64,000 nucleotides of DNA, from IMG/VR virus record IMGVR_UViG_2630968963_000002, positions 4,204 through 68,203 of that record; one strand, 5' to 3'. The translations under genes were made by a program, and so were the position numbers. The notes beneath the pieces were generated by a model. It was not told where the DNA came from, searched no databases, and worked only from the letters and a program-made list of their open reading frames with translations. Positions within the stretch are counted from its first letter, which is position 1. Each line of letters opens with the position of its first letter. The DNA is from a virus (Duplodnaviria; Caudoviricetes). This document shows positions 1-64,000 of the stretch, piece by piece.

Positions 1-3000
1 TCTAAGTTAGGTGTTCCTTTTATAATAAAATGAGTTGGATATCTTTCTATTACATTTGCTATACCTTCTCCATAAACACTTAAAAAAACCTGATATTTTC
101 TAGAAGTATTTGCAGTTTCAGTAAATATAGAATCTATATAGACATAGGAGTAACCATCATTATCTAATATTGTTTCACCTATATCACCGAAATAATAATC
201 TGCTGTTTCATAAGCATTTATATCTACATATCCAACAGACGTTTGTACACAAGCATTTTTAGTTCCATAGGCTTTAAAATCTTGACATGTTAATTTACCT
301 CTTGTACCATCATTATTACCATTACATACTTTAACTTCTACACTTGAAGTAACATTATAACCTTTCCAATAATTTAAATTTAAATTTCCACTATCATGAT
401 TACTATTAACTTGACTAGAACGAATAACAATTCTTTCTACGAAAGTACTTTGAATAGTATCTTCATTTATACTGTTAACTTCTTTTAATTTATAGTTATT
501 AAAATTAGTATTTTTATATATATTTAAGGTAGATGAAGATCCTTCCAATACCTTAGTACCTGAACCTGGTTCTCCAACACCAAGGGAAAATACATCTTTG
601 CCTACTACATCAGCAGAGCGTTTATTAGCACTTGTTTTTCCTCCATAAAAGTAAGCAATTGATTCATTGGTATCACTCCACCAATTATAAAAAGTAACCT
701 GATTTTCTCCAAAATAGCCTGATTTACGATCTCCATTACGAGTTCTAAATATTCCATATAGTTCTAATCTTCCACTACTATTTACCTTAAATACTTCTTC
801 ATTGGTATCAGTTTTTATTATCTTAAATCCATTAGCACTTATTGTAGTTTTTGATTTTACATTACTTGATGTTACTGTTATACCATCTTTATCTATTGTT
901 GTTATTCCATCATAAACTTCCGAAGGATGCGGACTCCAAGGTTCTACCAACTCTCCTTCTGTTAACAATACTCCTGTATAGTAATACGTTCCACTTGTGC
1001 CACTACCTAATGTACCTAGTCGTATAGATGCTGTAGTTGTTGTAGCTTTAAATGTTATAGATAAGACTTGATATTTTTCTTCCGGACTAGTGTATGAATG
1101 AAGATATTTATCATCATGATAAACTTGTATACCTGTTTTACCACTAGTTGCTTTAACTAAAGCACTTAGAGTATATTGCTTCCCTACTACTAAGTTATCT
1201 ACTATTTGATATACTCCTTGTGATGCTCCATCAGCTACTATTTTCAGACATTTAGCAAACCCCGAGGTTGTAGAGCTAGTTACTGTTCTTGTACAAGTCC
1301 CCAAGTTGCTCCAATTCCTTATGTCTCCAGTTAAAAAAGCACTATTATAAAGCTTATTATAACCACCATTAGCAGTAAATTTAGCTTGCAACTTGTCCAC
1401 TGTCTGTTGTACTTGAGAGTGTGTCTGATAACCTTTAGAAGTTACAATTCCATTAACATCATTTGAAGTTGTATAATGATTACTTATTATTGTCGTTAGC
1501 CCTTCTTTAGTTAATTTTTGTTCTGCACTTTGCATTCTAGTTTGTAGGCTAGTAACTTTCCCATCAACAGTAGTTTGAGTTTTCTCTACTTCAGATACTC
1601 TACTTGTAATACTAGATAGATTAGTTTCTATCGATGATACTTTTGACTTGGTAGAAGATATTTCTGTTTTATTTGTATCTATCTGTGTTTGCACATCTTC
1701 AGGAGCGGGTGTCCATCCTATGTCTTTAGTTCCAAAATAAACTCTAAGATTAGATATAGTGAATGTTCCCACCATGTTATCTGTTCTTATATATACTGAT
1801 TTTGTATCCCTCTCCATAGCTGGTTTCCATATATTTTTAACAGTCCCCTTAGTATTAGTTGGACTTATTGTTTGTGTACCCGTCACTAACCCATACTGTG
1901 GTTCTCCAGTTTGCATGTAGAATGTTCCACTAGGATTTTCACCCTCATATTTCCAATCAAAGACTACTATTAATTCCTTACCCTTTATATCAGTAAGGTA
2001 TGGTACAGTAAAATGATAAGTACATCCAGTTCTATTAGTTGTACCTGTTCCAATAATAGATTTAGATGTGCCAGTATCTTTAACAATATTTCTTCCACCG
2101 ATTTCTAGTCCATCAATTTTACTATTTGCACTATTTGCTATATTTAATGCATTTGTAGCATTTGAGTTAGCAGCATTGGCAGTATTAGTAACTGTAGTCA
2201 CATTTTTTTCAGTACTAGATACTCTCGCAGTTATACCATCTAAGTCTCTCTCTACTGTATTTACTCTAGTTTCAACACCTGTGATTTTTCCTGTATGCTC
2301 ATTTATTTTAGTCGTATGACTTACAATAGTGCTATTCATAGAGTTTACGGTTTGAACGGTTCTATTGTAATCATCTTTTAATAATATAGTCTGACCATCT
2401 TTAACTATTTGAGTATTGTTAATAGCTGTAGTTATTTGACCTTGCATTACTCCTATAGTAGTTGAATGGCTCTCTGTTAAAGATTTAGTATCATCTGCTT
2501 GTGTTTTTAATTGATTAAATGCAACATCTAAAGTTTGATTCTGATTATTTAACATAATCTTAGTTGATTTAATTGTATTTGTATTTGTGTCTTTATTAAA
2601 TCCAGTTATAAAGCTACTATAATTTATTTGTTTTTCACCAACAGCATCACTTGCTATCATGTCACTTATAATTAAATCGTCAGCTATAGCTCCTTCTTTA
2701 ATTCCTGTATGATCTATCAATACACCTGTTCCAGTTTCATCAAATAAAGAAAAAGTAAAATTATTATTTTTATCTCTCCCTATCTGAACTCTGACTTTAT
2801 TGTTTTTATCCTTGAATTGTTGTGTTGCTCCAACAATCTCTATTCCACCATCATCAGATTTAATTCTAAATTTGTTGGTAGAAATATCTCCTGCATTAAT
2901 CTTAGAAACATCTAAATTTGCTATCATGGCATTAGTGATAAATCCATTTGCTATTGTTAACTTATCTGATGTTATTCCTCCAGCTTGAATATTTTCACTA

Positions 3001-4334
3001 GATAAATTCCCATTTACAAGTGTTTGAATTTTACCAACTTCAGCTTCTACTGTGCCTATTTTAGCGGATACAGCTTCTAGTTGAGTTATACTTGCTTTAT
3101 TTGCTTCAAGTTCATTTATTTGTGCAGTGTGGGTTACTGTAAGTTTATCTATAACTCCTACATTAGCTTTTAATGTTCCAAACTCACCTTCTATAGCTGT
3201 TAACTTTCCAGTTATAGTTACATTTTCTGCAATTAAATTTTCAATTGTGGCGTTAACTGCTTTAAGATCTTCTATATCCGCCTTATTAATTAATGCTTCA
3301 TTTACAATTAACAATTCAGTTACAACTCTATTAACTTTATTACTTAGATTACCAGTTGAATTAAATTCATTTTTATTTTTACTTTCACCCTTTGCACCTA
3401 TTTCAGATGTAAGTCCCCCATTATAGTTGAACTTTTGAGATAGTATAGGAATATTTCTTTTTACACCTTTATGATCTGTAAGAGATATAATATCTCCAAC
3501 ATCTAGAGATAAATCCCCCTGCCACTTCATCGAATATCCTACATACTCAATACTTTTTAACTTATTATATATATCTGTAAGAATAGAATCATTAACCCAA
3601 GGATTTTCAAAAGTAACTTCCATAGAAGAATTACTTAAAGTACCTTTAGTTAACTCTTTTTCATTTACCTTGCAAGTAACTGCACCTATCCTATAAACAT
3701 TTTCTTCAGTTTTTAAGTCTATATAATTTTCATCTGTTATTGAGTAATCTATAGTTTTAAGTGTATTTATAGTAAATTTTCCATCTCTAGTTATGTATGC
3801 ATTACCAGCACATAAACTAGATATAAAACCAAGTGCTTCTCTACAAGTAAAGCCTTCCAACTTATTTAAATTATAAGAAGGAAGGCTTCCTGTAAATTCT
3901 ACTCCAGTAATTTGAGATAATTCATTAACTATATTTTTTAATGATGCAGTTTTGCCTAATTTACTAAAATAAGGTTTTTCAAACTTCATCATATTATCAA
4001 AACATGTAAGTTTTATAGAGTAATCAGTTTTTTCAATATCATCTATATTAAAATAACCCATTAATACATATTCAATTTTTGAACCTACATTTAAACCTAT
4101 TTCAACTTTAACTATAGAGTTACTGTAAATAGTATTATTTGTAGATAATGTTAGTTCTAATGACTTTGAAACTGCTGACCCTATACTAAAACCATCTGAA
4201 GGTTGAACATCTTCTATAGTTATATTGATTATATCAGCATTGGTATATATATTATCTCTTATGGTTACTTTACATTCAAAAGATCTAGAAGGCTTTTTTA
4301 TTTCTAATAAATATGATGAACTTACATTTTGCAT
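1..4334 (-). CDS. Large tail tip/tail fibre (receptor-binding) protein, 3' end outside window
   Basis: Absent from ORF track because no stop lies in the window. ATG at 4334 with AAGGTGA SD, MQNVSSSYLLEIKKPSRSFEC; N-terminus resembles 36646..38082; last visible residues TSRKYQVFLSVYGEGIANVIERYPTHFIIKGTPNL, typical of Firmicute phage fibre C-termini. Only the ends were translated by hand. Confidence 0.85.
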   Translation of the reverse strand, partial: MQNVSSSYLLEIKKPSRSFECKVTIRDNIYTNADIINITIEDVQPSDGFSIGSAVSKSLELTLSTNNTIYSNSIVKVEIGLNVGSKIEYVLMGYFNIDDIEKTDYSIKLTCFDNMMKFEKPYFSKLGKTASLKNIVNELSQITGVEFTGSLPSYNLNKLEGFTCREALGFISSLCAGNAYITRDGKFTINTLKTIDYSITDENYIDLKTEENVYRIGAVTCKVNEKELTKGTLSNSSMEVTFENPWVNDSILTDIYNKLKSIEYVGYSMKWQGDLSLDVGDIISLTDHKGVKRNIPILSQKFNYNGGLTSEIGAKGESKNKNEFNSTGNLSNKVNRVVTELLIVNEALINKADIEDLKAVNATIENLIAENVTITGKLTAIEGEFGTLKANVGVIDKLTVTHTAQINELEANKASITQLEAVSAKIGTVEAEVGKIQTLVNGNLSSENIQAGGITSDKLTIANGFITNAMIANLDVSKINAGDISTNKFRIKSDDGGIEIVGATQQFKDKNNKVRVQIGRDKNNNFTFSLFDETGTGVLIDHTGIKEGAIADDLIISDMIASDAVGEKQINYSSFITGFNKDTNTNTIKSTKIMLNNQNQTLDVAFNQLKTQADDTKSLTESHSTTIGVMQGQITTAINNTQIVKDGQTILLKDDYNRTVQTVNSMNSTIVSHTTKINEHTGKITGVETRVNTVERDLDGITARVSSTEKNVTTVTNTANAANSNATNALNIANSANSKIDGLEIGGRNIVKDTGTSKSIIGTGTTNRTGCTYHFTVPYLTDIKGKELIVVFDWKYEGENPSGTFYMQTGEPQYGLVTGTQTISPTNTKGTVKNIWKPAMERDTKSVYIRTDNMVGTFTISNLRVYFGTKDIGWTPAPEDVQTQIDTNKTEISSTKSKVSSIETNLSSITSRVSEVEKTQTTVDGKVTSLQTRMQSAEQKLTKEGLTTIISNHYTTSNDVNGIVTSKGYQTHSQVQQTVDKLQAKFTANGGYNKLYNSAFLTGDIRNWSNLGTCTRTVTSSTTSGFAKCLKIVADGASQGVYQIVDNLVVGKQYTLSALVKATSGKTGIQVYHDDKYLHSYTSPEEKYQVLSITFKATTTTASIRLGTLGSGTSGTYYYTGVLLTEGELVEPWSPHPSEVYDGITTIDKDGITVTSSNVKSKTTISANGFKIIKTDTNEEVFKVNSSGRLELYGIFRTRNGDRKSGYFGENQVTFYNWWSDTNESIAYFYGGKTSANKRSADVVGKDVFSLGVGEPGSGTKVLEGSSSTLNIYKNTNFNNYKLKEVNSINEDTIQSTFVERIVIRSSQVNSNHDSGNLNLNYWKGYNVTSSVEVKVCNGNNDGTRGKLTCQDFKAYGTKNACVQTSVGYVDINAYETADYYFGDIGETILDNDGYSYVYIDSIFTETANTSRKYQVFLSVYGEGIANVIERYPTHFIIKGTPNL

Positions 4335-4370
4335 TTTAATATCACCTTCTTTCTTTATTAGCTAAATTAA

Positions 4371-4757
4371 CTATTCTTCTATCATATAGTCTATTAAAGC
4401 CATTTCTGAAGGAGACATCTCATAGTTACCATACATTAAATCATCTAGCTTAAACTTATGTATGTTTACTTCTATTTCAATATCTAATAGTTCATTTAAT
4501 TCTTTATTACAAACATCTATATTTTCATCTTCAATATGATATTGATTATTTTCATCTATAACTAAATTTCCCTCTTCATCTTTTTTACAATATTTATTTA
4601 TAATTTTCTGTCTTTCCGAGTTGTATATTTTTAATTCACGCTCTAATTTAGACACATTCTTGGATATAGCATAACTAACTTTTACAGGGAATTGTCTATG
4701 TATTAAAGACTCTAAAAAATTTGCATCATTTACTATTCTTCTATTTGTTAATTTCAT
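4371..4757 (-). CDS. Small tail-region phage protein (DUF1617-like)
   Basis: 128 aa between distal-tail-like gene and fibre; family call from recall. Confidence 0.65.
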   Translation of the reverse strand: MKLTNRRIVNDANFLESLIHRQFPVKVSYAISKNVSKLERELKIYNSERQKIINKYCKKDEEGNLVIDENNQYHIEDENIDVCNKELNELLDIEIEVNIHKFKLDDLMYGNYEMSPSEMALIDYMIEE

Positions 4758-4759
4758 AA

Positions 4760-4990
4760 TTATTTTCCTACCTTTCTTGATGATATTGATGGAGTATTTA
4801 TTTCATCTTCTATTTTATATACTTCATCTTCAAATTGCTTCATATCTGCTCTTACAGATGTCTTATTAGAATTGTATAGCTCTTGATTAGCTATACTCTT
4901 ATTTATATTTGCATTTTTATTTCCATCAGTTCCTATACTCGTACTCATATATACGGCAACTTGACCTTCTATTTCACTTGTAGCATTCAA
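4760..4990 (-). CDS. Small conserved tail-region protein; start uncertain
   Basis: Coupled to 4371..4757; the upstream ATG at 5019 is out of frame across an A7 run. Confidence 0.65.
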   Translation of the reverse strand: MNATSEIEGQVAVYMSTSIGTDGNKNANINKSIANQELYNSNKTSVRADMKQFEDEVYKIEDEINTPSISSRKVGK

Positions 4991-5072
4991 AGTAATATTT
5001 TTATTAATTTTTTTATCATCCTTTAAATTTTGAGTATAAAAAAAGAGCCCTCACTTTGGCCCTTAATGTAGT

Positions 5073-5450
5073 CTACATATTTTCTATAAATTTAGAAATA
5101 GAAAGTATAATTTTTGCTAAACTTCCAGATTTATCAATAAAGTTATATATTTTTTCTATAGAATCTATAAATTTAGATACTTTATTACTCTCCTTGTTAC
5201 CCTTTTTTATCTCTAATGCAACTTCGTTAGCCTGTATAATAATTTCAGAATCAAATGGTGATTCTTTTATAAGTTCATTAAAGCTACATATTAATTCATC
5301 GAAGTTATTACTGTCTTTAGTAGCATTTATGTTTGTTGCACTTAACTCTTTTGTATCTGTAGCATAAATTGCATTATCAAATCCAGTAGTTTTTACATTA
5401 TCTATTTGTACATTTACACACTTATCAATTCTAATTGCTGAATTTTTCAT
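5073..5450 (-). CDS. Moron-like hypothetical protein in tail operon
   Basis: 125 aa, GGGAGGTGA SD, AT-rich upstream gap, weak downstream hairpin. Confidence 0.75.
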   Translation of the reverse strand: MKNSAIRIDKCVNVQIDNVKTTGFDNAIYATDTKELSATNINATKDSNNFDELICSFNELIKESPFDSEIIIQANEVALEIKKGNKESNKVSKFIDSIEKIYNFIDKSGSLAKIILSISKFIENM

Positions 5451-5548
5451 TTATATCACCTCCCTATTTATTAACTTAAGTATAATATAAATTCATAATT
5501 TATACAAATACTACCATATTTAATTATATTTTACTGTTACCACTCCAA

Positions 5549-5896
5549 TTACTTCTCTATAAAATTCATTTTTAAACCTTTCCAAAGTACTTTCCCATTT
5601 TTTATATACAATGCTGGTACGGATCTATCACCAACATACATCGCTTTGGTTTCAAATCGTCCTGTCATTGGATCAGGATAATAAACATTAAAAAAGACAC
5701 CTGATACAGCATTCAATAAAGTTGAACACTCTTCAGCTGTCAACGGTGGCCATTCACAGTTTAATTTTCGCTTTACAGCAATTCTATCTCTTAACAATTC
5801 CCCTCTAGCATTCCTATTACTTTCACCATCTATATCCTGAATATCTACCTGAAATACTGAAGGGACTGATATACTTACACTATTTATTTTTAACAT
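5549..5896 (-). CDS. Distal-tail-like protein (DUF6711-like)
   Basis: Follows tape measure; clear homologue of 38091..38444 (PSVFQVD.QDID, RNA.G, YPDP, Y.GDRS). Confidence 0.8.
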   Translation of the reverse strand: MLKINSVSISVPSVFQVDIQDIDGESNRNARGELLRDRIAVKRKLNCEWPPLTAEECSTLLNAVSGVFFNVYYPDPMTGRFETKAMYVGDRSVPALYIKNGKVLWKGLKMNFIEK

Positions 5897-5913
5897 TTAT
5901 ATCACCTAATTTA

Positions 5914-8886
5914 CTAAACTTTTATAATTGCTTCTCCAGTTTGTCTTTGCATTTTCTTTAGTTCACTTAATAGTATTTTAACAAGAGTATCATTTCCTAT
6001 TTGTATTATTAAATCTCCTGTAGGATTATTATTTGAGCCACTTCCTTCCATTCTAGAACGTAATTTTTCTGCTAATATATCTAAACCACCAGTATTATTT
6101 TCTAAAGGGACTACGGCTTCTTTTCCAGCTTCACCGACCATGGCTAATGTAGGAGAATCTATAATACCACCTTTTGCAAGATACGGTATTTTGGGAATAT
6201 TAATTCCAAACTTTTTACCTCCAAAACCAGGTACAAAATCAGGTATACTTACAGATATTCGGTTTAATCCACCTATAGCTGCATTAACTAAGGATATAAC
6301 TCCATTTAGAGGTTGTTTTATTACAGATTTTAAACCACTCATAATGCCACCAAATATATTCTTAACTCCACTCCAAGCTCTCTTCCAGTTGGCTGTGAAT
6401 GTTCCTGCAATAAAATCTATTATACCTTTGAAGATTTGTTTTACACTCTTGAATATATTACGTACATTTGCTAAAAAACCATTTAAGATATCACCAAATC
6501 CTCCAAACTTTTTAGACCAGTCTCTTGCAAATACATTGCCTAACCAATCTTTGAAATTATTAAATTTTTCTTTTATTTTATTCCAAACCTCAATACATTT
6601 TGCTTTTAACTCATCCCAATGTGTAATAAGATAAATCCCTATACTAATAATTGCAAAAATAGCTATACAAACTAGTCCCATTGGACTTTTCAAAAATGTA
6701 AAAGCAGCACTTAATAAACCTGCAGAACCTTTAAGTAAATCAAATGCACCCTTAGCTATAAGTACAATATCTTTAAGCTTGTTAAATATAGATATCCCTT
6801 TACTTACGATAAGGAATGTACCTCCAAGTCCCATTACAGTAGTAATTATAATATCTAAGACTGGTTTACCATCATTAAGTAACCAATCTATCATTTCACT
6901 AAATTTATCAAATAGTTTCCCAATAGCATCCATTAATGGTGCTATTGCAGGAGCCATTATGTTTACAAACCAATTTACAAACGGAGTAACAAAATTAGTA
7001 TAAATATATCCTGCTAGTTCAAAGATCTTAGCTCCTAATTTTATAAATCCTTGGAATAAATGACTTCCACCATTGTCCCAAACATAAATAAGTTTTTCAG
7101 ATAAATTTTCTAAAACACCAATAGTTGCATCAATTACTGACATTAATGTATTTGCAAGTGGTAGACCTATAATTTCCCAAGATTCTCTGAATGAATCTCC
7201 TATTTTCTTTATTAAAGTCAGTAGATTATTTATTGTATTAGCTACCCCTTGTATAATTTTAGTACCTATTTTATTCTTATCCCATGCAATAGAAAATGTA
7301 TTGGCAATATCTCCAACTATATTAAATATATTTTGTAATATTTGAAGTATCGTTACAAGCATTTGCTCACCAGTACCATTAGTCCATACTTCTAGTAAAC
7401 TACGTCCAATTGATTTTACTAAAGACCATATACCGTTAAACGCATACTTGATACTATTTATTGTGTTTTGTCCTTCTCTTTCCCATGCATTAGCAAATGG
7501 TTCAAATATCTTAGACATTAGTGCCTTTATTTTATTAACTAATGCCTGCATCTTTGCATCAACAGCAGATGTATTTAATTGTGGTGTTGTAAGCATTGGA
7601 GCACCACTTCCACCACCACCTCCACCTGTGCCTGGGCTTCCTGTATCTGCATCTTTATTCATATTTAACTTGTTAATTTCATCAAATCCCATTAAGTCCC
7701 CTAATGCCTTTTTAGCTTTTTTACCAGCTTTTTCAGCACTATTTCCTGCTTTTTCAGTAGCACCACCATAAGCTCCCATAGCATTTTTAGCACTAATCAA
7801 ACCTTTAGTTGCTTGAAAACTTTGATTATATGTTTTTCCGAATAATGCTGAAATAAATGATGCTATATACTGTGTTACAGTTGCTAGGGCACTCATTAGT
7901 GCATTTATTGCAGGTAATATGGCTTGATATATAGGCATAAATGCAACCATTAAATTAGTCTTTATTTGATTTAATGAATTAACAAATTGTGCATTGGTAT
8001 TTAACGATGCAAATAAAGAACTAGACATAGCATAAATACCATTTACAATCATAGGAAAGAATATCATCCATTTGGCCATTTGACCAATAGATCCAATAAT
8101 TCCATTGTTAAAACTTCTTGTACTATTACTACCTGAATTTAATCCATTAGTTAAACTTTTTAAACCATTACTCATTCTATTAAATAAACCACTAGATTTA
8201 TTTGAGTTAGAATTTAATTTGCTAAATAAAGAATTTAATCTATTAAACTTATTTCCAGTTATAGAAGACTCTTTTCCTAGAGCTGCTAACTTAGCATCTA
8301 AATCACTTAATTTAAATCCTAACTTATCAGACTTTGATGTTAATCTAATAATTGACTCTTCTGTTTTTAGTATTTGGTCATTAATCTTATTCTTTCTTTT
8401 TGGATTTAATGCTAAATCGTATGCTTCTCTAAGTTCCTTTAACTTATTTTGTTGAGATTCTATTTTAGCATTTATTGTATCTAACATCCTTGATGTTGTG
8501 TCTATATCTGTTGTAAGGGCTTCTCTACTAACTGGTGGCCCCCTAGTAACTTTTTTATTATTTGCATGATTTGAACCTGTATTTTGGCTTTCTAAGGCAT
8601 TGAATTTAACATTTGGTAATTTTATATTACTCAACATGGATAAAGCCTTAGAAAGCGAATTTTTTAGATTATTTGTTACATTAGACATCATGTTTTTCAT
8701 GTTAGAGTTAACTTTATTAAGTGAACCCTTCATAGTCTTATCCATGTTATCAAATACTTTATTTGTAGACGTGTTTAAATTTGATTTTAATGTATTTGCA
8801 ATAATAGAACTAACTTTATTTACTTGACCTGCTATATCACTTGTAACTTCTAAATCTAAGGTTATCTTTCCTACACTATCACTCAT
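5914..8886 (-). CDS. Tail tape measure protein
   Basis: ~990 aa helical protein with LAKGGIIDSPTLAMVGEAGKEAV C-terminal motif; start MSDSVG chosen by AAGGAGTGA SD. Confidence 0.92.
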   Translation of the reverse strand: MSDSVGKITLDLEVTSDIAGQVNKVSSIIANTLKSNLNTSTNKVFDNMDKTMKGSLNKVNSNMKNMMSNVTNNLKNSLSKALSMLSNIKLPNVKFNALESQNTGSNHANNKKVTRGPPVSREALTTDIDTTSRMLDTINAKIESQQNKLKELREAYDLALNPKRKNKINDQILKTEESIIRLTSKSDKLGFKLSDLDAKLAALGKESSITGNKFNRLNSLFSKLNSNSNKSSGLFNRMSNGLKSLTNGLNSGSNSTRSFNNGIIGSIGQMAKWMIFFPMIVNGIYAMSSSLFASLNTNAQFVNSLNQIKTNLMVAFMPIYQAILPAINALMSALATVTQYIASFISALFGKTYNQSFQATKGLISAKNAMGAYGGATEKAGNSAEKAGKKAKKALGDLMGFDEINKLNMNKDADTGSPGTGGGGGGSGAPMLTTPQLNTSAVDAKMQALVNKIKALMSKIFEPFANAWEREGQNTINSIKYAFNGIWSLVKSIGRSLLEVWTNGTGEQMLVTILQILQNIFNIVGDIANTFSIAWDKNKIGTKIIQGVANTINNLLTLIKKIGDSFRESWEIIGLPLANTLMSVIDATIGVLENLSEKLIYVWDNGGSHLFQGFIKLGAKIFELAGYIYTNFVTPFVNWFVNIMAPAIAPLMDAIGKLFDKFSEMIDWLLNDGKPVLDIIITTVMGLGGTFLIVSKGISIFNKLKDIVLIAKGAFDLLKGSAGLLSAAFTFLKSPMGLVCIAIFAIISIGIYLITHWDELKAKCIEVWNKIKEKFNNFKDWLGNVFARDWSKKFGGFGDILNGFLANVRNIFKSVKQIFKGIIDFIAGTFTANWKRAWSGVKNIFGGIMSGLKSVIKQPLNGVISLVNAAIGGLNRISVSIPDFVPGFGGKKFGINIPKIPYLAKGGIIDSPTLAMVGEAGKEAVVPLENNTGGLDILAEKLRSRMEGSGSNNNPTGDLIIQIGNDTLVKILLSELKKMQRQTGEAIIKV

Positions 8887-8923
8887 AACTCTCACTCCTT
8901 TCATAAGCATATTTTTATATAAG

Positions 8924-8954
8924 AAAAGCACCTAGTATTAAACTAAGTGCTTTC
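8924..8954 (-). terminator. Intrinsic terminator of moron 8957..9598
   Basis: AAAAGCAC CTAGT..ACTAAG TGCTTT hairpin; U tract on minus strand. Confidence 0.65.
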
Positions 8955-8956
8955 AT

Positions 8957-9598
8957 CTAAACTTTCCATTTATGACCACAATTCATACAAACATTATATC
9001 TTTTTTTACTTGTTACAGCTCCTACCACTCCACCAGCTATACCTGCTACTGGATTTAAGACCGATAGTAATGCTGCTCCACCAACAGCTCTACCTGCACT
9101 AAGTTTTTTATTTGTATTAGTTAATTGTGTACTTTTACATTTTGGACAGTATGGTATTTTTTCTTTTTTAAGATTTTTTATTCTTTCTTTTTCTTCTTTT
9201 CTTTTAGATACTTTAACTTCTTCATTTGCTTTAGCTTCAATAGAGTATTCTTTATATCCTAAGTTGCAATGCTGTCTTAATGCTAAATATACCTTTTCTA
9301 ATATATCTGCTTTTTCAATCTTAAAAACTATATCTTTAAGTTTATCTTCCTCAAATATTTTTAAAATTAATTTTTCACCCTCAATAGATAAATCTTTAAT
9401 ATCGTTATATGCAATATATATCTTAGGTTTAAATATAAAATCACCTAATACTCCACCCTTCACTAAAGTTAAATTAAATGATTCTCCATGCTTAAATTCT
9501 GAGTATCCAAATTCAAATCTAGCTAAAGCTGATACTGTATTAAAAACCCCAAAAGTATCTTTTTTTAACTCATTAAATCTTTCTTTATCGATAATCAA
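8957..9598 (-). CDS. Moron: protein with C-terminal zinc ribbon and Gly-rich hydrophobic segment
   Basis: CPKC...CMNC flanking AVGGAALLSVLNPVAGIAGGVVG; own promoter and terminator. Confidence 0.8.
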   Translation of the reverse strand: MIIDKERFNELKKDTFGVFNTVSALARFEFGYSEFKHGESFNLTLVKGGVLGDFIFKPKIYIAYNDIKDLSIEGEKLILKIFEEDKLKDIVFKIEKADILEKVYLALRQHCNLGYKEYSIEAKANEEVKVSKRKEEKERIKNLKKEKIPYCPKCKSTQLTNTNKKLSAGRAVGGAALLSVLNPVAGIAGGVVGAVTSKKRYNVCMNCGHKWKV

Positions 9599-9631
9599 AT
9601 ATATCTCCCCCTTATATATATTTTTTACAAC

Positions 9632-9660
9632 ATTATATAAGAATTAAGAAAATTATTCAA
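9632..9660 (-). promoter_or_regulatory. SigA-type promoter of moron
   Basis: Minus strand TTGAAT-17 bp-TATAAT. Confidence 0.75.
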
Positions 9661-9661
9661 T

Positions 9662-10039
9662 TTATCCAAACATACTCGCCATCATTTGTTCGAATTCTTT
9701 TACTTTTTGTGCCTTTTCTTCATCTGTCATTTCTATTGTTTTATTATTTCTATTTCTCCACTCATTTCTTATTTTGTGTTGCTCTTCAGTAAAGTTATTA
9801 AGAATATCTTTATCTTCTTCAGCTCTTATACTGACTATTTGACCAAGTGGAGTTTCAGTCATAATACCACTTAATAGAGTACAAAATTCATTCCAACTCA
9901 TATCATCTACAAGTCGTAGTCTTATGCCATATTGAGTTAAAAAACTTGCTTCGATTAACTCCCAATCTTCAAATAAATCATACCATTTATTTTCTTCTTT
10001 TCTTTTTACGAAAATTATTATTTTTATTTGTACTTTCAA
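9662..10039 (-). CDS. Gp15-like tail assembly chaperone, downstream frame
   Basis: WYDLFEDWELIEASFLTQYGIRL..MSW.EF..LL.G..TPLGQIVSIRAE motif; probably reached by frameshift. Confidence 0.85.
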   Translation of the reverse strand: MKVQIKIIIFVKRKEENKWYDLFEDWELIEASFLTQYGIRLRLVDDMSWNEFCTLLSGIMTETPLGQIVSIRAEEDKDILNNFTEEQHKIRNEWRNRNNKTIEMTDEEKAQKVKEFEQMMASMFG

Positions 10040-10361
10040 CTTCCATTTCTTCTATTTCTTCTATTTCTTCTAAAGATACATCATTAATAGCAGCCATTAT
10101 AACATTTACTATAACTACATAAGATGCGATAGGTAAATCTAAGCTATCTATGTATTCTAATGCCTCTTTACCTATACCTGCCTCTATTATTTTATCTATC
10201 TTTTCAAAGTCATCCATTTTAGAATCTTCAGTTAATCCCTTTAAGAATATCCCTACATTCTTAGATATATTTATCTCATATATATGTGTTTCATCTATTT
10301 TAACAGTTGGCTTTTTACTTCCATTTTTTAATTTTTCAGCTATATCGTATGCTCTTGACAT
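9987..10361 (-). CDS. Tail assembly chaperone
   Basis: Acidic 124 aa protein after the major tail gene, overlapping the Gp15-like frame. Confidence 0.8.
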   Translation of the reverse strand: MSRAYDIAEKLKNGSKKPTVKIDETHIYEINISKNVGIFLKGLTEDSKMDDFEKIDKIIEAGIGKEALEYIDSLDLPIASYVVIVNVIMAAINDVSLEEIEEIEEMEVESTNKNNNFRKKKRRK

Positions 10362-10405
10362 TGACCTATCTCCTTATATTTATTTTTTATCTATATTTAT
10401 TCATT

Positions 10406-10861
10406 TTAACTCTCTAGAACAGGAGCTGGTGTAAATGTAGGTTTTCCATGTGCTTTTGCTTCAAACTCTAATGGAGCAACATTCACTGAGTCCCCACCAC
10501 CTAAATTTGTTACATTTATTACACAATTAAATTCTAATTTTGCACCTTCAGGGAACTCTATTTCTAACTTAGAGTCACAATCTCTTCCATTTTTCCAAGC
10601 AAGTCCAGATACATAGTCATTTCCCTCATCACCAACACATCTTTTTCCTTTTAAAGATATACTTAATGATTTTCCAGTCATTAAAGCACTTGCCCATCCT
10701 TCTTGATCCATCGCATTCCATTCTTCTATTTTCCCATCTATTGATATTGAAAAAGTTTCTAACTCTGCAATAGGTTTCATTTTAGCTGACTCACTACTTC
10801 TGCCATCAACTCCAATCTTAAATTTTAAATTATATACTGGGTATACTCCTGTAAAACTCAT
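10406..10861 (-). CDS. Major tail (tube) protein
   Basis: Position and sequence (IEEWNAMDQEGW, FPEGAKLEF, APLEFE); start at MSFTG. Confidence 0.85.
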   Translation of the reverse strand: MSFTGVYPVYNLKFKIGVDGRSSESAKMKPIAELETFSISIDGKIEEWNAMDQEGWASALMTGKSLSISLKGKRCVGDEGNDYVSGLAWKNGRDCDSKLEIEFPEGAKLEFNCVINVTNLGGGDSVNVAPLEFEAKAHGKPTFTPAPVLES

Positions 10862-10869
10862 TCTTATCA

Positions 10870-11259
10870 CTACCTTTCATAATAAATTGTCATCTCTATA
10901 ACATATTCAATAACGCCTTCTGAATCAGTTCCTAAAAATATTGGTTCAGAACTTCTCATTTTACATTGAATAACCTTTTTATTTCCTATAGTAAAATTAT
11001 CTTGGCCAAAGAATAAATTATAAACTTCCATTGCTTTTTTCTCTGCTTCATCACTGTTTTTTCCCCAGTGAATTAAAAAACTTATACTTTTAGTAGTATA
11101 AGTTGTGTTTTCCAGTCCACCAATAGCTATATGTGGTAGTTGTCCTGGTACATTATATATTGTTATACTCTTTTCTTGATTGCCACCTATCTTATTTAAA
11201 TAATATTGAGGGCAGTCTATTTGAGATTTTAAATAGCCTCTTATATAACTTAATAACAT
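10870..11259 (-). CDS. Tail terminator/completion protein
   Basis: Synteny and size. Confidence 0.75.
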   Translation of the reverse strand: MLLSYIRGYLKSQIDCPQYYLNKIGGNQEKSITIYNVPGQLPHIAIGGLENTTYTTKSISFLIHWGKNSDEAEKKAMEVYNLFFGQDNFTIGNKKVIQCKMRSSEPIFLGTDSEGVIEYVIEMTIYYER

Positions 11260-11642
11260 TACTTAATTACTCCTTTTGAATTCATTTTTAAAAACCTAGA
11301 GTAGGCATTTTTTATAAAATCATCTTTCTCACCATTTATATAAGCATCCATCCACTTACCTTGTGCATTTACATTTTTATCAGTTCTAAAGTTATACTCT
11401 GGATGCCAATATAATCTTCTTGCATAAGGAGTATCAAAACTTATATTAGTTATTCCATTATTTACATTTTCAAGATTAATAAAACAACTTCTTTCAAGTT
11501 CTCCTGTATCTTTAGGAATAACCGCTGATGTGACTATATCACTCTTCAAAGCTTCTGTAGCCATTTCCAAGGATTTTATATGAGCCTTAGTAATATTATT
11601 TAATTTCTCACTATCTAATTTTATAGTAACTTTTACATTCAT
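11259..11642 (-). CDS. Neck/tail completion protein (A118 minor-capsid-like)
   Basis: IPKDTGELERS...TPYARRLYWHPEYNF motif. Confidence 0.8.
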   Translation of the reverse strand: MNVKVTIKLDSEKLNNITKAHIKSLEMATEALKSDIVTSAVIPKDTGELERSCFINLENVNNGITNISFDTPYARRLYWHPEYNFRTDKNVNAQGKWMDAYINGEKDDFIKNAYSRFLKMNSKGVIK

Positions 11643-11962
11643 ATTAAATTCAACTCTGTACTAAAAATACTACCATCTGGGTTCAAGGGTCTTTCAATAG
11701 AATAAATCTTTTTCTTTAATCCATTTATATTTACATAGCCTTGAAATGCTCCATCATAAATAGAACCTTCTATAACTACTTTACCACTAAGAGTAATTAA
11801 TTGCCTTTCAGCATTAAGAACTTGCTTAGATTTATCTGTATAGATACATTTCCCATTAAAGATTATATTTTCTTCACAATCACCATCTGTATTAATTCCC
11901 TCAAACCACACTTCTATAGGTGTATTAGCTAACCACTTTGGAAAAGGTAATTTTAATCCCAT
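11639..11962 (-). CDS. Head closure protein
   Basis: Synteny; RPLNPDGS motif. Confidence 0.7.
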   Translation of the reverse strand: MGLKLPFPKWLANTPIEVWFEGINTDGDCEENIIFNGKCIYTDKSKQVLNAERQLITLSGKVVIEGSIYDGAFQGYVNINGLKKKIYSIERPLNPDGSIFSTELNLI

Positions 11963-11963
11963 A

Positions 11964-12326
11964 TTATATTCTCCTACAAGTTAACCCAGTTTGATTAAGG
12001 TAATTTAATACTTCTTGTGTGGTAGTTATTCCATTAACCTTATTTGTTTTAAAACTAACAGATGTACTCCCTGCACTGAAACCACTTAAAGGTGTATCTA
12101 TATAATCTCCATACTGTTCAATAAACTCTGCATGTATGCATGTTGCTTTTTTTATTCTATCTTTCTGAAATTCAGTTAAGTTATCAAATCCTTTTGCCAT
12201 TATTCTATTAAAAGTTAATGAATCAACTTGATCACTTGCTCTTTCTAATCTTTGTTTAGAATTATATTCCTCTAGTACAGTTCCATTAAATTCATCTTTA
12301 TAATATTGATAATCTACATAAGCCAA
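11964..12326 (-). CDS. Head-tail connector/adaptor
   Basis: MAYVDYQYY..ASDQVDSLTFNRI..KKATC..FSAGSTSVSF. Confidence 0.8.
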   Translation of the reverse strand: MAYVDYQYYKDEFNGTVLEEYNSKQRLERASDQVDSLTFNRIMAKGFDNLTEFQKDRIKKATCIHAEFIEQYGDYIDTPLSGFSAGSTSVSFKTNKVNGITTTQEVLNYLNQTGLTCRRI

Positions 12327-12393
12327 AATATCACCTTCTTAAAATAGGGAGTATTTAAACTCCCCTATTTATATTTTTACATAAAAATAAGGC

Positions 12394-12636
12394 TTACTTA
12401 GAGCCTTCTATTTCTTTCTTTAGCTTTTTATTTTCTTTTTCTAAAGTATTATAATTTTTTTCTAATTCTTCATACTTTGTTTTTAATTCTTCATATTCTT
12501 TATATGATACAGACTTTCCAGCTCCATATTCTATTATATTGCCTTCATCATTTAAGATATCGTAACCTTGTGCAATATAATAATCCTTTTGAGTTTTATC
12601 TATTGTATATACTTTATTATCTTTACTTGCTTTCAT
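12394..12636 (-). CDS. Small coiled-coil head-region protein
   Basis: 80 aa immediately downstream of capsid gene. Confidence 0.7.
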   Translation of the reverse strand: MKASKDNKVYTIDKTQKDYYIAQGYDILNDEGNIIEYGAGKSVSYKEYEELKTKYEELEKNYNTLEKENKKLKKEIEGSK

Positions 12637-12657
12637 AATTAATCCTCGCTCTCTATT

Positions 12658-13563
12658 TTAATCTTCTGCTTCAGCATTTATTGCTATACCACATGCTTTA
12701 TTCTTTATTAAGAAAGTATCTCCATAAGCTCTATTTTGATATAAATAGTTATCTCCTGTTCTTGAATCATGTCCTGGTGTAAATATCTTTATGTATGCAT
12801 ATTTACTTCTTGTGACTTGGCAAGAAGGGTGTATTAATATAATATTTATTTGTTTTGCTCCACCTGCAGGTACACAACCATTAGAAAATTCATATTTTGT
12901 TTTCATTCTAGAACTTGGAACAACCTTTATATTTACATCATCTAATGAATATACATTTCTATCAACATTTCCTGTATTTTTATCTACACTTACTGTTCTT
13001 GATAATCCTTCAGCATTCTTTAATAGCTTATTCATTGCAGGAGTAACATATAGTATTCTGCCTTCACTTGGAACACCTTCATCATCCATTTTAGACATTT
13101 GGTTATCAAACCACTCTAAAATATTTGCTGTCGTAAGAGAAGTATTATCTACAACAGCACCACTTGATGTATATGTCTTAGCTTCTGCATATAATTTTGA
13201 ATATCTATAACTATCTTTTTCAGGAATTGCTTGTTCAGTTTCAAAAGTATTGTGAACATTAGCTATCTCTACAGTTAAATTAGTTTCATCCACATCCATT
13301 GGATCTATAAAGAATTCTATATCTCTATCATGTGCTAATTTTTTAGCTTCCCAGTCATTTGACATTGTTCCAGCATTAAATCCTAATGTACCTCTATTAT
13401 GGTCTTTGTACCCACTAACTGTTATTGTAGGTAATTTTATAGTTTGAGCATTTATAAACTTAACTTGTGGGTTAGAGTTTTCTAAATCATAAGAAGTTAA
13501 TTCCCTTGAATATTTTTGTTGTAATTCCCTCATAAATTGTTCTGCATAATTGTATGCTGCCAT
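12658..13563 (-). CDS. Major capsid protein
   Basis: 301 aa after scaffold; homologous to 44153..45040 (DVDETN, PE.D.Y, VP..GRILYV, HPS). Confidence 0.92.
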   Translation of the reverse strand: MAAYNYAEQFMRELQQKYSRELTSYDLENSNPQVKFINAQTIKLPTITVSGYKDHNRGTLGFNAGTMSNDWEAKKLAHDRDIEFFIDPMDVDETNLTVEIANVHNTFETEQAIPEKDSYRYSKLYAEAKTYTSSGAVVDNTSLTTANILEWFDNQMSKMDDEGVPSEGRILYVTPAMNKLLKNAEGLSRTVSVDKNTGNVDRNVYSLDDVNIKVVPSSRMKTKYEFSNGCVPAGGAKQINIILIHPSCQVTRSKYAYIKIFTPGHDSRTGDNYLYQNRAYGDTFLIKNKACGIAINAEAED

Positions 13564-13587
13564 TTTAAATCATCTCCTTAATTTTTA

Positions 13588-14151
13588 TTACTTATTTCCA
13601 AATGCCATAGCAAGGGCATCTTTTATATTATCTTGTGGCTTTCCATTGTCTCCACTACCACCAATTTTAAATCTTGGTGTTTCTGTTCCACTTGTTTTGA
13701 AACTTGGATATTTTTCTAATACTTTATCTATTGCTTTATCTATAGTTAAAGTATCATTAGTCATACTTCTAGCTAGTGTTATTACATCATCTACAGAGTC
13801 AGCTAATACACCTTTAGATAAGCATGATACTTTTGCTTCTAGTGTACTAACTTTATCTTCTGCATCTTTTCTAGCTTTAGTTTCAGCTTCTAACTTTTCA
13901 TCTTTCTTTTGAGCTTCTGTCTTTTGATTTTCTTGCCATTCTTTAAACTTTGTAAGCTCTTCATCACTTGGCAAATCCTTTTTAGCATCATTTAATAATG
14001 CATCTAGTTCTTCTTGCGTATAAGTTTTAACTTCTTCACCGCCACCATCTGAACCATTATCACCAGGATCTTGTTCATTCCCTTCATCACCTTCTCCTGC
14101 AAGTAACTGCAGGTTCATTTTGATAACATTATCTAAATCACCTATTAGCAT
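13588..14151 (-). CDS. Capsid scaffolding protein (DUF4355-like)
   Basis: MNLQLLAGEG..KTYTQEELD, acidic coiled coil. Confidence 0.85.
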   Translation of the reverse strand: MLIGDLDNVIKMNLQLLAGEGDEGNEQDPGDNGSDGGGEEVKTYTQEELDALLNDAKKDLPSDEELTKFKEWQENQKTEAQKKDEKLEAETKARKDAEDKVSTLEAKVSCLSKGVLADSVDDVITLARSMTNDTLTIDKAIDKVLEKYPSFKTSGTETPRFKIGGSGDNGKPQDNIKDALAMAFGNK

Positions 14152-14252
14152 TTCATGCCCTCCTTTATATTTTTATATACATAGTTTTTGGCCATAAGTA
14201 TATTTTGGGCATAATAAAAGCACCTACTATTTAAATTAATTAGCAAGTGCTT

Positions 14253-14495
14253 TTATGATTGATAACTTATTTTTTCTTTTATGTCATTATTTTTTATTGC
14301 TTTTTGTAATTTTGATATAGCTCTTAAAGTCCCTATTTTTCCTATTTTAGATTCTTTTAAGATTTCATATTTACTAGGATCTTTTAACGATAATTTTATT
14401 TGTCCATCTAAATCATCTTCATCTTTTCCATATAAATAAACTACATATTCACTTGTTTTACTTAGTAATTTCATCAAGACAATCATCTTCGCCAA
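14253..14495 (-). CDS. Putative immunity protein for MuF C-terminal domain
   Basis: Small ORF overlapping the minor capsid gene end, followed by a terminator (14216-14254). Confidence 0.6.
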   Translation of the reverse strand: MAKMIVLMKLLSKTSEYVVYLYGKDEDDLDGQIKLSLKDPSKYEILKESKIGKIGTLRAISKLQKAIKNNDIKEKISYQS

Positions 14496-16137
14496 ACTCT
14501 CCTTTTTCTTTTAACAGATACCCATACCAATCATACTTTTTAGTTGTTATGTCATGAGCATCTTTATTAGTTAAATTATACCTTTTCTCTAATCCACTTT
14601 CAAGATATTCATGTTTTAGTAGTAAAATGTCCCTATCTTCATAATTACCATTTATTAACCTTTGCCATGCTACAGCCATATCGTAGTCTGCATCTAATAG
14701 TCCTAATGTACCATCAAATCGTATATGTTTATTATTAAATACATGATTTTTTATTGTATCTATTTTTTTCATACTAAAACCTGTGTTTTTAGATATCTTT
14801 TCTATATCTGAATTATCTAACCTTACTTTTTCATAATACGTATCAGCCTCAGATTCTCTTCTTAGCATCCATTCAATATCACCTTTGGTATACTTTCCAC
14901 CTGTTTGCTTTATGCCATATATTTTCTCTTTTTGCCTATTTCGTCTTAAATAAGGATGCTCTTCTAAATGAGTTTTTAATTGCATTGAATACTCTAGCAA
15001 TTTATTACTAGCAAATTCTCTATTTGCTTCATCTTGAGAACCTATAGAAATTCTTTTCCATTTTCTTATATATCTTTCTAATCTTCTTTGTTCCTGCTCT
15101 GCCTTATATCTTTCTAAAGCTTTTTTTTCATCTGGAACGGTGGGAAGATTAGTTATACCTGGAAAGTAAGTTGTTAATGTATGCCTGCAGTTTACATGCA
15201 AAAGGCCCGCATCTATTGCTTCACTTAACAATTTATACTTTCCTTTATTCTCCTGTAAATACTCTTCAGTTGGATTACTAAATACATCATCAATTAGTAT
15301 TTCACCTTGCCATGCTGCACACATAGGGCAAGTATTAGCATGAGCTGATACAACTACAGTATATATACCATACTCATCTCTCTTTTTACCTTCACCAAGT
15401 AATGTAGCTCTATGGCTTGCAGTTCTTAAGCACATCTCAACATATGATGCTATATTCACCTGCTTACCATCTTTATAAGTAATACTATTTATACCCGTAT
15501 TTAAGAAATCCTTTGTAGCCATATCTATTGCTTGATTTAAAGATACTGCTCCTGATTGCAAATATACATGAGTTTTATATATAGTCTGTCTATATACATC
15601 ATCCATCTTTCTTAATATAGTTGCATTAGCCTTCTTTATATCATTATTTACACTTTCCTGTAATGCCTTTAACTTCTTGTCATTCATATTGAAGAATTGA
15701 TTTTCTTTAGGCTCATTAATATATCCTTTTTCAGATATATATTCAGGAAATTCAATAGATAAGTTTTTAACTACATTTGGACTAATCTTTTTAGTATGAT
15801 TTTTAAAGTCCTGAACCTTATTTTTAGGCTTATTTTTAATAAATAAAGATTTTAATTTATTAATTACATTAGATATTCTATTTAATCCTTTATTGTAATT
15901 AGATTCTAATTCTTTATTTACATCTTCTTCAATAGAATCTATATGATTATTCAATATTAACTTATTTTCTTGCCTATATTTATTCAATGATCTTAACTTG
16001 CTTCTCTGCCATTGTTCCCACTTAAACCCTTCTTTATCTTCTTCACTTTCATGATATTTAAGATTTCTATGCATGGAGGATATAAGATCTAGTTCCATTT
16101 TTTCAAATATAGCTCTGATATCATACTTACTACTCAT
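14458..16137 (-). CDS. Minor capsid (MuF) protein with C-terminal extension, putative toxin
   Basis: CPMC...LHVNCRH MuF signature, then ~150 aa with DADYDMAVAWQRL..LLKHEYLE..AH. Confidence 0.85.
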   Translation of the reverse strand: MSSKYDIRAIFEKMELDLISSMHRNLKYHESEEDKEGFKWEQWQRSKLRSLNKYRQENKLILNNHIDSIEEDVNKELESNYNKGLNRISNVINKLKSLFIKNKPKNKVQDFKNHTKKISPNVVKNLSIEFPEYISEKGYINEPKENQFFNMNDKKLKALQESVNNDIKKANATILRKMDDVYRQTIYKTHVYLQSGAVSLNQAIDMATKDFLNTGINSITYKDGKQVNIASYVEMCLRTASHRATLLGEGKKRDEYGIYTVVVSAHANTCPMCAAWQGEILIDDVFSNPTEEYLQENKGKYKLLSEAIDAGLLHVNCRHTLTTYFPGITNLPTVPDEKKALERYKAEQEQRRLERYIRKWKRISIGSQDEANREFASNKLLEYSMQLKTHLEEHPYLRRNRQKEKIYGIKQTGGKYTKGDIEWMLRRESEADTYYEKVRLDNSDIEKISKNTGFSMKKIDTIKNHVFNNKHIRFDGTLGLLDADYDMAVAWQRLINGNYEDRDILLLKHEYLESGLEKRYNLTNKDAHDITTKKYDWYGYLLKEKGEFGEDDCLDEITK

Positions 16138-17644
16138 CTATATCTACATCCAAATTATCTAAATTATCCTCATCCTCACCTGCAGTTGAAGGTTCATCTG
16201 TTGTATACATTCCAGACTCTTCTTTTATTCTTGCTATTTCAAGAGCCTTTTCTTCTTCTGTCATTGTATCTCCATATAATTCATCAATACATTTTTGTAA
16301 TGACATTATACCTAATGTTTTAGCCTTTCCTACAGTTTCAACCACTGAATCAAAGCTTGGTGTAGAGTATTCACCAAAAGATATAGATACTTCATATTCA
16401 CCTGCAGACTTATTATTCAATACATCATAAGTTTTTAGTATTATATTTACTAATTCTGGTATAACTTCTGTTAGAGTGTCTATCATTTTATTTCTAGTAT
16501 ATAAAGTAGTCTTTTCTTTTTCTCTTTGTGCTTCTGCATTATCTGTCTTTTTCAAGTCAATTCCTAGAGTACTTGGAGATATAATTCCTTGTAAGCACAT
16601 ATCTATTGCATTTGAATAGCTTTCTACGTATGCTTCATATTTTATATCTGCTTGTGTCATATCAATTTGTTTTTTAGCATCTTCACTTGCATTTGAAGAA
16701 GTAGCAATAAAGCTATTATCAAAAGGATTTGGTTTTAATATCTCGCCTGTATTAGGGTTTACTGGTAATAAATCCTCTGGAATATATCTTTGAACTCTTC
16801 CGGCTCTTATTGCATCTATCCACTGTGATATTACTTCATCTAATGCATCAAAAGAATCACTCTTATTATCTATAATACTTTTTCCTCTACCTTCCCATTT
16901 TGATGACTTGAAAAACATTAATGGTATGGCCATAATGAACTTATCTTTATATTCTACATCTTCAAGCTCTTTAGTTTCATCCAATGTATCTAATGAAACC
17001 TCATTGTCTCTACCATCAAGTAACTTATATTTTATATATCCTAGTCCATACATTTCTACCAAAGTATACTTCTTACTTTTCTTTGTATAGTTAGTCTTAA
17101 AATGTAGTTCACTTAATCTACCCCTATTATGTATATATTCAACTCTGTCACCATCAAAGAATTCTATAATTGGGTATTTACTAATATCTGTATCTATAGA
17201 TAATTTAAATGCACCATCACCACTTACTAGAGCTTTCTGTATAGAATCTGATAATATTTCATTGAACTTATTATCTTCCGATATATCTTTCCAAATAGAA
17301 TTTAATGTTTCACTATCTTCAACTTGAATTTGATCTATATCAGAAACTACTATATCAGTTAACTTATCTATTAACATGCCCGGTAGTCCACTGTGAATTT
17401 TTCTTATACTTAAATTCTCACTCGGTGTAGCACACCAAAACCTAGATTGATTGACTGGATCACTACTTATATTTTTAAAAAATTGTTCTATCTCGTATGC
17501 CTCTCCTCTATACCAAAGCTTGTTCCTAATTAGATTAGTTTCATATGTATATGCTTCTTGTATTGTAATAGAGCCTTGCATAGCAGGTTGAACATTTAAA
17601 AACTTAATTGCTACTTTAGTTAACATACTTTTAAACCACCCCAC
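16130..17644 (-). CDS. Portal protein (A118-type)
   Basis: After terminase; SFDALDE..SQW, SPSTLGID; start chosen at GTG 17644 by AAGGAGAG SD. Confidence 0.9.
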   Translation of the reverse strand: MGWFKSMLTKVAIKFLNVQPAMQGSITIQEAYTYETNLIRNKLWYRGEAYEIEQFFKNISSDPVNQSRFWCATPSENLSIRKIHSGLPGMLIDKLTDIVVSDIDQIQVEDSETLNSIWKDISEDNKFNEILSDSIQKALVSGDGAFKLSIDTDISKYPIIEFFDGDRVEYIHNRGRLSELHFKTNYTKKSKKYTLVEMYGLGYIKYKLLDGRDNEVSLDTLDETKELEDVEYKDKFIMAIPLMFFKSSKWEGRGKSIIDNKSDSFDALDEVISQWIDAIRAGRVQRYIPEDLLPVNPNTGEILKPNPFDNSFIATSSNASEDAKKQIDMTQADIKYEAYVESYSNAIDMCLQGIISPSTLGIDLKKTDNAEAQREKEKTTLYTRNKMIDTLTEVIPELVNIILKTYDVLNNKSAGEYEVSISFGEYSTPSFDSVVETVGKAKTLGIMSLQKCIDELYGDTMTEEEKALEIARIKEESGMYTTDEPSTAGEDEDNLDNLDVDIDE

Positions 17645-17648
17645 TTTC

Positions 17649-19001
17649 TCACTCTCCTTTATAGTCATGTATATGATGTCTAAAAGGTATCCAAGCATAT
17701 TGAGATGCATTTATAGTATGATCATTTGCATCTTCAGGCTCATATTTATCTTCTTTCCAAGAATAAACTTCATGTTCCATAATATGATTTACACAAGTAT
17801 CTACAATTTCATAGTATACAGAACCAGTTTCATAATTAAGCCATCCTAACTGTAAATGTATTCTGTCTATTATAGTAACTTTCTTATATGAGTTGTTAAT
17901 AGTATAAACATTTGGATTAGCTCTCTTATATTTCTTAAGTTCTGTTATAGTTGCTTGATCTGCACAATCTACAAATACATTTCTTGCAAGACCCCATTCT
18001 TTTCTATTTCTTTCTAAGAACGTAAAAAATCTAGGTGCTATGTCTGAAGGAGCAAGTGGTACACTTAAATTTGTATTATTGTATACTTCTTCATTTAAGA
18101 TAACTACTTTCCCTTTATCTGTTATTCCTAAAAATATCATTGCAAATGTATCTGGACTATTAGCACTATATGAAGTATCTAATCCTGCAGAATAATACTT
18201 AAATTTATATTCTTTAGCTTTGGCTTTACTAGTAACATGGTGTTTTCTCTCAAAATTACTAAATATAAGTCCTGTTGCTCTTCCTCTTAGGCCAAGAATT
18301 TTATTCTTATATAACTTAGTGCCTTTTGGAGCACTCATCTTTTTCTTTTTTATATCTTCTTCACTTAATGATGCATTATCATAAAATGAAAAAAACCAAT
18401 ATGTCCAGCCTTCCTTTTCTTCGCTAGTCAATTGGTTTAATATTTCTTTTGGTACATCTTGTTTATATTTTTCAAGTGGCCTACTACAGTTTATAAACTC
18501 TTTATATACTGGGAGATTAGGATCATCAGGGTTAAGTGTTGCCATAAGATAATCATTTCTAGTACATATCTCTCTTACAAAATCTATACTCGCAGTATTT
18601 ACCTCATCTATAAATACGCATCCAAACTGAGAACCTAGAGCCATTTTCCACTTATCTACATTATCATAACCTAGAATATATATTACTTTAGTTCCATTAG
18701 GTGTATTAAATAAAATATGTGGCAATTTATTATCTTTATCTCCATTACCTTTGTACTGGACTAATTCTCCAAATATATCTATTACACCAAATTCTTTATT
18801 GATTATATTCTTTTCAGCTACCCCTGTAGTTTTAGCTGATATAACATGTTGCCTTCTATTTGATTCAGCAACCTTTAACATAAATTTTAGTATACCTACT
18901 GTAGTTTTACCTGCTGCTGTAGTACCTTCTAAAAGTTCTGCATGAGCTTCATGCTTTAAAAAATCTTTATATTTCTCTGATAATTTATATTCATTTTCCA
19001 T
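17649..19001 (-). CDS. terL: Terminase large subunit
   Basis: Walker A EGTTAAGKT, Walker B VFIDE, nuclease acidic motifs GLDTS / VDCAD / NDH. Confidence 0.92.
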   Translation of the reverse strand: MENEYKLSEKYKDFLKHEAHAELLEGTTAAGKTTVGILKFMLKVAESNRRQHVISAKTTGVAEKNIINKEFGVIDIFGELVQYKGNGDKDNKLPHILFNTPNGTKVIYILGYDNVDKWKMALGSQFGCVFIDEVNTASIDFVREICTRNDYLMATLNPDDPNLPVYKEFINCSRPLEKYKQDVPKEILNQLTSEEKEGWTYWFFSFYDNASLSEEDIKKKKMSAPKGTKLYKNKILGLRGRATGLIFSNFERKHHVTSKAKAKEYKFKYYSAGLDTSYSANSPDTFAMIFLGITDKGKVVILNEEVYNNTNLSVPLAPSDIAPRFFTFLERNRKEWGLARNVFVDCADQATITELKKYKRANPNVYTINNSYKKVTIIDRIHLQLGWLNYETGSVYYEIVDTCVNHIMEHEVYSWKEDKYEPEDANDHTINASQYAWIPFRHHIHDYKGE

Positions 19002-19253
19002 TAGTTCACCATCATATCTCTAACTATTCCCTAAATAGTGTTTTTCGAACTAGTTGCCTTATCAATTTATGAAAGTTAGTGTTTTCAATAGTTTCAAAAA
19101 TTATATTAATATACATCTTCATGTTACTTTTAAAATTTAAATTATTAAAGTCTCTCCTAATTCTATACATTTAAACTATATAACTTACTAACTTTATTTT
19201 TTTAATCAAATTAATAAAATTAAATATTATTACTTAACTTTATTAATTCGGTA

Positions 19254-19637
19254 TTATTTATTATAAGTACCTAATACATTACGTTCTATTCTATCCTCAA
19301 CTCTTCTATTCATATACATTAATGCTATTTCTATATGTTCTAAAGCCTTAGAATTATATTCACTAGCAAATGGTCCAGCCTGAAAACATTGTAATCTATG
19401 CCTTACTATCTCTAATAAATCTGCATCTATAACTCCATGTATTGAGTTTTCTTCTTTCCTAGCACCACATTGTAATTGAATTTCAGACATAGGTTGATAA
19501 GTTGTTATTAATCGTACTTCTTCCTCACCTTTAGGTACTATTGCATATCTATGATTAGCTCCTCCTGGTCCTACTTCATCTATTGCATATACATCATTTA
19601 ACTTTTCTCTTTTTTGAATTGTAGTTAATTTTTTCAT
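19254..19637 (-). CDS. tad1: Tad1 (Thoeris anti-defence 1) signal-sponge protein
   Basis: [41 protein letters not shown]...[15 protein letters not shown] closely match my recall of clostridial Tad1. Confidence 0.88.
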
Positions 19638-19681
19638 TTGTTTTACTCCTATTTACAAATAATCCTTGTAATCTAGAACTA

Positions 19682-20407
19682 TTATTTTTTTATTTCAGCT
19701 AGTATGCTCTCTAACTTAGAAATAGATTTATTATTATTGTCTTTAACTCCTAGTTTAGACTTTAATACTTCTATTCTTAGTTTCTGTTCCTCTGTAACTA
19801 AATCCCAATTAGCATGGATCATCTTATCATACTTCTCTATCATCTTGGCCAAAGTATCCATAGCTTTAGATTGAGCAGTAATATTATTATTTTCTTTGTC
19901 CCATGCGAATTGAATCTCATACTCTTCAGTATAGTTATTACCTTCTGATACTTTTTTAAGCTCTTTTGTAATATCCTTTTTGTTCTTTACATGAGATATC
20001 TTTTGCATACGAATAATTCTGGCCTCTTGTAGCAATATACTTCTCCATAGCTTATCTACTGGAGATTCTTCTTCTAGTTCTCCCATAAGATTTAATACAT
20101 CTGTTGGAAGCATTCTCTTTAAGTTCTTCTTAGTGTACCTATCTTCACTTGTATATAAGCCATGTTTATAGTTATGAACATTCCCTGGTGAGCCTTTACT
20201 ACCTTTTGCATTTTGATTTCCTTTAGGTGCTCCTGCTCTAGTATCTTCTCTAAGTTGTTCATCCCACTTATCACTACTTTTCCAGTTTCTGATGTTATTA
20301 ACATTCTCGCCTATTAATTCAGAAATCTTCTTAGGAGATATTTCACCGTTATGATCCTTGTATATCTCATATGCTTTATCTCTATTTGGATTTCTACTTC
20401 TTGCCAT
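19682..20407 (-). CDS. terS: Terminase small subunit
   Basis: MARSRNPNRDKAYEIY HTH, GAPKGNQNA, KHGLY, EYEIQFAWDK. Confidence 0.88.
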   Translation of the reverse strand: MARSRNPNRDKAYEIYKDHNGEISPKKISELIGENVNNIRNWKSSDKWDEQLREDTRAGAPKGNQNAKGSKGSPGNVHNYKHGLYTSEDRYTKKNLKRMLPTDVLNLMGELEEESPVDKLWRSILLQEARIIRMQKISHVKNKKDITKELKKVSEGNNYTEEYEIQFAWDKENNNITAQSKAMDTLAKMIEKYDKMIHANWDLVTEEQKLRIEVLKSKLGVKDNNNKSISKLESILAEIKK

Positions 20408-20446
20408 ATTAATTACTCCATTAAAAAAAGGACTCTACAGCCCTTC

Positions 20447-21049
20447 TTATTCATTATTTAATAATTTTATATATTTATATATTGTTGTTCTACTCATATT
20501 GCATAGTCTTGAAAACTCTGATATGTTTATATTCTTGTTTATATAACTTGGATAATGCTTTAAAAATATACCTGGTATGTTTTCACTTGTTACTTTAGGT
20601 CTACCTACAATTTTTCCTTTAGCCTTTGCATGTGCCATTCCTGATTTAACTCTTTGACTTATCATGTTTCTTTCCATTTCTGAAAAAACACCCATCATCT
20701 TTAACATACCTTCTGTCATTGGATCTAATTGTCCTTTAGTACAATCAACAATAAATGCACCTATAACAAGTTTTAGATGCTTTTGCTGCACTAATTCTAT
20801 TATTTCACAAAGTTGTTTTGTACTTCTAGTTATACGAGATACCTCTGTTGTAACTATTGTGTCACCTTGTTTAATAGTATTAAGCAGTTTATTTAATTCT
20901 ACTCTATCTGTTTTAGTACCACTTTCATATTCCAAGTATATATTTTCTTTACTTGCTCCAAGTTCTTTAAGTTCTCTTATTTGTCTTGTAATATCTTGTT
21001 TAGTTTCATCTGTAGAACATCTAGCATAACCATAAACAATATTGTTCAT
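20447..21049 (-). CDS. Small serine recombinase (resolvase/invertase)
   Basis: YGYARCST catalytic Ser, SRITRS, GRPK, C-terminal HTH SRTTIYKY; start MNNIV by AGGGG SD. Confidence 0.92.
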   Translation of the reverse strand: MNNIVYGYARCSTDETKQDITRQIRELKELGASKENIYLEYESGTKTDRVELNKLLNTIKQGDTIVTTEVSRITRSTKQLCEIIELVQQKHLKLVIGAFIVDCTKGQLDPMTEGMLKMMGVFSEMERNMISQRVKSGMAHAKAKGKIVGRPKVTSENIPGIFLKHYPSYINKNINISEFSRLCNMSRTTIYKYIKLLNNE

Positions 21050-21063
21050 TTTATTATTACCCC

Positions 21064-21240
21064 TTTTCGTATACATTTTATAGTTAGACTATAATATAAA
21101 ATATTAAAGTTGTCAACGAAAAGGTATATTTAATTTCGTGAACACTTTTAAAGTATTTTTTATTGAAATACCTATATCCAATATATGAATTTATGCTTTT
21201 TCAAACTGTTCACGAAAACAATTGTTTTTTTGAACACTTA
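21064..21240. promoter_or_regulatory. Probable res-like multi-subsite region upstream of resolvase
   Basis: Repeated and inverted half-sites TTCGTATACA, TCAACGAA..TTCGTGAACA, TGTTCACGAA..TTTTTGAACA. Confidence 0.6.
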
Positions 21241-21576
21241 TTTTTTATATGCATTAACTCTTGGCCCTAATATTGATTAACAAACGCAAATCTTATTCAA
21301 GCTATTGAAATCAAGCCATTTATATATAATAATTGTTTGAACTTGACCTCTAGCGTTTGTTTCAATTATTTTTAGAATTCTATACTTATTACTAAAAATA
21401 GACTGTATCCTTTGATATTACTTATTTTCATATACTTTTTTTATGTATTTTCATATGCTCAATAACTATATAGATTAAACATATATTTTTTTAATGCATA
21501 TATATAGAAGAAACTTTTATTTTTTACCCTAAATACTTAGGTACTCTTTTTTTGAACATATCAAGGCTAAAAAAAA

Positions 21577-22248
21577 TTAGAAGTCTAGAAGATCATCAAA
21601 TAACGAAGCATCTTCTCTCATCTCTTCATCATACAATCCTATGTATTCTTTTGTTGTTTCTACACTCTTATGACCTAATCTTTGCCTTACTCTTTCTATG
21701 TTTCCAGTTCTATCATAAATTCTTCTAGCATAAGTTTTTCTTAAACTATGTCCTGTTATTGCATTTAAACCTAATGTTTTGGCAACTTCTCTAAGAATTC
21801 TGCTAAATGACTGACTGCTTATATGTTTACCTTTTTTAGATTCAAATGCATATTGAGATTTACGCTTACCTTTAACATATTCTGTTAAGGCTGTACTTAA
21901 TGATGAACTTATTATAGCTTTCCTTTTTTTAGGAGGTTTTCTTTTAGAGTTCGGATTCTTTTTTATATATGTAAGCCAACTTTTATATTGTTTTTTCTCT
22001 TGTATTTCGAAATATCCAAGTTCCAAAGCTTCTTTTATTTCTCCTATAGTTAGATCTACTACATCTTGCATTCTATAACCAGTGCCTATACCAATCATAT
22101 ATAGCATCATATTTCGCTTTTCAAAATCTTTACTCTTCTCTTCCAATCGATATGCAAATCGTTTGATATAATTTTCAGGAATAGGCTTGGCTGGAACTTT
22201 TTTATCTTGTTTATCTATAATTTCATCTAAATACAATTCTTCATTCAT
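21577..22248 (-). CDS. Tyrosine recombinase, catalytic domain only
   Basis: TGYR, HSLRKT, LGHKS..T..Y catalytic residues. Confidence 0.9.
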   Translation of the reverse strand: MNEELYLDEIIDKQDKKVPAKPIPENYIKRFAYRLEEKSKDFEKRNMMLYMIGIGTGYRMQDVVDLTIGEIKEALELGYFEIQEKKQYKSWLTYIKKNPNSKRKPPKKRKAIISSSLSTALTEYVKGKRKSQYAFESKKGKHISSQSFSRILREVAKTLGLNAITGHSLRKTYARRIYDRTGNIERVRQRLGHKSVETTKEYIGLYDEEMREDASLFDDLLDF

Positions 22249-22301
22249 ACCATGTCATATCACCCCAATACAAATTGATTTACTAAATTAAAAAATGCAA
22301 T

Positions 22302-22337
22302 AAAAAAGAGCATTAATTAAACTTAATGCTCTTTTTA
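22302..22337. terminator. Bidirectional intrinsic terminator
   Basis: AAAAAAGAGCATTAA..TTAATGCTCTTTTT. Confidence 0.75.
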
Positions 22338-22483
22338 TTTATAATCCAAAATAGTTTAGGAGGTATCGTTTTAAAAATGACCTTTAACATATCTATATAT
22401 TAAATTTTCAAGGTTCTAAGAATGTATACTCATATACAGAGTATTTTTCACATCCTGTCACAATATCATATTAACATGTTTTT

Positions 22484-22546
22484 CATAACATCAGTATTAC
22501 ATCTTTATTACTCTTTCATTACATTTTTATTACACATTCATAACAT
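22484..22546 (-). promoter_or_regulatory. Late-promoter activator binding repeats, prophage 1
   Basis: Six 11-bp-phased (C/T)AT(T/A)AC units at 22484, 22495, 22506, 22517, 22528, 22539, directly downstream of the late activator and upstream of a minus-strand TATGAT. Confidence 0.7.
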
Positions 22547-23023
22547 TTAAGTTATATCAATGTTTCCATACTTATAATTAACCATCTTTTTTATTGCTGA
22601 ATCATGCCATCTTTTCACAGTTACATTTGAATAATGCATATCTTCTCCTATTTTTTCATAAGATACTCTTTTATTTTCATAATCTAAATATCTTCTGTTT
22701 ATAACTTCATGCTCATTATCATCTAATACTTCTAAATATGCTTTATATTCATTTAATTTATAAATAGTATAATCAATATTACTTTCTAGTGTATTAGCTC
22801 TTGTTTCATCTCTTGCAAGTATATCCTCTATAGTTATAGTTGCATTGCTTTTAGATCCTAGACTAAATCCACCACTTTTATATGCACTCATTTTATTTTC
22901 AATAACATACAATTCCATTTTCCATGCAGCCATTGATTTCAAGTTTTTTCTTAACTTTATAAGATCTTTTCGAACTTTATCAAAGCGTATTTTACCTATA
23001 TTTTCTTTATTATCTTGCTTCAT
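22547..23023 (-). CDS. Late transcription activator (ArpU/RinA-like, C-terminal HTH)
   Basis: Last early gene; VINRRYL..SYEKIGEDMHYS..TVKRWH..AIKK. Confidence 0.8.
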   Translation of the reverse strand: MKQDNKENIGKIRFDKVRKDLIKLRKNLKSMAAWKMELYVIENKMSAYKSGGFSLGSKSNATITIEDILARDETRANTLESNIDYTIYKLNEYKAYLEVLDDNEHEVINRRYLDYENKRVSYEKIGEDMHYSNVTVKRWHDSAIKKMVNYKYGNIDIT

Positions 23024-23038
23024 ATTTTATCACCTTTA

Positions 23039-23224
23039 TTATTTTAATTCTATTTTTAACTCTGCTCTGCTCGGAATGCAATCATATCCTGTGCATATAT
23101 TTATTAAGTCACATTCATTACACATTTTCATTTTTGAACATGTCTCTTTCATTATTTTTGTAATGTTAAAATATTCATAGCTAACTTCTTTGCCATTAAC
23201 AATAAATTTGAACATATTATTCAC
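23039..23224 (-). CDS. Small Cys-rich hypothetical protein
   Basis: GAGGTGA SD; five Cys in C-terminal half. Confidence 0.6.
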   Translation of the reverse strand: MNNMFKFIVNGKEVSYEYFNITKIMKETCSKMKMCNECDLINICTGYDCIPSRAELKIELK

Positions 23225-23302
23225 CTCTTCTTAAATGAAAATCATTTGATAATTCAGTTATAAAACTATATAATAACTTAACCCTATATTTGCTTGTTTT
23301 AC

Positions 23303-23476
23303 CTACAAATTATTTATATACTTAACTTCTCTTTTGTTCATATCATTTAGATACTCTTCAAGTTTTTTCTTACTCAATTTCATTTTTTTAACTGGATACT
23401 CTCTTCTTGAAGTTCCATCGAGCTCCGTTTTAGTTTCATATATACTTTTTGCTTTAGCATATTTTTTTCTTGCCAT
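23303..23476 (-). CDS. Small basic hypothetical protein
   Basis: Start MARKKY chosen by AGGGGG SD. Confidence 0.65.
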   Translation of the reverse strand: MARKKYAKAKSIYETKTELDGTSRREYPVKKMKLSKKKLEEYLNDMNKREVKYINNL

Positions 23477-23518
23477 AATTCTTTCCCCCCCTATTAAATA
23501 AAAATTATATTTCATCAT

Positions 23519-23902
23519 CTAAAATGGTATCTCATCATCATCTATAGCTTGAAACTCTTGTGGTACTTCAGTTTGTGGTTTATTCTTATTACTATCTAAT
23601 GCTTGTACACTTTTAGCACTTACTTTTGTAAAAGTTCTATTTTCATCATCTTTTATATATCTATCAATCCTAATAGATCCCTTAATAGCTACCAATCTAC
23701 CTTTAGTTATATAATTCATAACAAAATCTGCAACTTTTCCCATAACCTCAACTGGTATAAAATCAGCCTGTACATTTCCTTCTTTATCCTTATAATCTCT
23801 ATTTACAGCTAGTGTAAATGTCGCTACAGGTGTTCCTGTATTAGGTAAATATCTTAATTCAGGGTCTCTTGTCAATCTTCCTATAAGTATAATTTCATTC
23901 AT
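23519..23902 (-). CDS. ssb: Single-stranded DNA-binding protein
   Basis: IGRLTRDPELRY...DDDEIPF. Confidence 0.95.
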   Translation of the reverse strand: MNEIILIGRLTRDPELRYLPNTGTPVATFTLAVNRDYKDKEGNVQADFIPVEVMGKVADFVMNYITKGRLVAIKGSIRIDRYIKDDENRTFTKVSAKSVQALDSNKNKPQTEVPQEFQAIDDDEIPF

Positions 23903-23903
23903 A

Positions 23904-24026
23904 TTATTTCCTTCTTTTCTGCTCCTCTACTATGTATTTATCAAGCTCTTGACTTAACTCTAGAGCTTTCTTTGTTAAGCCATTTCTTATGTATTCTTCT
24001 TCTAATAATTCCTTTAATCTATCCAA
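23904..24026 (-). CDS. Spo0E-like aspartyl-phosphate phosphatase (40 aa; not in ORF track)
   Basis: GGGAGGT SD plus TTG; MDRLKELLEEEYIRNGLTKKALELSQELDKYIVEEQKRRK contains the SQELD signature. Confidence 0.8.
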   Translation of the reverse strand: MDRLKELLEEEYIRNGLTKKALELSQELDKYIVEEQKRRK

Positions 24027-24186
24027 GGTCTATACCTCCCTTGAATAATTTTTCAGCTGCTAAGTGAAAAGCTTCTTGCTCTGTTATCTCTATACCGTCT
24101 TTCTTTATCTCAATGAACAACAATTTTATTAAACTAGCTTTTTCTAAAATTGTTAAACTGTCTATTATATCTTTGTTGCTTATCAT
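24019..24186 (-). CDS. Small hypothetical protein (55 aa; not in ORF track)
   Basis: MISNKDIIDSLTILEK...GGIDLG fills the gap between helicase and Spo0E-like gene with overlapping ends. Confidence 0.5.
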   Translation of the reverse strand: MISNKDIIDSLTILEKASLIKLLFIEIKKDGIEITEQEAFHLAAEKLFKGGIDLG

Positions 24187-25492
24187 ATTTTTCTTTTAAA
24201 CCTCCGCCCATTACTTCTTGAAAATATAATCTGTCTCCTGCGAACCAATGTTGCTTTATTCCTTTAGAACCATCTCTATTTTTTGCTACTATTAAATCTA
24301 CAAGTATACAACTTCTCTCTTTAGCAGCTTTTACAGATTCAACATTCAGTCCATTCTCTTCACAAGCATCTTCTAAATCTGCGCCCACTGGTTCATGTAT
24401 GTAAATTACATTATTACTATCATGATAAATTGCTTTAGAATCTCTCATTGGTCTTTCTCCCCAAGGCCTTGAGTCTTTCATTTCATCATTTAACTGAGAT
24501 AGTTGAATAATTGGTATTTTAAAATCTAACGTCATATTCTTAATTTCTCTACTAAGTGTTGCAACTTCCCTCTCCCTGCTACCTTCATTTTTTTCTACTG
24601 TCAAAAGTTGCAAATAATCTATTATCACAACATCAGGCTTAACTTGTCTTATTCTTGTTTTAATCTTGCTAATTCTGTCTACATTATCATTTATAAATAA
24701 ATTATTATTATCAGTTAATACTCCTATAGCTTTGATAATCTGTTCTAGTTGTTCCTCAGTAAAAACTTTATTTTTTATAGTTTTAGAATCTATTCCAGTA
24801 AGAGAGACTATGTTTCTTACAAACATCTGGACATCCGACATTTCTCTTGATATAAGTAAAACTTTTTTATTTTGTTTTAAACAACTTCTAAGTATTTGAA
24901 GTGCTAAAGCAGTTTTTCCAACTCCTGATTTAGCAGCTATAGTTGTAAGTTCTCCCTTATATAGTCCACCTATCATTTCATCCAGGAACTTTACACCAAA
25001 ACTAATCTTTTCATCTGTTTTATTTTCTATATAATCTAAGAATTTTGTTGCAATATTCATCACATCATCTTCAACAGTTGAATTATTATTAACTATCTTC
25101 TTAGCATTAACTTCAAAATTATATATAAGTTGCTCTAGATCATCATCTTTTCTAATTGCCTCTATAAGCTTGTAAGATTGATTTACAATTTTTCTTTTTC
25201 TTGCTTTGCCCCTTAGTATGGAAATATGATTTTCTATACTGTACGGGCTAGATAATACTGTTAAATTAGAAATATAACTCATTGAAATATCATTGTCTTT
25301 TATTTTTTCACTTAAAGTAACTAAATCTAGCATTTTATTATTGCATAAATTCTTGATTTCTTTAAAAATTATTTTGTGACCTTCAACAGAAAAATCACTT
25401 TCATTTAATAAATCTAAGTGTTGAAGAGTATTGTTGTCTACTAGGAAAGAACCGAGTACACTTTTCTCTATCTCTATTGCATCTAAACTCAT
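24134..25492 (-). CDS. DnaB-family replicative helicase
   Basis: AAKSGVGKT, VIIDYLQLL, LSQLN, AKNRDG. Confidence 0.95.
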   Translation of the reverse strand: MSLDAIEIEKSVLGSFLVDNNTLQHLDLLNESDFSVEGHKIIFKEIKNLCNNKMLDLVTLSEKIKDNDISMSYISNLTVLSSPYSIENHISILRGKARKRKIVNQSYKLIEAIRKDDDLEQLIYNFEVNAKKIVNNNSTVEDDVMNIATKFLDYIENKTDEKISFGVKFLDEMIGGLYKGELTTIAAKSGVGKTALALQILRSCLKQNKKVLLISREMSDVQMFVRNIVSLTGIDSKTIKNKVFTEEQLEQIIKAIGVLTDNNNLFINDNVDRISKIKTRIRQVKPDVVIIDYLQLLTVEKNEGSREREVATLSREIKNMTLDFKIPIIQLSQLNDEMKDSRPWGERPMRDSKAIYHDSNNVIYIHEPVGADLEDACEENGLNVESVKAAKERSCILVDLIVAKNRDGSKGIKQHWFAGDRLYFQEVMGGGLKEKYDKQQRYNRQFNNFRKS

Positions 25493-25510
25493 TTAAATCC
25501 CCCTAAATAC

Positions 25511-26254
25511 TTATATTGTTTCAAAATTTATATTTGGATAAAAATCTATCTCCTCTTTAGTTGTTTTTTCTTGTTTAAATTTAACTCTTTGATTTAAATA
25601 ATTTTCAAACTTAGTTCCGAATAAAGTTTCTGGTCTAAGATATTTTTCATATTCAGTTCCTTGCCACTCTGAAACCTTATTTTCTATTACCTTATAAAAG
25701 TCTTCTAATGTGAATCCATCTTCTACTCTTGCTCTAATTAGTGATTGAGTTTTCTTAGTAGTTGATTTATAAGATGTATTAGCTAAATTGTTTAATTTTT
25801 CTATAACAAGACTATATATATTATTATTTAGTTTAAGTTTATTATTTAATAGTTTCGGATTTTCCGGAATAGGATTTTTTCCGATTTCGGTTTTATCCGA
25901 TTTCGGATTTTCCGTAACCCGGTTAATTTCTCTACTTTCATTTACTTCTATAGGCATTTCATAGACCTCATAATCATAACCACCTTTAAACTTACCTGTT
26001 TTTTCATCTTTTGAAGGAGTTCTTTTTATATATCCTAGGGCAATAAGTTCATTAACTGCTGTTGTGGTTGAATCTCTACCGTCTTTACTTCTATTCTTTA
26101 AATCTTCTATATAAATTTGCCAATCATCTGGAAGGCTTAACAAATAAGAATGTAAACCTTTAGCCTTCCATGATAATTTTTCATCACATAAGCATGTTTT
26201 ATTTAGCATCACATAAGGATTACTTTTGTCTTTTATTACTCTTACGATTGCCAT
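25511..26254 (-). CDS. Replication initiator (N-terminal HTH, conserved phage C-terminal domain)
   Basis: LSWKAKGL..YLLSLPDDW; KYLRPETLFGTKFENYLNQ. Confidence 0.88.
   Translation of the reverse strand: MAIVRVIKDKSNPYVMLNKTCLCDEKLSWKAKGLHSYLLSLPDDWQIYIEDLKNRSKDGRDSTTTAVNELIALGYIKRTPSKDEKTGKFKGGYDYEVYEMPIEVNESREINRVTENPKSDKTEIGKNPIPENPKLLNNKLKLNNNIYSLVIEKLNNLANTSYKSTTKKTQSLIRARVEDGFTLEDFYKVIENKVSEWQGTEYEKYLRPETLFGTKFENYLNQRVKFKQEKTTKEEIDFYPNINFETI
25853..25924. repeat. Iteron-like repeats inside initiator gene (probable origin)
   Basis: Repeated TTTCGGATTTTCCG / CCGATTTCGG units next to an AT-rich tract. Confidence 0.7.
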
Positions 26255-26302
26255 TCCTACTCTCCTTTGACTTCTACTATTTTTATCTAAAACTCAAAAT
26301 AT

Positions 26303-26596
26303 TTAGTTATTTTGAGTTATGTAAGGATTTTTATTTTGATAATATTCTTCTATAGCTTGTTGCTTACTCTCTTCATAACTATTACCTAACCCCTCTAAAT
26401 CTAATATTCTTTGATATACAGGAATAGCTATATCTAATACTTCTTCTGGATACATTTTTCTAAATTGATTTACGTAAAATCCTGCAAGTATATCTCTAAT
26501 TTTATTCATATCTTTAGGATCATCTGGAAAATGTTCTGTAATCGTTACATCCATTTTTCCCATTTTCGTTTTTGTAACTTTTTTCATTTCCCCCAC
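26303..26596 (-). CDS. Hypothetical early protein
   Basis: 97 aa ORF in early operon. Confidence 0.7.
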   Translation of the reverse strand: MGEMKKVTKTKMGKMDVTITEHFPDDPKDMNKIRDILAGFYVNQFRKMYPEEVLDIAIPVYQRILDLEGLGNSYEESKQQAIEEYYQNKNPYITQNN

Positions 26597-26795
26597 CTCA
26601 TTATATTTTTTATGAAGTTAAAATACAGACTCATTAACTTGTCACTTCTACTGTCTATTAATTAACTTTAAAAATTCAAGTATAGTCATATTAGGAAATA
26701 AGCTACTTATAAATTTCAATTGTTCAGCTGTCATCTTTATACTCATTTATCTATCCCCCTATATTATTTTATGATTTAAAAATTTTGTCCTATTA

Positions 26796-27005
26796 CTACT
26801 CTTCTTTTAATAATTCTTCTATGCTTGTCCCAAAGTATTTAGCAAGTTTATATACTATTGAAACTGTTGGATTAACTTGTTTTCCGTTAAAAATATTATT
26901 TATATATGTTTCTAATATTCCAGTTGCTTTTGAAACTCTGTATCTAGAAACTTTTCTTTCTTCAGATAATTGTATTAATTTATTTTTATTTATCATTTTT
27001 TCCAT
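26796..27005 (-). CDS. XRE-family HTH regulator
   Basis: SRYRVSKATGI..YINNIFNGKQVNPT..KLAKYFG. Confidence 0.85.
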   Translation of the reverse strand: MEKMINKNKLIQLSEERKVSRYRVSKATGILETYINNIFNGKQVNPTVSIVYKLAKYFGTSIEELLKEE

Positions 27006-27068
27006 CCTCTTTATTTGCTCCTTAATGAAGTTGTATAATATGTTTATTATTACGAAAGGAGATCATTT

Positions 27069-27425
27069 ATGGAAACTAAAAAACTAATAGAAATTTTAGT
27101 TAAATACCTAAAAAAAGCTTTATATTCTTCTAGGGAATTCCACACGTTAATATTTGATGATAATGAAAATACATATAAAGTAAATTCTGCTATAGCACAT
27201 TTAAATCAAGCACATACTTATATCCATATAGCAAATTCTTTATATATTCAGCATTCTGAACCTGGCGAGTGTTCAGAATTTGAAACAGCAATACATCAAT
27301 TTGATGTTTTTAATAAAGAGTTCTTATCATCTTATTCTACAAATCACAGCCTTCAATGGACTGATATTGAATTCCGTAAGTTTGAAGAAGATTGTAATAA
27401 CTTTTTAGAAATCTTTAAATTTTAA
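27069..27425 (+). CDS. Counter-oriented moron, unknown function
   Basis: AAAGGAG SD, upstream TATAAT, terminator AACAACTAA..TTAGTTGTT at 27434-27462. Confidence 0.8.
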   Translation: METKKLIEILVKYLKKALYSSREFHTLIFDDNENTYKVNSAIAHLNQAHTYIHIANSLYIQHSEPGECSEFETAIHQFDVFNKEFLSSYSTNHSLQWTDIEFRKFEEDCNNFLEIFKF

Positions 27426-27668
27426 TCATATTAACAACTAATCTTTTATAGGTTAGTTGTTTTCTTTTAGAATCAACTCTTTTTTTATTCCTTTTATAGC
27501 TATCTCTAAAGACTTTTCTGCTACTGCATAACAAGTATTGTTTCTAGTTTTATATAGGCTAATATACTTTCACCTATTCTCTGAGCTTCTTTATGCTCTT
27601 TCTCACTTAATATACATTCTACTAATATTTTATTTTCTTCCACTCTATATCCTCCTAATCCTTACTCT

Positions 27669-28499
27669 CTATATACAAATCTGTTCTTCCATTTCTTCAA
27701 GTAATCTTTTTATTATGTAATCTTGACCTTTTCCAGTAACCCTAGTGGTTCTATGAGTAAATGTACCTCTTGAACCTCTCGATATACTTTCACTTACTTC
27801 AAATAAACCTCTTTCTACTGCTCTTTGACTTGGCTCTGTTTTTCCTTTTAATATAAGTCCCCAGGCTCTTAACTTATCCCATAATCTTCTTTCACCTATT
27901 ATGAAATTTTCCTTAGATATAACTTTGGCTAATTCTCTTACTAAAATAGTATTTTTTGATTGAGCTATTTGGTTTAAATATCTATCCTTTGACTCTACTT
28001 CATAAGACAAATACTGTACTTGCTTTTCTTTTTGAGCAAGTAGTGCATCTTTTTCCTCAATAGTCCTTTGTGAAATCATCAATGCTTTTGCCATTATTGT
28101 TTTTTCATCATCTTCTTGACTTATCGGTATATATCCACCAGTTCTTCTTATTTGCGGTAAAACTTCACTTGTAACCCAACGTTTGAATTTTTTCGCATTT
28201 GGTAGTTTACTTGATAGTATCAAGCTATAAAGTCCACTTTCATTTATAACTGTCATATCTTGCTTACCTTTAAGGGTGTCACATTTCGTTACCCCCTTAT
28301 CTTCACTATCTATATGATCTATTAATGCTTTTCTAGTATTTGAGTAACCTAATACTGTGGCTACATCTTTTCCTACAAACCAAGGTTCGTTGTCAATGTT
28401 TAATGTTCTTATTTCTCCAAACTCTTGATTATTAAATACTGATAATGTATTTTGATTATTTTCTATTGTTTTGTAACTTTCATATAAACTACTTTGCAT
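27669..28499 (-). CDS. Antirepressor (BRO-N plus KilAC)
   Basis: EPWFVGKDVA..INESGLYSLILSS..FKRWVTSEVLP; TRVTGKGQ. Confidence 0.93.
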   Translation of the reverse strand: MQSSLYESYKTIENNQNTLSVFNNQEFGEIRTLNIDNEPWFVGKDVATVLGYSNTRKALIDHIDSEDKGVTKCDTLKGKQDMTVINESGLYSLILSSKLPNAKKFKRWVTSEVLPQIRRTGGYIPISQEDDEKTIMAKALMISQRTIEEKDALLAQKEKQVQYLSYEVESKDRYLNQIAQSKNTILVRELAKVISKENFIIGERRLWDKLRAWGLILKGKTEPSQRAVERGLFEVSESISRGSRGTFTHRTTRVTGKGQDYIIKRLLEEMEEQICI

Positions 28500-28534
28500 T
28501 TCTATCCCTCCTCATCAAAGAACATTTTGTTCTT

Positions 28535-28729
28535 TTAATTTCCAAAAAAAATTTCATCTAAAGTTGCATCTAATATTACAGCTATTTTTTTGGCTAAAAA
28601 TATGCCAGGGTTTCTTTTTCCTCTTTCTATCATTGATATATAATCTTTTGTAACCCCAGTCTTTTCAGCTAATTCTAATTGCGTTATATTCTTCTTAGTT
28701 CTATATAACTTTAGGTTGCTCTTGAACAT
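28535..28729 (-). CDS. Cro-like HTH repressor
   Basis: TQLELAEKTGVTKDYISMIERG; divergent from CI. Confidence 0.9.
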   Translation of the reverse strand: MFKSNLKLYRTKKNITQLELAEKTGVTKDYISMIERGKRNPGIFLAKKIAVILDATLDEIFFGN

Positions 28730-28745
28730 CTGTCGCCTCCTTTTT

Positions 28746-28898
28746 AGAACTATTTGTTCTGTTTATATTTATAATAATATAGAACCATTTGTTCTTTGTC
28801 AACACTTTTTAGGAACTTTTTATTCTTTTTTATTTTATTAGTTTCTCTTTATCGAACAATATGTTATATTTAACTTGTAAAAAAGAACAATTTGTGTA
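28746..28898. promoter_or_regulatory. Lysis/lysogeny operators AGAAC-N5-GTTCT
   Basis: Perfect copies at 28746 and 28781 (and 28519); degenerate copies at 28812, 28853, 28884. Confidence 0.8.
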
Positions 28899-28917
28899 CT
28901 TTATGAGGAGGTAAAAT

Positions 28918-29319
28918 ATGTTTGGAGATAGATTAAAATTATTAAGAAAAAATGGTAACTATACACAAAAAGAACTTGGAGAAAAATTAAATGTATCTGG
29001 TAGGGTTATTGGATACTATGAGTCAAATGAGAGATTTCCAGATAAAGAAACTCTTACAAGACTAGCTGATTTTTTTGAGGTATCTGTCGATTATCTTCTT
29101 GGTAGAACTGATATAAGAAACAATATTAAAGATAATAAAATTGATATAAATAAAAATGAAAAAGATAATGACATAGAAAAGATTATAGATGAACTAATGG
29201 AACAAAAAGGTCTTATGTTATGTGGTGAGCCTATGAGTGAAGAAGATATGTTTTTACTTAGAAACTCTATAAGAAGTACAATTGAACTGGCTAAGACAAT
29301 GAAGAGTAATAAGAAGTAA
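28918..29319 (+). CDS. CI/ImmR-like repressor
   Basis: N-terminal XRE HTH; VSVDYLLGRT. Confidence 0.92.
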   Translation: MFGDRLKLLRKNGNYTQKELGEKLNVSGRVIGYYESNERFPDKETLTRLADFFEVSVDYLLGRTDIRNNIKDNKIDINKNEKDNDIEKIIDELMEQKGLMLCGEPMSEEDMFLLRNSIRSTIELAKTMKSNKK

Positions 29320-29323
29320 ATAG

Positions 29324-29779
29324 GTGATTATTGTGGGAAGAATTAAGGGAATAGTTATTAACTTAATAAAAAAATATAACACATCAAATGTATATGAACT
29401 CTGCGACCATTTAAATATAACTATAAAAAGAGATAAATTAGGAAGTATAAAAGGGTACTTTTTAAATGTTTATAATGATATGTTTATTATTTTAAATGAA
29501 AATATTAAAGAATGGGAAGAGCCTATAGTCATTGCACATGAACTTGGGCATATTCTACTACATAAGCATTCTAATATCTGTTTCTTAAAAAATTATACAT
29601 TTTGTATTACAGATAAATATGAGAATGAAGCAAATGAATTTGCTGCTCATCTATTAATAGACGATAAAGATCTAGATACTTTTTCTTCTGGCTATGAATA
29701 CGTAACTATAGAACAATTAAGCAAACACTTTTGTGTTCCTCAAGAATTTATTATGTATAAGATGAGAGAGTTGTTTTAG
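29324..29779 (+). CDS. ImmA/IrrE-family metallopeptidase
   Basis: AHELGH...ENEANEFAA. Confidence 0.92.
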   Translation: MIIVGRIKGIVINLIKKYNTSNVYELCDHLNITIKRDKLGSIKGYFLNVYNDMFIILNENIKEWEEPIVIAHELGHILLHKHSNICFLKNYTFCITDKYENEANEFAAHLLIDDKDLDTFSSGYEYVTIEQLSKHFCVPQEFIMYKMRELF

Positions 29780-29814
29780 TAAATACTTAATTACTTATAC
29801 ATCAAACAATAAAA

Positions 29815-29960
29815 TTAAAAAGAGAAGGATAAATCCCTCTCTTTAATATCTGTTAATTAGACTTGGTAGGACGGCGTATCCTGTCATCTCTGGTTACTAT
29901 CTATAAAATAGCTCGTTGGTTGCGATTTCCAACTTCAAATCTAATCACTAGATTTTATAT
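29815..29960 (-). ncRNA. Candidate ~145 nt structured ncRNA
   Basis: Minus-strand extended -10 TGATATAAT near 29968-29975, GC-enriched hairpins, terminator at 29819-29844, no ORF. Confidence 0.5.
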
Positions 29961-30148
29961 ATTTAAATTATATCACATACATATTATAAAAAAAGAATCA
30001 AACATATAAATTTTATATGTTTCAACTTGAATATGATATAATACATATGTCAAATATAATAGGATTTAAATTTAAATATATTATTGTATATTAACTAAAT
30101 AGTATTATATAATATAAATTAATTTTTATATTATATGGGGAGGTAAAA

Positions 30149-31429
30149 ATGCTTTTAAAAATAAAAAACTTTGCTAAAATACAGAATGCAGAAGTGAAAA
30201 TAGATGGCATAACTGTTATTGCAGGTGAAAATAATACAGGTAAAAGCACAATAGGAAAAATATTGTATTCTATGTATGCTAGTTATTACAATATTGAAGA
30301 AAAAATTTATTCAGAAAAAAAAGATCTTATAATATCTAAGCTATTCAAATATGTTGTTAATTTGGATGAAGATCTTAATAGTTTAAATAATAATATAACT
30401 TTATGTAGATCTATTGCTGAAAAAATAATAAATAATTATGAAAATATATCTAATATTAATAAATTTGTTTCTGATCTTATGTCTAAAGATTTTAAAATAA
30501 ATTTAGATGACTCAGATTTTGATAAAATAATCCTTGATATACAAGAAGTGTTAGATATAAAAAATGATATCGTTGAGTTTACTATAGTTGAAGATATTTT
30601 TAATTCTGAATTTAATTCTCAGATTAATCATACAAACTTTAAGGATAAAAAAGCTACTGTAGAATTAAATATAAAAGATAAATCTTTATATTTTGTATTT
30701 AAAAATAATGAAATTGAAAACATTAAAAGAACAATAAACTTATTTGTGAACCCTATTTATATTGATAATCCTTTTATGTTAGATGAATTATCTAATAAAA
30801 AAATAAATCCTTTTAAAGCCGTTCATCATAAAGAAGATTTTTCTAATAAATTAGAAAACCGTAATTCAAATAATAATTTGATAAACCAAACATTAACTAA
30901 ATCAAGGCTTTCTAAAATTATTAGTAAGTTAAATAGCGTTACAAATGGATCTTTTTCTGATATAGATGGTGAATTAAAATTTAATATTACAGGATTAAAT
31001 GAACCTTTAAGTCTTACAAATTTATCAAATGGTTTAAAAACTTTTGTTATAATAAAAAGATTACTGGAAAATGGTTATTTGGAAGAAAATGGACTTTTAA
31101 TACTTGATGAGCCTGAAATACACTTACATCCAGATTGGCAACTTATTTTAGCTGAAATAATTGTTTTATTAAATGAAGAATTTAGCATCAATATTATTGT
31201 AAATACACATAGTCCGTATTTTTTAAATGCAATTGAAGTATTTTCAACTAAGTATAAAGTATCAAATAAGTGTAATTACTATTTAGCAGAATTAGACAAA
31301 GATGATAATACTGTTTCTCATATAGCTGATGTTACAAATGAAACTAGTTATATTTATGATAAACTAGCTTCTCCATTACAAAAATTAGAGAAATTATTTT
31401 ATGAAATTGGTGAAAATAATGAGTTCTAA
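30149..31429 (+). CDS. ABC/AAA_15-21-like ATPase, putative defence component
   Basis: Walker A GENNTGKS, signature LSNG, Walker B LILDEPEIHLHP, H-loop NTHSPY. Confidence 0.9.
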   Translation: MLLKIKNFAKIQNAEVKIDGITVIAGENNTGKSTIGKILYSMYASYYNIEEKIYSEKKDLIISKLFKYVVNLDEDLNSLNNNITLCRSIAEKIINNYENISNINKFVSDLMSKDFKINLDDSDFDKIILDIQEVLDIKNDIVEFTIVEDIFNSEFNSQINHTNFKDKKATVELNIKDKSLYFVFKNNEIENIKRTINLFVNPIYIDNPFMLDELSNKKINPFKAVHHKEDFSNKLENRNSNNNLINQTLTKSRLSKIISKLNSVTNGSFSDIDGELKFNITGLNEPLSLTNLSNGLKTFVIIKRLLENGYLEENGLLILDEPEIHLHPDWQLILAEIIVLLNEEFSINIIVNTHSPYFLNAIEVFSTKYKVSNKCNYYLAELDKDDNTVSHIADVTNETSYIYDKLASPLQKLEKLFYEIGENNEF

Positions 31430-32048
31430 TTATTTAATAAGTTCTGGATGTCAATTTAGAGAAACTTTATCTGAAACTTCTAAAGATACTGCTAATAATG
31501 AATATATGACTAACTCTAATATGAATGTTATCAACTTTGATAGCTACAAAGAATTTTATATAAACAAATTAAATTTACCTATAATTTATGATTCTAGAAA
31601 TACCCCTCAAAAAAGAGGTATTAAATCTAATGATGCATTATTTATTAATAATGATGAAATTTATTTTATAGAATTTAAAAATGGTTCAATCAATGATTCT
31701 AATAATGGCCCATTTAGTTTACATACTAAGTTATATGATAGTTTACTTATTCTATTAGATACGATAGATGAAAATATTTCATTTTCAAGAAAAAATATTA
31801 AATATATATTAGTATTCAATGAAACTAAAAAACATAAAGCAAAATCTTTTCGTAGTAACTCTTTGAACGCAATTTCTAGTAGATTAGCTGATTTATCCAA
31901 TAAAGAGATTATTCATTTTGATTTACATAAATTTAAAGATATATATTTAAATGAAGTACATACATATACAAAATCTCAATTTGAAAGGAATTTTGTAAGA
32001 AGATTCCAAAATATAGATATGTTTAATCAGTTAGCTGTAGAAGTATAA
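31419..32048 (+). CDS. Putative PD-(D/E)xK nuclease coupled to the ATPase
   Basis: KSNDAL...YFIEFKNG; start MSSNY overlaps the ATPase stop. Confidence 0.7.
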   Translation: MSSNYLISSGCQFRETLSETSKDTANNEYMTNSNMNVINFDSYKEFYINKLNLPIIYDSRNTPQKRGIKSNDALFINNDEIYFIEFKNGSINDSNNGPFSLHTKLYDSLLILLDTIDENISFSRKNIKYILVFNETKKHKAKSFRSNSLNAISSRLADLSNKEIIHFDLHKFKDIYLNEVHTYTKSQFERNFVRRFQNIDMFNQLAVEV

Positions 32049-32110
32049 GATATCAATTTATATTTACTATTTTATACTCATTCAAACACTATTTTAAATA
32101 ATTTATATCT

Positions 32111-32148
32111 AAATCACTACTTTTAATTATTTAAAGTAGTGATTTTTA
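32111..32148 (+). terminator. Intrinsic terminator
   Basis: AAATCACTACTTT..AAAGTAGTGATTTTT. Confidence 0.75.
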
Positions 32149-32220
32149 TTTTATAAAGTATAACTTTTATTTTAACTATATTTTATAAATGATATAATTA
32201 TCTTGAAAGGTGGTTTTATA

Positions 32221-33807
32221 ATGATTGCTGCAATATACTCAAGAAAAAGTAAATTCACTGGAAAAGGTGAGTCAATAGAAAATCAAATTCAACTTTGTAT
32301 GGACTATGCTAAAAATATAGGCATTACTGAATTTTTAGTATATGAAGATGAAGGTTTTAGTGGAGGATCTACAGATAGACCTAAGTTTCAAGATATGTTA
32401 GCTGATGCTAAAGATAAGAAGTTCGATTGTTTAATCTGTTATAGATTAGATAGAATTTCAAGAAATGTATCTGACTTCTCTGCTCTTATAGAAGAGTTAA
32501 ATAAATTAGGTGTATCTTTTATATCAATAAAAGAACAGTTTGACACGTCTACTCCAATGGGACGTGCTATGATGTATATTTCTTCTGTCTTTGCACAATT
32601 AGAAAGAGAAACTATAGCTGAACGTGTCAAAGATAATATGTATGAATTAGCACGTACAGGAAGATGGCTTGGAGGAAATACTCCTACTGGATTTACATCA
32701 GAAAAAATAACTTATTTTGATGAAAGTATGAACCAAAGGTCAATGTGGAAGTTAAAGGTTGATAAAGAAGAAATGAAGTTAGTAGAACTTATATACTCTA
32801 AATATGAGGAATTAAAGTCACTATCTCAAGTTGAAAAATACTTCTTATCTTCTAATCATAAAGGTAAAAATAATGGTAATTTAGATAAATCAACACTTCA
32901 ATCTATACTTAGAAATCCTTGCTATGCTAAGTCTAGTGAAGAGGTTATAAAATACTTATCAAATAATGGTATGGATGTAGTTGGTAGTCCTGATAACTCT
33001 CATGGATTTTTAACTTATGCAAAACAATCAAATACTCCTATAGTTTCAGTTGCAAAACATAAAGGAATTATAGATTCTGATAGATGGTTTTACATTCAAA
33101 AAATATTAGACTCAAACAAATCTAAAGCTCCAAGAGTAGTTTCTGGAAGTAATGTTGCTCTTTTAACTGGACTATTAAAATGTAGATGTGGAAGTACAAT
33201 GAGAGTAAATTATGGATCTAAAAGAAAAGATGGTACAAGAGGTCATTATTATATATGCGCTAAGAAAAACACAAAAGGTTTAGTAGCATGTGATAATAAA
33301 AATATAAATGGTGAACAATTAGAAGAAGTAGTAATTGAACAAATAAAGAATGTAAATGAAAATAATATTTTTAATAAATTTGAAGAATCTAAAAAAGCAA
33401 CATTAGAAAAAAATAAAAATATTAAATCTGAGAAAAAAATAATTAATAAGAAAATAGAAGATGCTAATTCAGCTATAGAAAATTTAGTTAAACAGCTGTC
33501 ACTAAATACAGATAGTGTTGCATCTAAATATATAATCTCTGAAATTGAAAAATTAAATCAAGAACTTGAAAGTTTAAATAATAAACTTATTAAATTAGAT
33601 AATTTAAGCAAGGAAATTGATTCTATTGATATAAACTTAAATATAATATCAGATGCTTTTATTAAATTTAGAAATGAATTTGATAACGCTGATTTAAATA
33701 CTAAAAGATTTTTACTATCTAGTATAATCGATGAAATTATTTGGGATGGTGATACTGGTAATATAAATGTGTGTTATTTAGGTACTAAAAAAAAAGCACT
33801 AATATAG
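32221..33807 (+). CDS. Large serine integrase of prophage 1
   Basis: AIYSRKS catalytic Ser, LDRISRN, recombinase domain, zinc ribbon LLKCRCG..YYIC..C, coiled coil; start MIAAI by AAAGGTGG SD. Confidence 0.96.
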   Translation: MIAAIYSRKSKFTGKGESIENQIQLCMDYAKNIGITEFLVYEDEGFSGGSTDRPKFQDMLADAKDKKFDCLICYRLDRISRNVSDFSALIEELNKLGVSFISIKEQFDTSTPMGRAMMYISSVFAQLERETIAERVKDNMYELARTGRWLGGNTPTGFTSEKITYFDESMNQRSMWKLKVDKEEMKLVELIYSKYEELKSLSQVEKYFLSSNHKGKNNGNLDKSTLQSILRNPCYAKSSEEVIKYLSNNGMDVVGSPDNSHGFLTYAKQSNTPIVSVAKHKGIIDSDRWFYIQKILDSNKSKAPRVVSGSNVALLTGLLKCRCGSTMRVNYGSKRKDGTRGHYYICAKKNTKGLVACDNKNINGEQLEEVVIEQIKNVNENNIFNKFEESKKATLEKNKNIKSEKKIINKKIEDANSAIENLVKQLSLNTDSVASKYIISEIEKLNQELESLNNKLIKLDNLSKEIDSIDINLNIISDAFIKFRNEFDNADLNTKRFLLSSIIDEIIWDGDTGNINVCYLGTKKKALI

Positions 33808-33862
33808 AAAATATAGCTACTGCAACTGATTCAGAGTTTTTAAAAACATTGTATTTTAGTTG

Positions 33863-34088
33863 TTGTAGCTTCCGTATGCCCAACATAAAATCCTGATTTT
33901 TCTCCTCCAACAAATAAGTTTTTCATATTTTCCGCTCTCATATAATTATCCCTTGGAGATACTGCCATATATCTGATTGAGTTTCCCTTTCCTCCACTAT
34001 ATGGATCTACTATACAAGCAGTTTCAAAACCAGATACACTTCTTAATTTTTCCAGATTGAAGAAAGGTGACATTAATTTTGCATGTGC
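33863..34088 (-). pseudogene. Internal fragment of a host GidA/TrmFO-like FAD-dependent oxidoreductase gene between two att junctions
   Basis: In-frame HAKLMSPFF...DPYSGGKGNSIRY...NLFVGGEKSGFYVGHTEA resembles the GidA-family LFxAG(Q/E)xxGxxG(Y/H)xEA flavin motif; similarity stops abruptly at both ends. Boundaries uncertain by about 5 bp. Confidence 0.8.
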
Positions 34089-34403
34089 TGTGTTAATAGT
34101 ATTGCGACACTTAAACCAATACGTTTTAAATTGTATGGAGATAAAACTTATCGTTTATATAATTATAGCAAAGATGATACTCTTTCAGAAATGATAAAAA
34201 AATATAGATTAAATAATAATTTATCTTATAAAGAACTTGGTGAACTTGTAAACTGTTCCCAAGGCCATTTATGGATGATTGAACATAAAGATAGAGACTA
34301 TCCTCAATCAAAGGTATTAATCAAAAAAATATTAAAATTAGTAAGAAAAGATTTTATACTATGCATAGTAGTAGGAAATATAATTAAGTTTATTTTTACA
34401 TAA
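34083..34403 (+). CDS. XRE-HTH reading frame open from the att junction; true start unclear
   Basis: IKKYRLNNNLSYKELGELVNCSQGHLWMIE HTH; first ATG lies in the host fragment and ATG 34191 lacks an SD. Confidence 0.6.
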   Translation: MCCVNSIATLKPIRFKLYGDKTYRLYNYSKDDTLSEMIKKYRLNNNLSYKELGELVNCSQGHLWMIEHKDRDYPQSKVLIKKILKLVRKDFILCIVVGNIIKFIFT

Positions 34404-34875
34404 ATTTATATTAAATATAAATGAAAAAAATATAAAAATTGGATCTTTATAGATGAAATGAGGCCTAGGTTGGTACTCTCTGTATAATTGATTACCAGTT
34501 TTATCGTGACTGACAATTATACATATAATAATGAATTATAATATCACATATTTAAAATCAATATTTTAGACTAAAACACTCAAAAAAACTAATATTCCGC
34601 ATAAATAACTGGAAAATTTATGAAAAATATGATATAATTTTAAAAAAATACTCATATAGTAGTATTTTTCAAACTTCCATAAATCAAGAACCTATAAACT
34701 TGACATCTACTTATTAAGTTTAAAAATAGTTCTTGTTTAACCCCAATAAAGTGGTTAATATCCCTGTAAACCAAAATCCCTAATTTAAGTTTCAAAACCA
34801 CACTATACTTAATTAAATAACTTATTTTTTATATTTTCTTTTTAAAGAAATGTTATATTTAGAAGAAGAGAAAAA

Positions 34876-35037
34876 ATGAAAAATTTAATTAAAGAGGTTT
34901 TCAGGGAAAATTATATAAAATTAGAAATTAGAGATACAATTGTTGTTATCAAGTTTACTTTAGATTCTACACAGTTTATGTTTTTTCTTTTCTTCTTAAT
35001 TTTTCTTAATTTTAATAGACATGTATTTACTAGATAG
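34876..35037 (+). CDS. Candidate small membrane protein (53 aa; not in ORF track)
   Basis: MKNLIKEVFRENYIKLEIRDTIVVIKFTLDSTQFMFFLFFLIFLNFNRHVFTR; weak purine-rich SD. Confidence 0.4.
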   Translation: MKNLIKEVFRENYIKLEIRDTIVVIKFTLDSTQFMFFLFFLIFLNFNRHVFTR

Positions 35038-35157
35038 TATTATATATATATTGGCTACTCAGTCTAAATATCAAATTACAAAAACTGTATTTTTTATTTA
35101 GGCCCTTATTTCAAAAATATGTATTTCCCAGGGTATTTGTTACCCAAATAATTAATT

Positions 35158-35197
35158 AAAAAGTGCTAGGATAAAACTCATCCCCCTAGCACTTTTT
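35158..35197. terminator. Bidirectional terminator after endolysin
   Basis: AAAAGTGCTAGG..CCTAGCACTTTTT. Confidence 0.75.
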
Positions 35198-35232
35198 CTT
35201 ATACTTTTAATCACATGAATTTAAATTATTTA

Positions 35233-36123
35233 TTATTTTTCTACAAATACATATTTTTTATTTAAAGATAACCATCCTTTACGATATGGAGCATACCCCC
35301 ATTTTCCATTTTTAGATACTTTAGTAATTTTATACCTCACACCCTTTGGAGCTGTATGTAATATATCAACTTCAGTTGTTGGTGACTTTCTTATATTAAG
35401 CTTTCCTTTTGTAATTACATAATAAGGAACTTTATTTGTTATATACTCATTAGTTATTGGTTTATTAAATCCATTTAATCCTTTTGATTTTATAAGAGAT
35501 GTATAATCTACATAACAATAGTTTTGGTCAGTACTTGAAGAAGGTATTCCATTTATTTTTTTATTTCTAAGCAGATTTGTCTCTCCTCCAAACTGCCACA
35601 TCATTAGATCCTTTTCTTTGTAACCACATTCTTTTGCATAATGAGCTATCCATTTATCATACTTAGAAAGTTCACTTTCAATAAGATGATCTCTTAATAT
35701 ATATTTACCTGAATATATAGCTACATAATAGCCAGCATCTTCTACAACCTTAGCCATAGCTTTTACTGCATCTGTTAGCTGTCTTTTTGATGTTTTCTTT
35801 AATACTTCTGTATCTTCTATATCCAAGAATATTGGATATTCAAACTTTTTTCCTTTAAGTAAATCTACTATAAATTTACCCTCTGCTTTACCTTCTGCAA
35901 CAGTAGCACATCTACTATAGTAATAAGCTCCTATAGGCATTCCTATAGCTTTTGCCTGTTTATAATATTCTTCAAACTTAACATCCTTTGCCATTGTTTT
36001 ACTAGAAGATAAACTAGTTCTTCCAGCTCTTAATATTGCAAATTTTACACCTTCAGATTTTACTTTACTCCAGTTAATAGTTCCATTGTGATAGCTAACA
36101 TCAATTCCAAATATTTTTTCCAT
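35233..36123 (-). CDS. Endolysin, GH25 muramidase plus SH3b
   Basis: GIDVSYHNG, GAYYY, PIFLDIED, MWQF; C-terminal LNIRKSP..GWL. Confidence 0.95.
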   Translation of the reverse strand: MEKIFGIDVSYHNGTINWSKVKSEGVKFAILRAGRTSLSSSKTMAKDVKFEEYYKQAKAIGMPIGAYYYSRCATVAEGKAEGKFIVDLLKGKKFEYPIFLDIEDTEVLKKTSKRQLTDAVKAMAKVVEDAGYYVAIYSGKYILRDHLIESELSKYDKWIAHYAKECGYKEKDLMMWQFGGETNLLRNKKINGIPSSSTDQNYCYVDYTSLIKSKGLNGFNKPITNEYITNKVPYYVITKGKLNIRKSPTTEVDILHTAPKGVRYKITKVSKNGKWGYAPYRKGWLSLNKKYVFVEK

Positions 36124-36191
36124 TTTATTTACCTTCCTTTTCTATATTTTATAAAATAAAAGTGACTCTGCATGATCTACACAAAGTCACT

Positions 36192-36548
36192 TTATTTTTC
36201 TACTTTTTCTAATTTATCAACTTTATTTGCTCCAACTTCTAAAGCTTTCTTTATGCTATTTGGGACCCATACATCTAGCCTTACTAAATTTTCTATGATA
36301 CTAAGTCCTTCTTTAAAAATAAATCCTATAATAAACGTTCCTATGTATGCACTAATTTGAGGTATAAAATAATCCAATGCTATAAATATACCGAGTACTA
36401 TACACTCTCCAAAGCTCCTGAACATTCCTTCACTACATCTCCTTGACTTTAATCCACCTTCTTTAGCCGCTGCTAATATTCCAGCAATAAAGTCTATTGA
36501 TATTCCTACAAAAAATACTTTAAATAATACTTCTAATGTTATTCCCAT
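36192..36548 (-). CDS. Holin
   Basis: Hydrophobic helices, DFIAGILAA, EGLSIIENL; upstream of lysin. Confidence 0.9.
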   Translation of the reverse strand: MGITLEVLFKVFFVGISIDFIAGILAAAKEGGLKSRRCSEGMFRSFGECIVLGIFIALDYFIPQISAYIGTFIIGFIFKEGLSIIENLVRLDVWVPNSIKKALEVGANKVDKLEKVEK

Positions 36549-36645
36549 GTTGTTATTCTCCTTTTTCGTATAAAAAAAGAATCTAAATTTATTAGATCCT
36601 TAAGATTTGTGTAAATGCAATAATTTATAAAATTCTACTTAATTA

Positions 36646-38082
36646 TTATACACTAGAATGCTTATTACCTATTGCAAGCCAAAATATTGATTTATTACCT
36701 GTTGAAGTTGATGATACTAAAATTCCTATTTCACATGTAGTAGATGTTGTACTAGCACATGAAAAAACTTGATTAGCATAACTTGTGTTATCACTTGTGA
36801 CTACAAAAGGATTAAATGCAAACTTTTTAGGATATGTTATCGTTTGAGTATATCTTGTATTTGCTGTCATTCCTGTAAAAGACGCTTTACCCCAGCATAT
36901 TAGCAAATCACCCATCACCATATAGCTATGATTATCATTATTTATATTATTAACTTTTTTATGACCTTTGAGTTTTTCAATATTTTCACTTATCTTGTCA
37001 ATTTCTAGATTTGTTCTTTCAATTTCAGATTCTTCTTCTGTTTTAGCAGTGGTAGAATTAGTAGTATCTGTTTCTCCACTTGCTCCAATAATCATGTTAA
37101 AAGTACCATTATAATTAATATTCATATTATGAATATAACTATTAAAACTATCACCTTTTTTATTAGTTATTAAAACATCATCTCCTAAATCAGCTAATAT
37201 ATTACCTCCAAAATTCATTGAATAACCTTTAAATTCTAAATATGGAGCATATATTAACATATCATCTCCCCAGTAAGCATTACCATTCTCATACATTTTC
37301 TGCGAAAATAAAGGGTTATTTATTTCAAGCACCTTCCCAGTATCATGTATATTAAACTCCATGGAATCGCTATCTTTCCAAATCACTCTAAGTGTTTTAA
37401 TTTTAAATATATCTTTTTCGTATGATAAATTTAAATAATCATCTATTGTAAATGTATGCTTATAATTAGGTGTATCATCTTTTCTAAATGTTTTTATTGT
37501 TATTTGCCCATCTCTAGTGCAGCTCACATCACCTAAAACCAAACTGGCCATTAATCCCAAAACTTCTCTACAAGAATAACCATCTATTTTAATTTGCTTT
37601 GAATTAGTAGCTATTAGTTCAAATACATCTTCATGAATTTCAACTCCTGTTTGGTTTTGAATTCTTAATAATTTATCATATGTAGTTAGATTATCTTCAT
37701 CTATGTAAGGAATATCTAGTTTAACTATATTATCATACATTGTGAAAGTCGTTGTTGTGTCTGTCTCACTTTCATTTGCAATATTAAAAACACCGTAAGG
37801 AACATATTCATACAATCCATTTTCAAGCAACAGTCCAAATTCAATTTTAACTTGCTTAGATGTATCTATAATTGAATTTGGAGTAATAAAAGTTAATGTG
37901 CATGTAGTAGAGATACAATTACCTACACTAAAAGCATTATCATTTTTTAACATACTATTAAAAGAGATATTTATTACATCTTCATTTGTAAGAATTGTAT
38001 CACCAATTGTAATTCTACTTTCATAGTTTTTAGTTATTTTGTTATTAGCTATTTTAAAATCTTCCGATACATTTATATGCAT
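36646..38082 (-). CDS. Tail tip/hub protein with short C-terminal fibre-like domain
   Basis: N-terminus like the 1..4334 protein; C-terminal LLICWG..ITYPKKF..FWLAIG. Confidence 0.8.
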   Translation of the reverse strand: MHINVSEDFKIANNKITKNYESRITIGDTILTNEDVINISFNSMLKNDNAFSVGNCISTTCTLTFITPNSIIDTSKQVKIEFGLLLENGLYEYVPYGVFNIANESETDTTTTFTMYDNIVKLDIPYIDEDNLTTYDKLLRIQNQTGVEIHEDVFELIATNSKQIKIDGYSCREVLGLMASLVLGDVSCTRDGQITIKTFRKDDTPNYKHTFTIDDYLNLSYEKDIFKIKTLRVIWKDSDSMEFNIHDTGKVLEINNPLFSQKMYENGNAYWGDDMLIYAPYLEFKGYSMNFGGNILADLGDDVLITNKKGDSFNSYIHNMNINYNGTFNMIIGASGETDTTNSTTAKTEEESEIERTNLEIDKISENIEKLKGHKKVNNINNDNHSYMVMGDLLICWGKASFTGMTANTRYTQTITYPKKFAFNPFVVTSDNTSYANQVFSCASTTSTTCEIGILVSSTSTGNKSIFWLAIGNKHSSV

Positions 38083-38090
38083 GTAATCAC

Positions 38091-38444
38091 CTACCTTTCA
38101 ACTAAATTTGTCTTTAATCCTTCCCATCTAGTAACACCTTTGTTTACTCTCAATACTGGTGCTGACCTGTCACCAGTATAAAAAGTCTTAGTTGTTATTC
38201 CACCAAGCTCTGGATCTGGGTATTTTACAGTAAAAAATACATCACTTACTGATTTTAGTATTTTAGATATCTCTGAATTTGATAGTGGTCCCCATTCTAC
38301 TGTTAACTTTCTTTTTACTGCTACTCTAGTTCTTTGCATCGTTCCATTTGCATTTCTTTCACTTTCTTTATCAATATCCTGTAGGTCTACTTGAAAAACA
38401 GAAGGATCTTTTACTTCAACACCTGCTATTGTTAATATTGCCAT
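38091..38444 (-). CDS. Distal-tail-like protein (DUF6711-like)
   Basis: Homologue of 5549..5896. Confidence 0.8.
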   Translation of the reverse strand: MAILTIAGVEVKDPSVFQVDLQDIDKESERNANGTMQRTRVAVKRKLTVEWGPLSNSEISKILKSVSDVFFTVKYPDPELGGITTKTFYTGDRSAPVLRVNKGVTRWEGLKTNLVER

Positions 38445-38483
38445 TCTATCACCTCAATAAAAAAGGAGCTAAACTAATAGCTC

Positions 38484-41360
38484 CTAGATTGTTATTCCTT
38501 GCCTTTTCAGTTGTCTAAGTATATCAATTATTTTACTTCTAAATATTGTATTTCCATCTAAGTTGATAACTATATCTCCTGTATATGTATCACCTTTTTG
38601 TTGATTATAATTATTACTAAATCCTTGAACAAAATCATTTCCAAAGTTCATTCTTGAAACTAATCTATTAGCTATTAAATCAAGTGCTCCAGTGTTGTTT
38701 TCAAGTGGTAAAACTACCTCTTTACCAGCTTCACCTATCATTGATAACGTTGGACTGTCTATTAAACCACCTTTAGCAAGATAAGGTATCTTAGGCGCTT
38801 TCCAAGTCCTCCCACCAAATATCGGTACCCAATCTGGAACAGTAAATTTAATCTTACCTAATACAGCATTGTTTATCTGTTTTATAATTCCATTTATAGT
38901 ACTTTTTACATTACTAGCTGTTGTCTTTACTTTTAATGCAATACTAAAAGCCCATGACCTTATTTTAGATTTAGTACTATTATAAGCTAATTTTACCTTA
39001 TCATAAAAAGAACCTACTTTAGCTCCTACACCTAACGCCCAGCTTTTAATTGATTTTTTTGCATCTTCGTATCTTTCTTTTGCTCTATCATAAAATGAAG
39101 CTACTTTTGCTCCAAGAGAAAGTGCCCAATTCTTTATAGATGTTTTAGCATGGTTATATCGTTCCTTCGCTTTATCATAAAATGAAGCTACTTTTGCTCC
39201 TGCTTCTAATAACTTATCCTTCATCCAATTCTTAGCACTATCATATCCTTCTTTTGCTTTATCATAAAAAGAACCTACTTTTGCAGCTATTTCTAAAGCC
39301 TTATCTTTAATCCAATCTTTTACTTCTTCCCACTTTTCTAAAGCTTTTTCCTTAAAATCTTCTACTCTTGAAGCTATGTTGATTACAAATTCTTTTACTG
39401 CATCTACTATCTCGTCCCACTTTTTCTTTATATCATCTTTAAGCTTTTTAAATTTATCTGTAACACTTTTACAAAAATCTGTAAATTCTTTTTTCTTTTT
39501 ATCTACCCACTTTTTGAAATTAAAATTTTTAATTTTCTTCCAATCTTTTTGTAAATCCTTACAGAATTTTAAAAATATCTTACCGACTGCTTTTATACTT
39601 GGACACATTTTTTGTAAATCTTTCATAAAATCGCCAGCTAAAACTTCTACAACTTTGAGAACTACTTTTGCAATTAATTTAAATGCTCCACCAAGTACAG
39701 TCCCTACTATATCAGCCAAAGTTTTAAATAATATACTAAATCCTTCTAACCATGGCGATAATGCGTCTTTTATAGCTTTCCATGTCTTAATCACATTATT
39801 TCTAAAATCTTTGTTTGTTTGCCAAAGATATGTTATTGCTCCTACTACAATTCCTATAACTGCTGCTATACCAACAACCACTGGATTAATACCTAACAAC
39901 CCTTGTATTATAGGTCTAACTCCAAACCTTTTTATCCCTAATGCAACTTCTTTTACAAAGGTTATAACTTTTTTAAGAGGTTTGAATCCTTTTGATACTT
40001 TAGATACAATACTACTCCATTTTGATATAACAAAATAGGAACCAACTCCAGCAAGTAATCCTGCACATATTGCTATAATTGCTTCCTTTCTATCAAGAAT
40101 ATATTTCTTCATATTATCAAATACTTTTTTGATTTTTTCCACTTTAGCTTCTAAACCTGATGTCTCTATTTTACTTCCTATATCCACAGTTGGTATATTT
40201 CCTATTCCTAAATCGCCTACACTACCAACTCCACCAGCAGAGGGTGTTGAACCTCCTATACTTGGTAAATTATTAGTTTCGCCTGTTTTATTAGAAGTTA
40301 AATTATTTATTTCATCTAATCCACTTATTAGTCCTTTTATTTCTTTCTTCGCTTTTTTAGCACTTGCTCCAGCTTTTTTAGTAGCTTTACTAGCCTTATT
40401 TAATCCTTTACTAGCATTTGTTGAACTAGATCCAACATTGCCTAAAGAAGTACTTAATCCCTTTGGAGTAGTACCTAAAGAGTTACTTACATTAGTTGCT
40501 CCTTTCTGTGCTTTACCAAAGAGGGCTTCTGTTATAGCCGAGAAATAAGCTGCAAAAACTTGTAACTTACTTATAACAACATTTAATACTTTTATAACGG
40601 GTAAGAATATATTAATTAATCCTTGTCCCATAGTAGCTTTAAAACTTTCAAATCTTAATTGCATAACTCTAATCTGGTTAGCCCATGAGTCACTAGTTTT
40701 AGCAAAATCTCCTTGAGCTAGAGATAATTGTTGCAAAACAAAGTTATATCTTAAAGCAACTTTTTCTTGTTCTGACATCTTAGCTGTAGTTACTCCATAA
40801 CCATTTGCTAAAGCATATTGGTCCAGTGCATTTTGTGTCATTACTACCCCAAGCTCTTTAAGTGTTTCAGTCTCACCAGTGAATACAGATTTTAATTTAG
40901 TGTATGCTTCATCACTTGTCATATTGTAAAAAGAGGCTACATCACCAGCTAATCCAGTTAAAGTTGTACTCATGTTGTATGCTTCTTGCTCTGTGAACCC
41001 AAAAGATTTTGCCATGGCTCCTAGAGTACCAGTGTATTTTTTAGCTATTGTTTCAGAAAGTCCAAAATCATTTATAGCATTCTTAGCAAATTGATTTACA
41101 CTATTACTCATACTTGTAAAAGTAGTATCTACAACATTTTGAACCTCTGCCAAGTCACTTCCTAACTGAATACAACTCTTACCAAACTTATAAATAACTG
41201 TTGTTGCAAGTGCTGTAGCTATTGTTTTCTTTACAGTACTCATTACATTAGATACATTTCCCATAACTCTATTAGTTTGGTTCTGTACAGTATTTAATTG
41301 TCTTGTATAATTAGAGGAATCAGCTGTAATTCTTACATTCAATTCACCTATAGTTGACAT
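38484..41360 (-). CDS. Tail tape measure protein
   Basis: 958 aa; SDLAEVQNVVD, GETETLKELG, LAKGGLIDSPTL. Confidence 0.93.
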   Translation of the reverse strand: MSTIGELNVRITADSSNYTRQLNTVQNQTNRVMGNVSNVMSTVKKTIATALATTVIYKFGKSCIQLGSDLAEVQNVVDTTFTSMSNSVNQFAKNAINDFGLSETIAKKYTGTLGAMAKSFGFTEQEAYNMSTTLTGLAGDVASFYNMTSDEAYTKLKSVFTGETETLKELGVVMTQNALDQYALANGYGVTTAKMSEQEKVALRYNFVLQQLSLAQGDFAKTSDSWANQIRVMQLRFESFKATMGQGLINIFLPVIKVLNVVISKLQVFAAYFSAITEALFGKAQKGATNVSNSLGTTPKGLSTSLGNVGSSSTNASKGLNKASKATKKAGASAKKAKKEIKGLISGLDEINNLTSNKTGETNNLPSIGGSTPSAGGVGSVGDLGIGNIPTVDIGSKIETSGLEAKVEKIKKVFDNMKKYILDRKEAIIAICAGLLAGVGSYFVISKWSSIVSKVSKGFKPLKKVITFVKEVALGIKRFGVRPIIQGLLGINPVVVGIAAVIGIVVGAITYLWQTNKDFRNNVIKTWKAIKDALSPWLEGFSILFKTLADIVGTVLGGAFKLIAKVVLKVVEVLAGDFMKDLQKMCPSIKAVGKIFLKFCKDLQKDWKKIKNFNFKKWVDKKKKEFTDFCKSVTDKFKKLKDDIKKKWDEIVDAVKEFVINIASRVEDFKEKALEKWEEVKDWIKDKALEIAAKVGSFYDKAKEGYDSAKNWMKDKLLEAGAKVASFYDKAKERYNHAKTSIKNWALSLGAKVASFYDRAKERYEDAKKSIKSWALGVGAKVGSFYDKVKLAYNSTKSKIRSWAFSIALKVKTTASNVKSTINGIIKQINNAVLGKIKFTVPDWVPIFGGRTWKAPKIPYLAKGGLIDSPTLSMIGEAGKEVVLPLENNTGALDLIANRLVSRMNFGNDFVQGFSNNYNQQKGDTYTGDIVINLDGNTIFRSKIIDILRQLKRQGITI
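38990..39350 (-). repeat. 87-bp (29 aa) tandem repeats in tape measure gene
   Basis: TCATAAAA.GAA.CTACTTT at 39001, 39088, 39175, 39262; AKV(G/A)SFYD(K/R). Confidence 0.85.
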
Positions 41361-41362
41361 TA

Positions 41363-41728
41363 CTATTCCTCCTTTCTTCTATTGTTGTACTCTTCTGAAT
41401 ATGCCATAAATCTTGCTTTATGTAGCTGCCATTGATTTTCTGCAATTTTTCTTTGAGCTTCTTCTCTTTCTTCTTTAAAAAGTTCTGGCATTAAATCATA
41501 TATATCAGTTACTTTTGCATCTTTAGAGAATATACAAGCCACATTTTCAGCTACCTGTCTTGCTAATACAGAATTAGAAATTAACTTTGTTTTAAGTTCA
41601 TAAATTTCTTTTTCTGCTTCTCTTTCTTTAACTCTTTGATTACTTTCAATAAGGTCATAAACTTCCTGTAAGCTTAAGTCCCAAAAAAAAGAAGGAGTGT
41701 AACCCAAATCCAAAAAGCTTGGGTACAC
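41363..41728 (-). CDS. Tail assembly chaperone, downstream (-1) frame
   Basis: LGYTPSFFWDLSLQEV; frame open back to slippery site at 41815-41824. Confidence 0.8.
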   Translation of the reverse strand: MYPSFLDLGYTPSFFWDLSLQEVYDLIESNQRVKEREAEKEIYELKTKLISNSVLARQVAENVACIFSKDAKVTDIYDLMPELFKEEREEAQRKIAENQWQLHKARFMAYSEEYNNRRKEE

Positions 41729-41760
41729 TTCTTCTATTAAATCACTAATTGTATTTATTG

Positions 41761-42147
41761 TTACTGATCTACCTCTTCCATGCTCTTCTCCATCTCCTCC
41801 GCCATTGAATGAGTAAAAAAACCCGATACAGTAAATATTCCTAAATATATCTTTTGATAGAAGTCTAACTGTGAACCACCTTCTTCACAATATCTATCGA
41901 ATAAATCATATACCTTTTCTAGCTTTATTCCATGATGCCAGTCTTTCATAGCTGCATGAGTTACTTGTAGCATAATATTTAATGGTGGTAAATTATCTCC
42001 TATTTGAATTAAGTTCATCAGTCCAGTTTGATATTTTTCTTCCAATTTAACTATCGCAGAAGTTTTAAGCTTTAACTTATATTCTTCTTCTCCTACTTCC
42101 CATATTTCAAATGGTTTTCTTGTATTTTCAATCATATTATCTCTCAC
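41761..42147 (-). CDS. Tail assembly chaperone (DUF6096-like)
   Basis: After major tail gene; VSGFF encoded by G GGT TTT TTT. Confidence 0.82.
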   Translation of the reverse strand: MRDNMIENTRKPFEIWEVGEEEYKLKLKTSAIVKLEEKYQTGLMNLIQIGDNLPPLNIMLQVTHAAMKDWHHGIKLEKVYDLFDRYCEEGGSQLDFYQKIYLGIFTVSGFFTHSMAEEMEKSMEEVDQ

Positions 42148-42190
42148 CTTCTATTATATTTTTTCTAGTATCGCACTTTCTAAAAATGCA

Positions 42191-42589
42191 TTAACTGGGG
42201 TCGGCCCAAGTAAGCTCAGATTGAAGTGCCATTGATGTTGTTATTGCTATTGGATCATTAACCGAACCTCCACCTAGTTTATTAGATACTTCTGCTGAGA
42301 AACTCACTGATGCTCCATCTGGATAAGTAACTTTAAAGTTTGTTGGTTTAGATGCACTTTCAAATCCTCTAAGAACTTTCCAAACTGCATTAGTATACTT
42401 GAATTTAAATTCCATATCTCCAGCATCACCAATACCTTTTTCATATTGTTTTACTGAATCACTTAAACAAGTATTTTCCACCTTTTCAGGCTCAACCCCT
42501 ATATCTGGAACTTCTTGAAGTCCTTCTATGTCTGTGTATGAAGTTGTGCCACTTGTGCTATATCCTATTTTTATTCCATTTGCTAACAT
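42191..42589 (-). CDS. Major tail (tube) protein
   Basis: MLANG..LQEVPDIG.EPEKVENTCL..GIGDAG..YPDG. Confidence 0.88.
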   Translation of the reverse strand: MLANGIKIGYSTSGTTSYTDIEGLQEVPDIGVEPEKVENTCLSDSVKQYEKGIGDAGDMEFKFKYTNAVWKVLRGFESASKPTNFKVTYPDGASVSFSAEVSNKLGGGSVNDPIAITTSMALQSELTWADPS

Positions 42590-42608
42590 AAATTATCACC
42601 TTTCTTTT

Positions 42609-42947
42609 CTAATCCTCTATATAAACTATATAATTTACACTAAATTCTGCATTGCCTTTTTCATCTCTTCCAATATAAAAAGGACTTTGTTGAGGATTAA
42701 ATCCTACTTGCTTATTTAGTATCTCGTATATATTTCTTATTATTTCAAATCCTTTTTCATAACTTTTATTCCTTACTATAACTTGTAATCCAGGTCTCTC
42801 TAACTTCTGATTGTCAAAGTATAAAGTTGCTGGTTGTCCAGCTGTAGCAAATAATCCTACACTATCGCTATCTGCTAGGCTTCCCATAGTTATATTTTCT
42901 TTTATATCATTTACTTCAAGTATTTCTTTAACTTTACTTATTAACAC
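42609..42947 (-). CDS. Tail terminator protein
   Basis: PGLQVIVR..QSPFYIGRDE; synteny. Confidence 0.75.
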   Translation of the reverse strand: MLISKVKEILEVNDIKENITMGSLADSDSVGLFATAGQPATLYFDNQKLERPGLQVIVRNKSYEKGFEIIRNIYEILNKQVGFNPQQSPFYIGRDEKGNAEFSVNYIVYIED

Positions 42948-43296
42948 TTTTTATCACTTCCTTTATTGCCTTTATATATCCATCTTTATTTTCATTAAAA
43001 GGACTTTCTAGGAATTTAGGCCCACCACCAAGTGGATGGTGATACTCTAAATGTTCATGCTGTTTTCGTGTATAAGGTAAACTTGAACCTACTATATATC
43101 CATTTGGTATTTTCCTAGGGACTGCAAGTTCTCCTCTTAAATCTCCAAACTTAACTGGTGCTGCTTCGCTCGATTTACTAGCAAAATCTAAAGCAATATC
43201 AGTTAATTCTTTTTTTACTTCTTCTTCTGTTTGTTGCCTAAGTCTTGCCAAGTTATTATTTAATTCATCAATACCTCTAATATTAAAATTACTCAT
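42934..43296 (-). CDS. HK97 gp10-like neck protein
   Basis: APVKFGDLR..PY...QHE..PKFLE. Confidence 0.8.
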   Translation of the reverse strand: MSNFNIRGIDELNNNLARLRQQTEEEVKKELTDIALDFASKSSEAAPVKFGDLRGELAVPRKIPNGYIVGSSLPYTRKQHEHLEYHHPLGGGPKFLESPFNENKDGYIKAIKEVIKSVNK

Positions 43297-43574
43297 AGTA
43301 AATAACCTCTATATCCAACTATTCCATCCAATGAAGTCATATAGCTTACAGATATAACCTTCCTATCATTTATTAAGTCTCCAGTTTTAATATGCTCTAC
43401 ACATTGTATTACTCCACTTGATACAACTTCTTCACCTTTAGAATTAGTGATTACTTTAAACTTATCAACTAACCTACAAAGTATTTCTTTTTCCTCAAAT
43501 ACAGGTTCATTATATACATTAGTTCCTCTTTTAGATTTATAAGTACAAACTTGACCTAAATAATCACTTAACAT
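43293..43574 (-). CDS. Head closure protein
   Basis: Synteny and size. Confidence 0.7.
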   Translation of the reverse strand: MLSDYLGQVCTYKSKRGTNVYNEPVFEEKEILCRLVDKFKVITNSKGEEVVSSGVIQCVEHIKTGDLINDRKVISVSYMTSLDGIVGYRGYLL

Positions 43575-43942
43575 ATTGATACACTTCCTAACAAATAAGG
43601 TTTTAAGTACTCTATGGCTTCACTACATACTTTATTCTTAACTTTAGAAATATCATAACTTTCACTAAGCCCTTCTACTGAAAAACTTGTTACTCCTTGT
43701 TCAATCAATTTAGCTCTCTGACTATTAGCTGTTTGAATTAAATATAATGCTTGTTCACATATAGCTTTTTTTACTGCATCATCTTTTAAATCATCAATAT
43801 ACCTACTAAATTTAAGTCTTTGTATTTGACTAGTAGCCATTTTTATAGCTTGATTTTGTTTATTTGATTCTGCATTTATAAAGTCATCTCCAAATAATCT
43901 TTCATTATGAAAATAACTTAGTGCATCTTCTGTATTTATCAT
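43568..43942 (-). CDS. Head-tail connector
   Basis: VKKAICEQAL..QGVTSFSVEGLSESY. Confidence 0.8.
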   Translation of the reverse strand: MINTEDALSYFHNERLFGDDFINAESNKQNQAIKMATSQIQRLKFSRYIDDLKDDAVKKAICEQALYLIQTANSQRAKLIEQGVTSFSVEGLSESYDISKVKNKVCSEAIEYLKPYLLGSVSIC

Positions 43943-43977
43943 ACTCTCACCTACTTAAAAATTAAAAAGAAGCTAGG

Positions 43978-44160
43978 TTACCCTAACTTCTCTATTAATT
44001 GAGATTTATTCAATTTTGAATACCCTTCTATTCCTTGCTCTTTAGCTATTATTTTTAATTCTGCTAAAGTCATGGTCGAATAATCTATACCTTGTGGTCC
44101 TTCCACATCTTCCACTTCACTCATTAATGAGATACTTGAAGCTTCTGGTATGCTAGGCAC
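43978..44160 (-). CDS. Small Rho-N/HeH-like domain ORF overlapping capsid stop
   Basis: MTLAELKIIAKEQGIEGYSKLNKSQLIEKL; no SD before the GTG. Confidence 0.7.
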   Translation of the reverse strand: MPSIPEASSISLMSEVEDVEGPQGIDYSTMTLAELKIIAKEQGIEGYSKLNKSQLIEKLG

Positions 44161-45040
44161 TGTACTTTACAACAAATTTTATTGCATTATGTTTTTTGTC
44201 TAATATAAATACGTCTTCAAAAGATTCTTCAAAGTATACATATTTACCTTGAGTAACAGCACTTGGTGCTTGTAATTGTGCAAACTCATAAGAAACTATA
44301 GGTAATACCGCACTTGGATGAACTAAACACATAGCTATATCTTTAGCAGATCCACCTACACTAAATCCATCATTAAAAGTATATTCAGTCTTCATTAATT
44401 TAGTTGGCACAGATATTACCTCAACTTCATCAAGCCTTGAAACTCCTCTTAATAAAGTTTTATCTCCATTTGCTCTTACTATTGTCATAGCATTATCTAT
44501 TAATGTTTTTGTGAAGGTGTCAACATATAATATTCTTCCAGTAGAAGGAACTAACGCTTCATCCATTTCATCCATTAATTTATCAAATACTTTTAATACT
44601 GTATCTTCTGTCAGTTCTGCATCCTCAGGAGTTATAGCTTCTTTACCATTTTTTAATTTATATAAATTAGATATTAAGTAAGCATCCATTTCTGGGAACT
44701 TTTCAGTTTCATTCATTGTCTTAGTAATATTTGTTATAGAAGCTACTTGATTAGTTTCGTCTACATCTCTAGGGTGAACTAAGGTTTCCCATGTCCTATG
44801 ATTTTTTAATGTCTTAGTTTCCCATGCATTATTAAAGTTTCTAGAGAATTGACCTATAGTATCTCTATCTCCATTTTTTCTTCCTCCTACAGATAAAGTA
44901 GGTATTTGTATAGTTTTTGCATCTACTATTCTATATTTGGATGAATTCTCGGTACTCCACAATCTACCAAAGTGTAGTACATTAGGATAAGCATTTGCTA
45001 ATGCTTGTGAATATTGTTGTGCGTAATTTAATGCTGCCAT
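44153..45040 (-). CDS. Major capsid protein
   Basis: 295 aa after scaffold; homologous to prophage 1 capsid. Confidence 0.92.
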   Translation of the reverse strand: MAALNYAQQYSQALANAYPNVLHFGRLWSTENSSKYRIVDAKTIQIPTLSVGGRKNGDRDTIGQFSRNFNNAWETKTLKNHRTWETLVHPRDVDETNQVASITNITKTMNETEKFPEMDAYLISNLYKLKNGKEAITPEDAELTEDTVLKVFDKLMDEMDEALVPSTGRILYVDTFTKTLIDNAMTIVRANGDKTLLRGVSRLDEVEVISVPTKLMKTEYTFNDGFSVGGSAKDIAMCLVHPSAVLPIVSYEFAQLQAPSAVTQGKYVYFEESFEDVFILDKKHNAIKFVVKYSA

Positions 45041-45058
45041 TTTTTATTTCTCCTTTAT

Positions 45059-45625
45059 TTATCTTATTTTCGTAAAATTAAAATTAAATCCATCTTTAGA
45101 TTCTGCTCCTTCTCCAGGAGGATTAAAGCCACTTCCTGAAGGTGTTTGTTGTTCAGCTTCAAATAAATATGAAGCTTCTTTTTTTAGTACTTCTAATTGA
45201 GTTTCTAACCCTTCTAATTTACCATCTTGGTATTTTACTTCATCAAGATTCAATAAAGCTTTTAAAGCTTTGCTATTTTTACATTTTGCTGTAGATAGTG
45301 CACCGTCTAAAGCAAAATCGAATTGAAGTTTATTCATTTCATTTAAATGTTTTTCTTCTAATTCTTTATTTGAAAGTTGCAACTGTTCAAGCTGTTTTTT
45401 TAGTTCTTCATTATCTGTATTATTTTTAGATAACTCTTTTAATTGCTTTTCATAAACCTTTGAAGCTTCTTCTAATTGCTTCTTTTGTTCTTGTAGCTTG
45501 TCATATCTAACATCTACATTCTCTAATGAAGTAGTATATATTTTATTTTCCTTCATAGAGGTTGTAATTTTGTTTATTTGCTCGTCATTTAATCCTTGAG
45601 CTTTTAATATTTCTTGTATTGTCAT
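45059..45625 (-). CDS. Scaffolding protein (GP20-like)
   Basis: Coiled coil; KNSKALKALL..GLE.QL..LK...YLF. Confidence 0.88.
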   Translation of the reverse strand: MTIQEILKAQGLNDEQINKITTSMKENKIYTTSLENVDVRYDKLQEQKKQLEEASKVYEKQLKELSKNNTDNEELKKQLEQLQLSNKELEEKHLNEMNKLQFDFALDGALSTAKCKNSKALKALLNLDEVKYQDGKLEGLETQLEVLKKEASYLFEAEQQTPSGSGFNPPGEGAESKDGFNFNFTKIR

Positions 45626-45728
45626 AATATCCTCCTACGTTTTTATACGTGTTTACATCACCTAGAGTTTTTGCTAATTTGTTCTTTTACGTCTACAAAC
45701 AAGCTAAAAAAGACAATAAAAATAAGCC

Positions 45729-45977
45729 CTATAAGGACTTTATATTATCTATTTCAGATAAAGCTATCATCAATTTTCCTATTAACATAGTTAGCTTATC
45801 TTCATTTTCTTTAGTTTCTTCAGCAACATATAAGCTTGCCATTTCCTCATATAAATCAGCCATATCTCTGAATTGTTTAGCCGCTTTTAAAAATTTTTCT
45901 TTCGCTTTCTTGTCTTTCGATACTAAACTCTTATTTATAGCTCCACTAGCTAAACCAAATTTTTTTGAATAATTCAT
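45729..45977 (-). CDS. Small helical hypothetical protein
   Basis: Start MNYSKK directly after the upstream stop. Confidence 0.6.
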   Translation of the reverse strand: MNYSKKFGLASGAINKSLVSKDKKAKEKFLKAAKQFRDMADLYEEMASLYVAEETKENEDKLTMLIGKLMIALSEIDNIKSL

Positions 45978-45978
45978 A

Positions 45979-46248
45979 TTATTTAACCCTTTCAACTTTA
46001 TAATTTTCCCATTTCTTATACGCATCTACATACATTTCTCCTTTATCTCCATTGTATGTACACTCATAATACATTCCATCAAATAGAGTCGTACTAAGTA
46101 GTGCTTTATTATTTTGCAGTGCTTTGCAACTCCATACCATAAATACATCATCTATTGTAATTTCCTTTTTATCTGTTTTATCTAAATGTTTATTAGTATA
46201 GTTACATACCTCTTGCTTACACCATTGTAAAAATTCTTTTTCGTTCAT
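45979..46248 (-). CDS. DUF6275-like conserved phage protein
   Basis: VFMVWSCKALQNNKALLST..DGMYYE.TYNGDK.E.Y.DAYKKWEN. Confidence 0.75.
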   Translation of the reverse strand: MNEKEFLQWCKQEVCNYTNKHLDKTDKKEITIDDVFMVWSCKALQNNKALLSTTLFDGMYYECTYNGDKGEMYVDAYKKWENYKVERVK

Positions 46249-46441
46249 TATTTAATTCCCTCCTATTTACTAAATAATCCTTGAATACTTGCTCCTAAAA
46301 CAAGCAATAAAAAAGTGTACCTATGTACACCCAAAAGCTACTAAATATAAATTGTAAAACTTCTAACATAGTCATTCCTCCTATAATTTCCTACTAAATT
46401 TAAGCATAAAAAAAGCACCTACATCTCTTCTGTAAGTGCTT

Positions 46442-46831
46442 TTATTTTAGCAAATCACTATCTTCAATTAATTTTATATCCTCATAGATATATTTTTTAT
46501 CTTCATCTGTAAGATCACCATCATATTCGCCTGATTTAATAACTTTAATACTTCGTGCTATTTCATCTGATAGATTTTTACTTTCAGAATCTAATGATCC
46601 TGTTATAGATATCTTATCCGGTAGATTTTTAATATTATTTGATTCAACAGCATAAGCTCCTATTGCAATATAATGACAATCTCTCTCTATTGGCATTTCA
46701 TCAGACATATAGTAGTCATTTTCATAAGCTACTCTTGCTACACACCCTTTAAATTCTGAACAACTTCTAAGCGAAGAGTTTATTAGGCTAGCAACATCAT
46801 TCTTAATTTCTTCTAAGTATTCTAATTCCAT
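46442..46831 (-). CDS. Immunity protein (Imm3-like) for MuF deaminase
   Basis: Acidic 129 aa ORF immediately after the toxin domain, followed by a terminator. Confidence 0.7.
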   Translation of the reverse strand: MELEYLEEIKNDVASLINSSLRSCSEFKGCVARVAYENDYYMSDEMPIERDCHYIAIGAYAVESNNIKNLPDKISITGSLDSESKNLSDEIARSIKVIKSGEYDGDLTDEDKKYIYEDIKLIEDSDLLK

Positions 46832-46837
46832 TCTTAA

Positions 46838-48379
46838 TCACCTTCCTTTCCAACCATCAAAAGTTTTGCCAGATACAACATTAACTTTTATATTTGGATG
46901 CTTTTTTATGAATTGATTAGCTACACTTCTACAACTTTCACACATTTTCTTCTCAGAAAGCATAAATATTTCATTAATTTCTTCATTTTTTGCTACATCA
47001 TTCAAATATTCAAAGAATTTAGCTTCTGTATCATAATATCTAGGTACTTGGTTTACTTCACCATCAACTAAATCTCCTAAATCACTTGTTTTAAATACTC
47101 TACCTTCATCTTTTAATAATACTAACTCTTCCTTATCCCCTTTAAATTTTATATATTCTATATCAGTTTCATAAGCTATTCTACTTGAAGCGAATTTAGT
47201 ATAACCATTATACTGTAATACTGCAAAATTCCCTTGCTTCTTAAACTTAGAAGTTTGTTTATTTCTTTTCGTATCAAATGCAAGTTTATCTAGTTCTAAA
47301 ATTTTCTTTGAAGATACTTCTCCAAAATCAGCTTTATAAGAGTTAACTATCTTATATGATTGTTTTAACTCTCTCCATCTCTCACTATCATTATACTTTA
47401 TTTCCCTAAAACTTTGAAAACTTTTTGGTGCTTCTTCTTCCAAAACTTGTCTAAATGTTTCATATTGTTTTTTATCATTTCTTAGTCTAGCTTTTTTCTT
47501 CTGTTCTTCTAAATATTTATTTATACTTTCTTCTTTTTCTTTAGGGATTTCAAAAGGTTTATTACTATTTTTTATATCTTTTTCTACATCATTATATTTT
47601 TCAATATAAGGTGTTATTCTATGTCTACAACGTGGGTGAATATTGTTATAACCGTTATTAAATCCAGGTATAGTATTTAACTTAGGAAACCTTTTGTCTT
47701 TTCCACTAATACTATAGACTCTTCCTTCATAAGGTACACATACTGGACATGATGTAGAATGTTGTGTCATCTTAACTAAATCTTTTTCATGCTCTCCAGC
47801 TATATTTAATACACATGTATTCTGAGTTTCTGCTACTATGCTCCTACTTAATAATTCTGCATAACTAGTAAAAGGAATAACTCGACCTCTTTTGTCTGTT
47901 ATTCCTCCTAATCCTGTATCTATTAAACTATTTATTAATTCATTCTGCAGCTGCTTAATAGTTTGTCCAGTAGCAAATTTCATCTGAGTATCAGTAAGAC
48001 CTATATCTCTTATAGTGTCCTCTATTCTTCTCCCAACTTGATTATTAACTTCTGCAAAGTTGTTTATCATGTTATCACTTAAAAGTTCTATAGCTTGTGC
48101 GTGAAGCTGTACAAAGCTATCTCCTATACTCGATATACCTAAGACTTCCAATGAGTTATAATAAGCTTCCAAATATAACTCATTAACTATATCTTTGGTG
48201 TAATTAGCACTTTTCATTTGAAGTTGCATTAATTCAAGTTTTACTTGCTTTAACATAGCTTCATAGAAATCTGTAACATGACCTTTAACCTTCTTGGTGC
48301 TAATTATATTGATAAGTCTTTTTTCCGCTTGAGTATACATTTTGATAAGTTGATTTATTTTTTTATCATAGCTTTTCAT
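46838..48379 (-). CDS. Minor capsid (MuF) protein with C-terminal deaminase toxin domain
   Basis: CPVC..HPRCRH MuF; C-terminal RYYDTEAK...SEKKMCESC..V..QF (BURPS668_1122-type deaminase pattern). Confidence 0.88.
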   Translation of the reverse strand: MKSYDKKINQLIKMYTQAEKRLINIISTKKVKGHVTDFYEAMLKQVKLELMQLQMKSANYTKDIVNELYLEAYYNSLEVLGISSIGDSFVQLHAQAIELLSDNMINNFAEVNNQVGRRIEDTIRDIGLTDTQMKFATGQTIKQLQNELINSLIDTGLGGITDKRGRVIPFTSYAELLSRSIVAETQNTCVLNIAGEHEKDLVKMTQHSTSCPVCVPYEGRVYSISGKDKRFPKLNTIPGFNNGYNNIHPRCRHRITPYIEKYNDVEKDIKNSNKPFEIPKEKEESINKYLEEQKKKARLRNDKKQYETFRQVLEEEAPKSFQSFREIKYNDSERWRELKQSYKIVNSYKADFGEVSSKKILELDKLAFDTKRNKQTSKFKKQGNFAVLQYNGYTKFASSRIAYETDIEYIKFKGDKEELVLLKDEGRVFKTSDLGDLVDGEVNQVPRYYDTEAKFFEYLNDVAKNEEINEIFMLSEKKMCESCRSVANQFIKKHPNIKVNVVSGKTFDGWKGR

Positions 48380-49836
48380 TATTCTTCATCAACTACTTTA
48401 TTGTAATCAAAATTCATATTTGACATTGGATTATTATCTCTTTCATCTTGAAGAATTGCTTCCAGTTCCTTTTGGGTATCTTCATCTGATAAACTATCCA
48501 ACCTTTGAATAGCGCTAAACTGTGATAATGTGGATTTATTGCCTGTTCTTATTCCCATTATTTCTGCTTGCTCTTTTGGATCATCAGGTAAACCATCATT
48601 CCAAAATATATTAATTTTCTCTTTTTCAAGATTAACTATATTTTCTCCACCTAATTGTGACGCTAATTTAATAGACTTTTTTATTGCACTATCAAATCTC
48701 ATTCTAGTACGGTTTACCTTGGCTAATGGTGAAATCATCATTCTCCTTAGTGCTGTTCCAGAAGCTGCATTACCTGTCTTTTGTTCAGTATCAAATATGG
48801 CACTTCCCATTTCACTTATTACTGCTAATATATTGATTAATTTCTCTATCTGTTTAAAGTTAGCTTCTAATTGTGCATTCCAAGTCACATATTCAACTGG
48901 CGGGTCCTCTGTAGTACATCTAATAAAGTAATTTCCCATTTTTAATTTATATTCTCCAGTATGGTAATCTCTTTCTAATGCACTTTCTGGACCTTGAACA
49001 CTAGGTTCTGCATGTTTATCTAATATCTTAGATATTTGACTTATTCTAACTTCTATTTCTGAAATAATGCTATCTAAATCTGCATAATCATCTATTCCAT
49101 AAACTCTATCAGATGTTAATAGATTATGAACTGGAACTATTGCAAAATCATTCAATCCAGTTATTACTTGCTTAATTTCTTCATGAACTCCAGTAATCAT
49201 ATTTTCAGCATCATTTAATTTAAATGTTATATACTCATATAATCCTTTACTATGTATCTCTACATATAAATAATGGTCATATTCTTCTTTAGTAGTTCCC
49301 CAAAAACTTATATTTGGCTTAGGTACTTTGTAAGTATGAGCTAATATATGATGTTTTACTTTACGAATATTTTTAGAATCTACAACTTTAAAATAAAAAG
49401 AAGGCTGAGTGATATCTATAATCCCTTTGCCTTCTTCATCTTTATAAATATTAAATATACTATCTCCATACCTACTCATATCTATAGCTGCACTATAACA
49501 AGTATTAACTAAGTCGCTATTTTCTGAAATAGTATCTAGGGATATTTGATGTATTGAATTATCTTCACCGCATGCTATTTTAGGTGGTTCTCCCAATAAA
49601 AAATCAGCTATTTTTAATGATATTAACTTTTGAAAGTTAGCTATCACTGAATAACTGACTATATCTTCAAAGTTTCCTATTACCCTTGTAATCCTCTTGA
49701 AACTTTCCTTATAAACTTTTTCATGTTCTCCTTCAAATATCATTTTATTCTTATGATATTTATCTAATCTTTTTCTTTCTCCATATGGTGGCCAGACACT
49801 GCCAGGTTTTAAAAAGTCTAAATTTGTTAACATCAA
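48379..49836 (-). CDS. Portal protein (SPP1-type)
   Basis: After terminase; SGTALR, WNDGLPDD. Confidence 0.9.
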   Translation of the reverse strand: MMLTNLDFLKPGSVWPPYGERKRLDKYHKNKMIFEGEHEKVYKESFKRITRVIGNFEDIVSYSVIANFQKLISLKIADFLLGEPPKIACGEDNSIHQISLDTISENSDLVNTCYSAAIDMSRYGDSIFNIYKDEEGKGIIDITQPSFYFKVVDSKNIRKVKHHILAHTYKVPKPNISFWGTTKEEYDHYLYVEIHSKGLYEYITFKLNDAENMITGVHEEIKQVITGLNDFAIVPVHNLLTSDRVYGIDDYADLDSIISEIEVRISQISKILDKHAEPSVQGPESALERDYHTGEYKLKMGNYFIRCTTEDPPVEYVTWNAQLEANFKQIEKLINILAVISEMGSAIFDTEQKTGNAASGTALRRMMISPLAKVNRTRMRFDSAIKKSIKLASQLGGENIVNLEKEKINIFWNDGLPDDPKEQAEIMGIRTGNKSTLSQFSAIQRLDSLSDEDTQKELEAILQDERDNNPMSNMNFDYNKVVDEE

Positions 49837-49844
49837 CTCACCTC

Positions 49845-51107
49845 CTACATTCTAACTTTTGCTACTCCAGATGTTGTAGACTTCATATCTCTTTCTAAAC
49901 CATATCTAGTAGCATCTATTGTATGATTATCTTTATCTTCTAACTTTGGTCTTACATTCCCATCTTTATCAGTCTGATAATCTATATTTTCATACTCTTT
50001 TGCTACATTTGGAGTCCTTTTATTATCTATTACAATTGCTTCTAAATCATCTAACCAGTTTTCACCAAACTCTATACTTCCTGGTCCTTTTTTAGCTTTT
50101 AATGCCTGTATTCCATATTCTTTTAATTCTGCAATACTTCTAGGCTCTGCACTATCACAAGTAACTGGATAGTCATTATATTTCTTTGATTTAATCTTAG
50201 AAGCTAATTCTCTTATACTCATCTTCACTCCATATATTTCATCAATAAAATAAAGTATTCTTTTTTTACTATCATAATGCATTCTAACAAATGCCATTGG
50301 ATCTGTAGCATAACCAAAGTCATTACCTTGCCTTATGTTATCAAAAGAAGCTATTTCTTCATCTGTTATAGTTCTAAATACTAAATTGGAAAAAGGCACT
50401 ACTCCAGAACCAATAGGCTCTCCTAAGTACTCCCATCTATATTTAAATTCATTCTTATTTTTAACTTCCTCAGCTTCTTCCATGAAGGCCTTAGATATAT
50501 GAGGATTTTCTAAATAAGTGCTATGATGAACATAAGTATTATCTGAAATGAATTGTGTATTATATTTTTTATTAACCCAACTTTGCTTTCTCTTTGGTGG
50601 ATTGTAAGAATAAAATACTTTATAATTTAATCCTTCTTCTAATTCCGCCCTTAAAACTGAGTTAACTATCGTTGATACTTCATCTTCTGTTTTAAACTCC
50701 GCTAGTTCTTCTATCCATAAATAAGTAATAGGGTACTTACTCATTTTAATAGACTTAATCTTAGCTGGATCATCTGCTCCTCTAAATATAAAACTGTTTC
50801 CTCTAGGTATATAAGTTAGTTTTAAAGGACTCTTTCTTATTTTCCATAAATGATTAACTCCGAGTATATCTATAGCTTCTTTCAGTTGCTCAAATACCGA
50901 TTCTGCCAATGTTCCAGCTACTTTTCTAATACATAAACAAGTTACTGGATTTTTCATTAATGCTAGTACCAACCATATAGCAATATGAGTTGATTTAGCA
51001 GAAGCTCTACCACCTTTTAAAACATGATATAAATACTTATCTGAGTTAGTAGCTTTCCAAAATGAATAAAAATTCTTATTTATTATCTCAGATATTTTTT
51101 TATGCAT
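49845..51107 (-). CDS. terL: Terminase large subunit (PBSX family)
   Basis: KGGRASAKS, WIEE, SYNP, DFGYATDP, DNHTIDATRY. Confidence 0.95.
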   Translation of the reverse strand: MHKKISEIINKNFYSFWKATNSDKYLYHVLKGGRASAKSTHIAIWLVLALMKNPVTCLCIRKVAGTLAESVFEQLKEAIDILGVNHLWKIRKSPLKLTYIPRGNSFIFRGADDPAKIKSIKMSKYPITYLWIEELAEFKTEDEVSTIVNSVLRAELEEGLNYKVFYSYNPPKRKQSWVNKKYNTQFISDNTYVHHSTYLENPHISKAFMEEAEEVKNKNEFKYRWEYLGEPIGSGVVPFSNLVFRTITDEEIASFDNIRQGNDFGYATDPMAFVRMHYDSKKRILYFIDEIYGVKMSIRELASKIKSKKYNDYPVTCDSAEPRSIAELKEYGIQALKAKKGPGSIEFGENWLDDLEAIVIDNKRTPNVAKEYENIDYQTDKDGNVRPKLEDKDNHTIDATRYGLERDMKSTTSGVAKVRM

Positions 51108-51609
51108 CTTCGTCTAAGCTTCCTACATCATCAATTATCGTTATGGCTGAATTACTATTGACTTCTACTTTATCCGTAAACATACCTAGATGTTTTCCTA
51201 ACATATCTAAAGCTTTGAGCTTATCATAAAACTTAACTTCTCTTTCTTGTATGTCCCCATCATCTGTAGGAATAGATTTTATTTTTACTCCAGATATTAC
51301 TGCTAAATCATCATCACTAGCATTTTCTTTTACTGTAGCTTGATTAAAATTAATTACATCACTTGGATTTACAAAGGCTATCTTAGCTATCTCTCTTAGC
51401 ACTCTATCTTGATTTATGCCTGTCCTTCGACTTCTTTCAGCTATAGCTTTATCTATCTCATTTTTTATTTCAGGTTTTTTCAAGTTTTCATTTCCTATAG
51501 AATAAGCTGTATCTGGACTATATCCTGCCCTAATAGCCGCTTGAGTGGCATTAAGGTCTACCAAATATTCTTCTATAAATCTTTTTTGCTTATTCGTTAA
51601 TCTAGCCAT
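51100..51609 (-). CDS. terS: Terminase small subunit
   Basis: LTNKQKRFIEEYLVDLNATQAAIRAGYS; start MARL by GAGGTGG SD. Confidence 0.95.
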   Translation of the reverse strand: MARLTNKQKRFIEEYLVDLNATQAAIRAGYSPDTAYSIGNENLKKPEIKNEIDKAIAERSRRTGINQDRVLREIAKIAFVNPSDVINFNQATVKENASDDDLAVISGVKIKSIPTDDGDIQEREVKFYDKLKALDMLGKHLGMFTDKVEVNSNSAITIIDDVGSLDEDA

Positions 51610-51711
51610 TAATACCACCACCTCACTTATTCGTCGTTTTATAAATATGCAATAAAAAAGAACCCTACTAGAGAGTTCTCATTAAATAATATCATTCAGG
51701 TGCTTTTGAAA

Positions 51712-52752
51712 TTATGTAATTCTAATTACCATATCTTTATATAAATAAATATCTCTTCCTACCAATTCTTTAATCATATAATTTTTCTCTGCAAGGAGTA
51801 ATAAGCCATATAGAATATTATTTTCATCAAATAAAATCTTTTCTTTCTCTAAAATCTTTTCTTTATCATCTATTAACTGAGTTAAATATTGTCCAACTTC
51901 ATATTCGCTTCCCATTTCACTAATCATATGTTTAATAGGCGATAGCATAAATGCGGATAAATTAGTACTAATTTCAGATGTTATTATCTCTTTAATCATT
52001 GTTCTATTACTATCCATTTTGATTACATCTTGTTGCATATTCGATGCTATATCCTGAAGGTTTTCATACAAGAATATAAGTCCATATAGTTGGTGTTCCT
52101 TGCTATTTACACTAAATATTTTACTATCATTATATTTAATAGTATATTTAACTAAATCACCATAATCTCTATGATATATACCAAGATTTTTACTAGAACT
52201 TTTAGAATAAATAGTTTGGATTTCTAATCCTCCAGGTAATATAAAGGTACGATCCCCAAATATACTATTAAACTTAGAATTGAAATGATCTTTAGCTACA
52301 TCTATTTTTCTATTTTTACTTTCTATGTATTTATCATCATAAAGTTCCCAGTAACCTCCAACTTTAACCGCAAAATATAAGTCTGCGTTCATTACTTTTG
52401 CAAAGTCTTGTTTAGCTTTTAAAACTTTTTCAGATATACTACATCTCTGTTTTACTGTTGACTTTATTTCTACTATAATCCTTTTTCCATTTTTTAATTC
52501 AATGAATAAGTCTGATGTTTCTGAGTCTGTAAGTTTTGATATTCCTTCTTCAAACGCGTATATTGACTTGCAATTACCTAATAAATATATAATTAGAATA
52601 AATTCTTGTTCATTATCTTTTCCCCATATCCTTTTAGTTACGTCAATTTCCTTTAACTGTAACATTTCTACTACCTTTTTCCTATCTTCTTCATTTAAAA
52701 AACTCTTTATACTATGATATGCTTTAACCTTTTCCATTGGTGTCGAGTCCAT
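51712..52752 (-). CDS. Moron: putative PD-(D/E)xK nuclease
   Basis: E..F...SDLFIELKNGKRIIVEIKS; AGGGAGG SD, upstream TATATC/TATTCT region and downstream hairpin. Confidence 0.7.
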   Translation of the reverse strand: MDSTPMEKVKAYHSIKSFLNEEDRKKVVEMLQLKEIDVTKRIWGKDNEQEFILIIYLLGNCKSIYAFEEGISKLTDSETSDLFIELKNGKRIIVEIKSTVKQRCSISEKVLKAKQDFAKVMNADLYFAVKVGGYWELYDDKYIESKNRKIDVAKDHFNSKFNSIFGDRTFILPGGLEIQTIYSKSSSKNLGIYHRDYGDLVKYTIKYNDSKIFSVNSKEHQLYGLIFLYENLQDIASNMQQDVIKMDSNRTMIKEIITSEISTNLSAFMLSPIKHMISEMGSEYEVGQYLTQLIDDKEKILEKEKILFDENNILYGLLLLAEKNYMIKELVGRDIYLYKDMVIRIT

Positions 52753-52818
52753 ATAATAAACCTCCCTATAATAAGAATATAAGATATAATTCTACTTAAT
52801 TCTAGGATTTCCTTCTTT

Positions 52819-53205
52819 TTATAACATATCTCTCAACTTATTTCTATAAGTATTATTATTTGTTACTCTCATTAAGCTTTCTATCTCCCATTCTCTTGGT
52901 GTATTAGGAAGCTTCTTTCTAATACATAAATCAACTATGCTCTTTACCTTCTTAAAACTTCTCACATGAGTATGACCTATCCTAAATTCTTTGTTAGTGT
53001 TATGTACTATATATCCATCACTAACTTTATAGATGCTATATTCTTTACGTTGAAATATTCTCCTTGCTCCATATGTTTTATTATGATTAGGAACTTCTTT
53101 CATTAGATCATCATACTTATACAAATCTTCTGGTATCTCTGTAACCTCTGCTATTAAATTAGCATCAACCCACTTCAATTTCTTCACATTGTCACTTCCT
53201 TGCAT
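52819..53205 (-). CDS. Conserved hypothetical phage protein
   Basis: GYIVHNTNKEF..GHTH motif; start uncertain. Confidence 0.7.
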   Translation of the reverse strand: MQGSDNVKKLKWVDANLIAEVTEIPEDLYKYDDLMKEVPNHNKTYGARRIFQRKEYSIYKVSDGYIVHNTNKEFRIGHTHVRSFKKVKSIVDLCIRKKLPNTPREWEIESLMRVTNNNTYRNKLRDML

Positions 53206-53263
53206 TTTCCCAATAAAAAAGGATGCACATTAGTACATCCAGTGAAAGGGGTTTATTTTAAGA

Positions 53264-53318
53264 GAGAGTTTTCAGAATCGAACTGAAAAGTTTGGAGATT
53301 AACTGCTCCAGCACTCTC
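53264..53318 (-). ncRNA. tRNA-like minimal structure in late leader
   Basis: GAGAGT/ACTCTC closing stem, TGGAG/CTCCA arm, TTTCAG-TTCGATT-CTGAAA T-arm; not a full tRNA. Confidence 0.5.
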
Positions 53319-53448
53319 ATAGTAGATAGAAGCACATCTATACTTCTATCTTTCCGTTAAAAATCTATATAATTAATATTAGGAGGTGAAAAGAGTAGGT
53401 CCTGCCACTAACCTATCTCTTTACAATACTATAATACTACATAATAAA

Positions 53449-53495
53449 GGGACATCAGTCCGAACTTTGTCCTAAGTTTGTCCGAAAAGTGTCCC
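53449..53495 (-). promoter_or_regulatory. Late-promoter activator binding repeats, prophage 2
   Basis: GTCC phased every 11 bp at 53458, 53469, 53480, 53491 plus inverted GGAC, downstream of activator. Confidence 0.7.
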
Positions 53496-53507
53496 TCTAT
53501 TTTATAT

Positions 53508-53999
53508 TTACGCAAATTTCTTATATATTTCATCTCTTAACATAGTTGGATATATAGAATTTAAAGCACTTACAACTAGTGAATTTCTTAACTCATAATA
53601 TGTACTCTTACTAATATGCATCTTTCTTAATATTTCATTTCTGCTAATCCTAACTCTCCTGCTGCAATATAGAATTTCAAATAGTTCCTTTTGTTGTATT
53701 GTAAAATTATTTACAGCTATTTCTATTCTTCTCTTTTCTATTTCTAATTTTCTCTTTGTGTATTTTAAGTAATTTATTCTTTCTTCTTTCCTTATGATCT
53801 CTTGCTCTACACTTTTAGAAATATTATATGTTTTTCCTTTTTTTTCACTATCATAGCTGATACCTGAACAACCTACATATTCATTTTCTATTTGAGCTAT
53901 TTCTAAATCTATCATTTCTATATCATTTAATATTTTTTTATAATTAAATAATCTACCCTCTGTTTTTTTATAATAATTGTCAAAATCTTCTTTTGTCAC
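53508..53999 (-). CDS. Late transcription activator (ArpU/RinA-like)
   Basis: GISYD..ISKSVEQEI; C-terminal HTH MHISKSTYYELR. Confidence 0.82.
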   Translation of the reverse strand: MTKEDFDNYYKKTEGRLFNYKKILNDIEMIDLEIAQIENEYVGCSGISYDSEKKGKTYNISKSVEQEIIRKEERINYLKYTKRKLEIEKRRIEIAVNNFTIQQKELFEILYCSRRVRISRNEILRKMHISKSTYYELRNSLVVSALNSIYPTMLRDEIYKKFA

Positions 54000-54029
54000 G
54001 TATATTCCCCCTTGGTGATTATATGACTG

Positions 54030-54239
54030 CTATATATAGTATTCTTCTAAATCTACTTGTGGTGTAAATGTTTTACAACCGCATTCACATTTATACACCT
54101 TTCTATTTTTTATCTTATCTATTTCTACTGTAATATCTAATTCATTTTTAACAACTCCACACTCACTACATCTCAAGTCCATCGTATCTTTATCCTTTGC
54201 TACAAGATATATTACATTACCTTCTTTTATTTTTCTCAT
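54030..54239 (-). CDS. Small zinc-ribbon protein
   Basis: CSECG...CECG; AGGAGG SD. Confidence 0.7.
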   Translation of the reverse strand: MRKIKEGNVIYLVAKDKDTMDLRCSECGVVKNELDITVEIDKIKNRKVYKCECGCKTFTPQVDLEEYYI

Positions 54240-54670
54240 TCTCGTTTCTCCTCCTGCTTTTTATTACACTTCTTCCTTTTAATTAACGGATAGTTTAAAT
54301 GGTTATAAGGTTTATAAATCTCGGGATTTCTTTCTAACCTATATAATTCATTTTTTTAAGTCCACTATTCAGTGTTCTCCTACCACAACTCACTATAAAT
54401 AATGTATTATCTAAATTTCATATTCTGTCAACTCGCATACCAGTAATCTCTTTTATTTGATTGACTTTTTCTAGTTTTGTATTTTATTTTATAATGTCTA
54501 TTTCATATGTCATCTCAAAAATTCTATCAATTTTCATTTCCAACTTTTTTATTATATCCTTTCTTACCCATTTTTATCAATTCTTAAAAGTTATTGATTT
54601 ATTTTGTAATATTTTGTCTCTTTTATATCTTTACTCTTGATATTTACAAAGTATTTAACCTATTAAATAG

Positions 54671-55093
54671 TTAAAATGGTATCTCATCATCATCTATAGC
54701 TTGAAATCCTTCTGGGTCTAATCCTCTTGGTGGTTCATAACTTGGTGTAAATGTTTGATTATTTTCTTCTGATTTTTTTATGCTTTCTAATGCTTGTACA
54801 CTTTTAGCAGATACTTTTGTAATACTTCTTTTTTCATCATCTTTCATGTATTCTTCTTTTCTAATACTCCCTTGTATTGCTACTAATCTACCTTTACTTA
54901 TGTAATTATTAACAAAATCAGCAACTTTACCAATAACTTCTACTGGTATAAAATCTACTGGTATTTTACTTTCTTTATCCTTGTAATCTCTATTTACTGC
55001 TATTGTAAATTTTGAAGTGCTTGATCCACTTCCTGTAATAACTCCTGGTTCTGGGTCTTTTGTTAATCTTCCAACTAATACTACTTGATTCAT
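54671..55093 (-). CDS. ssb: Single-stranded DNA-binding protein
   Basis: VGRLTKDPE...DDDEIPF. Confidence 0.95.
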   Translation of the reverse strand: MNQVVLVGRLTKDPEPGVITGSGSSTSKFTIAVNRDYKDKESKIPVDFIPVEVIGKVADFVNNYISKGRLVAIQGSIRKEEYMKDDEKRSITKVSAKSVQALESIKKSEENNQTFTPSYEPPRGLDPEGFQAIDDDEIPF

Positions 55094-55119
55094 GCTTTTA
55101 CATCTCCTATGCTATATTT

Positions 55120-55548
55120 TTAAGCTGTTTTCTTAGCTTCTTTTCTCTTCTTCTTCAATTCCTCATACTCTATCCAGCCATATTCATCACCATATTTAAT
55201 GCTTTTTTGTACCCATTTGAGTGTTTCTGGATAAAGATAATCAAACATCTTTTTTCTCATAATACCTTGCTGTGTTTCCATGCCCTTCACATCTATATAC
55301 TCAACTTCACCATTGTTATGATAAATAGCAAAATCAACTGTATAAGTTATAGCTCTATGTGTCTTACCATATTTCTTAAAGCTTGGCTGTAATTCAAATT
55401 TTTGTTGTAATCCAAAGTCTTTTATTTTACCTTCTTCTTTTAGCTTTTTAAGGTGTAAATAATATTCAGCTTCATGTTTACTATCAAATTTGATTCCATC
55501 AACTTCAACTTTTTTATTTCCATATTTATTTGCCATTTTATGCTCCAA
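55120..55548 (-). CDS. DUF1064 family PD-(D/E)xK nuclease (probable junction resolvase)
   Basis: NKYGNKK.EVDGIKFDSK.EA..ELQP..Y.VDF..DVKG. Confidence 0.88.
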   Translation of the reverse strand: MEHKMANKYGNKKVEVDGIKFDSKHEAEYYLHLKKLKEEGKIKDFGLQQKFELQPSFKKYGKTHRAITYTVDFAIYHNNGEVEYIDVKGMETQQGIMRKKMFDYLYPETLKWVQKSIKYGDEYGWIEYEELKKKRKEAKKTA

Positions 55549-55797
55549 TCTCCAATCTATCTGATATATCTAAGTTTTTATAATATTCAAGTTGTCCTTT
55601 ATTTTTCATGTGTGTCATTACATCGCTGCTGCAAGTTCCAAGTAGTTGAATGGTGTTGAATCATTATAATTAATATATTTAGGTTTGTATTGTTCGACTG
55701 TGCTGTATTTATGTTTCATAATATTCAATCCCCCTCTTTGGTCCAGTAGAATTTCATCCCCTGGAATATTTATAATTAATCTACACATACTATTACT

Positions 55798-55879
55798 GTT
55801 TATAGACTTACCGATACATGTAATATTTACACCGACTCATAAATAACCTTATCAGAAACGATAGGGTTATTTATTTTTT
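55798..55879 (+). ncRNA. Candidate sRNA, cassette 1
   Basis: Between -10 CATACTA (55786-92) and terminator 55840-55879; start inferred. Confidence 0.6.
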
Positions 55880-55926
55880 AAAAATTCCCCTGGAATAATT
55901 TATTTCAAACTACACATACTATTAGT

Positions 55927-56000
55927 AACTTATCGATACATGTCACTTTTTAACCAACTCGTATTAACCTTATCGGAGACGATAGGGTTATTTATTTTTT
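55927..56000 (+). ncRNA. Candidate sRNA, cassette 2
   Basis: Between -10 (55915-21) and GAGA-loop terminator 55965-56000. Confidence 0.6.
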
Positions 56001-56047
56001 AAAAATTCCCCTGGAATAATTTATTTTAAACTCCACATACTATTAGT

Positions 56048-56124
56048 AATGACTCATACTTTCTTACCGTATTTGGATATATAGTATTTAACCTTATCAT
56101 CAATGATAAGGTTATTTGTTTTTT
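56048..56124 (+). ncRNA. Candidate sRNA, cassette 3
   Basis: Between -10 (56036-42) and terminator 56089-56124. Confidence 0.6.
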
Positions 56125-56159
56125 CTAGAAATTTCTGCTATCATAGTTGCACAGTATCC

Positions 56160-56576
56160 TTAATCAAATTTACCTTTCTGACTTTCTAATAAGATTTTTT
56201 CTAATTCATCTGGAGCGTATCCAGCAAATGAATTATTTACATTTGCTCCTGCACCTTTTTTATATGTTTTTTGTATATTATTGTTATTTTCGCTAACACT
56301 ATTAGTAAACCTATTTTGTAACTCAAACGCTTTGAGTTCTTCATAACTGGTTACATTCTTTTGTAACCAGTTATTTATTATGCCTTTAAGAAAATTGAAT
56401 TGTAACTTTCCTTTATCAGTACATATAACTAATGCTTCTTTAAAAAGTTCTACATCAATTTTTTCTGATATTTCTTTAATCCATTCTGCTAATCTTAAAT
56501 AGTTTTCATATGTAGGATCTTCTTGTGCTGCTGCATTCAAAATTTTATGTTTATTTATTCCAACGCTGTTATACAT
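56160..56576 (-). CDS. DnaD-domain replication protein
   Basis: ELFKEAL..FNFLKGIINNWLQKNVTSYEE. Confidence 0.8.
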   Translation of the reverse strand: MYNSVGINKHKILNAAAQEDPTYENYLRLAEWIKEISEKIDVELFKEALVICTDKGKLQFNFLKGIINNWLQKNVTSYEELKAFELQNRFTNSVSENNNNIQKTYKKGAGANVNNSFAGYAPDELEKILLESQKGKFD

Positions 56577-56647
56577 TTTGTTTCCCCCTTAGCTGTTGAA
56601 ATTACCCCACAAGACTTGTAGGGTAATCCCCTTATATTTTTAAAGCT

Positions 56648-57622
56648 TTAACTTGGTATTTCTAAATTATTTTCTCTTGCATAATCTATAACCATTTTCT
56701 TGACTGGTTCTCCACTAAGAGAATCTAAACCATGTTCAATAGCTCTTAAATAAGTGTCATAAATTGTAGTCCTTTTAAACTTACTATCTTGATTTTCTTT
56801 TACTATCCTTTCAAGTTCATCAGGACTATACTTATCTATCCTACTATTTATGTTATGAAATCTTGTCCTAACTTTAGGTATAAACGCACTTACATTATTT
56901 TTATGTGGTTTATAATCCTCTTTTATAGCCTTTATAAGGAAACCTACAACACTTTTACAACCTGTATTTTTAGTAAGTATTAATTTTTCTTCTAAATAAT
57001 CAATATCTTTATTAGTATCTTTAAAAGCATTATGTATTTTTAAAAGTTCTTCTTCTGATAAATTAAAATAAGATTTTATTTTATCAACAACCACCACGTC
57101 ACATTCTAATTTGTTGTTGTTATTATTATTATTGTTATTGTTATTATTATTGTTATTGTTATTCCCCATAGTCTTTCCATACTCTATTGATACAGTATCT
57201 ATAGGGTATTCATAGGGTATAGATAGGGTATCTATACTGTATTCATATTTATTACAACTATCTATGAATAACTTTAAGAATTCTTTGTTTTTAACTTGAT
57301 TTAACTCTTTTTCTATGCATTTCTTTACTTTAATACTGTCTATCCTATTATGTTTTATCCAATTCAGTATAATTATCTCTCTTGTTTCATCGCTATATTT
57401 TATTTTTCCGTATTCTTCAAATCGTTTTAAAAGTTTATCTACTGTTTCACGATTATAACCTGTTTCAGTTTCGATAATTCTTTTAGGCAACTCATATATG
57501 CCACACTGACAAGTTTTACTATTAGTCATTAGATAAATATAGAAATACTTTTCTTCTGGTGTAAGCTCCAATACAAATCCATCTTGCCAGAATTCAACGT
57601 GTATTTGTCTAAATTTTGCCAT
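56648..57622 (-). CDS. Replication initiator (replisome organiser)
   Basis: MAKFRQIHVEFWQD..TPEEKYFYIYLMTN..QCGIYE; poly-Asn linker. Confidence 0.88.
   Translation of the reverse strand: MAKFRQIHVEFWQDGFVLELTPEEKYFYIYLMTNSKTCQCGIYELPKRIIETETGYNRETVDKLLKRFEEYGKIKYSDETREIIILNWIKHNRIDSIKVKKCIEKELNQVKNKEFLKLFIDSCNKYEYSIDTLSIPYEYPIDTVSIEYGKTMGNNNNNNNNNNNNNNNNNKLECDVVVVDKIKSYFNLSEEELLKIHNAFKDTNKDIDYLEEKLILTKNTGCKSVVGFLIKAIKEDYKPHKNNVSAFIPKVRTRFHNINSRIDKYSPDELERIVKENQDSKFKRTTIYDTYLRAIEHGLDSLSGEPVKKMVIDYARENNLEIPS
57113..57240. repeat. Poly-Asn (AAT/AAC x17) tract plus 11-bp ATAGGGTAT iterons (probable origin)
   Basis: 17 Asn codons at 57113-57163; ATAGGGTAT at 57201, 57212, 57223 inside inverted ACAGTAT/ATACTGT. 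Confidence 0.8.
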
Positions 57623-58035
57623 TATCTATCCCTCACTTTTATGTATCTAATTAAATCTTCTACCGTTCTTAAGTTGTTTGATATAGTTTCCCTATAAGTT
57701 ATATATTGTTTACTTCTTATAGACTCATAAAGCTCCAAAAACTCTAATTTGCATTTTATATATTCATAATCTATTGAAATCCATGGATATTTTAAATTCC
57801 ATTCATTTATACTTTCTTCTAATTTCATTGATGAGCTTTTTAAGTTATTAAATTTTTTGTATGATACTACTAAATTATTAGGACTAGAAGAACCTCCCAT
57901 ACTTCTAGGGAATATGTGATCTATTTGTACATCATCTTTTGATAACTCTAATTCAGTGTAAAAACACCTATCTCCATCTCTCCACTTTACATAGTCATAA
58001 GTTGTTATTTTTCTTTTATTTGATAAATCATTCAT
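57622..58035 (-). CDS. HNH endonuclease
   Basis: RCFYT..IDHIFPRSMGG...NLV....N..K. Confidence 0.85.
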   Translation of the reverse strand: MNDLSNKRKITTYDYVKWRDGDRCFYTELELSKDDVQIDHIFPRSMGGSSSPNNLVVSYKKFNNLKSSSMKLEESINEWNLKYPWISIDYEYIKCKLEFLELYESIRSKQYITYRETISNNLRTVEDLIRYIKVRDR

Positions 58036-58103
58036 AATCTCAACTCCCTCTGTTGTATATATTTATTTCATAAGGAAGAGAATTAACTCTCCCTTACTTT
58101 TAA

Positions 58104-58976
58104 CTATGCTATTGATATCTGACCGTCTATATTATCTTCACTTTCCGTAACTTCTGTGAACTCTACATCTTGTACATTTTCATGCTTTTTAGGTTCATAG
58201 TTTGCTATTAGTTTTAAAACTTCCTCTGCTTCTTCAAAGGTTAATTTATGTAGATCATATCCATTACTGTGACAAAACTCTTCTAACTTACTTGTATCTT
58301 TTTTAGTTTCAAAACTGAATAGGTCCTTTTGAGATGCTAAAGCTAATATCATATTCTTTTGTTTGGGACTTGCTGTGCCAGGCACTATTTCTTTTTCCGG
58401 TAACTTTGTATCTACTCCCATTTCACTTGCATCATATAACCCTTGTAAATCTTCTGGGAATGCTTCTCTTAATGCTGTAACCATTGCACATTTTCTAATC
58501 ATTACCATAGGCATTGTTTTCCATGTAGACTGCGACTTTGAATATTCCTCTAAACTTACTACTGACTTTATAGGAAACTTTTTATCACTTGTGTATACTT
58601 CACACCACCCACCTATTAAAGTCTCTCCTGGTAACTTTAAAGAACCTTCTCTTTCGTGCGTATTACCTTCTTTATCAACTGTAACGATTCCAGCTTTCAT
58701 ACCTTCAAAGTTTGGATTTCTATATGCTCTTTTTACAAATACATCTTTACCAACAACTATATTAGCTGGACTTGTACCAAATTTTATTAAATATGCTTCC
58801 CTTATAAAAGGATTCAATTTCTGTGCTTTACATAACTCTATAAACATCAATGTTTCTTGCTCTGTAACTGCTCCATTTCCACTTGTAAGGTAATTCTTTA
58901 CTGTGTCTGCTGTAAGTACTTGTCCACCTTCTAAAGTAAATTCTGCTAGTGCTAAAGCATTATTATTTTTATTCAT
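58104..58976 (-). CDS. Bet/RecT-like single-strand annealing protein
   Basis: LNPFIREAYLIKF, MIRKCA..ALREAFP..GLY..EM. Confidence 0.9.
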   Translation of the reverse strand: MNKNNNALALAEFTLEGGQVLTADTVKNYLTSGNGAVTEQETLMFIELCKAQKLNPFIREAYLIKFGTSPANIVVGKDVFVKRAYRNPNFEGMKAGIVTVDKEGNTHEREGSLKLPGETLIGGWCEVYTSDKKFPIKSVVSLEEYSKSQSTWKTMPMVMIRKCAMVTALREAFPEDLQGLYDASEMGVDTKLPEKEIVPGTASPKQKNMILALASQKDLFSFETKKDTSKLEEFCHSNGYDLHKLTFEEAEEVLKLIANYEPKKHENVQDVEFTEVTESEDNIDGQISIA

Positions 58977-58988
58977 TTGTTTTACCCC

Positions 58989-59513
58989 CTACTTTTTAGT
59001 TTTTGGAATAATAAGACTTGTCCCAGCTTCAATATGGCAACCTTCTATCTCTATTCCTGCTTTTATTTGTTTTTTAATAAGATTGCTATCTACTTTTACA
59101 GTTGTTGTAACTACTTCTTCTTTGTATATATTTGGTATAAGGTCTATATCATCTATTTTTAAGCTTCCTGAATTATTTCTTATTGATATTTTTCCCAAAT
59201 CAGTTTCAATCTTTGTTGTACCTAATAACTCCATGCTATCTTTAAGCATTGATTTAATATTTTCTTCTTTCTTCTTAACTTGTTTCTTTAGGTCCTGTAA
59301 TCTCTTAATTTCCCCATCTATAGCATTAATTTGACTATCTATATTTCTGAATACATGTATAAATCCAACTGACTTATTTTGTATTTCATTTCTAATTATT
59401 TGATTAGCTTTTACTAAGTTCTCTGCTAGATCTTCTTCTCCAGCTTGTAAATATTCTTCTATTAAATTATCTACTTCTAAAAAGTTAGAAGTTAATTGAT
59501 ATAATGAGCTCAT
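58989..59513 (-). CDS. Siphovirus Gp157-family protein
   Basis: LYQLT..EIKRL..K...IKAG.EIEG. Confidence 0.85.
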   Translation of the reverse strand: MSSLYQLTSNFLEVDNLIEEYLQAGEEDLAENLVKANQIIRNEIQNKSVGFIHVFRNIDSQINAIDGEIKRLQDLKKQVKKKEENIKSMLKDSMELLGTTKIETDLGKISIRNNSGSLKIDDIDLIPNIYKEEVVTTTVKVDSNLIKKQIKAGIEIEGCHIEAGTSLIIPKTKK

Positions 59514-59598
59514 TTATATTCCTCCTAAAATGTGATATAATTTACTTGATACAATTTACTTAATATTTTTTAATTGGACCTCTGCAAAGGTCATTTTT

Positions 59599-59838
59599 TT
59601 ATATAACTCCAAGATAAGGTATGTTATCATTCATAGCCTCATACAATATGTCATATTCCTTTGTATCGTCTTTTAACATTAGTTCAATTTCTTGTAGTTG
59701 ATATTTCAACCAATTTATCTCATCTTTATTTGCAGATTTATAAACTTTATGAACTTCTGCATCATCTATATTATTTTCTAATGCTTTTATTCTTGCTTTC
59801 ATACTGCCTATAACATCTTCTAATATCCAGTTACTCAT
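59599..59838 (-). CDS. Hypothetical early protein
   Basis: Coupled to upstream ORF; start MSNW. Confidence 0.65.
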   Translation of the reverse strand: MSNWILEDVIGSMKARIKALENNIDDAEVHKVYKSANKDEINWLKYQLQEIELMLKDDTKEYDILYEAMNDNIPYLGVI

Positions 59839-60154
59839 TTTTCTCACCCTTGTTCGTATAATATTTTTTCATTCTTCTTTTTCTTGCACATGGTTTACAT
59901 TCATATCCAAAACCATTTTTATAATTTTTATTTACATAAAAGTTCTCTGAATTAGCTTCTAGTATCTTTTTGCAGGTACTACATTTTTGATAACCATATT
60001 CTTGTAATGTACCTCTTACAAATCCTTTTCTGTGTGCAAAGTTATAAAGTTGCTGAACATCCATATTAAATTTATCTGCTATATCTTTTACATCGTTAAA
60101 AGGATTTTCATACATTTCTTTTAATTCCCATAACTTTTCTTTAGTTAATTTCAT
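59831..60154 (-). CDS. Hypothetical protein with HTH-like N-terminus and Zn finger
   Basis: CSTC...CKPC. Confidence 0.7.
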   Translation of the reverse strand: MKLTKEKLWELKEMYENPFNDVKDIADKFNMDVQQLYNFAHRKGFVRGTLQEYGYQKCSTCKKILEANSENFYVNKNYKNGFGYECKPCARKRRMKKYYTNKGEKNE

Positions 60155-60290
60155 ATCTCCACCTATCTAGTAAAACCTTTTAACTTTCCATCATGTATAA
60201 TGAAATACAGACCTAAACTCTTAAAATACTCACACTGCTCAAGTGTTATACTTTTTATATCGACTATTTTTAAATCCATATCTTCTCCCC

Positions 60291-60491
60291 CTAATTTAAG
60301 CTCTTCTCAAGTTCTTTCTTTTTATTAAGTTCTATTGTCTTCTCAAGTCCTCTTTTTAACGCTTCAACATATTCAACTGGCTTACAAGCTATAATTCCTT
60401 TTGCCAATCCTTCACACATAATATCTTGAAACTTATCCATATTTTCCGGTGTAGGATAATTACAAATTACAGTGATTTCCTTTTTAGCCAT
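60291..60491 (-). CDS. Hypothetical early protein
   Basis: Start MAKKEI by GAGGTG SD. Confidence 0.65.
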   Translation of the reverse strand: MAKKEITVICNYPTPENMDKFQDIMCEGLAKGIIACKPVEYVEALKRGLEKTIELNKKKELEKSLN

Positions 60492-60546
60492 CACCTCACC
60501 CCCATATAAATACTTATGTTTATAAAAATTTGTCCTATTCAAATTC

Positions 60547-60741
60547 TTATTTAACTAATTCATCTATTGTAATTCCAAGATAATCAGCTATAGCTTTTAC
60601 TGTATAAACTCCTGGATTTAAATTCTTACCTTGTGTGATTTTATATATGTTACTTACTGGTATATTCGCTTCTTTTGCTAACTTATGTATGCTCATATTT
60701 CTTTCTTCCAACAATTGATTTATTTTGTCATCTATTGCCAT
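60547..60741 (-). CDS. XRE-family HTH regulator
   Basis: Positional and sequence counterpart of 26796..27005. Confidence 0.85.
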   Translation of the reverse strand: MAIDDKINQLLEERNMSIHKLAKEANIPVSNIYKITQGKNLNPGVYTVKAIADYLGITIDELVK

Positions 60742-60809
60742 CTCATTACTCCTTTTGATATAATTTTTTATGGAATATTTTCCAAATATTTATGAAGGAC
60801 GGTGTTTTT

Positions 60810-61058
60810 ATGTGGTCATCTTATGGAGTAAAATTCAAATGTCCAACTTGTAATGAAACTTTTACTGTTAGAACAAAATATCTATTAGATAAAGATTCTG
60901 TCACTTGTTCTTGTTGCGACTATAAATTTCCTGATGAGGTTATATCTAACATAAAAAAATCTATTCAATATGCTTCTAAAGCATTTGTTTTTGTTAGAGA
61001 TAATGATTTATCAAATAAGTTAGAATTTGATTTTTTAACTATTCCAAAGGAAGATTAA
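60810..61058 (+). CDS. Counter-oriented small zinc-ribbon protein
   Basis: CPTC...CSCC; upstream TGATATAAT. Confidence 0.7.
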   Translation: MWSSYGVKFKCPTCNETFTVRTKYLLDKDSVTCSCCDYKFPDEVISNIKKSIQYASKAFVFVRDNDLSNKLEFDFLTIPKED

Positions 61059-61380
61059 AGTCATCAACCTTAGGTATTGAATTAGATGTATGCTTCTCTT
61101 GAACTTGCCTTTCTTGAGCAGTTTTATTTCTGTCTAATTTCTTATAAGCATATAGTGCGTGTTCTTTTATCATTCTTGATAATTCAAACTTCTGCATCCT
61201 GAATCTATACAAATCGTCATCACAATCTTTTATACAAATACTTTTAATTTCTCTCTTGTCTGAATCTTTTTCAAAGTTGCGTTCAATAATTAAATTTTTT
61301 CTTGTTTCCTTTGTTGTTAAAATATTTTCATCTATACTTTCTATTAATTCTTTAATTGATAAGTTGCATAATTCGTTCAT
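61039..61380 (-). CDS. Hypothetical early protein
   Basis: GAGG SD, 113 aa. Confidence 0.65.
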   Translation of the reverse strand: MNELCNLSIKELIESIDENILTTKETRKNLIIERNFEKDSDKREIKSICIKDCDDDLYRFRMQKFELSRMIKEHALYAYKKLDRNKTAQERQVQEKHTSNSIPKVDDFNLPLE

Positions 61381-61391
61381 ACCTCTACCTC

Positions 61392-61889
61392 CTACTTTTC
61401 AATTCTTTGGTCTTCTTTAAATTTAGGTAGCTTATCTTGTAATTCTTGTTTTGTTACAGGTACGCCTACTAATTCAACAACAGCTCTATCTCTTGGATTA
61501 CCAAATAATGATGACCCTATATCATTCAAACGTTTTTCAAGCTTTAAAAAAGCCATTCTTTTACTAGTTGCTTTTTGATATAACTTAAAATCTACTCTCT
61601 CTGTTGAAACAATATATAAACAATCTCCAACTTGACTATCTAATTTTGCATTGATTAAATTGTTAACAGTTACATCTAATGCTTTTGCTAATTTTTCAAC
61701 TTCATCAAGTCTTATACGGTGCTTAACATTCTCGATATTACTTAATCTACTTAGTTTTATTCCTGATTTTTTAGCTAGTTGTTCTTGTGTTAATCCTAAA
61801 GCTTTTCTTTTATCAACAATGTTTATTGCTACATCGCAATAAAAGTCATATCCTATTCTTTCTAAAATACTATCTCCATAAAATCTCAT
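61392..61889 (-). CDS. XRE HTH protein with C-terminal extension
   Basis: LTQEQLAKKSGI..LSNIEN..KLAKAL. Confidence 0.85.
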   Translation of the reverse strand: MRFYGDSILERIGYDFYCDVAINIVDKRKALGLTQEQLAKKSGIKLSRLSNIENVKHRIRLDEVEKLAKALDVTVNNLINAKLDSQVGDCLYIVSTERVDFKLYQKATSKRMAFLKLEKRLNDIGSSLFGNPRDRAVVELVGVPVTKQELQDKLPKFKEDQRIEK

Positions 61890-61902
61890 ATTAAATTACC
61901 TC

Positions 61903-62691
61903 CTAATTAAAAGTTATTTGTCTAACGTTATCTGCAACTAAATGTAATTGCATATTTTTAAGTTTTATGTCCTGTTCAAGTGCATAAGGTAATCTATAAT
62001 TACTAACTATCTCCATTGCACTATCAAACTGACATCTTTTTATTGCTTCATATCTATTTACATCAAATTCTCTTTTAATTTGATTTTGAATATCTGAATA
62101 AACCTTACCTCTCAAAGAATTATCATTATATGCTGGAGTTTTATATCCGCCTAATGCTTTCGTTCCTATTTTTCTAACAAGTGCTTGTAATTCTTTACAT
62201 TCCACTTGGAAAAGAGGTATATCTCCTTTAAAATCTTCAAACTCATTTTTTACTTCTTCTATCTTATGTTCCTGTTCTTTTATTGCTTTGAATTGTAATT
62301 CTAATAGCTCCATAGGACTTAATGGTTTTACTGGTTGTTGTAATTTATTTTCCAGTATATTTATGTATTGAATTGTTTTAGCTCTTACCACTGCACTTTC
62401 TTTATTTAATATTTGCAGTGCTGCATCTCTGTTTAGAGAATAGCAAGGCTGTTCTTTATTTTGAGAATTTATATAAGATGACTGTACAAAATTGTACTGT
62501 CCTTCGAATCCTGCATTTTTTAAATCTTCAATTTCTTTTCTTATGTCTCTCATCAAAGTATTGTGTTGCTTTATATTGTCATTACCTTCTTCAATTCTGA
62601 ATTTATTGATCATATCTACTAAATCCACACTACTAATTCTTACTTCATTTTTTTGAATTACTTCATAACTTGCTAGTAAACTGCCTTTCAT
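61903..62691 (-). CDS. Antirepressor-like (Rha-like N-terminus plus ORF6C)
   Basis: H..LMRDIR..SSYINSQNKEQPCY; KVYSDI...KREFDV.RY.AI. Confidence 0.85.
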   Translation of the reverse strand: MKGSLLASYEVIQKNEVRISSVDLVDMINKFRIEEGNDNIKQHNTLMRDIRKEIEDLKNAGFEGQYNFVQSSYINSQNKEQPCYSLNRDAALQILNKESAVVRAKTIQYINILENKLQQPVKPLSPMELLELQFKAIKEQEHKIEEVKNEFEDFKGDIPLFQVECKELQALVRKIGTKALGGYKTPAYNDNSLRGKVYSDIQNQIKREFDVNRYEAIKRCQFDSAMEIVSNYRLPYALEQDIKLKNMQLHLVADNVRQITFN

Positions 62692-62703
62692 CTTTATTCC
62701 CCC

Positions 62704-62919
62704 TTAATTTATAACCATTTTGGTTGGTTTGTTGTTAAAAAAAATTTCTTCTGGATTTTTCTTTAAAACATAAGCTATTTTAATTGCTTCTCTTATAGTA
62801 AATTCAGTTTGCCCTTGTTCTTTCTTTTGATAAGTAGAATAAGGCATTTCAATTAATCGAGCTAATTGTCGTTGTGTTAATCCATTTTCTGCTCTGGCTG
62901 CTTTAAGCTTTCTGTTCAT
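62704..62919 (-). CDS. Cro-like HTH repressor
   Basis: LTQRQLARLIEM..STYQKKEQG; start MNRK by GAGGTGA SD. Confidence 0.88.
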   Translation of the reverse strand: MNRKLKAARAENGLTQRQLARLIEMPYSTYQKKEQGQTEFTIREAIKIAYVLKKNPEEIFFNNKPTKMVIN

Positions 62920-62940
62920 ATATTCACCTCTAATCTCTAT

Positions 62941-63091
62941 AACCATTTTGGTAAGTCATTTATATTTCAATAATACTACCACTTTGGTTGTAAGTCAACC
63001 GTTTTTTATTATTTATTTTTAATTTTTGGTTGATTATATATATTTTTTGGTTGATTTTCACTATAATTTAAATTAAATAACCATTTAGGTA
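62941..63091. promoter_or_regulatory. Lysis/lysogeny operators ACCA-N3-(T/A)GGT
   Basis: AACCATTTTGGT 62941 (also 62713), TACCACTTTGGT 62977, AACCATTTAGGT 63079. Confidence 0.75.
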
Positions 63092-63121
63092 AGATTTTTA
63101 AATTTAATATGGAGGTTATAC

Positions 63122-63472
63122 ATGGATATGTTAAGTAATAGATTAAAACAATTGAGAATAGAAAAAGGTAAAACACAAAAAGAAATGGCAAAAGATTTAG
63201 GTACTACAGATGTATCTATTGGAAGATACGAAAAAGGAGAAAGAGAACCAAAAACAGATATGTTAAATGCTTTGGCAAACTACTTTGATGTTACAACAGA
63301 CTACCTTCTTGGTCGTACAGACGAAAAAAATCCTAAAAAAGAAATCAATAATGCTACAACTATAGCCGCTCATAGACTTGGGGATATTGAACAACTTCCA
63401 GATGATGCAATTGATGAAATAAACAATTATATAGATTTAATGAGATTAAAATATTTAAAAGATAAAAAGTAA
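63122..63472 (+). CDS. CI/ImmR-like repressor
   Basis: XRE HTH, VTTDYLLGRT, TIAAH. Confidence 0.92.
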   Translation: MDMLSNRLKQLRIEKGKTQKEMAKDLGTTDVSIGRYEKGEREPKTDMLNALANYFDVTTDYLLGRTDEKNPKKEINNATTIAAHRLGDIEQLPDDAIDEINNYIDLMRLKYLKDKK

Positions 63473-63490
63473 TGGGAGTGTTGGGGGAGT

Positions 63491-64000
63491 ATGGATAAAT
63501 TAGAACATCTTTTACAAATAGCAGCCGATGAAAATATCTTGTTACATTACGATGATTATATCCCCTATAACTTAGAAGGGTTGTATGTGAACATAAAAGA
63601 TGTTGGTCCTGCTATTTTTCTTTTAAAAAAATTGAAGCAAAATAAATCTAAACATATTGAAATATTAGGGGAAGAGCTAGGTCACCATTTCACAAGTGTA
63701 GGCGATAGTATTTGTAATGCTTCTACATATAGAGATAAATTAAATATACTTAAATGTGAAAAGCAAGCTACTGATTGGAGTACTAATCATATAATCACAA
63801 ATAAAGAACTAACTAAAGCTCTAGAGCATGGATGCAATTCATTTTATGAAATATCAGAATTTCTAAATGTTAATGAACATATAGTAAGAGATAAATTTGA
63901 GTACTTAGCTAGAAAAAGTAGTACAGGCTATATTCAGTTAGGTAGTTATAAAGTTATACTTACTAATCTGCCTAATATTTATTTGTATAAGGATTTATAG
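63491..64000 (+). CDS. ImmA/IrrE-family metallopeptidase
   Basis: LGEELGHHFTSVG...EKQA; adjacent to CI. Confidence 0.88.
   Translation: MDKLEHLLQIAADENILLHYDDYIPYNLEGLYVNIKDVGPAIFLLKKLKQNKSKHIEILGEELGHHFTSVGDSICNASTYRDKLNILKCEKQATDWSTNHIITNKELTKALEHGCNSFYEISEFLNVNEHIVRDKFEYLARKSSTGYIQLGSYKVILTNLPNIYLYKDL

Follow-up and report, generated by a model that had tools for sequence, protein, structure and literature searches.

Directionality of large serine integrases is a central question both in phage biology and for genome-engineering tools, and its accepted control is a separate directionality factor. The window (the whole stretch of 64,000 nucleotides analyzed here, from the Caudoviricetes record IMGVR_UViG_2630968963_000002) raises the question of whether an integrase gene can itself respond to the recombination state of its phage. 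A large serine integrase gene in this window ends in a run of nine adenines (A9), and the -1 frame entered at the run stays open across the attachment junction. The initial annotation proposed that programmed frameshifting or transcriptional slippage at this run produces an extended integrase whose tail differs between the prophage and the excised phage.

The integrase gene and the attachment site

The right end of prophage 1 contains the integrase gene, the run and the extension that would be read in the prophage form:

32221..33807, + strand: large serine integrase gene (prophage 1), starting with ATG at 32221 and encoding 528 aa
33787..33795, + strand: A9 run, proposed slippage site, AAA AAA AAA encoding K523-K525
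33795..33896, + strand: 33-aa extension in the -1 frame as read in the prophage, TGA within host DNA

The integrase has the domain order of large serine recombinases, including a resolvase catalytic domain (Resolvase PF00239, 6e-40, residues 9-155), a recombinase domain (Recombinase PF07508, 1.1e-11), and a zinc ribbon (Zn_ribbon_recom PF13408, 1.6e-15), and it matched PHROG 95 (integrase) at 8e-118. Its nearest homologues are 527-528 aa long and begin with MIAAIYSRK; the list of open reading frames also contained an alternative start, TTG at 32203. The protein ends in ...GTKKKALI, and positions 33781-33807 read GGT ACT AAA AAA AAA GCA CTA ATA TAG, as the initial annotation had given them. No second A or T run of at least nine was present in the 64-kb window besides 33787-33795, and the whole 68.2-kb record contained a single A run of at least nine when both strands were counted. 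The length of the run falls within the range of programmed transcriptional slippage sites (7-9 or more A or T). No terminator-like site was found between the integrase gene and the junction, and a blastn search against INPHARED revealed no close relative, with the top match covering 40% of the query at 73% identity.

The -1 frame is translated as STNIENIATATDSEFLKTLYFSCCSFRMPNIKS up to its stop. It is open to 33896 and passes through the core GCTTC with the translation that was originally claimed, and the junction is at the place originally given (near 33860), with the core at 33868-33872. Phage DNA accounts for the first 26 codons of the extension, up to 33872, and these would serve as the linker of a long form. 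In the relatives L005 and L095, the -1 extension was equally open and of equal length.

The attachment site and its surroundings are as follows:

33843..33872, + strand: phage half of attR, P arm at 33843-33867 and shared core GCTTC at 33868-33872
33873..34085, - strand: fragment of a host FAD-dependent oxidoreductase (GidA-like) gene, 213 nt, between two prophages
34081..34403, + strand: left end of prophage 2, core at about 34081-34085 (GCATG), then P' arm
34083..34403: HTH-like ORF of prophage 2, MCCVNSIATLKPIRF..., HTH_3/HTH_19 below cut-off

The sequence at 33843-33869 matches G000:C1:287-313 (G000 being the genome of the window's phage) in inverted orientation, and the latter is the P' arm. 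The attP palindrome is symmetric at 23/27 positions around its center, TT|CT. This short imperfect inverted repeat, with few shared bases and no long direct repeats, is typical of a serine-integrase att site. The uninterrupted host site was found in contigs of other organisms, which diverge from the window at 33866/33868. Phage P arm lies 5' of the core, and the minus-strand fragment of the host oxidoreductase lies 3' of it (Pfam GIDA, 3.3e-06, profile positions 316-373). The host gene is unbroken on this side in L005 and L095, and its 3' part is located at G000:C1:1-285; NCBIfam yielded no curated family for either the host gene or the HTH ORF described below. The HTH-like ORF of prophage 2, whose integrase lies past the contig end, is the counterpart of the ORF that is reached across attP in prophage 1, and it resembles CDS0027 of the phage record TPELB_ph1 (MSSIDSIATLKPIRFKLYGDKTYRLYNY...).

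Reading frames across reconstructed attP sites

The opposite end of prophage 1 carries the ORF into which the -1 frame would lead:

G000:C1:307-744, 3.5-3.9 kb left of the window: HTH ORF with two XRE-type helix-turn-helix domains

The best PDB sequence matches of this HTH module were ImmR of ICEBs1, SinR, and P22 C2. To reconstruct the attP of G000, the right end (window ...33872) was connected to the left end (G000:C1:286...). As the initial annotation had predicted, the -1 frame was continuous with the HTH ORF and free of stops, and the cross-attP product was ...KKK-STNIENIATATDSEFLKTLYFSCCSF-CNSNQNT-MFSFNFYETLYK...DL followed by a stop. The same continuity was found in nine further A9-type prophages; wherever both ends of an A9-type prophage were found (10/10), the shifted frame was stop-free and ran in frame into an XRE-type HTH ORF. 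The join was in the -1 frame in nine (G000, G110, G113, G116, G119, G120, G095, G099, and G123) and in the +1 frame in one (G121), and the 10 cases span at least five different attB sites. Cores were placed blind to the reading frame on the basis of palindrome symmetry and core length, with host-ORF continuity as a check, and host ORFs ran across the junction of the reconstructed attB; the longest shared direct repeat alone was unreliable, being correct in 3/10. The alternative shifted frame contained one to four stops in the nine consistently placed prophages, from which G123 was left out. The core of G123 is ambiguous: the palindrome score alone picks another site, with stops, and the in-frame core is backed by a 9-nt shared repeat and the combined score.

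Three prophages without the run (G089, G084, and G090) encode a direct Int-HTH fusion in frame 0. The frame offset was therefore 0 wherever the run was absent (3/3) and never 0 where it was present (10/10 shifted). Deposited phage records add to this pattern. TPELB_ph1 has the A9 integrase end, followed by 127 open codons in the -1 frame that reach the end of the annotated CDS0027; the paper on this phage describes active regions as extracted and rotated, and this junction may be a computational join. A9 is also present in the circular record HM T, where 108 open codons in the +1 frame extend through an HTH ORF that is not annotated and does not begin with a start codon. In these two records and in the 10 attP sites, the shifted frame thus enters a conserved coding region under selection, as expected of a slippage site. 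The 655-aa "putative resolvase" of Clostridium phage vB_CpeS-CP51 contains Resolvase, Recombinase, Zn ribbon, and HTH_3 domains in one continuous frame, with no A run longer than 6; CP51 shares 72.8% nucleotide identity with the query over 28% of the query. Among the best 120 database matches of the integrase, 15 were 689-719 aa long and carried HTH domains. Database proteins of 715-719 aa are run-less direct fusions as well. The clusters P0017 (718 aa) and P0024 (546 aa, 981 members) are identical up to ...HFCSDCR and then diverge, as would be expected of attP and prophage forms. In all of these the crossover core lies inside the ORF, in the -1 frame in the window's phage and in frame 0 in G089, G084, G090, CP51, and P0017/P0024, and the viral and prophage C-termini differ. 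Searches by sequence words for longer proteins carrying the fusion, with the HTH ORF or an alignment of it as the query, yielded nothing useful, which is weak evidence, and no attP-form contig was found among the pieces listed from the assembled contigs of four DNA runs. Public RNA runs contained only 6-9% of the sequence words. The literature search, to which CP51's own paper was external, found no paper on an Int-HTH fusion.

An explanation without any recoding would be that the HTH ORF is a separate gene with its own translation, through re-initiation or a non-canonical or SD-less start, and that A9 is kept as a KKK tail, a hairpin loop, an A-rich translation enhancer, or a protein-binding site. 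An ATG located 21 nt past the core heads the HTH ORF in G000 and G110, which would permit independent initiation, the run forms an ATGA stop/start overlap in L012 and L018, and gene callers report standalone HTH ORFs of 140-172 aa. The linker also lacks amino-acid conservation (its changes are mainly non-synonymous, 6 vs. 1, 12 vs. 2, and 9 vs. 3), and a hairpin surrounds the run in many relatives. On the other hand, no ATG precedes the HTH domain in G084, G121, and HM T, and this explanation accounts neither for that absence nor for the stop-free linker (10/10), the closed alternative frame in the nine prophages placed consistently, or the offset pattern (10 shifted and 0 unshifted with the run, 0/3 shifted without it). 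A KKK tail is not encoded in those relatives that keep the run in another codon phase, and the hairpin is absent in the clade of G000 itself. Separate translation is regarded as a minority possibility.

The HTH ORF seems unable to start alone. No SD-like motif was detected before any in-frame HTH start in the three correctly placed attP sites that were scanned, or by eye in G000, and no promoter-like site on the + strand was found upstream of the HTH ORF; promoter-like counts did not exceed those of shuffles. Yet the ORF is under purifying selection, with 13 synonymous and 15 non-synonymous codon differences between G000 and G110 over 145 codons. In the linker, only openness and length look constrained; the few differences at second codon positions (4/38) are a weak hint that it is coding. 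The P and P' arms of the attP mRNA form a hairpin of -29 kcal/mol with a U-rich stretch behind it, and this hairpin could end transcription or hinder translation ahead of the HTH module.

Conservation of the A9 run and proposed modes of recoding

The proposed mechanism is that RNA polymerase slips on A9, so that a fraction of the int mRNAs would contain A10 (A8 in one lineage). Translation of the A10 mRNA would bypass the int stop four codons on and proceed in the -1 frame across attP (P arm, crossover core, and P' arm) into the ORF with two HTH domains. Because the shifted frame runs from Int via the linker into this ORF, the long product would be about 703 aa, consisting of Int 1-525, a 33-aa linker, and a 145-aa HTH module. 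The long form would be possible only with an intact attP, i.e. after infection or after excision. In the prophage, slippage would add only a 33-aa tail ending in host DNA, and the HTH ORF would be stranded without a promoter or ribosome-binding site. Recoding of either kind, by polymerase slippage or by ribosomal frameshifting, is considered probable; the narrower proposal, that A9 is a programmed polymerase slippage site and that a long Int-HTH protein arises from the circular genome only, is given an even chance. The ratio of the two forms would be set by the frequency of slippage.

The run recurs in many clostridial prophages. Of 91 distinct relatives with 41-91% identity, 22 have exactly A9 no more than 60 nt from the int stop, at the 3' end of the integrase gene. 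A8 was found in four and A7 in five of the 91, and none had 10 or more. About 0.09 A9-type runs are expected in 91 windows of 66 nt, which corresponds to an approximately 240-fold enrichment. In a background set of 117 related loci (1.38 Mb with both strands counted), 24 A runs of at least nine were located at integrase 3' ends and 21 everywhere else. The gap from A9 to the int stop was 0-9 nt in 22/22 loci. In most relatives the run is in codon phase 0 and encodes a KKK end, and in L007, L020, and L096 it is in phase 2 (GTA AAA AAA AAT, VKKN and stop); L097, with the same phase-2 sequence, was counted as a duplicate of L007. Since A9 is kept in both phases, it is the run length that is conserved and not the lysines, and this conservation in diverged homologues, independent of codon phase, is a property expected of a slippage site. 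The conservation of the run that the initial annotation had put forward as a check is thereby borne out.

Among 11/11 aligned close homologues, K523-K525 were invariant and the neighboring residues were variable. The 10 closest protein clusters (65-94% identity) all end in KKK, two or three residues, and a stop, and the DNA of L005 and L095 has exactly A9. The exact length was found in at least eight lineages with different attB sites. Scans of IMG/VR and JGI metagenomes with a C-terminal alignment from which KKK was omitted yielded relatives of 33-43% only. A homopolymer sequencing error, which had been named as a possible refutation, was rejected because 10 independent protein clusters with KKK and a short tail and two genomes are in the same frame, and no indel at the run occurred in contigs from four other samples, among which X7 and X13 span the run.

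These data also bear on two further explanations. Homopolymer tracts of nine are hypermutable, and replication slippage could toggle the DNA of subpopulations between unfused A9 and fused A10; the A8 of four relatives would fit such phase variation. However, A10 or longer was found in 0/31 relatives with a run of at least seven, 10/10 close protein clusters (at least 88 member sequences) are in the unfused frame, the contigs of the four other samples contained no run indel, and the A8 of L040 and L083 look by eye like base substitutions (A8C) rather than frame changes. Phase variation is therefore rated as very improbable. By eye, the A8 of L014 looks like a one-base loss. The other explanation is that the -1 frame is open by accident, either as an ordinary consequence of many terminal lysines in an AT-rich genome or as a relic of an earlier fusion in decay. 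It appeals to a genome of 25-30% GC, where lysine would be expected to be encoded by AAA. In this integrase family the shifted frame often stays open far past the stop, and in the prophage form it was open no farther than in relatives without the run (Mann-Whitney p = 0.24); this length is not counted as support for recoding. Chance or relic origin is nevertheless the least credible of the readings, given the enrichment, the length of exactly nine in these lineages, the frame continuity in 10/10, and an HTH ORF under purifying selection.

Ribosomal frameshifting on A_AAA_AAA, aided by the adjacent stop, would give the same Int-linker-HTH protein from the circular form. The heptamer A AAA AAA, which fits the X XXY YYZ pattern, is present in both phases, the int stop lies directly 3' of the run in 13/22 A9 loci (a "shifty stop" context), and in many relatives a G-rich/C-rich inverted repeat surrounds the run, with A9 in the hairpin loop in 10/23 by a strict test. 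However, in the lineage of HM T, G121, and L038 the same A9 has to give a +1 shift, and a -1 heptamer does not account for that. No fold was found at the usual spacing of 5-9 nt in G000, L005, and L095 (z of -0.4 to +0.4), and the combination of a stimulatory structure 5-9 nt downstream with a consistent -1 direction, as used to recognize -1 ribosomal frameshifting, was not observed. Where the hairpin exists, its 5' arm is upstream of the run, so that a ribosome would have melted it beforehand. The run-enclosing hairpin was also rejected as a general stimulator, being common among relatives and missing from the clade of the window. Moreover, A9 is an experimental polymerase slippage site in a clostridium (PMC6211511). 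The ribosomal route is judged unlikely, somewhat more so than separate translation of the HTH ORF.

Related systems and significance

Thermus thermophilus dnaX is one case of programmed A9 transcriptional slippage. A further one is IS1447 (IS3 family) of Clostridium thermocellum, in which slippage on A9 gives +1 and -1 products of about 16% each (PMC6211511); slippage in both directions fits the lineages here that need an additional A and the one that needs the loss of an A. As in the integrase locus, A9 in IS1447 lies near the end of the upstream ORF, and a slip joins a downstream ORF in another frame (PMC6211511). The two ORFs of an IS element always lie side by side, whereas here they are adjacent in one recombination state only, and slippage, which has been measured in IS1447, is a prediction in the integrase. 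PMC1088944 deals with how accidental long A/T runs are selected against and how IS elements exploit them.

Myxophage Mx8 also has its crossover site inside the integrase reading frame, and therefore integration changes the C-terminus of the enzyme: IntP becomes IntX with a new 3' end, and the prophage-form enzyme is described as behaving differently (PMC6070905). In contrast to the present system, the Mx8 enzyme is a tyrosine recombinase read in frame 0, without a slippery run, and its swapped tail does not form a DNA-binding module of its own; the present enzyme is a large serine recombinase whose tail in the excised form would be a two-HTH domain, and a frame change is needed to reach it (relatives such as CP51 reach it directly). 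In cluster G/N/P mycobacteriophages (BPs and others), attP lies inside a repressor ORF that is cotranscribed with int, so that viral and prophage forms of the HTH protein differ and integration flips the regulatory state, as reported in PMC9262239. The BPs-type system involves a truncated repressor, the loss of a degradation tag, and a tyrosine integrase without recoding, whereas here the HTH module would be fused to the integrase and integration would cut off its expression wholly. Engineered integrase-RDF fusions (PMC12286644) likewise tether a second protein to the C-terminus of a large serine integrase, through a flexible linker, to fix the stoichiometry and to control directionality; they are synthetic and carry a known RDF, whereas the fusion here would be natural with an XRE/Cro-CI-type HTH module as the partner, which does not imply an RDF role. 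CP51 belongs to the same family and has the same domain order (Resolvase, Recombinase, Zn ribbon, linker, HTH_3) in a continuous frame, whereas the integrase of the window needs a frame change. No description of an integrase that slips across attP into an HTH module was found in the literature search.

The integrase gene thus appears to encode two enzymes, with the tail seemingly set by the intactness of attP and the dose of the long form by the A9 run. The HTH module may report or control the recombination state; its candidate roles are additional DNA binding for integration, autoregulation, or input to the lysis-lysogeny decision, and it could act as the "directionality or autoregulatory switch" that the initial annotation envisaged. 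A bolder and decidedly tentative reading is that this clostridial serine-integrase subfamily has a built-in sensor of its own recombination state, in which the long isoform couples directionality to the lysis-lysogeny circuit. Int-HTH would be made from the circular genome only; some lineages would encode it directly, and in the A9 lineages its dose would be set by slippage. The long isoform might bind operators or the attP flanks, and thereby promote integration and early-gene shut-off or block re-integration after excision, and the signal would be physically erased by integration.

If slippage across attP takes place, a natural integrase fusion would join the known control repertoire of serine integrases, and it would be clear why the far end of these prophages carries an "orphan" HTH ORF that lacks a start signal. 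It would also represent a class of recoding sites that gene callers miss, the HTH ORF being unannotated in HM T and called as a small independent gene elsewhere. Cultivable non-pathogenic hosts such as Terrisporobacter petrolearius (TPELB_ph1) and Clostridium saccharoperbutylacetonicum (HM T) would allow the claim to be tested directly. Should the sensor reading hold, these phages would possess a second, serine-integrase version of integration-dependent immunity, in which the ratio of the enzymes is tuned by polymerase infidelity.

Lysogeny module and attachment sites of prophage 1

The window (bases 4204-68203 of the 68,203-base IMG/VR provirus record) contained two tailed prophages in tandem, with the structural genes of both on the minus strand. 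The right end of prophage 1 was a plus-strand lysogeny module, which comprised the following genes:

28918, plus strand: HTH repressor
29324, plus strand: ImmA-like M78 peptidase
30149, plus strand: AAA_21 ATPase (AAA_21/AAA_15, AbiEii-like), 426 aa
overlapping the ATPase gene, plus strand: 215-aa ORF without a Pfam match
32221-33807, plus strand: large serine integrase (Pfam Resolvase, Recombinase, Zn_ribbon_recom)

The start of the 528-aa integrase was placed at 32221 because its homologues begin with MIAAIYSRK. The ATPase gene and the 215-aa ORF, located between the peptidase and integrase genes in a very AT-rich stretch (30149-32048; GC 0.20-0.23), are a possible prophage-borne defence pair.

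A 27-nt segment just right of the integrase (33843-33869) was an inverted match to positions 287-313 of contig C1 of the window's own record (G000:C1:287-313), because each phage half is one arm, P or P', of a serine-integrase attP with imperfect symmetry about GCTTC. This core was common to both prophage ends (window 33868-33872; C1:281-285); the left junction reads host-...CAAATT-GCTTC-TGCAACAGCAACCAAAATACAATG... and the right junction ...AAAACATTGTATTTTAGTTGTTGTA-GCTTC-CGTATGCCC...-host. The host gene encodes a GidA-like FAD-dependent oxidoreductase on the minus strand, and its uninterrupted site was present in contigs from other samples, which diverged from the window at 33866/33868. Only 213 nt of the host gene (33873-34085) followed the right junction before prophage 2, which was inserted at a second site of the same gene with a different core (~34081-34085, GCATG).

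In the regions 33873-34403 and 35233-64000, prophage 2 is similar to Terrisporobacter phage TPELB_ph1: the ORF at its left end (34083-34403) resembled CDS0027 of that phage, and its P' arm (...AGTATTGCGACACTTAAACC) was identical to that of TPELB_ph1. The prophage 2 integrase lies beyond the contig end. The endolysins (GH25 and SH3) of the two tandem prophages were near-identical over 296 aa (G000:C1:2234-3124 and window 35233-36123) and the adjoining genes differed, which suggests that the lysis module was recently exchanged.

The A9 run at the end of the integrase gene

The integrase gene ends with GGT ACT AAA AAA AAA GCA CTA ATA TAG, and its nine-A run (A9; 33787-33795) was the sole A or T run of at least nine nucleotides in the window. 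The -1 frame from 33795 translates as STNIENIATATDSEFLKTLYFSCCSFRMPNIKS*. The initial annotation, which proposed that slippage or frameshifting on this run gives the integrase a tail dependent on recombination state, had read both the 3' end and the -1 frame exactly. In each of the ten protein clusters nearest to the integrase (527-528 aa, 65-94% identity), the C-terminus is KKK followed by two or three variable residues, which excluded a homopolymer or assembly error; in the alignment of the closest homologues, K523-K525 were invariant and the neighbouring residues varied. The close relatives with available DNA, L005 (Terrisporobacter MAG, 87%) and L095 (from genome G110, 91%), contained exactly A9, a linker of equal length and an open -1 frame.

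Wider sampling with queries that lacked the run yielded 91 distinct integrase loci (L097 was counted with L007 by the survey key). A run of eight was present in four of these and a run of seven in five, and no run of ten or more occurred near the integrase stop in any of the 91. Across 117 loci (1.38 Mb), A runs of at least nine numbered 24 at integrase ends versus 21 elsewhere. The conservation that the initial annotation called for was found: exactly A9 lay within 60 nt of the stop in 22 of the 91 distinct relatives, versus a chance expectation of ~0.09 for runs of at least nine at integrase ends. The run was in phase 0 in most loci and in phase 2 (GTA AAA AAA AAT, VKKN*) in L007, L020, and L096, as well as L097. 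At the sequence level, the conserved feature is nine A's rather than three lysines.

In many relatives, A9 was flanked by a G-rich arm (codons W-G-G, TGGGGAGG) and a complementary C-rich arm, the latter encoding the first residues of the shifted-frame linker, which are Pro-rich (IAPPLP, IAPLLP, LAPRKG). A hairpin with A9 as its loop (-9 to -17 kcal/mol) was found in L007, L010, L012, L018, L020, L028, L077, L096, and L110, and was absent from the window's own clade.

Frame continuity from the integrase to an HTH domain

The attP of G000 was rebuilt by joining the right end of prophage 1 to its left end. Across it, the -1 frame reads ...SF-CNSNQNT-MFSFNFYETLYK... and is stop-free to the end of ORF C1:307-744, so that an HTH ORF is joined as the initial annotation had anticipated, with no stop just after attP; the same stretch contained three stops in frame 0 and four in +1. 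This 145-aa ORF contained two XRE-type HTH domains, with Pfam-type matches to phage repressors and best PDB sequence matches to ImmR, SinR, and P22 C2. The long product (integrase-linker-HTH) is predicted to be ~703 aa. Between G000 and G110, the HTH ORF showed 13 synonymous and 15 non-synonymous differences and is under purifying selection.

An ATG was located 21 nt past the core in G000 and G110, preceded by ...AGCAACCAAAATACA without a Shine-Dalgarno motif. No ATG was found ahead of the HTH domain in G084, G121, or Clostridium phage HM T, and no Shine-Dalgarno-like motif before in-frame starts in the three attPs placed correctly in that scan. Simple scans, which are weak evidence, revealed no plus-strand promoter-like site upstream of the HTH ORF in the prophage form and no terminator-like site from int to the junction. 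Free-standing HTH ORF calls often start with the translated P' arm (MC..SIAT.., CSIQQRT..; proteins P0127, P0148, P0170, P0208, P0147, and P0173), and some extend back across the core and include part of the P arm (..NVMPSF-CSIQQ.., LQFVDTSI-CSSRQ..). Such calls look like circular-form contigs in which no stop closes the frame ahead of the plausible starts.

A profile of the two-HTH ORF was used to search related genomes. Eleven genomes had both on one contig, and in these the counterpart was on the integrase strand at a distance of 24-45 kb; in G099 and G090 it was on a separate contig. Crossovers were placed blind to frames from arm symmetry and shared-core length, and each placement was checked for whether the reconstructed attB gave a host ORF spanning the junction.

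Table. Cores and frames needed in prophages with A9
G000: core GCTTC, frame -1
G110: core GCTTCTG, frame -1
G113: core AGCTTC, frame -1
G095: core GCTTC, frame -1
G099: core GCTTC, frame -1
G116: core CATGCATGA, frame -1
G119: core ACA, frame -1
G120: core ACAAGGTGC, frame -1
G123: core TTAGCACCT, frame -1 (placement ambiguous)
G121: core AAATGC, frame +1

The required frame was stop-free from the run to the HTH domain in all ten A9 prophages, and between one and four stops interrupted the other shifted frame in the nine prophages with a first placement that stands (G123 excluded). G123 is a weak case: symmetry alone picks another site with stops, and the in-frame site is supported by a 9-nt shared repeat and the combined score. 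In three relatives without the run (G089, G084, and G090), integrase and HTH join in frame 0. The offset was non-zero in 10/10 prophages with the run and zero in 3/3 without it, representing roughly eight and two independent lineages, respectively.

Deposited phages contained similar arrangements. The TPELB_ph1 integrase ends with FFGSKKKV* and A9, and its -1 frame, open over 127 codons, coincides with annotated CDS0027. According to the TPELB_ph1 paper, the sequences of active prophages were cut out and rotated, and therefore the junction may be a computational join; the paper uses "integrase" once and "attP" and "frameshift" not at all. In the circular record of phage HM T, the integrase ends with KPFCTNKKKGAL* and A9, and the +1 frame stays open for 108 codons, crossing the record origin and an unannotated HTH ORF that lacks a start codon at its head. 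The HM T record (KU517658.1; loci L143 and L140) has ~490 nt unannotated at its end, and the HTH ORF comprises 99 codons (37738-38039, minus strand, +1 frame of the integrase). The 655-aa "putative resolvase" of C. perfringens phage CP51 combines three integrase domains with HTH_3 (residues 600-654), and its gene has no A run longer than six. Among the best 120 database matches of the integrase, 15 were 689-719 aa with HTH domains, five of which were read individually. P0017 (718 aa) and P0024 (546 aa, 981 member sequences) share their sequence as far as ...HFCSDCR and differ beyond it, as would be expected of a single gene in its circular and integrated forms; IMG/VR loci L119 and L120 have the 546-aa form.

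Proposed mechanism and putative function of the long form

Ribosomal frameshifting on A_AAA_AAA beside the stop codon is possible in the -1 lineages. RNA polymerase slippage on A9 appears the favoured mechanism, because the run length stays nine whatever the phase, the same run would have to slip the other way in one lineage, the window's clade lacks a stimulatory structure at a consistent position, and slippage in either direction (~16% each) is described for the A9 of Clostridium thermocellum IS1447 (PMC6211511). Several results argue against this reading: the linker differences are mostly non-synonymous, shifted frames that stay open well beyond the stop are common in the family, run or no run, one core placement (G123) and one deposited junction (TPELB_ph1) are uncertain, and the attP arms are predicted to fold strongly in mRNA. 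In the predicted int-to-HTH transcript, these arms (window 33836-33872 plus C1:286-328) fold at -29.0 kcal/mol versus -8.4 +/- 2.7 for shuffled sequences. The G000 P/P' hairpin is followed by UUUUCUUUU, is exclusive to the circular form, and might act in transcription termination or ribosome pausing or as an RNase target; the corresponding TPELB_ph1 hairpin (L138:4117-4206) was at -21.8 kcal/mol.

The closest known systems are Mx8 int, with attP inside the gene (PMC6070905), integration-dependent immunity (PMC9262239), A9 transcriptional slippage in IS elements (PMC6211511, and reportedly PMC1088944), and engineered integrase-RDF fusions (PMC12286644). Full-text literature searches turned up no serine integrase reported to contain a slippery run, and no report of integrase-HTH products that extend across attP; "integrase", "serine recombinase", and "attP" are absent from the first 300,000 of the 449,034 characters of a 2016 recoding review, as are "recombinase" and "integrase" from the main text of the GeneTack survey. 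Comparative support for the predicted A9 integrase-HTH arrangement is strong.

In the direct-fusion lineages, the circular genome would make no integrase but the integrase-HTH form, so the gene arrangement suggests that the long form should be able to carry out integration. The prophage would make the short form only, from which we infer that excision is probably independent of the HTH. The HTH module would be a product specific to the unintegrated state, and it could bind additional DNA in attP or close to it, act in autoregulation, or contribute to the lysis-lysogeny decision.

Follow-up and report, generated by a model that had tools for sequence, protein, structure and literature searches.

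A host flavoprotein gene interrupted at two separate sites by two prophages within a single virus record

INTRODUCTION

Serine integrases catalyze integration by recombining attP with attB, and excision requires a directionality factor in addition to the integrase. Several prophages that use these enzymes reside within open reading frames (ORFs), such as Listeria A118 in comK, SPbeta in spsM, and phi3T in kamA.

Target genes of this kind can be shared, as a survey of serine integrases describes many distantly related enzymes that target the same gene cluster (Durrant et al., 2022; PMC10083194). In spore-forming bacteria, some of the elements that split genes are described as being excised in the mother cell, including skin from sigK, SPbeta from spsM, gin from gerE, and yin from yabG (PMC4191935, PMC5499854, PMC5025042, PMC5595907, PMC10747680). 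Genes can also be interrupted more than once, as reported for the nitrogen-fixation genes of heterocyst-forming cyanobacteria, which are cut by several elements (PMC4874684, PMC11249958).

Here, we analyze a 64,000-nt stretch of DNA, hereafter the window, that comprises bases 4204–68203 of a 68,203-bp virus record. A sequence-only reading of the window had proposed that two prophages interrupt a single host gene at two positions, leaving it in three pieces. The coordinates of the gene pieces and their homology to an intact host protein bear this out. We describe the locus, the states in which the gene occurs in related genomes, and the explanations that can be envisioned for the double insertion.

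RESULTS

A piece of a host gene separates the two prophages

The two prophages are separated by a minus-strand frame that, within window positions 33800–34130, is open from 33843 to 34130 (Table 1). By our own estimate, a 75-codon open frame would arise by chance in DNA of ~28% G+C with a probability of roughly 0.001–0.002, and homology to an intact oxidoreductase rules out a chance frame altogether. When the fragment was used in a protein search, 280 of 301 candidates had E values of 0.001 or below. Its relatives are intact FAD-dependent oxidoreductases of 426–427 amino acids from Terrisporobacter, Romboutsia, and related genera, and the best match is a 426-amino-acid enzyme (P0001; 96% identity, E 1e-41). 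Over residues 262–335, the middle piece of the gene is 100% identical to P0001 in amino-acid sequence and 100% identical in DNA to the corresponding T. muris locus (L081). The expectation that a stop-free internal piece of a flavoprotein lies between the prophages was thus correct.

With both attachment-site cores included, the middle piece is 218 nt long. The interval first proposed for it, 33863–34088, was roughly right, with the true junctions differing by 3–5 nt. The two sites do lie close together, at a spacing of about 211 bp rather than ~225 bp. The breaks had been placed near the motifs GHTEA and HAKLM, and this is where we find them: site 1 falls at the GHTEA codons (residue 335) and site 2 at the GHAKLM codons (residue 262).

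Table 1. Coordinates of features at the locus (window positions unless marked as bases of the record)
Feature	Position	Strand	Basis or remark
Host gene, 3′ piece (residues 334–426 and stop codon)	record bases 1–285	minus	outside window
Prophage 1, part in window	1–33867	minus	PHROGs matches, junction cores
Prophage 1, two further recombinase genes	20447–21076 and 21577–22248	minus	between terminase and regulatory genes
Prophage 1, repressor (HTH_3) and ImmA/IrrE-type metalloprotease	28918–29779	plus	Pfam, PHROGs
Prophage 1, ABC-type ATPase (426 aa) and overlapping partner (215 aa)	30149–32048	plus	between ImmA-like gene and integrase
Prophage 1, integrase (large serine recombinase, 534 aa)	32203–33807	plus	Pfam, PHROG 95
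Listed ORF	33840–34073	minus	77 aa, runs from junction to junction
Host gene, middle piece	33868–34085	minus	residues 262–335 of 426-aa FAD-dependent oxidoreductase, both cores counted
Site-1 core, 5 bp	33868–33872; other copy at record bases 281–285		common to both prophage 1 ends
Site-2 core, 7 bp	34079–34085		common to junction, intact Terrisporobacter alleles, and T. muris 5′-side junction
Prophage 2, first gene (small HTH protein, 106 aa)	34083–34403	plus	start codon inside site-2 core
Prophage 2, at least 29.9 kb in record	34086–64000	minus	PHROGs; record end cuts element
Prophage 2, repressor (HTH_3) and ImmA-like metalloprotease	63122–64000	plus	stop of second gene is last triplet of record

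The identification of the protein as GidA/TrmFO-like did not hold up. The fragment matches the Pfam GIDA family (E 5e-06; 26.2 bits against a cut-off of 22.1; profile positions 315–373 of 391), but the equivalog models for both enzymes score far under their cut-offs, with 30.6 bits against 524.85 for GidA (MnmG; TIGR00136) and 27.9 bits against 428.65 for TrmFO (TIGR00137). No NCBIfam model reaches its cut-off on the host protein, the GIDA-type FAD fold of Pfam being the only match. The best relatives of the host protein among solved structures are MnmG proteins, with E values of ~1e-05 over residues 271–353 only.

Organization of the prophages

Prophage 1 spans record bases 286–38070 (~37.8 kb) and begins 3.9 kb to the left of the window. 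It is siphovirus-like, with genes for tail fibre, tape measure, major tail, head, portal, terminase, replication, and anti-repressor proteins from left to right, followed on the plus strand by a repressor, an ImmA-like protease, the ATPase pair, and the integrase, which ends 61 nt from the site-1 core. The integrase matches Resolvase in its N-terminal catalytic domain (PF00239, E 6e-40, residues 9–155), Recombinase (PF07508, 1.1e-11) and Zn_ribbon_recom (PF13408, 1.6e-15) in its C-terminal half, and PHROG 95 integrase (2e-118). The CcrB and XisF models also match, far below their cut-offs.

Two further recombinase genes of prophage 1 encode a small serine invertase (209 aa, PHROG 125) and a tyrosine-integrase-like protein (223 aa, PHROG 216). 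For the ATPase, the best matches in a library of defence systems were PD-T4-4_A, HEC-02, and NsnB (~1e-21), and family searches gave no match for its 215-amino-acid partner. The pair is likely to be anti-phage defence cargo.

Prophage 2 begins on the left with its helix-turn-helix (HTH) gene, followed by genes for endolysin, holin, tail, tape measure, head, portal, and terminase proteins, then RecT/Gam, replication, and anti-repressor genes, and finally the plus-strand repressor and ImmA-like protease. The record stops inside this lysogeny module, at window position 64000, and contains neither an integrase of prophage 2 nor the 5′ piece of the host gene. In T. muris, a relative of prophage 2 extends ~4 kb further, through two lipoprotein-like genes to a 528-amino-acid serine integrase that adjoins the 5′ piece. 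From T. muris, we infer that the strain from which the record derives also carries the 5′ piece and a prophage 2 integrase.

Both prophages carry full structural, lysis, replication, and lysogeny gene sets as judged by PHROGs. They share only three stretches, namely 964 nt of endolysin at 95.5% identity (window 35234–36194 and record bases 2235–3197) and two short ones; the shared endolysin module is a possible place for inter-prophage recombination. At the end opposite the integrase, prophage 1 carries a 145-amino-acid HTH gene (record bases 307–741) in a position equivalent to that of the 106-amino-acid HTH gene of prophage 2, whose protein has weak matches, below cut-off, to Pfam HTH_19 and HTH_3. 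In a phage collection, we found no close relative of either prophage, the best matches covering 14% and 15% of the queries.

The attachment sites differ, and excision at site 1 restores the frame in silico

Both sites look like serine-integrase sites, as judged from their short cores and inverted-repeat arms. The phage arms of prophage 1 are complementary at 22 of 30 positions, and those of prophage 2 contain a perfect 13-bp inverted repeat. At the left junction of prophage 2, the window and T. muris share the same phage arm. The cores of sites 1 and 2 differ, and their phage arms are unrelated to each other. The prophage 1 integrase and the T. muris 528-amino-acid integrase belong to one large-serine-recombinase family and are 47% identical overall, 78% identical in the catalytic domain, and 35% identical in the remainder. 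Since the divergence is concentrated in this DNA-binding remainder, different specificities are expected. The description of the inserts as serine-recombinase elements stands for prophage 1, which carries such a gene at the junction, and probably extends to prophage 2, whose close relative in T. muris carries one next to the 5′ piece.

The sequence-only reading had suggested looking for the 3′ part of the gene to the left of prophage 1 and joining it in silico. This piece is present within the 68-kb record, 3.9 kb left of the window start and directly beyond prophage 1. The middle piece (residues 262–335) and the 3′ piece (residues 334–426) are contiguous, overlapping by the 5-bp core alone with nothing else duplicated or lost. 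When they were joined at this core by script, the frame was kept, giving 165 codons and a stop codon. The product differs from P0001 at two residues, and the joined DNA is identical over 498 of 498 nt to the uninterrupted sequence of T. muris DSM 29186. In silico, precise excision at site 1 thus gives an intact reading frame. Precise excision at site 2 would also give an intact frame, judging from T. muris and the intact alleles. Because sites 1 and 2 differ, the gene is restorable only if both elements leave, as had been proposed.

Related genomes carry the gene with neither or one of the two sites occupied

A scan of species genomes with six peptide patterns returned 164 matching stretches, 84 of which encode relatives of the gene, at 79 loci. 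In T. mayombei, T. petrolearius, and T. vanillatitrophus, both sites are empty and the gene is intact. Only site 2 is occupied in T. muris DSM 29186, whose 5′ piece covers residues 1–266 at 99% identity. On the contig with this piece, the integrase lies on the opposite strand and is followed by DNA that resembles window 59491–64000; over this 4.5-kb overlap, the T. muris prophage is only 82–91% identical to prophage 2. A second T. muris contig contains the left end of prophage 2 (99% identity over 522 nt) and runs into an unbroken middle and 3′ part. Only site 1 is occupied at two other loci (L067 and L019), where residues 1–337 are unbroken and the integrases are 91% and 87% identical to that of the window. 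In the L067 genome, the 3′ piece is 37.5 kb away.

A further counterpart of the window is a metagenome contig (L111) that matches the 3′ piece (285 nt) and window 33868–36105 (2238 nt) at 100% identity but lacks prophage 1, the two flanks overlapping by exactly the 5-nt site-1 core. On the strength of this identity, L111 is the same host with the same prophage 2 and without prophage 1. A search of metagenome contigs for an exact 40-nt pattern across the site-1 junction gave no matches.

In scans of viral contigs, the last prophage 2 ORF matched six loci at 33%–37% identity, where tblastn found no piece of the host gene. The prophage 1 integrase matched one locus (L007) at 59% identity, and tblastn with the host protein found no gene piece nearby. 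The T. muris integrase matched nine loci, none above 49% identity.

The gene is split repeatedly across the family

The gene is present in 63 of 112 Peptostreptococcaceae genomes and was not found in the other 49. Fourteen of the 63 carriers have a split gene: eight at site 1, three at site 2, and three at a third site near residue 87. None of these 63 species representatives is split at two sites. The integrase adjoins the 5′ piece in every split locus examined. Site 1 is used by three integrase subgroups, found in Terrisporobacter, Tepidibacter, and Romboutsia. At the third site, whose core letters are those of site 2, one of the three genomes was checked, and there an integrase lineage ~50% identical to both others adjoins the 5′ piece. 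Judged from these sequences, the gene has been entered repeatedly by elements of this integrase family, at no fewer than three distinct sites and in several genera. Three Romboutsia loci seemed to have a third break, at residue 362, but this proved to be site 1, as the 3′ pieces start at residues 329–330 and the alignment had crossed a stop codon.

Several additional arrangements were observed. The third site is occupied at L099 (4546–6448) and at L062 (near 10001) of Tepidibacter formicigenes, with its own 545-amino-acid serine integrase and an element of ~51 kb. In a protein encoded on an 1823-bp metagenome contig (P0077), an in-frame fusion links the N-terminal ~190 residues of a serine recombinase to the flavoprotein sequence that starts at about residue 232. 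Either a fourth insertion site, with a phage attachment site inside the integrase gene, or a chimeric assembly could account for it. One Paraclostridium genome (G047; L100/L101) has an intact gene and, 32 kb downstream, an extra copy of residues 259–426 that begins exactly at site 2. This copy has type I restriction-modification-like ORFs next to it, the 16.5 kb examined contains no serine integrase, and a replacement for the 3′ part of the gene may be carried by the element. In Tepidibacter mesophilus (L073, 11337–11486), an integrase remnant (residues 18–66, 58% identical to the window's integrase) lies ~60 nt downstream of an intact gene. Three loci from uncultured Clostridia (L084, L085, and L086) have ~300 nt extra between residues 120 and 135, which looks like an inserted domain. 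One gene copy (G107, residues 105–425) contains one TGA and one TAG and is the sole clearly decayed copy among the 63 carriers.

Junctions in public assemblies

The exact 77-amino-acid ORF that runs between the junctions occurs in 31 recorded contigs, of which the longest measures 469,809 bp; for ORFs of the site-2-only type, the corresponding counts are 93 and 149. Five sequencing runs from three studies contain every sampled word of window 33700–34300, and some of these runs may be the source of the record. Both junctions lie on one 3593-bp contig from run X3. Run X6, which belongs to a different study, has contigs across each of the junctions, at depths of 25 and 29. In runs X1 and X2, which look like one data set present twice, depth is 14.5 on the prophage 1 side and 36–44 over the middle piece and prophage 2. 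Contigs from these runs with site 1 empty end at 33868. Their flank has 4 mismatches to that of the window in 30 positions, which places at least part of them in other strains, and we do not count them as evidence of excision. Forms with an empty site 1 are seen in assembled contigs of public runs, where they are indistinguishable from co-existing strains.

Gene context and selection

The gene is second in a two-gene redox operon, with a 16-nt gap after a gene for a PRK05802-type FAD/NAD-binding protein (315 bits against a cut-off of 313). Rubrerythrin is encoded upstream of the pair, and a flavodoxin-like gene and the his operon lie downstream. As it was not found in 49 of the 112 family genomes, the gene is accessory on this evidence. 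We found no link to sporulation in its annotation or among its neighbors, using family libraries that carry no sporulation-regulon information. That the target is an unannotated flavoprotein gene among redox genes hints that it is not a sporulation gene. At site 1, the phage end adds eight residues and a stop codon after GHTEA. The truncation falls inside a conserved C-terminal stretch, read as part of the predicted FAD-binding fold, and would be expected to inactivate the gene.

The pieces in split genomes are free of internal stops. The dN/dS of the detached 3′ pieces, estimated from two Tepidibacter species, is 0.146, compared with 0.096–0.191 in intact genes, but since the insertions may be very recent, so low a value cannot separate selection from youth; it is also what function maintained through regular excision would give. 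For the window itself, the DNA of the middle and 3′ pieces is 100% identical to prophage-1-free alleles, indicating that insertion of prophage 1 was recent. The intact middle piece had been taken to fit either ongoing selection or recent insertion. Recent insertion, with 0 differences in 498 nt, explains it and makes ongoing selection unneeded; at such an age, intactness says nothing about selection.

DISCUSSION

We consider it quite probable that the locus reflects ordinary double lysogeny, in which two phages, each with its own serine integrase and its own site, share one accessory landing gene. The host would be a gut Terrisporobacter lysogenic for two unrelated temperate siphophages, and its gene pieces match those of T. 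muris DSM 29186 exactly at the DNA level. For each phage, a separate large serine recombinase would have directed integration into a short attachment site particular to that phage, the two sites lying by coincidence in the same gene, which encodes the 426-amino-acid FAD-dependent oxidoreductase. Prophage 2 was probably resident first, with prophage 1 a recent arrival. The short tails and stop codons contributed by the phage ends would inactivate the gene, and precise excision of both phages, each using its own integrase and a putative directionality factor, would restore it. Since several phages share this landing gene, double occupancy follows naturally.

Could the double insertion be an artefact of assembly, in which a short stretch of host sequence common to two phage contigs led to their false joining? 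At each of its ends, the record coincides with a stop codon (record bases 1–3 and window 63998–64000), which suggests automatic trimming, and the record is probably a provirus call trimmed at gene boundaries; moreover, two phages and part of a host gene are combined in this one entry, from which the integrase end of prophage 2 is missing. However, an independent contig spans both junctions, contigs from another study bridge each of them, and the exact junction-to-junction ORF recurs in the 31 contigs, making a false join very improbable. There is equally little chance that the middle fragment is carried by a phage, either as a duplicate acquired through imprecise excision or as a partial gene copy. 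The Paraclostridium genome, with its intact gene and additional partial copy starting at site 2, offers a similar-looking case, but the fragment in the window has exactly the same DNA sequence as the host gene in T. muris, a genome in which it is contiguous with its flanks and which has no further copy of the gene (two matches only). In addition, the fragment runs straight into the 3′ piece in L111 and into the 5′ part in L067 and L019, and at our locus the pieces overlap by the 5-bp core only. The idea of a phage-carried duplicate is contradicted by these continuities.

A further possibility is that the locus is a two-input developmental switch, in which programmed excision of both prophages, for example in the mother cell at sporulation, rebuilds the flavoprotein gene. 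The host genus forms spores, precise rejoining works in silico at site 1, the pieces are intact in all split genomes seen, and the dN/dS of detached pieces is as low as that of intact genes. Both prophages also carry an HTH gene at the end away from the integrase, a placement that we take to resemble that of sprB in SPbeta. Nonetheless, the flavoprotein gene lacks a sporulation annotation or context and was not found in the genomes of many family members, and the inserts look like complete, independent temperate phages. The insertion is too recent for intactness to inform on selection, and most carriers are singly split, with none of the 63 representatives doubly so. We regard a developmental switch as decidedly unlikely, and the regulatory AND-gate reading, including its analogy to skin and SPbeta, is without support. 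It is also unlikely that the gene serves as a three-site docking platform for one integrase family across Peptostreptococcaceae and acts as a true two-input switch in double lysogens. If a switch did operate, the redox operon would stay off as long as either phage remained integrated, with the excision of each phage controlled separately, and the host gene would report simultaneously on the state of both prophages.

Under ordinary double lysogeny, the locus does not yet show new biology, but it is useful in several respects. Three mutually different natural attachment sites and their integrases occur within one 1.3-kb gene, making it a compact case for integrase retargeting and a predicted source of orthogonal integrase/site pairs. 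For virus catalogues, it illustrates how one virus record, cut back to gene boundaries, can consist of two phages together with part of a host gene. As for the AND-gate idea, the existence of a culturable relative, T. muris DSM 29186, and of exact junctions makes double excision testable.

How does the locus compare with described systems? In the open-access literature, we found no matching case among Firmicute phages of two prophages in one gene with joint excision. As the heterocyst nitrogen-fixation genes are described in the reports cited above, they resemble our locus in that more than one element lies in one gene or cluster and several excisions are needed to restore it. Those excisions are developmentally programmed, as demonstrated by experiment, and the elements are mostly not phages and reside in cyanobacteria, whereas the arrangement described here involves phages in Firmicutes. 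With skin, SPbeta, gin, and yin, going by the accounts cited, the locus shares a serine-recombinase element that splits a gene in a spore-forming Firmicute and can be precisely rejoined; unlike in those systems, the target has no sign of a sporulation role and both inserts look like complete phages.

Close parallels also come from prophages such as A118, SPbeta, and phi3T. As in these, an integrase with Resolvase, Recombinase, and zinc-ribbon domains lies at the prophage end, the core is short and flanked by inverted-repeat phage arms, and insertion occurs inside conserved coding sequence. The use of one target gene by several integrase lineages is also in keeping with ORF-targeting serine-integrase prophages. 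What sets this locus apart is that the target is an uncharacterised flavoprotein gene, that a third site is used in other genera, and that two sites of one gene are occupied at once.

Follow-up and report, generated by a model that had tools for sequence, protein, structure and literature searches.

What is a tandem array of three promoter-to-terminator units doing beside the replication genes of a phage, on the strand opposite to them? The locus that raises this question lies in an IMG/VR provirus of ~28% G+C, and we call the whole stretch analysed, 64,000 nucleotides long, the window. The carrier prophage belongs to the gut spore-former Terrisporobacter, and the stretch is present in DNA runs of gut samples (rodent, pig, bovine and other). 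The initial annotation had taken the array for a battery of small RNAs made during sporulation, with modular seeds in their variable cores. We favour another reading, at odds of roughly two in five, in which the units would form a cis-antisense RNA or transcriptional-interference brake on the replication operon, gated by a sigma factor and resembling OOP/pO of phage lambda.

Anatomy and surroundings of the array

Three plus-strand units stand head to tail across window positions 55757-56124, with start-to-start distances of 129 and 121 bp. Tandem Repeats Finder reports a period of 121 bp with 89% matches over 55806-56049, and the profile and covariance model described below match at 55757-55882, 55886-56003 and 56007-56127, so the three-unit array of the initial annotation is borne out by the sequence and by each of these methods. 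Every unit has the layout GAATA-N17-CATACTA, an AU-rich core of 38-49 nt, a hairpin of 11-15 bp and a T run. From sequence, motif and terminator scans, model match and folding, unit 1 was placed at 55757..55885, with GAATA at 55764-55768 (-35), CATACTA at 55786-55792 (-10), a predicted RNA from ~55798 to 55879, a terminator hairpin at 55839-55874 and a T tract to 55879. The same evidence places unit 2 at 55886..56006 (-35 GAATA 55893-55897; -10 CATACTA 55915-55921; predicted RNA ~55927-56000; hairpin 55965-55990 with a GAGA loop; T tract to 56000) and unit 3 at 56007..56127 (-35 GAATA 56014-56018; -10 CATACTA 56036-56042; predicted RNA ~56048-56124; hairpin 56089-56114; T tract to 56124).

The pattern GAATA-N17-CATACTA has three exact matches in the 64-kb window, all in the array and all on the plus strand, against 0.06 expected by chance; three were reached in none of 100 shuffles. 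Likewise, the unit ends make up three of the four terminator-like sites between 54000 and 58000 (expected 0.6, sd 0.7), so that both the promoter and the hairpin with T tract attributed to each unit hold up. Folding of the three predicted RNAs gives z-scores of -3.8, -2.8 and -3.7 relative to shuffled sequences, and little structure is predicted for the first ~40 nt of each. The units had been said to share no ORF, and this is true of all 26 members of the family described below, on both strands. In its anatomy, each unit looks like a self-contained small transcription unit on the plus strand.

The genes around the array all run on the minus strand, in the order RecT, HNH nuclease, replisome organizer, DnaD-like, array, 33-codon ORF, DUF1064 and SSB, with a phrog_36 regulator and the terminase beyond SSB. 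A gap of 36 nt separates unit 3 from the stop codon of the DnaD-like C-terminal-domain gene (138 aa, PF07261 DnaB_2; 56160..56576), whose 3′ end adjoins the unit; the replisome-organizer gene (324 aa, phrog_6251; 56648..57622) contains the probable origin. DUF1064 (55120..55548) and SSB (54671..55093) lie downstream in the same operon, and the minus-strand orientation of the organizer and DnaD-like genes, DUF1064 and SSB confirms that the units are antisense to the early operon. Since no minus-strand terminator was found between 54000 and 58000, early sense transcription should cross the array, and the DnaD-like gene is part of the sense transcript that the cassettes oppose. Divergent from unit 1 is the 33-codon ORF (55618..55719, minus strand), which has a strong ribosome-binding site and is a truncated homologue corresponding to the N-terminus of 165-aa proteins in relatives.

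As a separate observation, the leader of the next minus-strand gene forms a hairpin (CCAGGGGA...CUACUGG; 55743..55764, minus strand), one arm of which adjoins the -35 box of unit 1. It is stabler as a minus-strand RNA and shows compensatory changes in relatives.

A cassette family of one genus and its pattern of conservation

Relatives of the units were recovered by pattern scans and a profile search of IMG/VR contigs and Terrisporobacter genomes; 26 distinct cassettes were aligned, and a covariance model was built from the alignment. Of 112 genomes sampled from the bacterial family, the model matches five, all of them among the 12 from Terrisporobacter; the remaining 100 have no match. The cassette family is confined to this genus and keeps to the place where the replication module ends. 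The promoter-terminator scaffold that the initial annotation proposed to look for in prophages is thus present in these 26 forms, at 1-4 copies per phage. T. muris (DSM 29186) carries a near-identical three-unit array; T. mayombei (DSM 6539) has one unit in one prophage and two in another, and in its second prophage the cassettes follow a different replication module; and the copies in two other loci (L008 and L009) are 100-850 bp apart, with a gene in between in L008. In the close relative L157, whose DnaD-like gene is 90% identical to that of the window, the cassette is missing and the sequence passes from CCCCTGGAATA directly into the end of the DnaD-like gene, which indicates that the cassette is dispensable.

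Other scans added no members. Among the matches listed by a promoter-only scan of viral contigs, 0 of 111 newly fetched loci had a cassette and the hits were put down to chance, and those listed by a hairpin-only scan of genome contigs were mostly chance palindromes. A weak model match within the window at 51263-51374 (28 bits, E 0.064) lies inside the small-terminase ORF and was taken as chance. Rfam, searched to E values of 10, gave no family match; its only hit, STnc370 (23 bits versus a gathering threshold of 54, E 7.5), had its alignment on the terminator. Deposited phage genomes showed no match to the array in a distant blastn, and no description of such a layout was found in the published literature searched (mainly abstracts), in agreement with the earlier statement that no described system has it.

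Conservation along the cassette is uneven. Mean column identity across the 26 cassettes is 0.98 in the -35 box, 0.93 in the hairpin, 0.91 in the T tract, 0.88 in the -10 region and 0.79 in the spacer, and is lowest, at 0.73, in the core. Of the 26 cassettes, 24 have GAATA or GTATA as the -35 box, 25 keep the 17-nt spacing, and the -10 boxes include 20 of the form CATNNTA and five of the form TATAMTA. The L015 and L021 groups have a wholly different spacer between two promoter boxes that are still in place, the signature of a real promoter.

The hairpin is paired in 99.3% of cells, a figure to be read with the fact that most family members were found with a pattern fixing the hairpin arms, so that its conservation is partly built in. 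The loop-closing pair, which lay within the free part of that pattern, is A-U in 15 cassettes, G-C in 10 and unpaired in one; another stem pair is U·G in 19, U-A in six and C-G in one. G·U pairs and GAAA, GCAA, GAGA or GUAA tetraloops are possible solely on the plus-strand RNA, and the minus-strand folds of units 1 and 2 have a C·A mismatch. The conserved features of the hairpin, as predicted from these folds, fit only a plus-strand RNA.

The variability of the core bears directly on the proposal that the units are a battery of trans-acting small RNAs, in which the variable cores with their motifs A and B would be seeds against mRNAs or proteins of host or phage, decoys or antitoxin mimics. 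An unstructured 5′ stretch of 40 nt beside a terminator hairpin, as predicted here, is a common small-RNA build, and a C/U-rich, CTTTCTT-like run can be read by eye in ~15 of the 26 aligned cores. Two 7-8-mers, CTTACCG and GACTCAT(A), are moreover common to units 1 and 3 in swapped order, an arrangement reproduced by 72 of 20,000 mononucleotide shuffles. The two motifs reported earlier therefore exist in swapped order in these units, with mismatched versions of both in unit 2. That they were shuffled is less secure: in the family alignment the 5′ GACTCAT of unit 3 aligns with GACTTAC/AACTTAT of units 1 and 2 at the same position, so an indel or duplication explains the order equally well as modular seeds. 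Neither motif A nor motif B is a conserved module across the 26 cassettes. The cassettes are plainly mosaics of parts from different phages, the promoter of unit 1 being that of the first cassette of L009 (L009a) and the core of unit 2 resembling the L009a core, and this mosaicism points to recombination among cassettes rather than designed seed shuffling.

Seeds are usually the best conserved part of a small RNA, whereas here the core is the least conserved. Against 134 phage translation-start regions, the best predicted duplexes had energies of -21.1, -18.9 and -22.8 kcal/mol for the three cores, no better than those of shuffled cores (means -19.6, -20.2 and -20.6 kcal/mol), and the conserved motif before the hairpin was not enriched over control on either strand of four host genomes. 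Neither opposite the cassettes nor next to them is there an ORF for a small toxin. Taken with the core identity and the pairing energies, these observations tell against the modular trans seeds of the initial annotation, and we regard a trans-acting battery as unlikely. A conserved promoter and terminator around a free core is the opposite of what trans seeds predict, and suggests that the RNAs most likely act in cis. The part of the core beside the hairpin is fairly conserved, which a model in which the core is purely irrelevant does not predict.

Several other roles for the core were considered and rejected. An anti-Shine-Dalgarno role does not suit the CTTTCTT-like runs, which are common but not complementary to GGAGG. 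Leaderless micro-ORFs (MTHTFLPYLDI-like 11-mers) are confined to near-identical cassettes, and 4 of the 26 cassettes have no ATG. A type I toxin-antitoxin system was set aside for want of a conserved ORF on either strand and of a toxin ORF nearby, the neighbouring 33-codon ORF being the truncated homologue of the 165-aa proteins; a ToxI-like type III system, because each unit has its own promoter and terminator and no plus-strand gene follows; and a CRISPR repeat mimic, because the pre-hairpin motif, the sole motif tried, occurs at control frequency in the four host genomes.

Promoter type and candidate sigma factors

Promoters of sigma-G and sigma-F have a -35 box GHATR/GNATA and a -10 box CATNNTA, 17-18 nt apart. 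All three window units match this consensus, and the initial assignment to SigG with closeness to SigE stands at the level of sequence, the match being exact. According to the part of PMC3789822 consulted, the consensus in C. difficile closely resembles the one in B. subtilis. The cassette promoter also matches the mother-cell sigma-E pattern (ATA, 16-18 nt, CATA..AT; ATA-N17-CATAnTAT; PMC3789822). The promoter thus fits the forespore sigma-G consensus exactly and is ambiguous with sigma-E.

Could the same RNAs come from a promoter that is not tied to sporulation, either a weak sigma-A promoter or one read by a phage sigma, and serve, for instance, as immunity or anti-defence RNAs expressed in the lysogen or as a feedback brake on the SigF/G-like sigma of the phage? 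Five of the 26 cassettes have a TATAMTA -10 box, three of them (TATAATA) containing a perfect TATAAT; TTGAAT occurs at the -35 position in three cassettes; and the window promoter can be given the weak sigma-A reading TGGAAT-N18-CATACT. However, the family-invariant positions are G, A and A of the -35 box and A, T and A of the -10 box, and these (G..A.A and A.TA) fit GNATA/CATNNTA better than TTGACA/TATAAT, which makes a forespore type the better match than sigma-A. A sigma-70 scan of the array region did not call the cassette promoter sites. The scan's minus-strand site GTGACA-17-AATAGT (9 of 12) is present in unit 2 only, is not conserved and was discarded.

The phage-sigma variant draws on the relatives. 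Sigma genes are present in L009, L012, L015, L021, L014, L029/L030/L033 and L178, 1-2 genes downstream of the cassette, and their best NCBIfam matches are the SigF and SigG models, below the cut-offs. Phage SigF and SigG homologues exist and can switch on sporulation genes and promoters, as stated in the portion of Schwartz et al. consulted, and the promoter need not report host sporulation alone in relatives with such a gene. Against this variant, the window phage has no match to a sigma homologue, none was found in the fetched parts of eight relatives (L008, L018, L022, L024, L028, L066, L077 and L017), and L157 has a sigma gene while lacking the cassette. We hold an origin of the RNAs outside sporulation, by either route, to be improbable.

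Host genes offer a comparison of the boxes. Upstream regions of SASP genes, gpr, spoVT and spoVAC were examined in three Terrisporobacter genomes: one SASP gene has GAATA-17 nt-GAAATTA, another ACATG-N17-CATAATA, and spoVT has GTATA-17 nt-AAAAATA, while the region upstream of spoVAC has no clear boxes. The SASP and spoVT boxes lend weak support to a forespore-type promoter, as this loose frame is common in AT-rich DNA. One host genome contains 27 matches to GNATA-N17-CATAMTA versus 14 for the reversed control, and the 27 mark no obvious spore genes.

A possible antisense brake on the replication operon

The cassette is antisense to its neighbours and follows the replication module in 18 of 18 loci, the rightmost copy adjoining the 3′ end of a replisome-organizer/DnaD-like gene. 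The adjoining organizer gene is of two unrelated N-terminal types, PF09681 and the DnaD-like phrog_6251. In 8 of 14 loci its last 20-25 codons, with the tail ...WEQELLEKPNNPIIADKVKYY..., are antisense to the cassette and oppose its 3′ flank, hairpin and the start of the core. Under this tail the hairpin nucleotides are invariant across organizer proteins that differ elsewhere, and the sole amino-acid change in the tail, Pro to Leu, goes together with the replacement of a G·U pair by A-U in the RNA stem, so that RNA structure, rather than the protein tail, looks like the primary constraint. With the DnaD-like type, including the window, the corresponding sequence follows the stop codon, and in L008 the tail sequence continues in frame past the TAG. 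The predicted window RNAs stop 36 nt short of the organizer ORF and have no coding overlap.

This constancy of position is also what a DNA-level element would show, whether an origin, a set of binding sites for replication proteins or a module boundary for recombination between phages. The 3′ flank and hairpin are common to phages with unrelated organizer N-termini, and the in-frame continuation in L008 suggests exchange at this point. Inside the organizer gene of the window, however, a (TTR)n AT-rich tract (57111-57161) is followed by classic iterons of ~11 bp and inverted repeats (57179-57247), and the organizer homologue of L009 has the same layout of tract and iterons at 5455-5573. The organizer gene is the usual origin site in this gene family, and the origin probably sits there, making the array an unlikely one. 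Iteron-type origins have direct repeats of ~10-22 bp beside an AT-rich tract; the cassettes show no such arrangement, and many phages have a single cassette and hence no array. G·U pairs, GNRA loops, the T tract and a promoter of fixed spacing are, in addition, strand-specific features of RNA. We consider a DNA-level role very unlikely.

The antisense brake would work as follows. From each unit, a sporulation-type promoter, GAATA-N17-(C/T)ATA(C/A)TA, would direct transcription from a start that we infer to lie ~6-8 nt after the -10 box, giving an untranslated RNA of 72-82 nt whose 3′ end is set by a strong intrinsic terminator with a loop of GNRA type. The units run convergently to the early/replication operon, at the junction just after the replisome-organizer genes, and their RNAs could pair in cis with the read-through early transcript, to which they would be perfectly complementary whatever the core sequence. 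Alternatively, or in addition, transcription of the cassettes would collide with early transcription. Either way, expression of the organizer 3′ end and of the downstream genes would be lowered, and three tandem copies may raise the dose. The brake would be on while a sigma of SigF/SigG type is active, which in the window phage would be the host sporulation sigma; relatives with a SigF/G-like sigma 1-2 genes downstream could have a negative feedback loop. That the units are transcribed, by which sigma, and with what effect on the operon, we infer from this arrangement. Of four RNA runs, three yielded nothing and one, a metatranscriptome, two short contigs of depth ~3.6-3.9, one of which starts upstream of a -10 box and spans the terminator and the next promoter; as it includes promoter DNA it is not a discrete small RNA and could be DNA or read-through, and we count this signal neither for nor against expression. 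A more specific scenario, in which a unit battery read by the forespore sigma would keep the phage replication and late-regulator operon silent during spore packaging, with phage-sigma feedback in the sister phages, seems to us doubtful.

Phage cis-antisense small RNAs such as OOP and sar appear by analogy to be the closest known kind. Lambda OOP RNA is ~77 nt long. As far as sequence goes, the cassettes resemble OOP/pO in encoding a short untranslated RNA that has a promoter and an intrinsic terminator to itself, runs convergently to the early operon and lies beside the replication genes, and in 8 of 14 family loci, the window not among them, they share with OOP an antisense overlap with the 3′ end of the upstream ORF. 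They differ in having no sequence relation to OOP, in lying after the replication genes, where OOP lies before them, in their sporulation-sigma-type promoter and in their 1-4 copies. Small intercistronic antisense RNAs that control a downstream gene are also known in P22 (sar) and P1/P7 (c4); these overlie or target the ribosome-binding site of the gene under their control, whereas the predicted cassette RNA begins ~70 nt from the start codon of the next gene and runs away from it. Sibling small RNAs such as LhrC1-5 and Qrr have a seed in common and regulate shared targets in trans. Like the cassettes, they come as sets of similar small RNAs with separate promoters and terminators, some of them in tandem; in the cassettes, by contrast, the transcribed core is the variable part. 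According to the consulted part of PMC3985674, the lambda promoter pO, which is convergent with pR, reduces transcription from pR and has an influence on replication.

New in the cassettes are a promoter of sporulation type, their multiplication to 1-4 copies and their connection with phages that encode a SigF/G-like sigma. To our knowledge, the mechanism by which phages of spore-formers avoid killing sporulating cells or travel in spores is known in very few cases, chiefly phi29 with Spo0A. Lytic development of phi29 is suppressed in sporulating cells via Spo0A sites, as reported in the part of PMC2731898 consulted. There, as would be the case here, a phage of a spore-former reads host development and restrains early transcription and replication for entry into the spore; unlike the cassettes, phi29 uses sites for the Spo0A protein and, in the portion of the source consulted, involves neither an RNA nor a compartment-specific sigma. 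Phage-encoded sporulation-like sigmas are the subject of Schwartz et al.; relatives of the window phage encode members of the SigF/SigG family while the window phage itself does not, and the consulted portion of that paper mentions no phage promoters or small RNAs under such sigmas.

If the promoter proves ordinary, the cassettes would make up a new family of OOP-like phage antisense RNAs confined to one genus, helpful for annotation and unsurprising. A sigma-gated antisense unit would be a compact element of 120 bp with an easily testable mechanism: natural variants with 0, 1, 2, 3 or 4 copies exist, and T. muris, T. mayombei and T. petrolearius have type strains that are culturable carriers. 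Such a unit would, in addition, supply the first candidate phage promoter for the phage-encoded SigF/G-like sigmas. If the scenario of a battery read by the forespore sigma is true, this would be the first RNA-based, sigma-gated link between the lytic programme of a phage and the sporulation of its host.

Structures to the left of the array

A leader hairpin (CCAGGGGA...UCUCCUGG, window 55743-55764) abuts the -35 box of the cassette, the unit of GAATA-N17-CATACTA promoter, variable core and terminator hairpin, and lies on the minus-strand RNA, where it is part of the leader of the cassette's left-hand neighbour gene. Among the related phage and prophage loci (L-numbers, with coordinates within each locus), the hairpin is also present at the equivalent site in L008, L009, L012, L015, L018, L022, L055, L021, L178 and L157, with compensatory changes in its arms in L178 (CAAGAGG/CCTCTTG) and L055 (CCGGGGG/CCCTTGG). 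Because of G·U pairs, its minus-strand RNA form is 4-6 kcal/mol more stable than that of the other strand. The hairpin is missing where the neighbour is YopX, and is still kept in L157, a natural cassette-free variant in which CCCCTGGAATA is joined directly to the DnaD-like gene's 3′ end (3340-3370). In the window, a minus-strand ORF of 33 codons (55618-55719) that has a strong ribosome-binding site shows 52% identity to residues 1-33 of proteins of 165 aa encoded by relatives (L021 7939-8436). It looks like a truncated gene.

Further promoter-like sites and sigma factor genes

A second conserved GAATA-N17-CATACTA site, likewise antisense, occurs in L028 (1276-1304, plus strand) and L012 (8120-8148, minus strand). 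It sits elsewhere in the same operon, in a further intergenic gap next to a 257-aa gene, and is not followed by a clear terminator. Related prophages carry SigF/SigG-like sigma genes (L009 3061-3801, L015 8640-9371, L021 6954-7925, L157 3864-4589 and L178 2420-3121), whose products have SigF/SigG models as top matches, with scores under the model cut-offs; the L021-type protein is 323 aa long, with a second copy of region 4. Unlike these prophages, the window phage has no SigF/SigG-like sigma gene.

Replication genes opposite and beyond the array

About 220 nt past unit 3 of the array, inside the DnaD-like coding region, the plus strand carries a perfect hairpin of 13 bp with a T-rich stretch after it (window 56343-56374; also L008, about 9820-9860). 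This hairpin could halt antisense read-through as a back-up, or could simply result from the sequence that codes for the conserved NNWLQKNVTSY. Within the 324-aa replisome-organizer gene, a (TTR)n tract that codes for ~17 consecutive Asn precedes iterons of ~11 bp and inverted repeats of 25-30 nt; this region (window 57111-57247), whose layout is matched at L009 5455-5573, is probably the phage origin. At the 3′ ends of the organizer genes of L018, L021, L030, L012, L022, L017, L014 and L055, the C-terminal tail of the PF09681-type organizers (...WEQELLEKPNNPIIADKVKYY...) is encoded antisense to the cassette hairpin. In L008 this tail reading goes on in frame past the stop codon, suggesting that modules were exchanged here.
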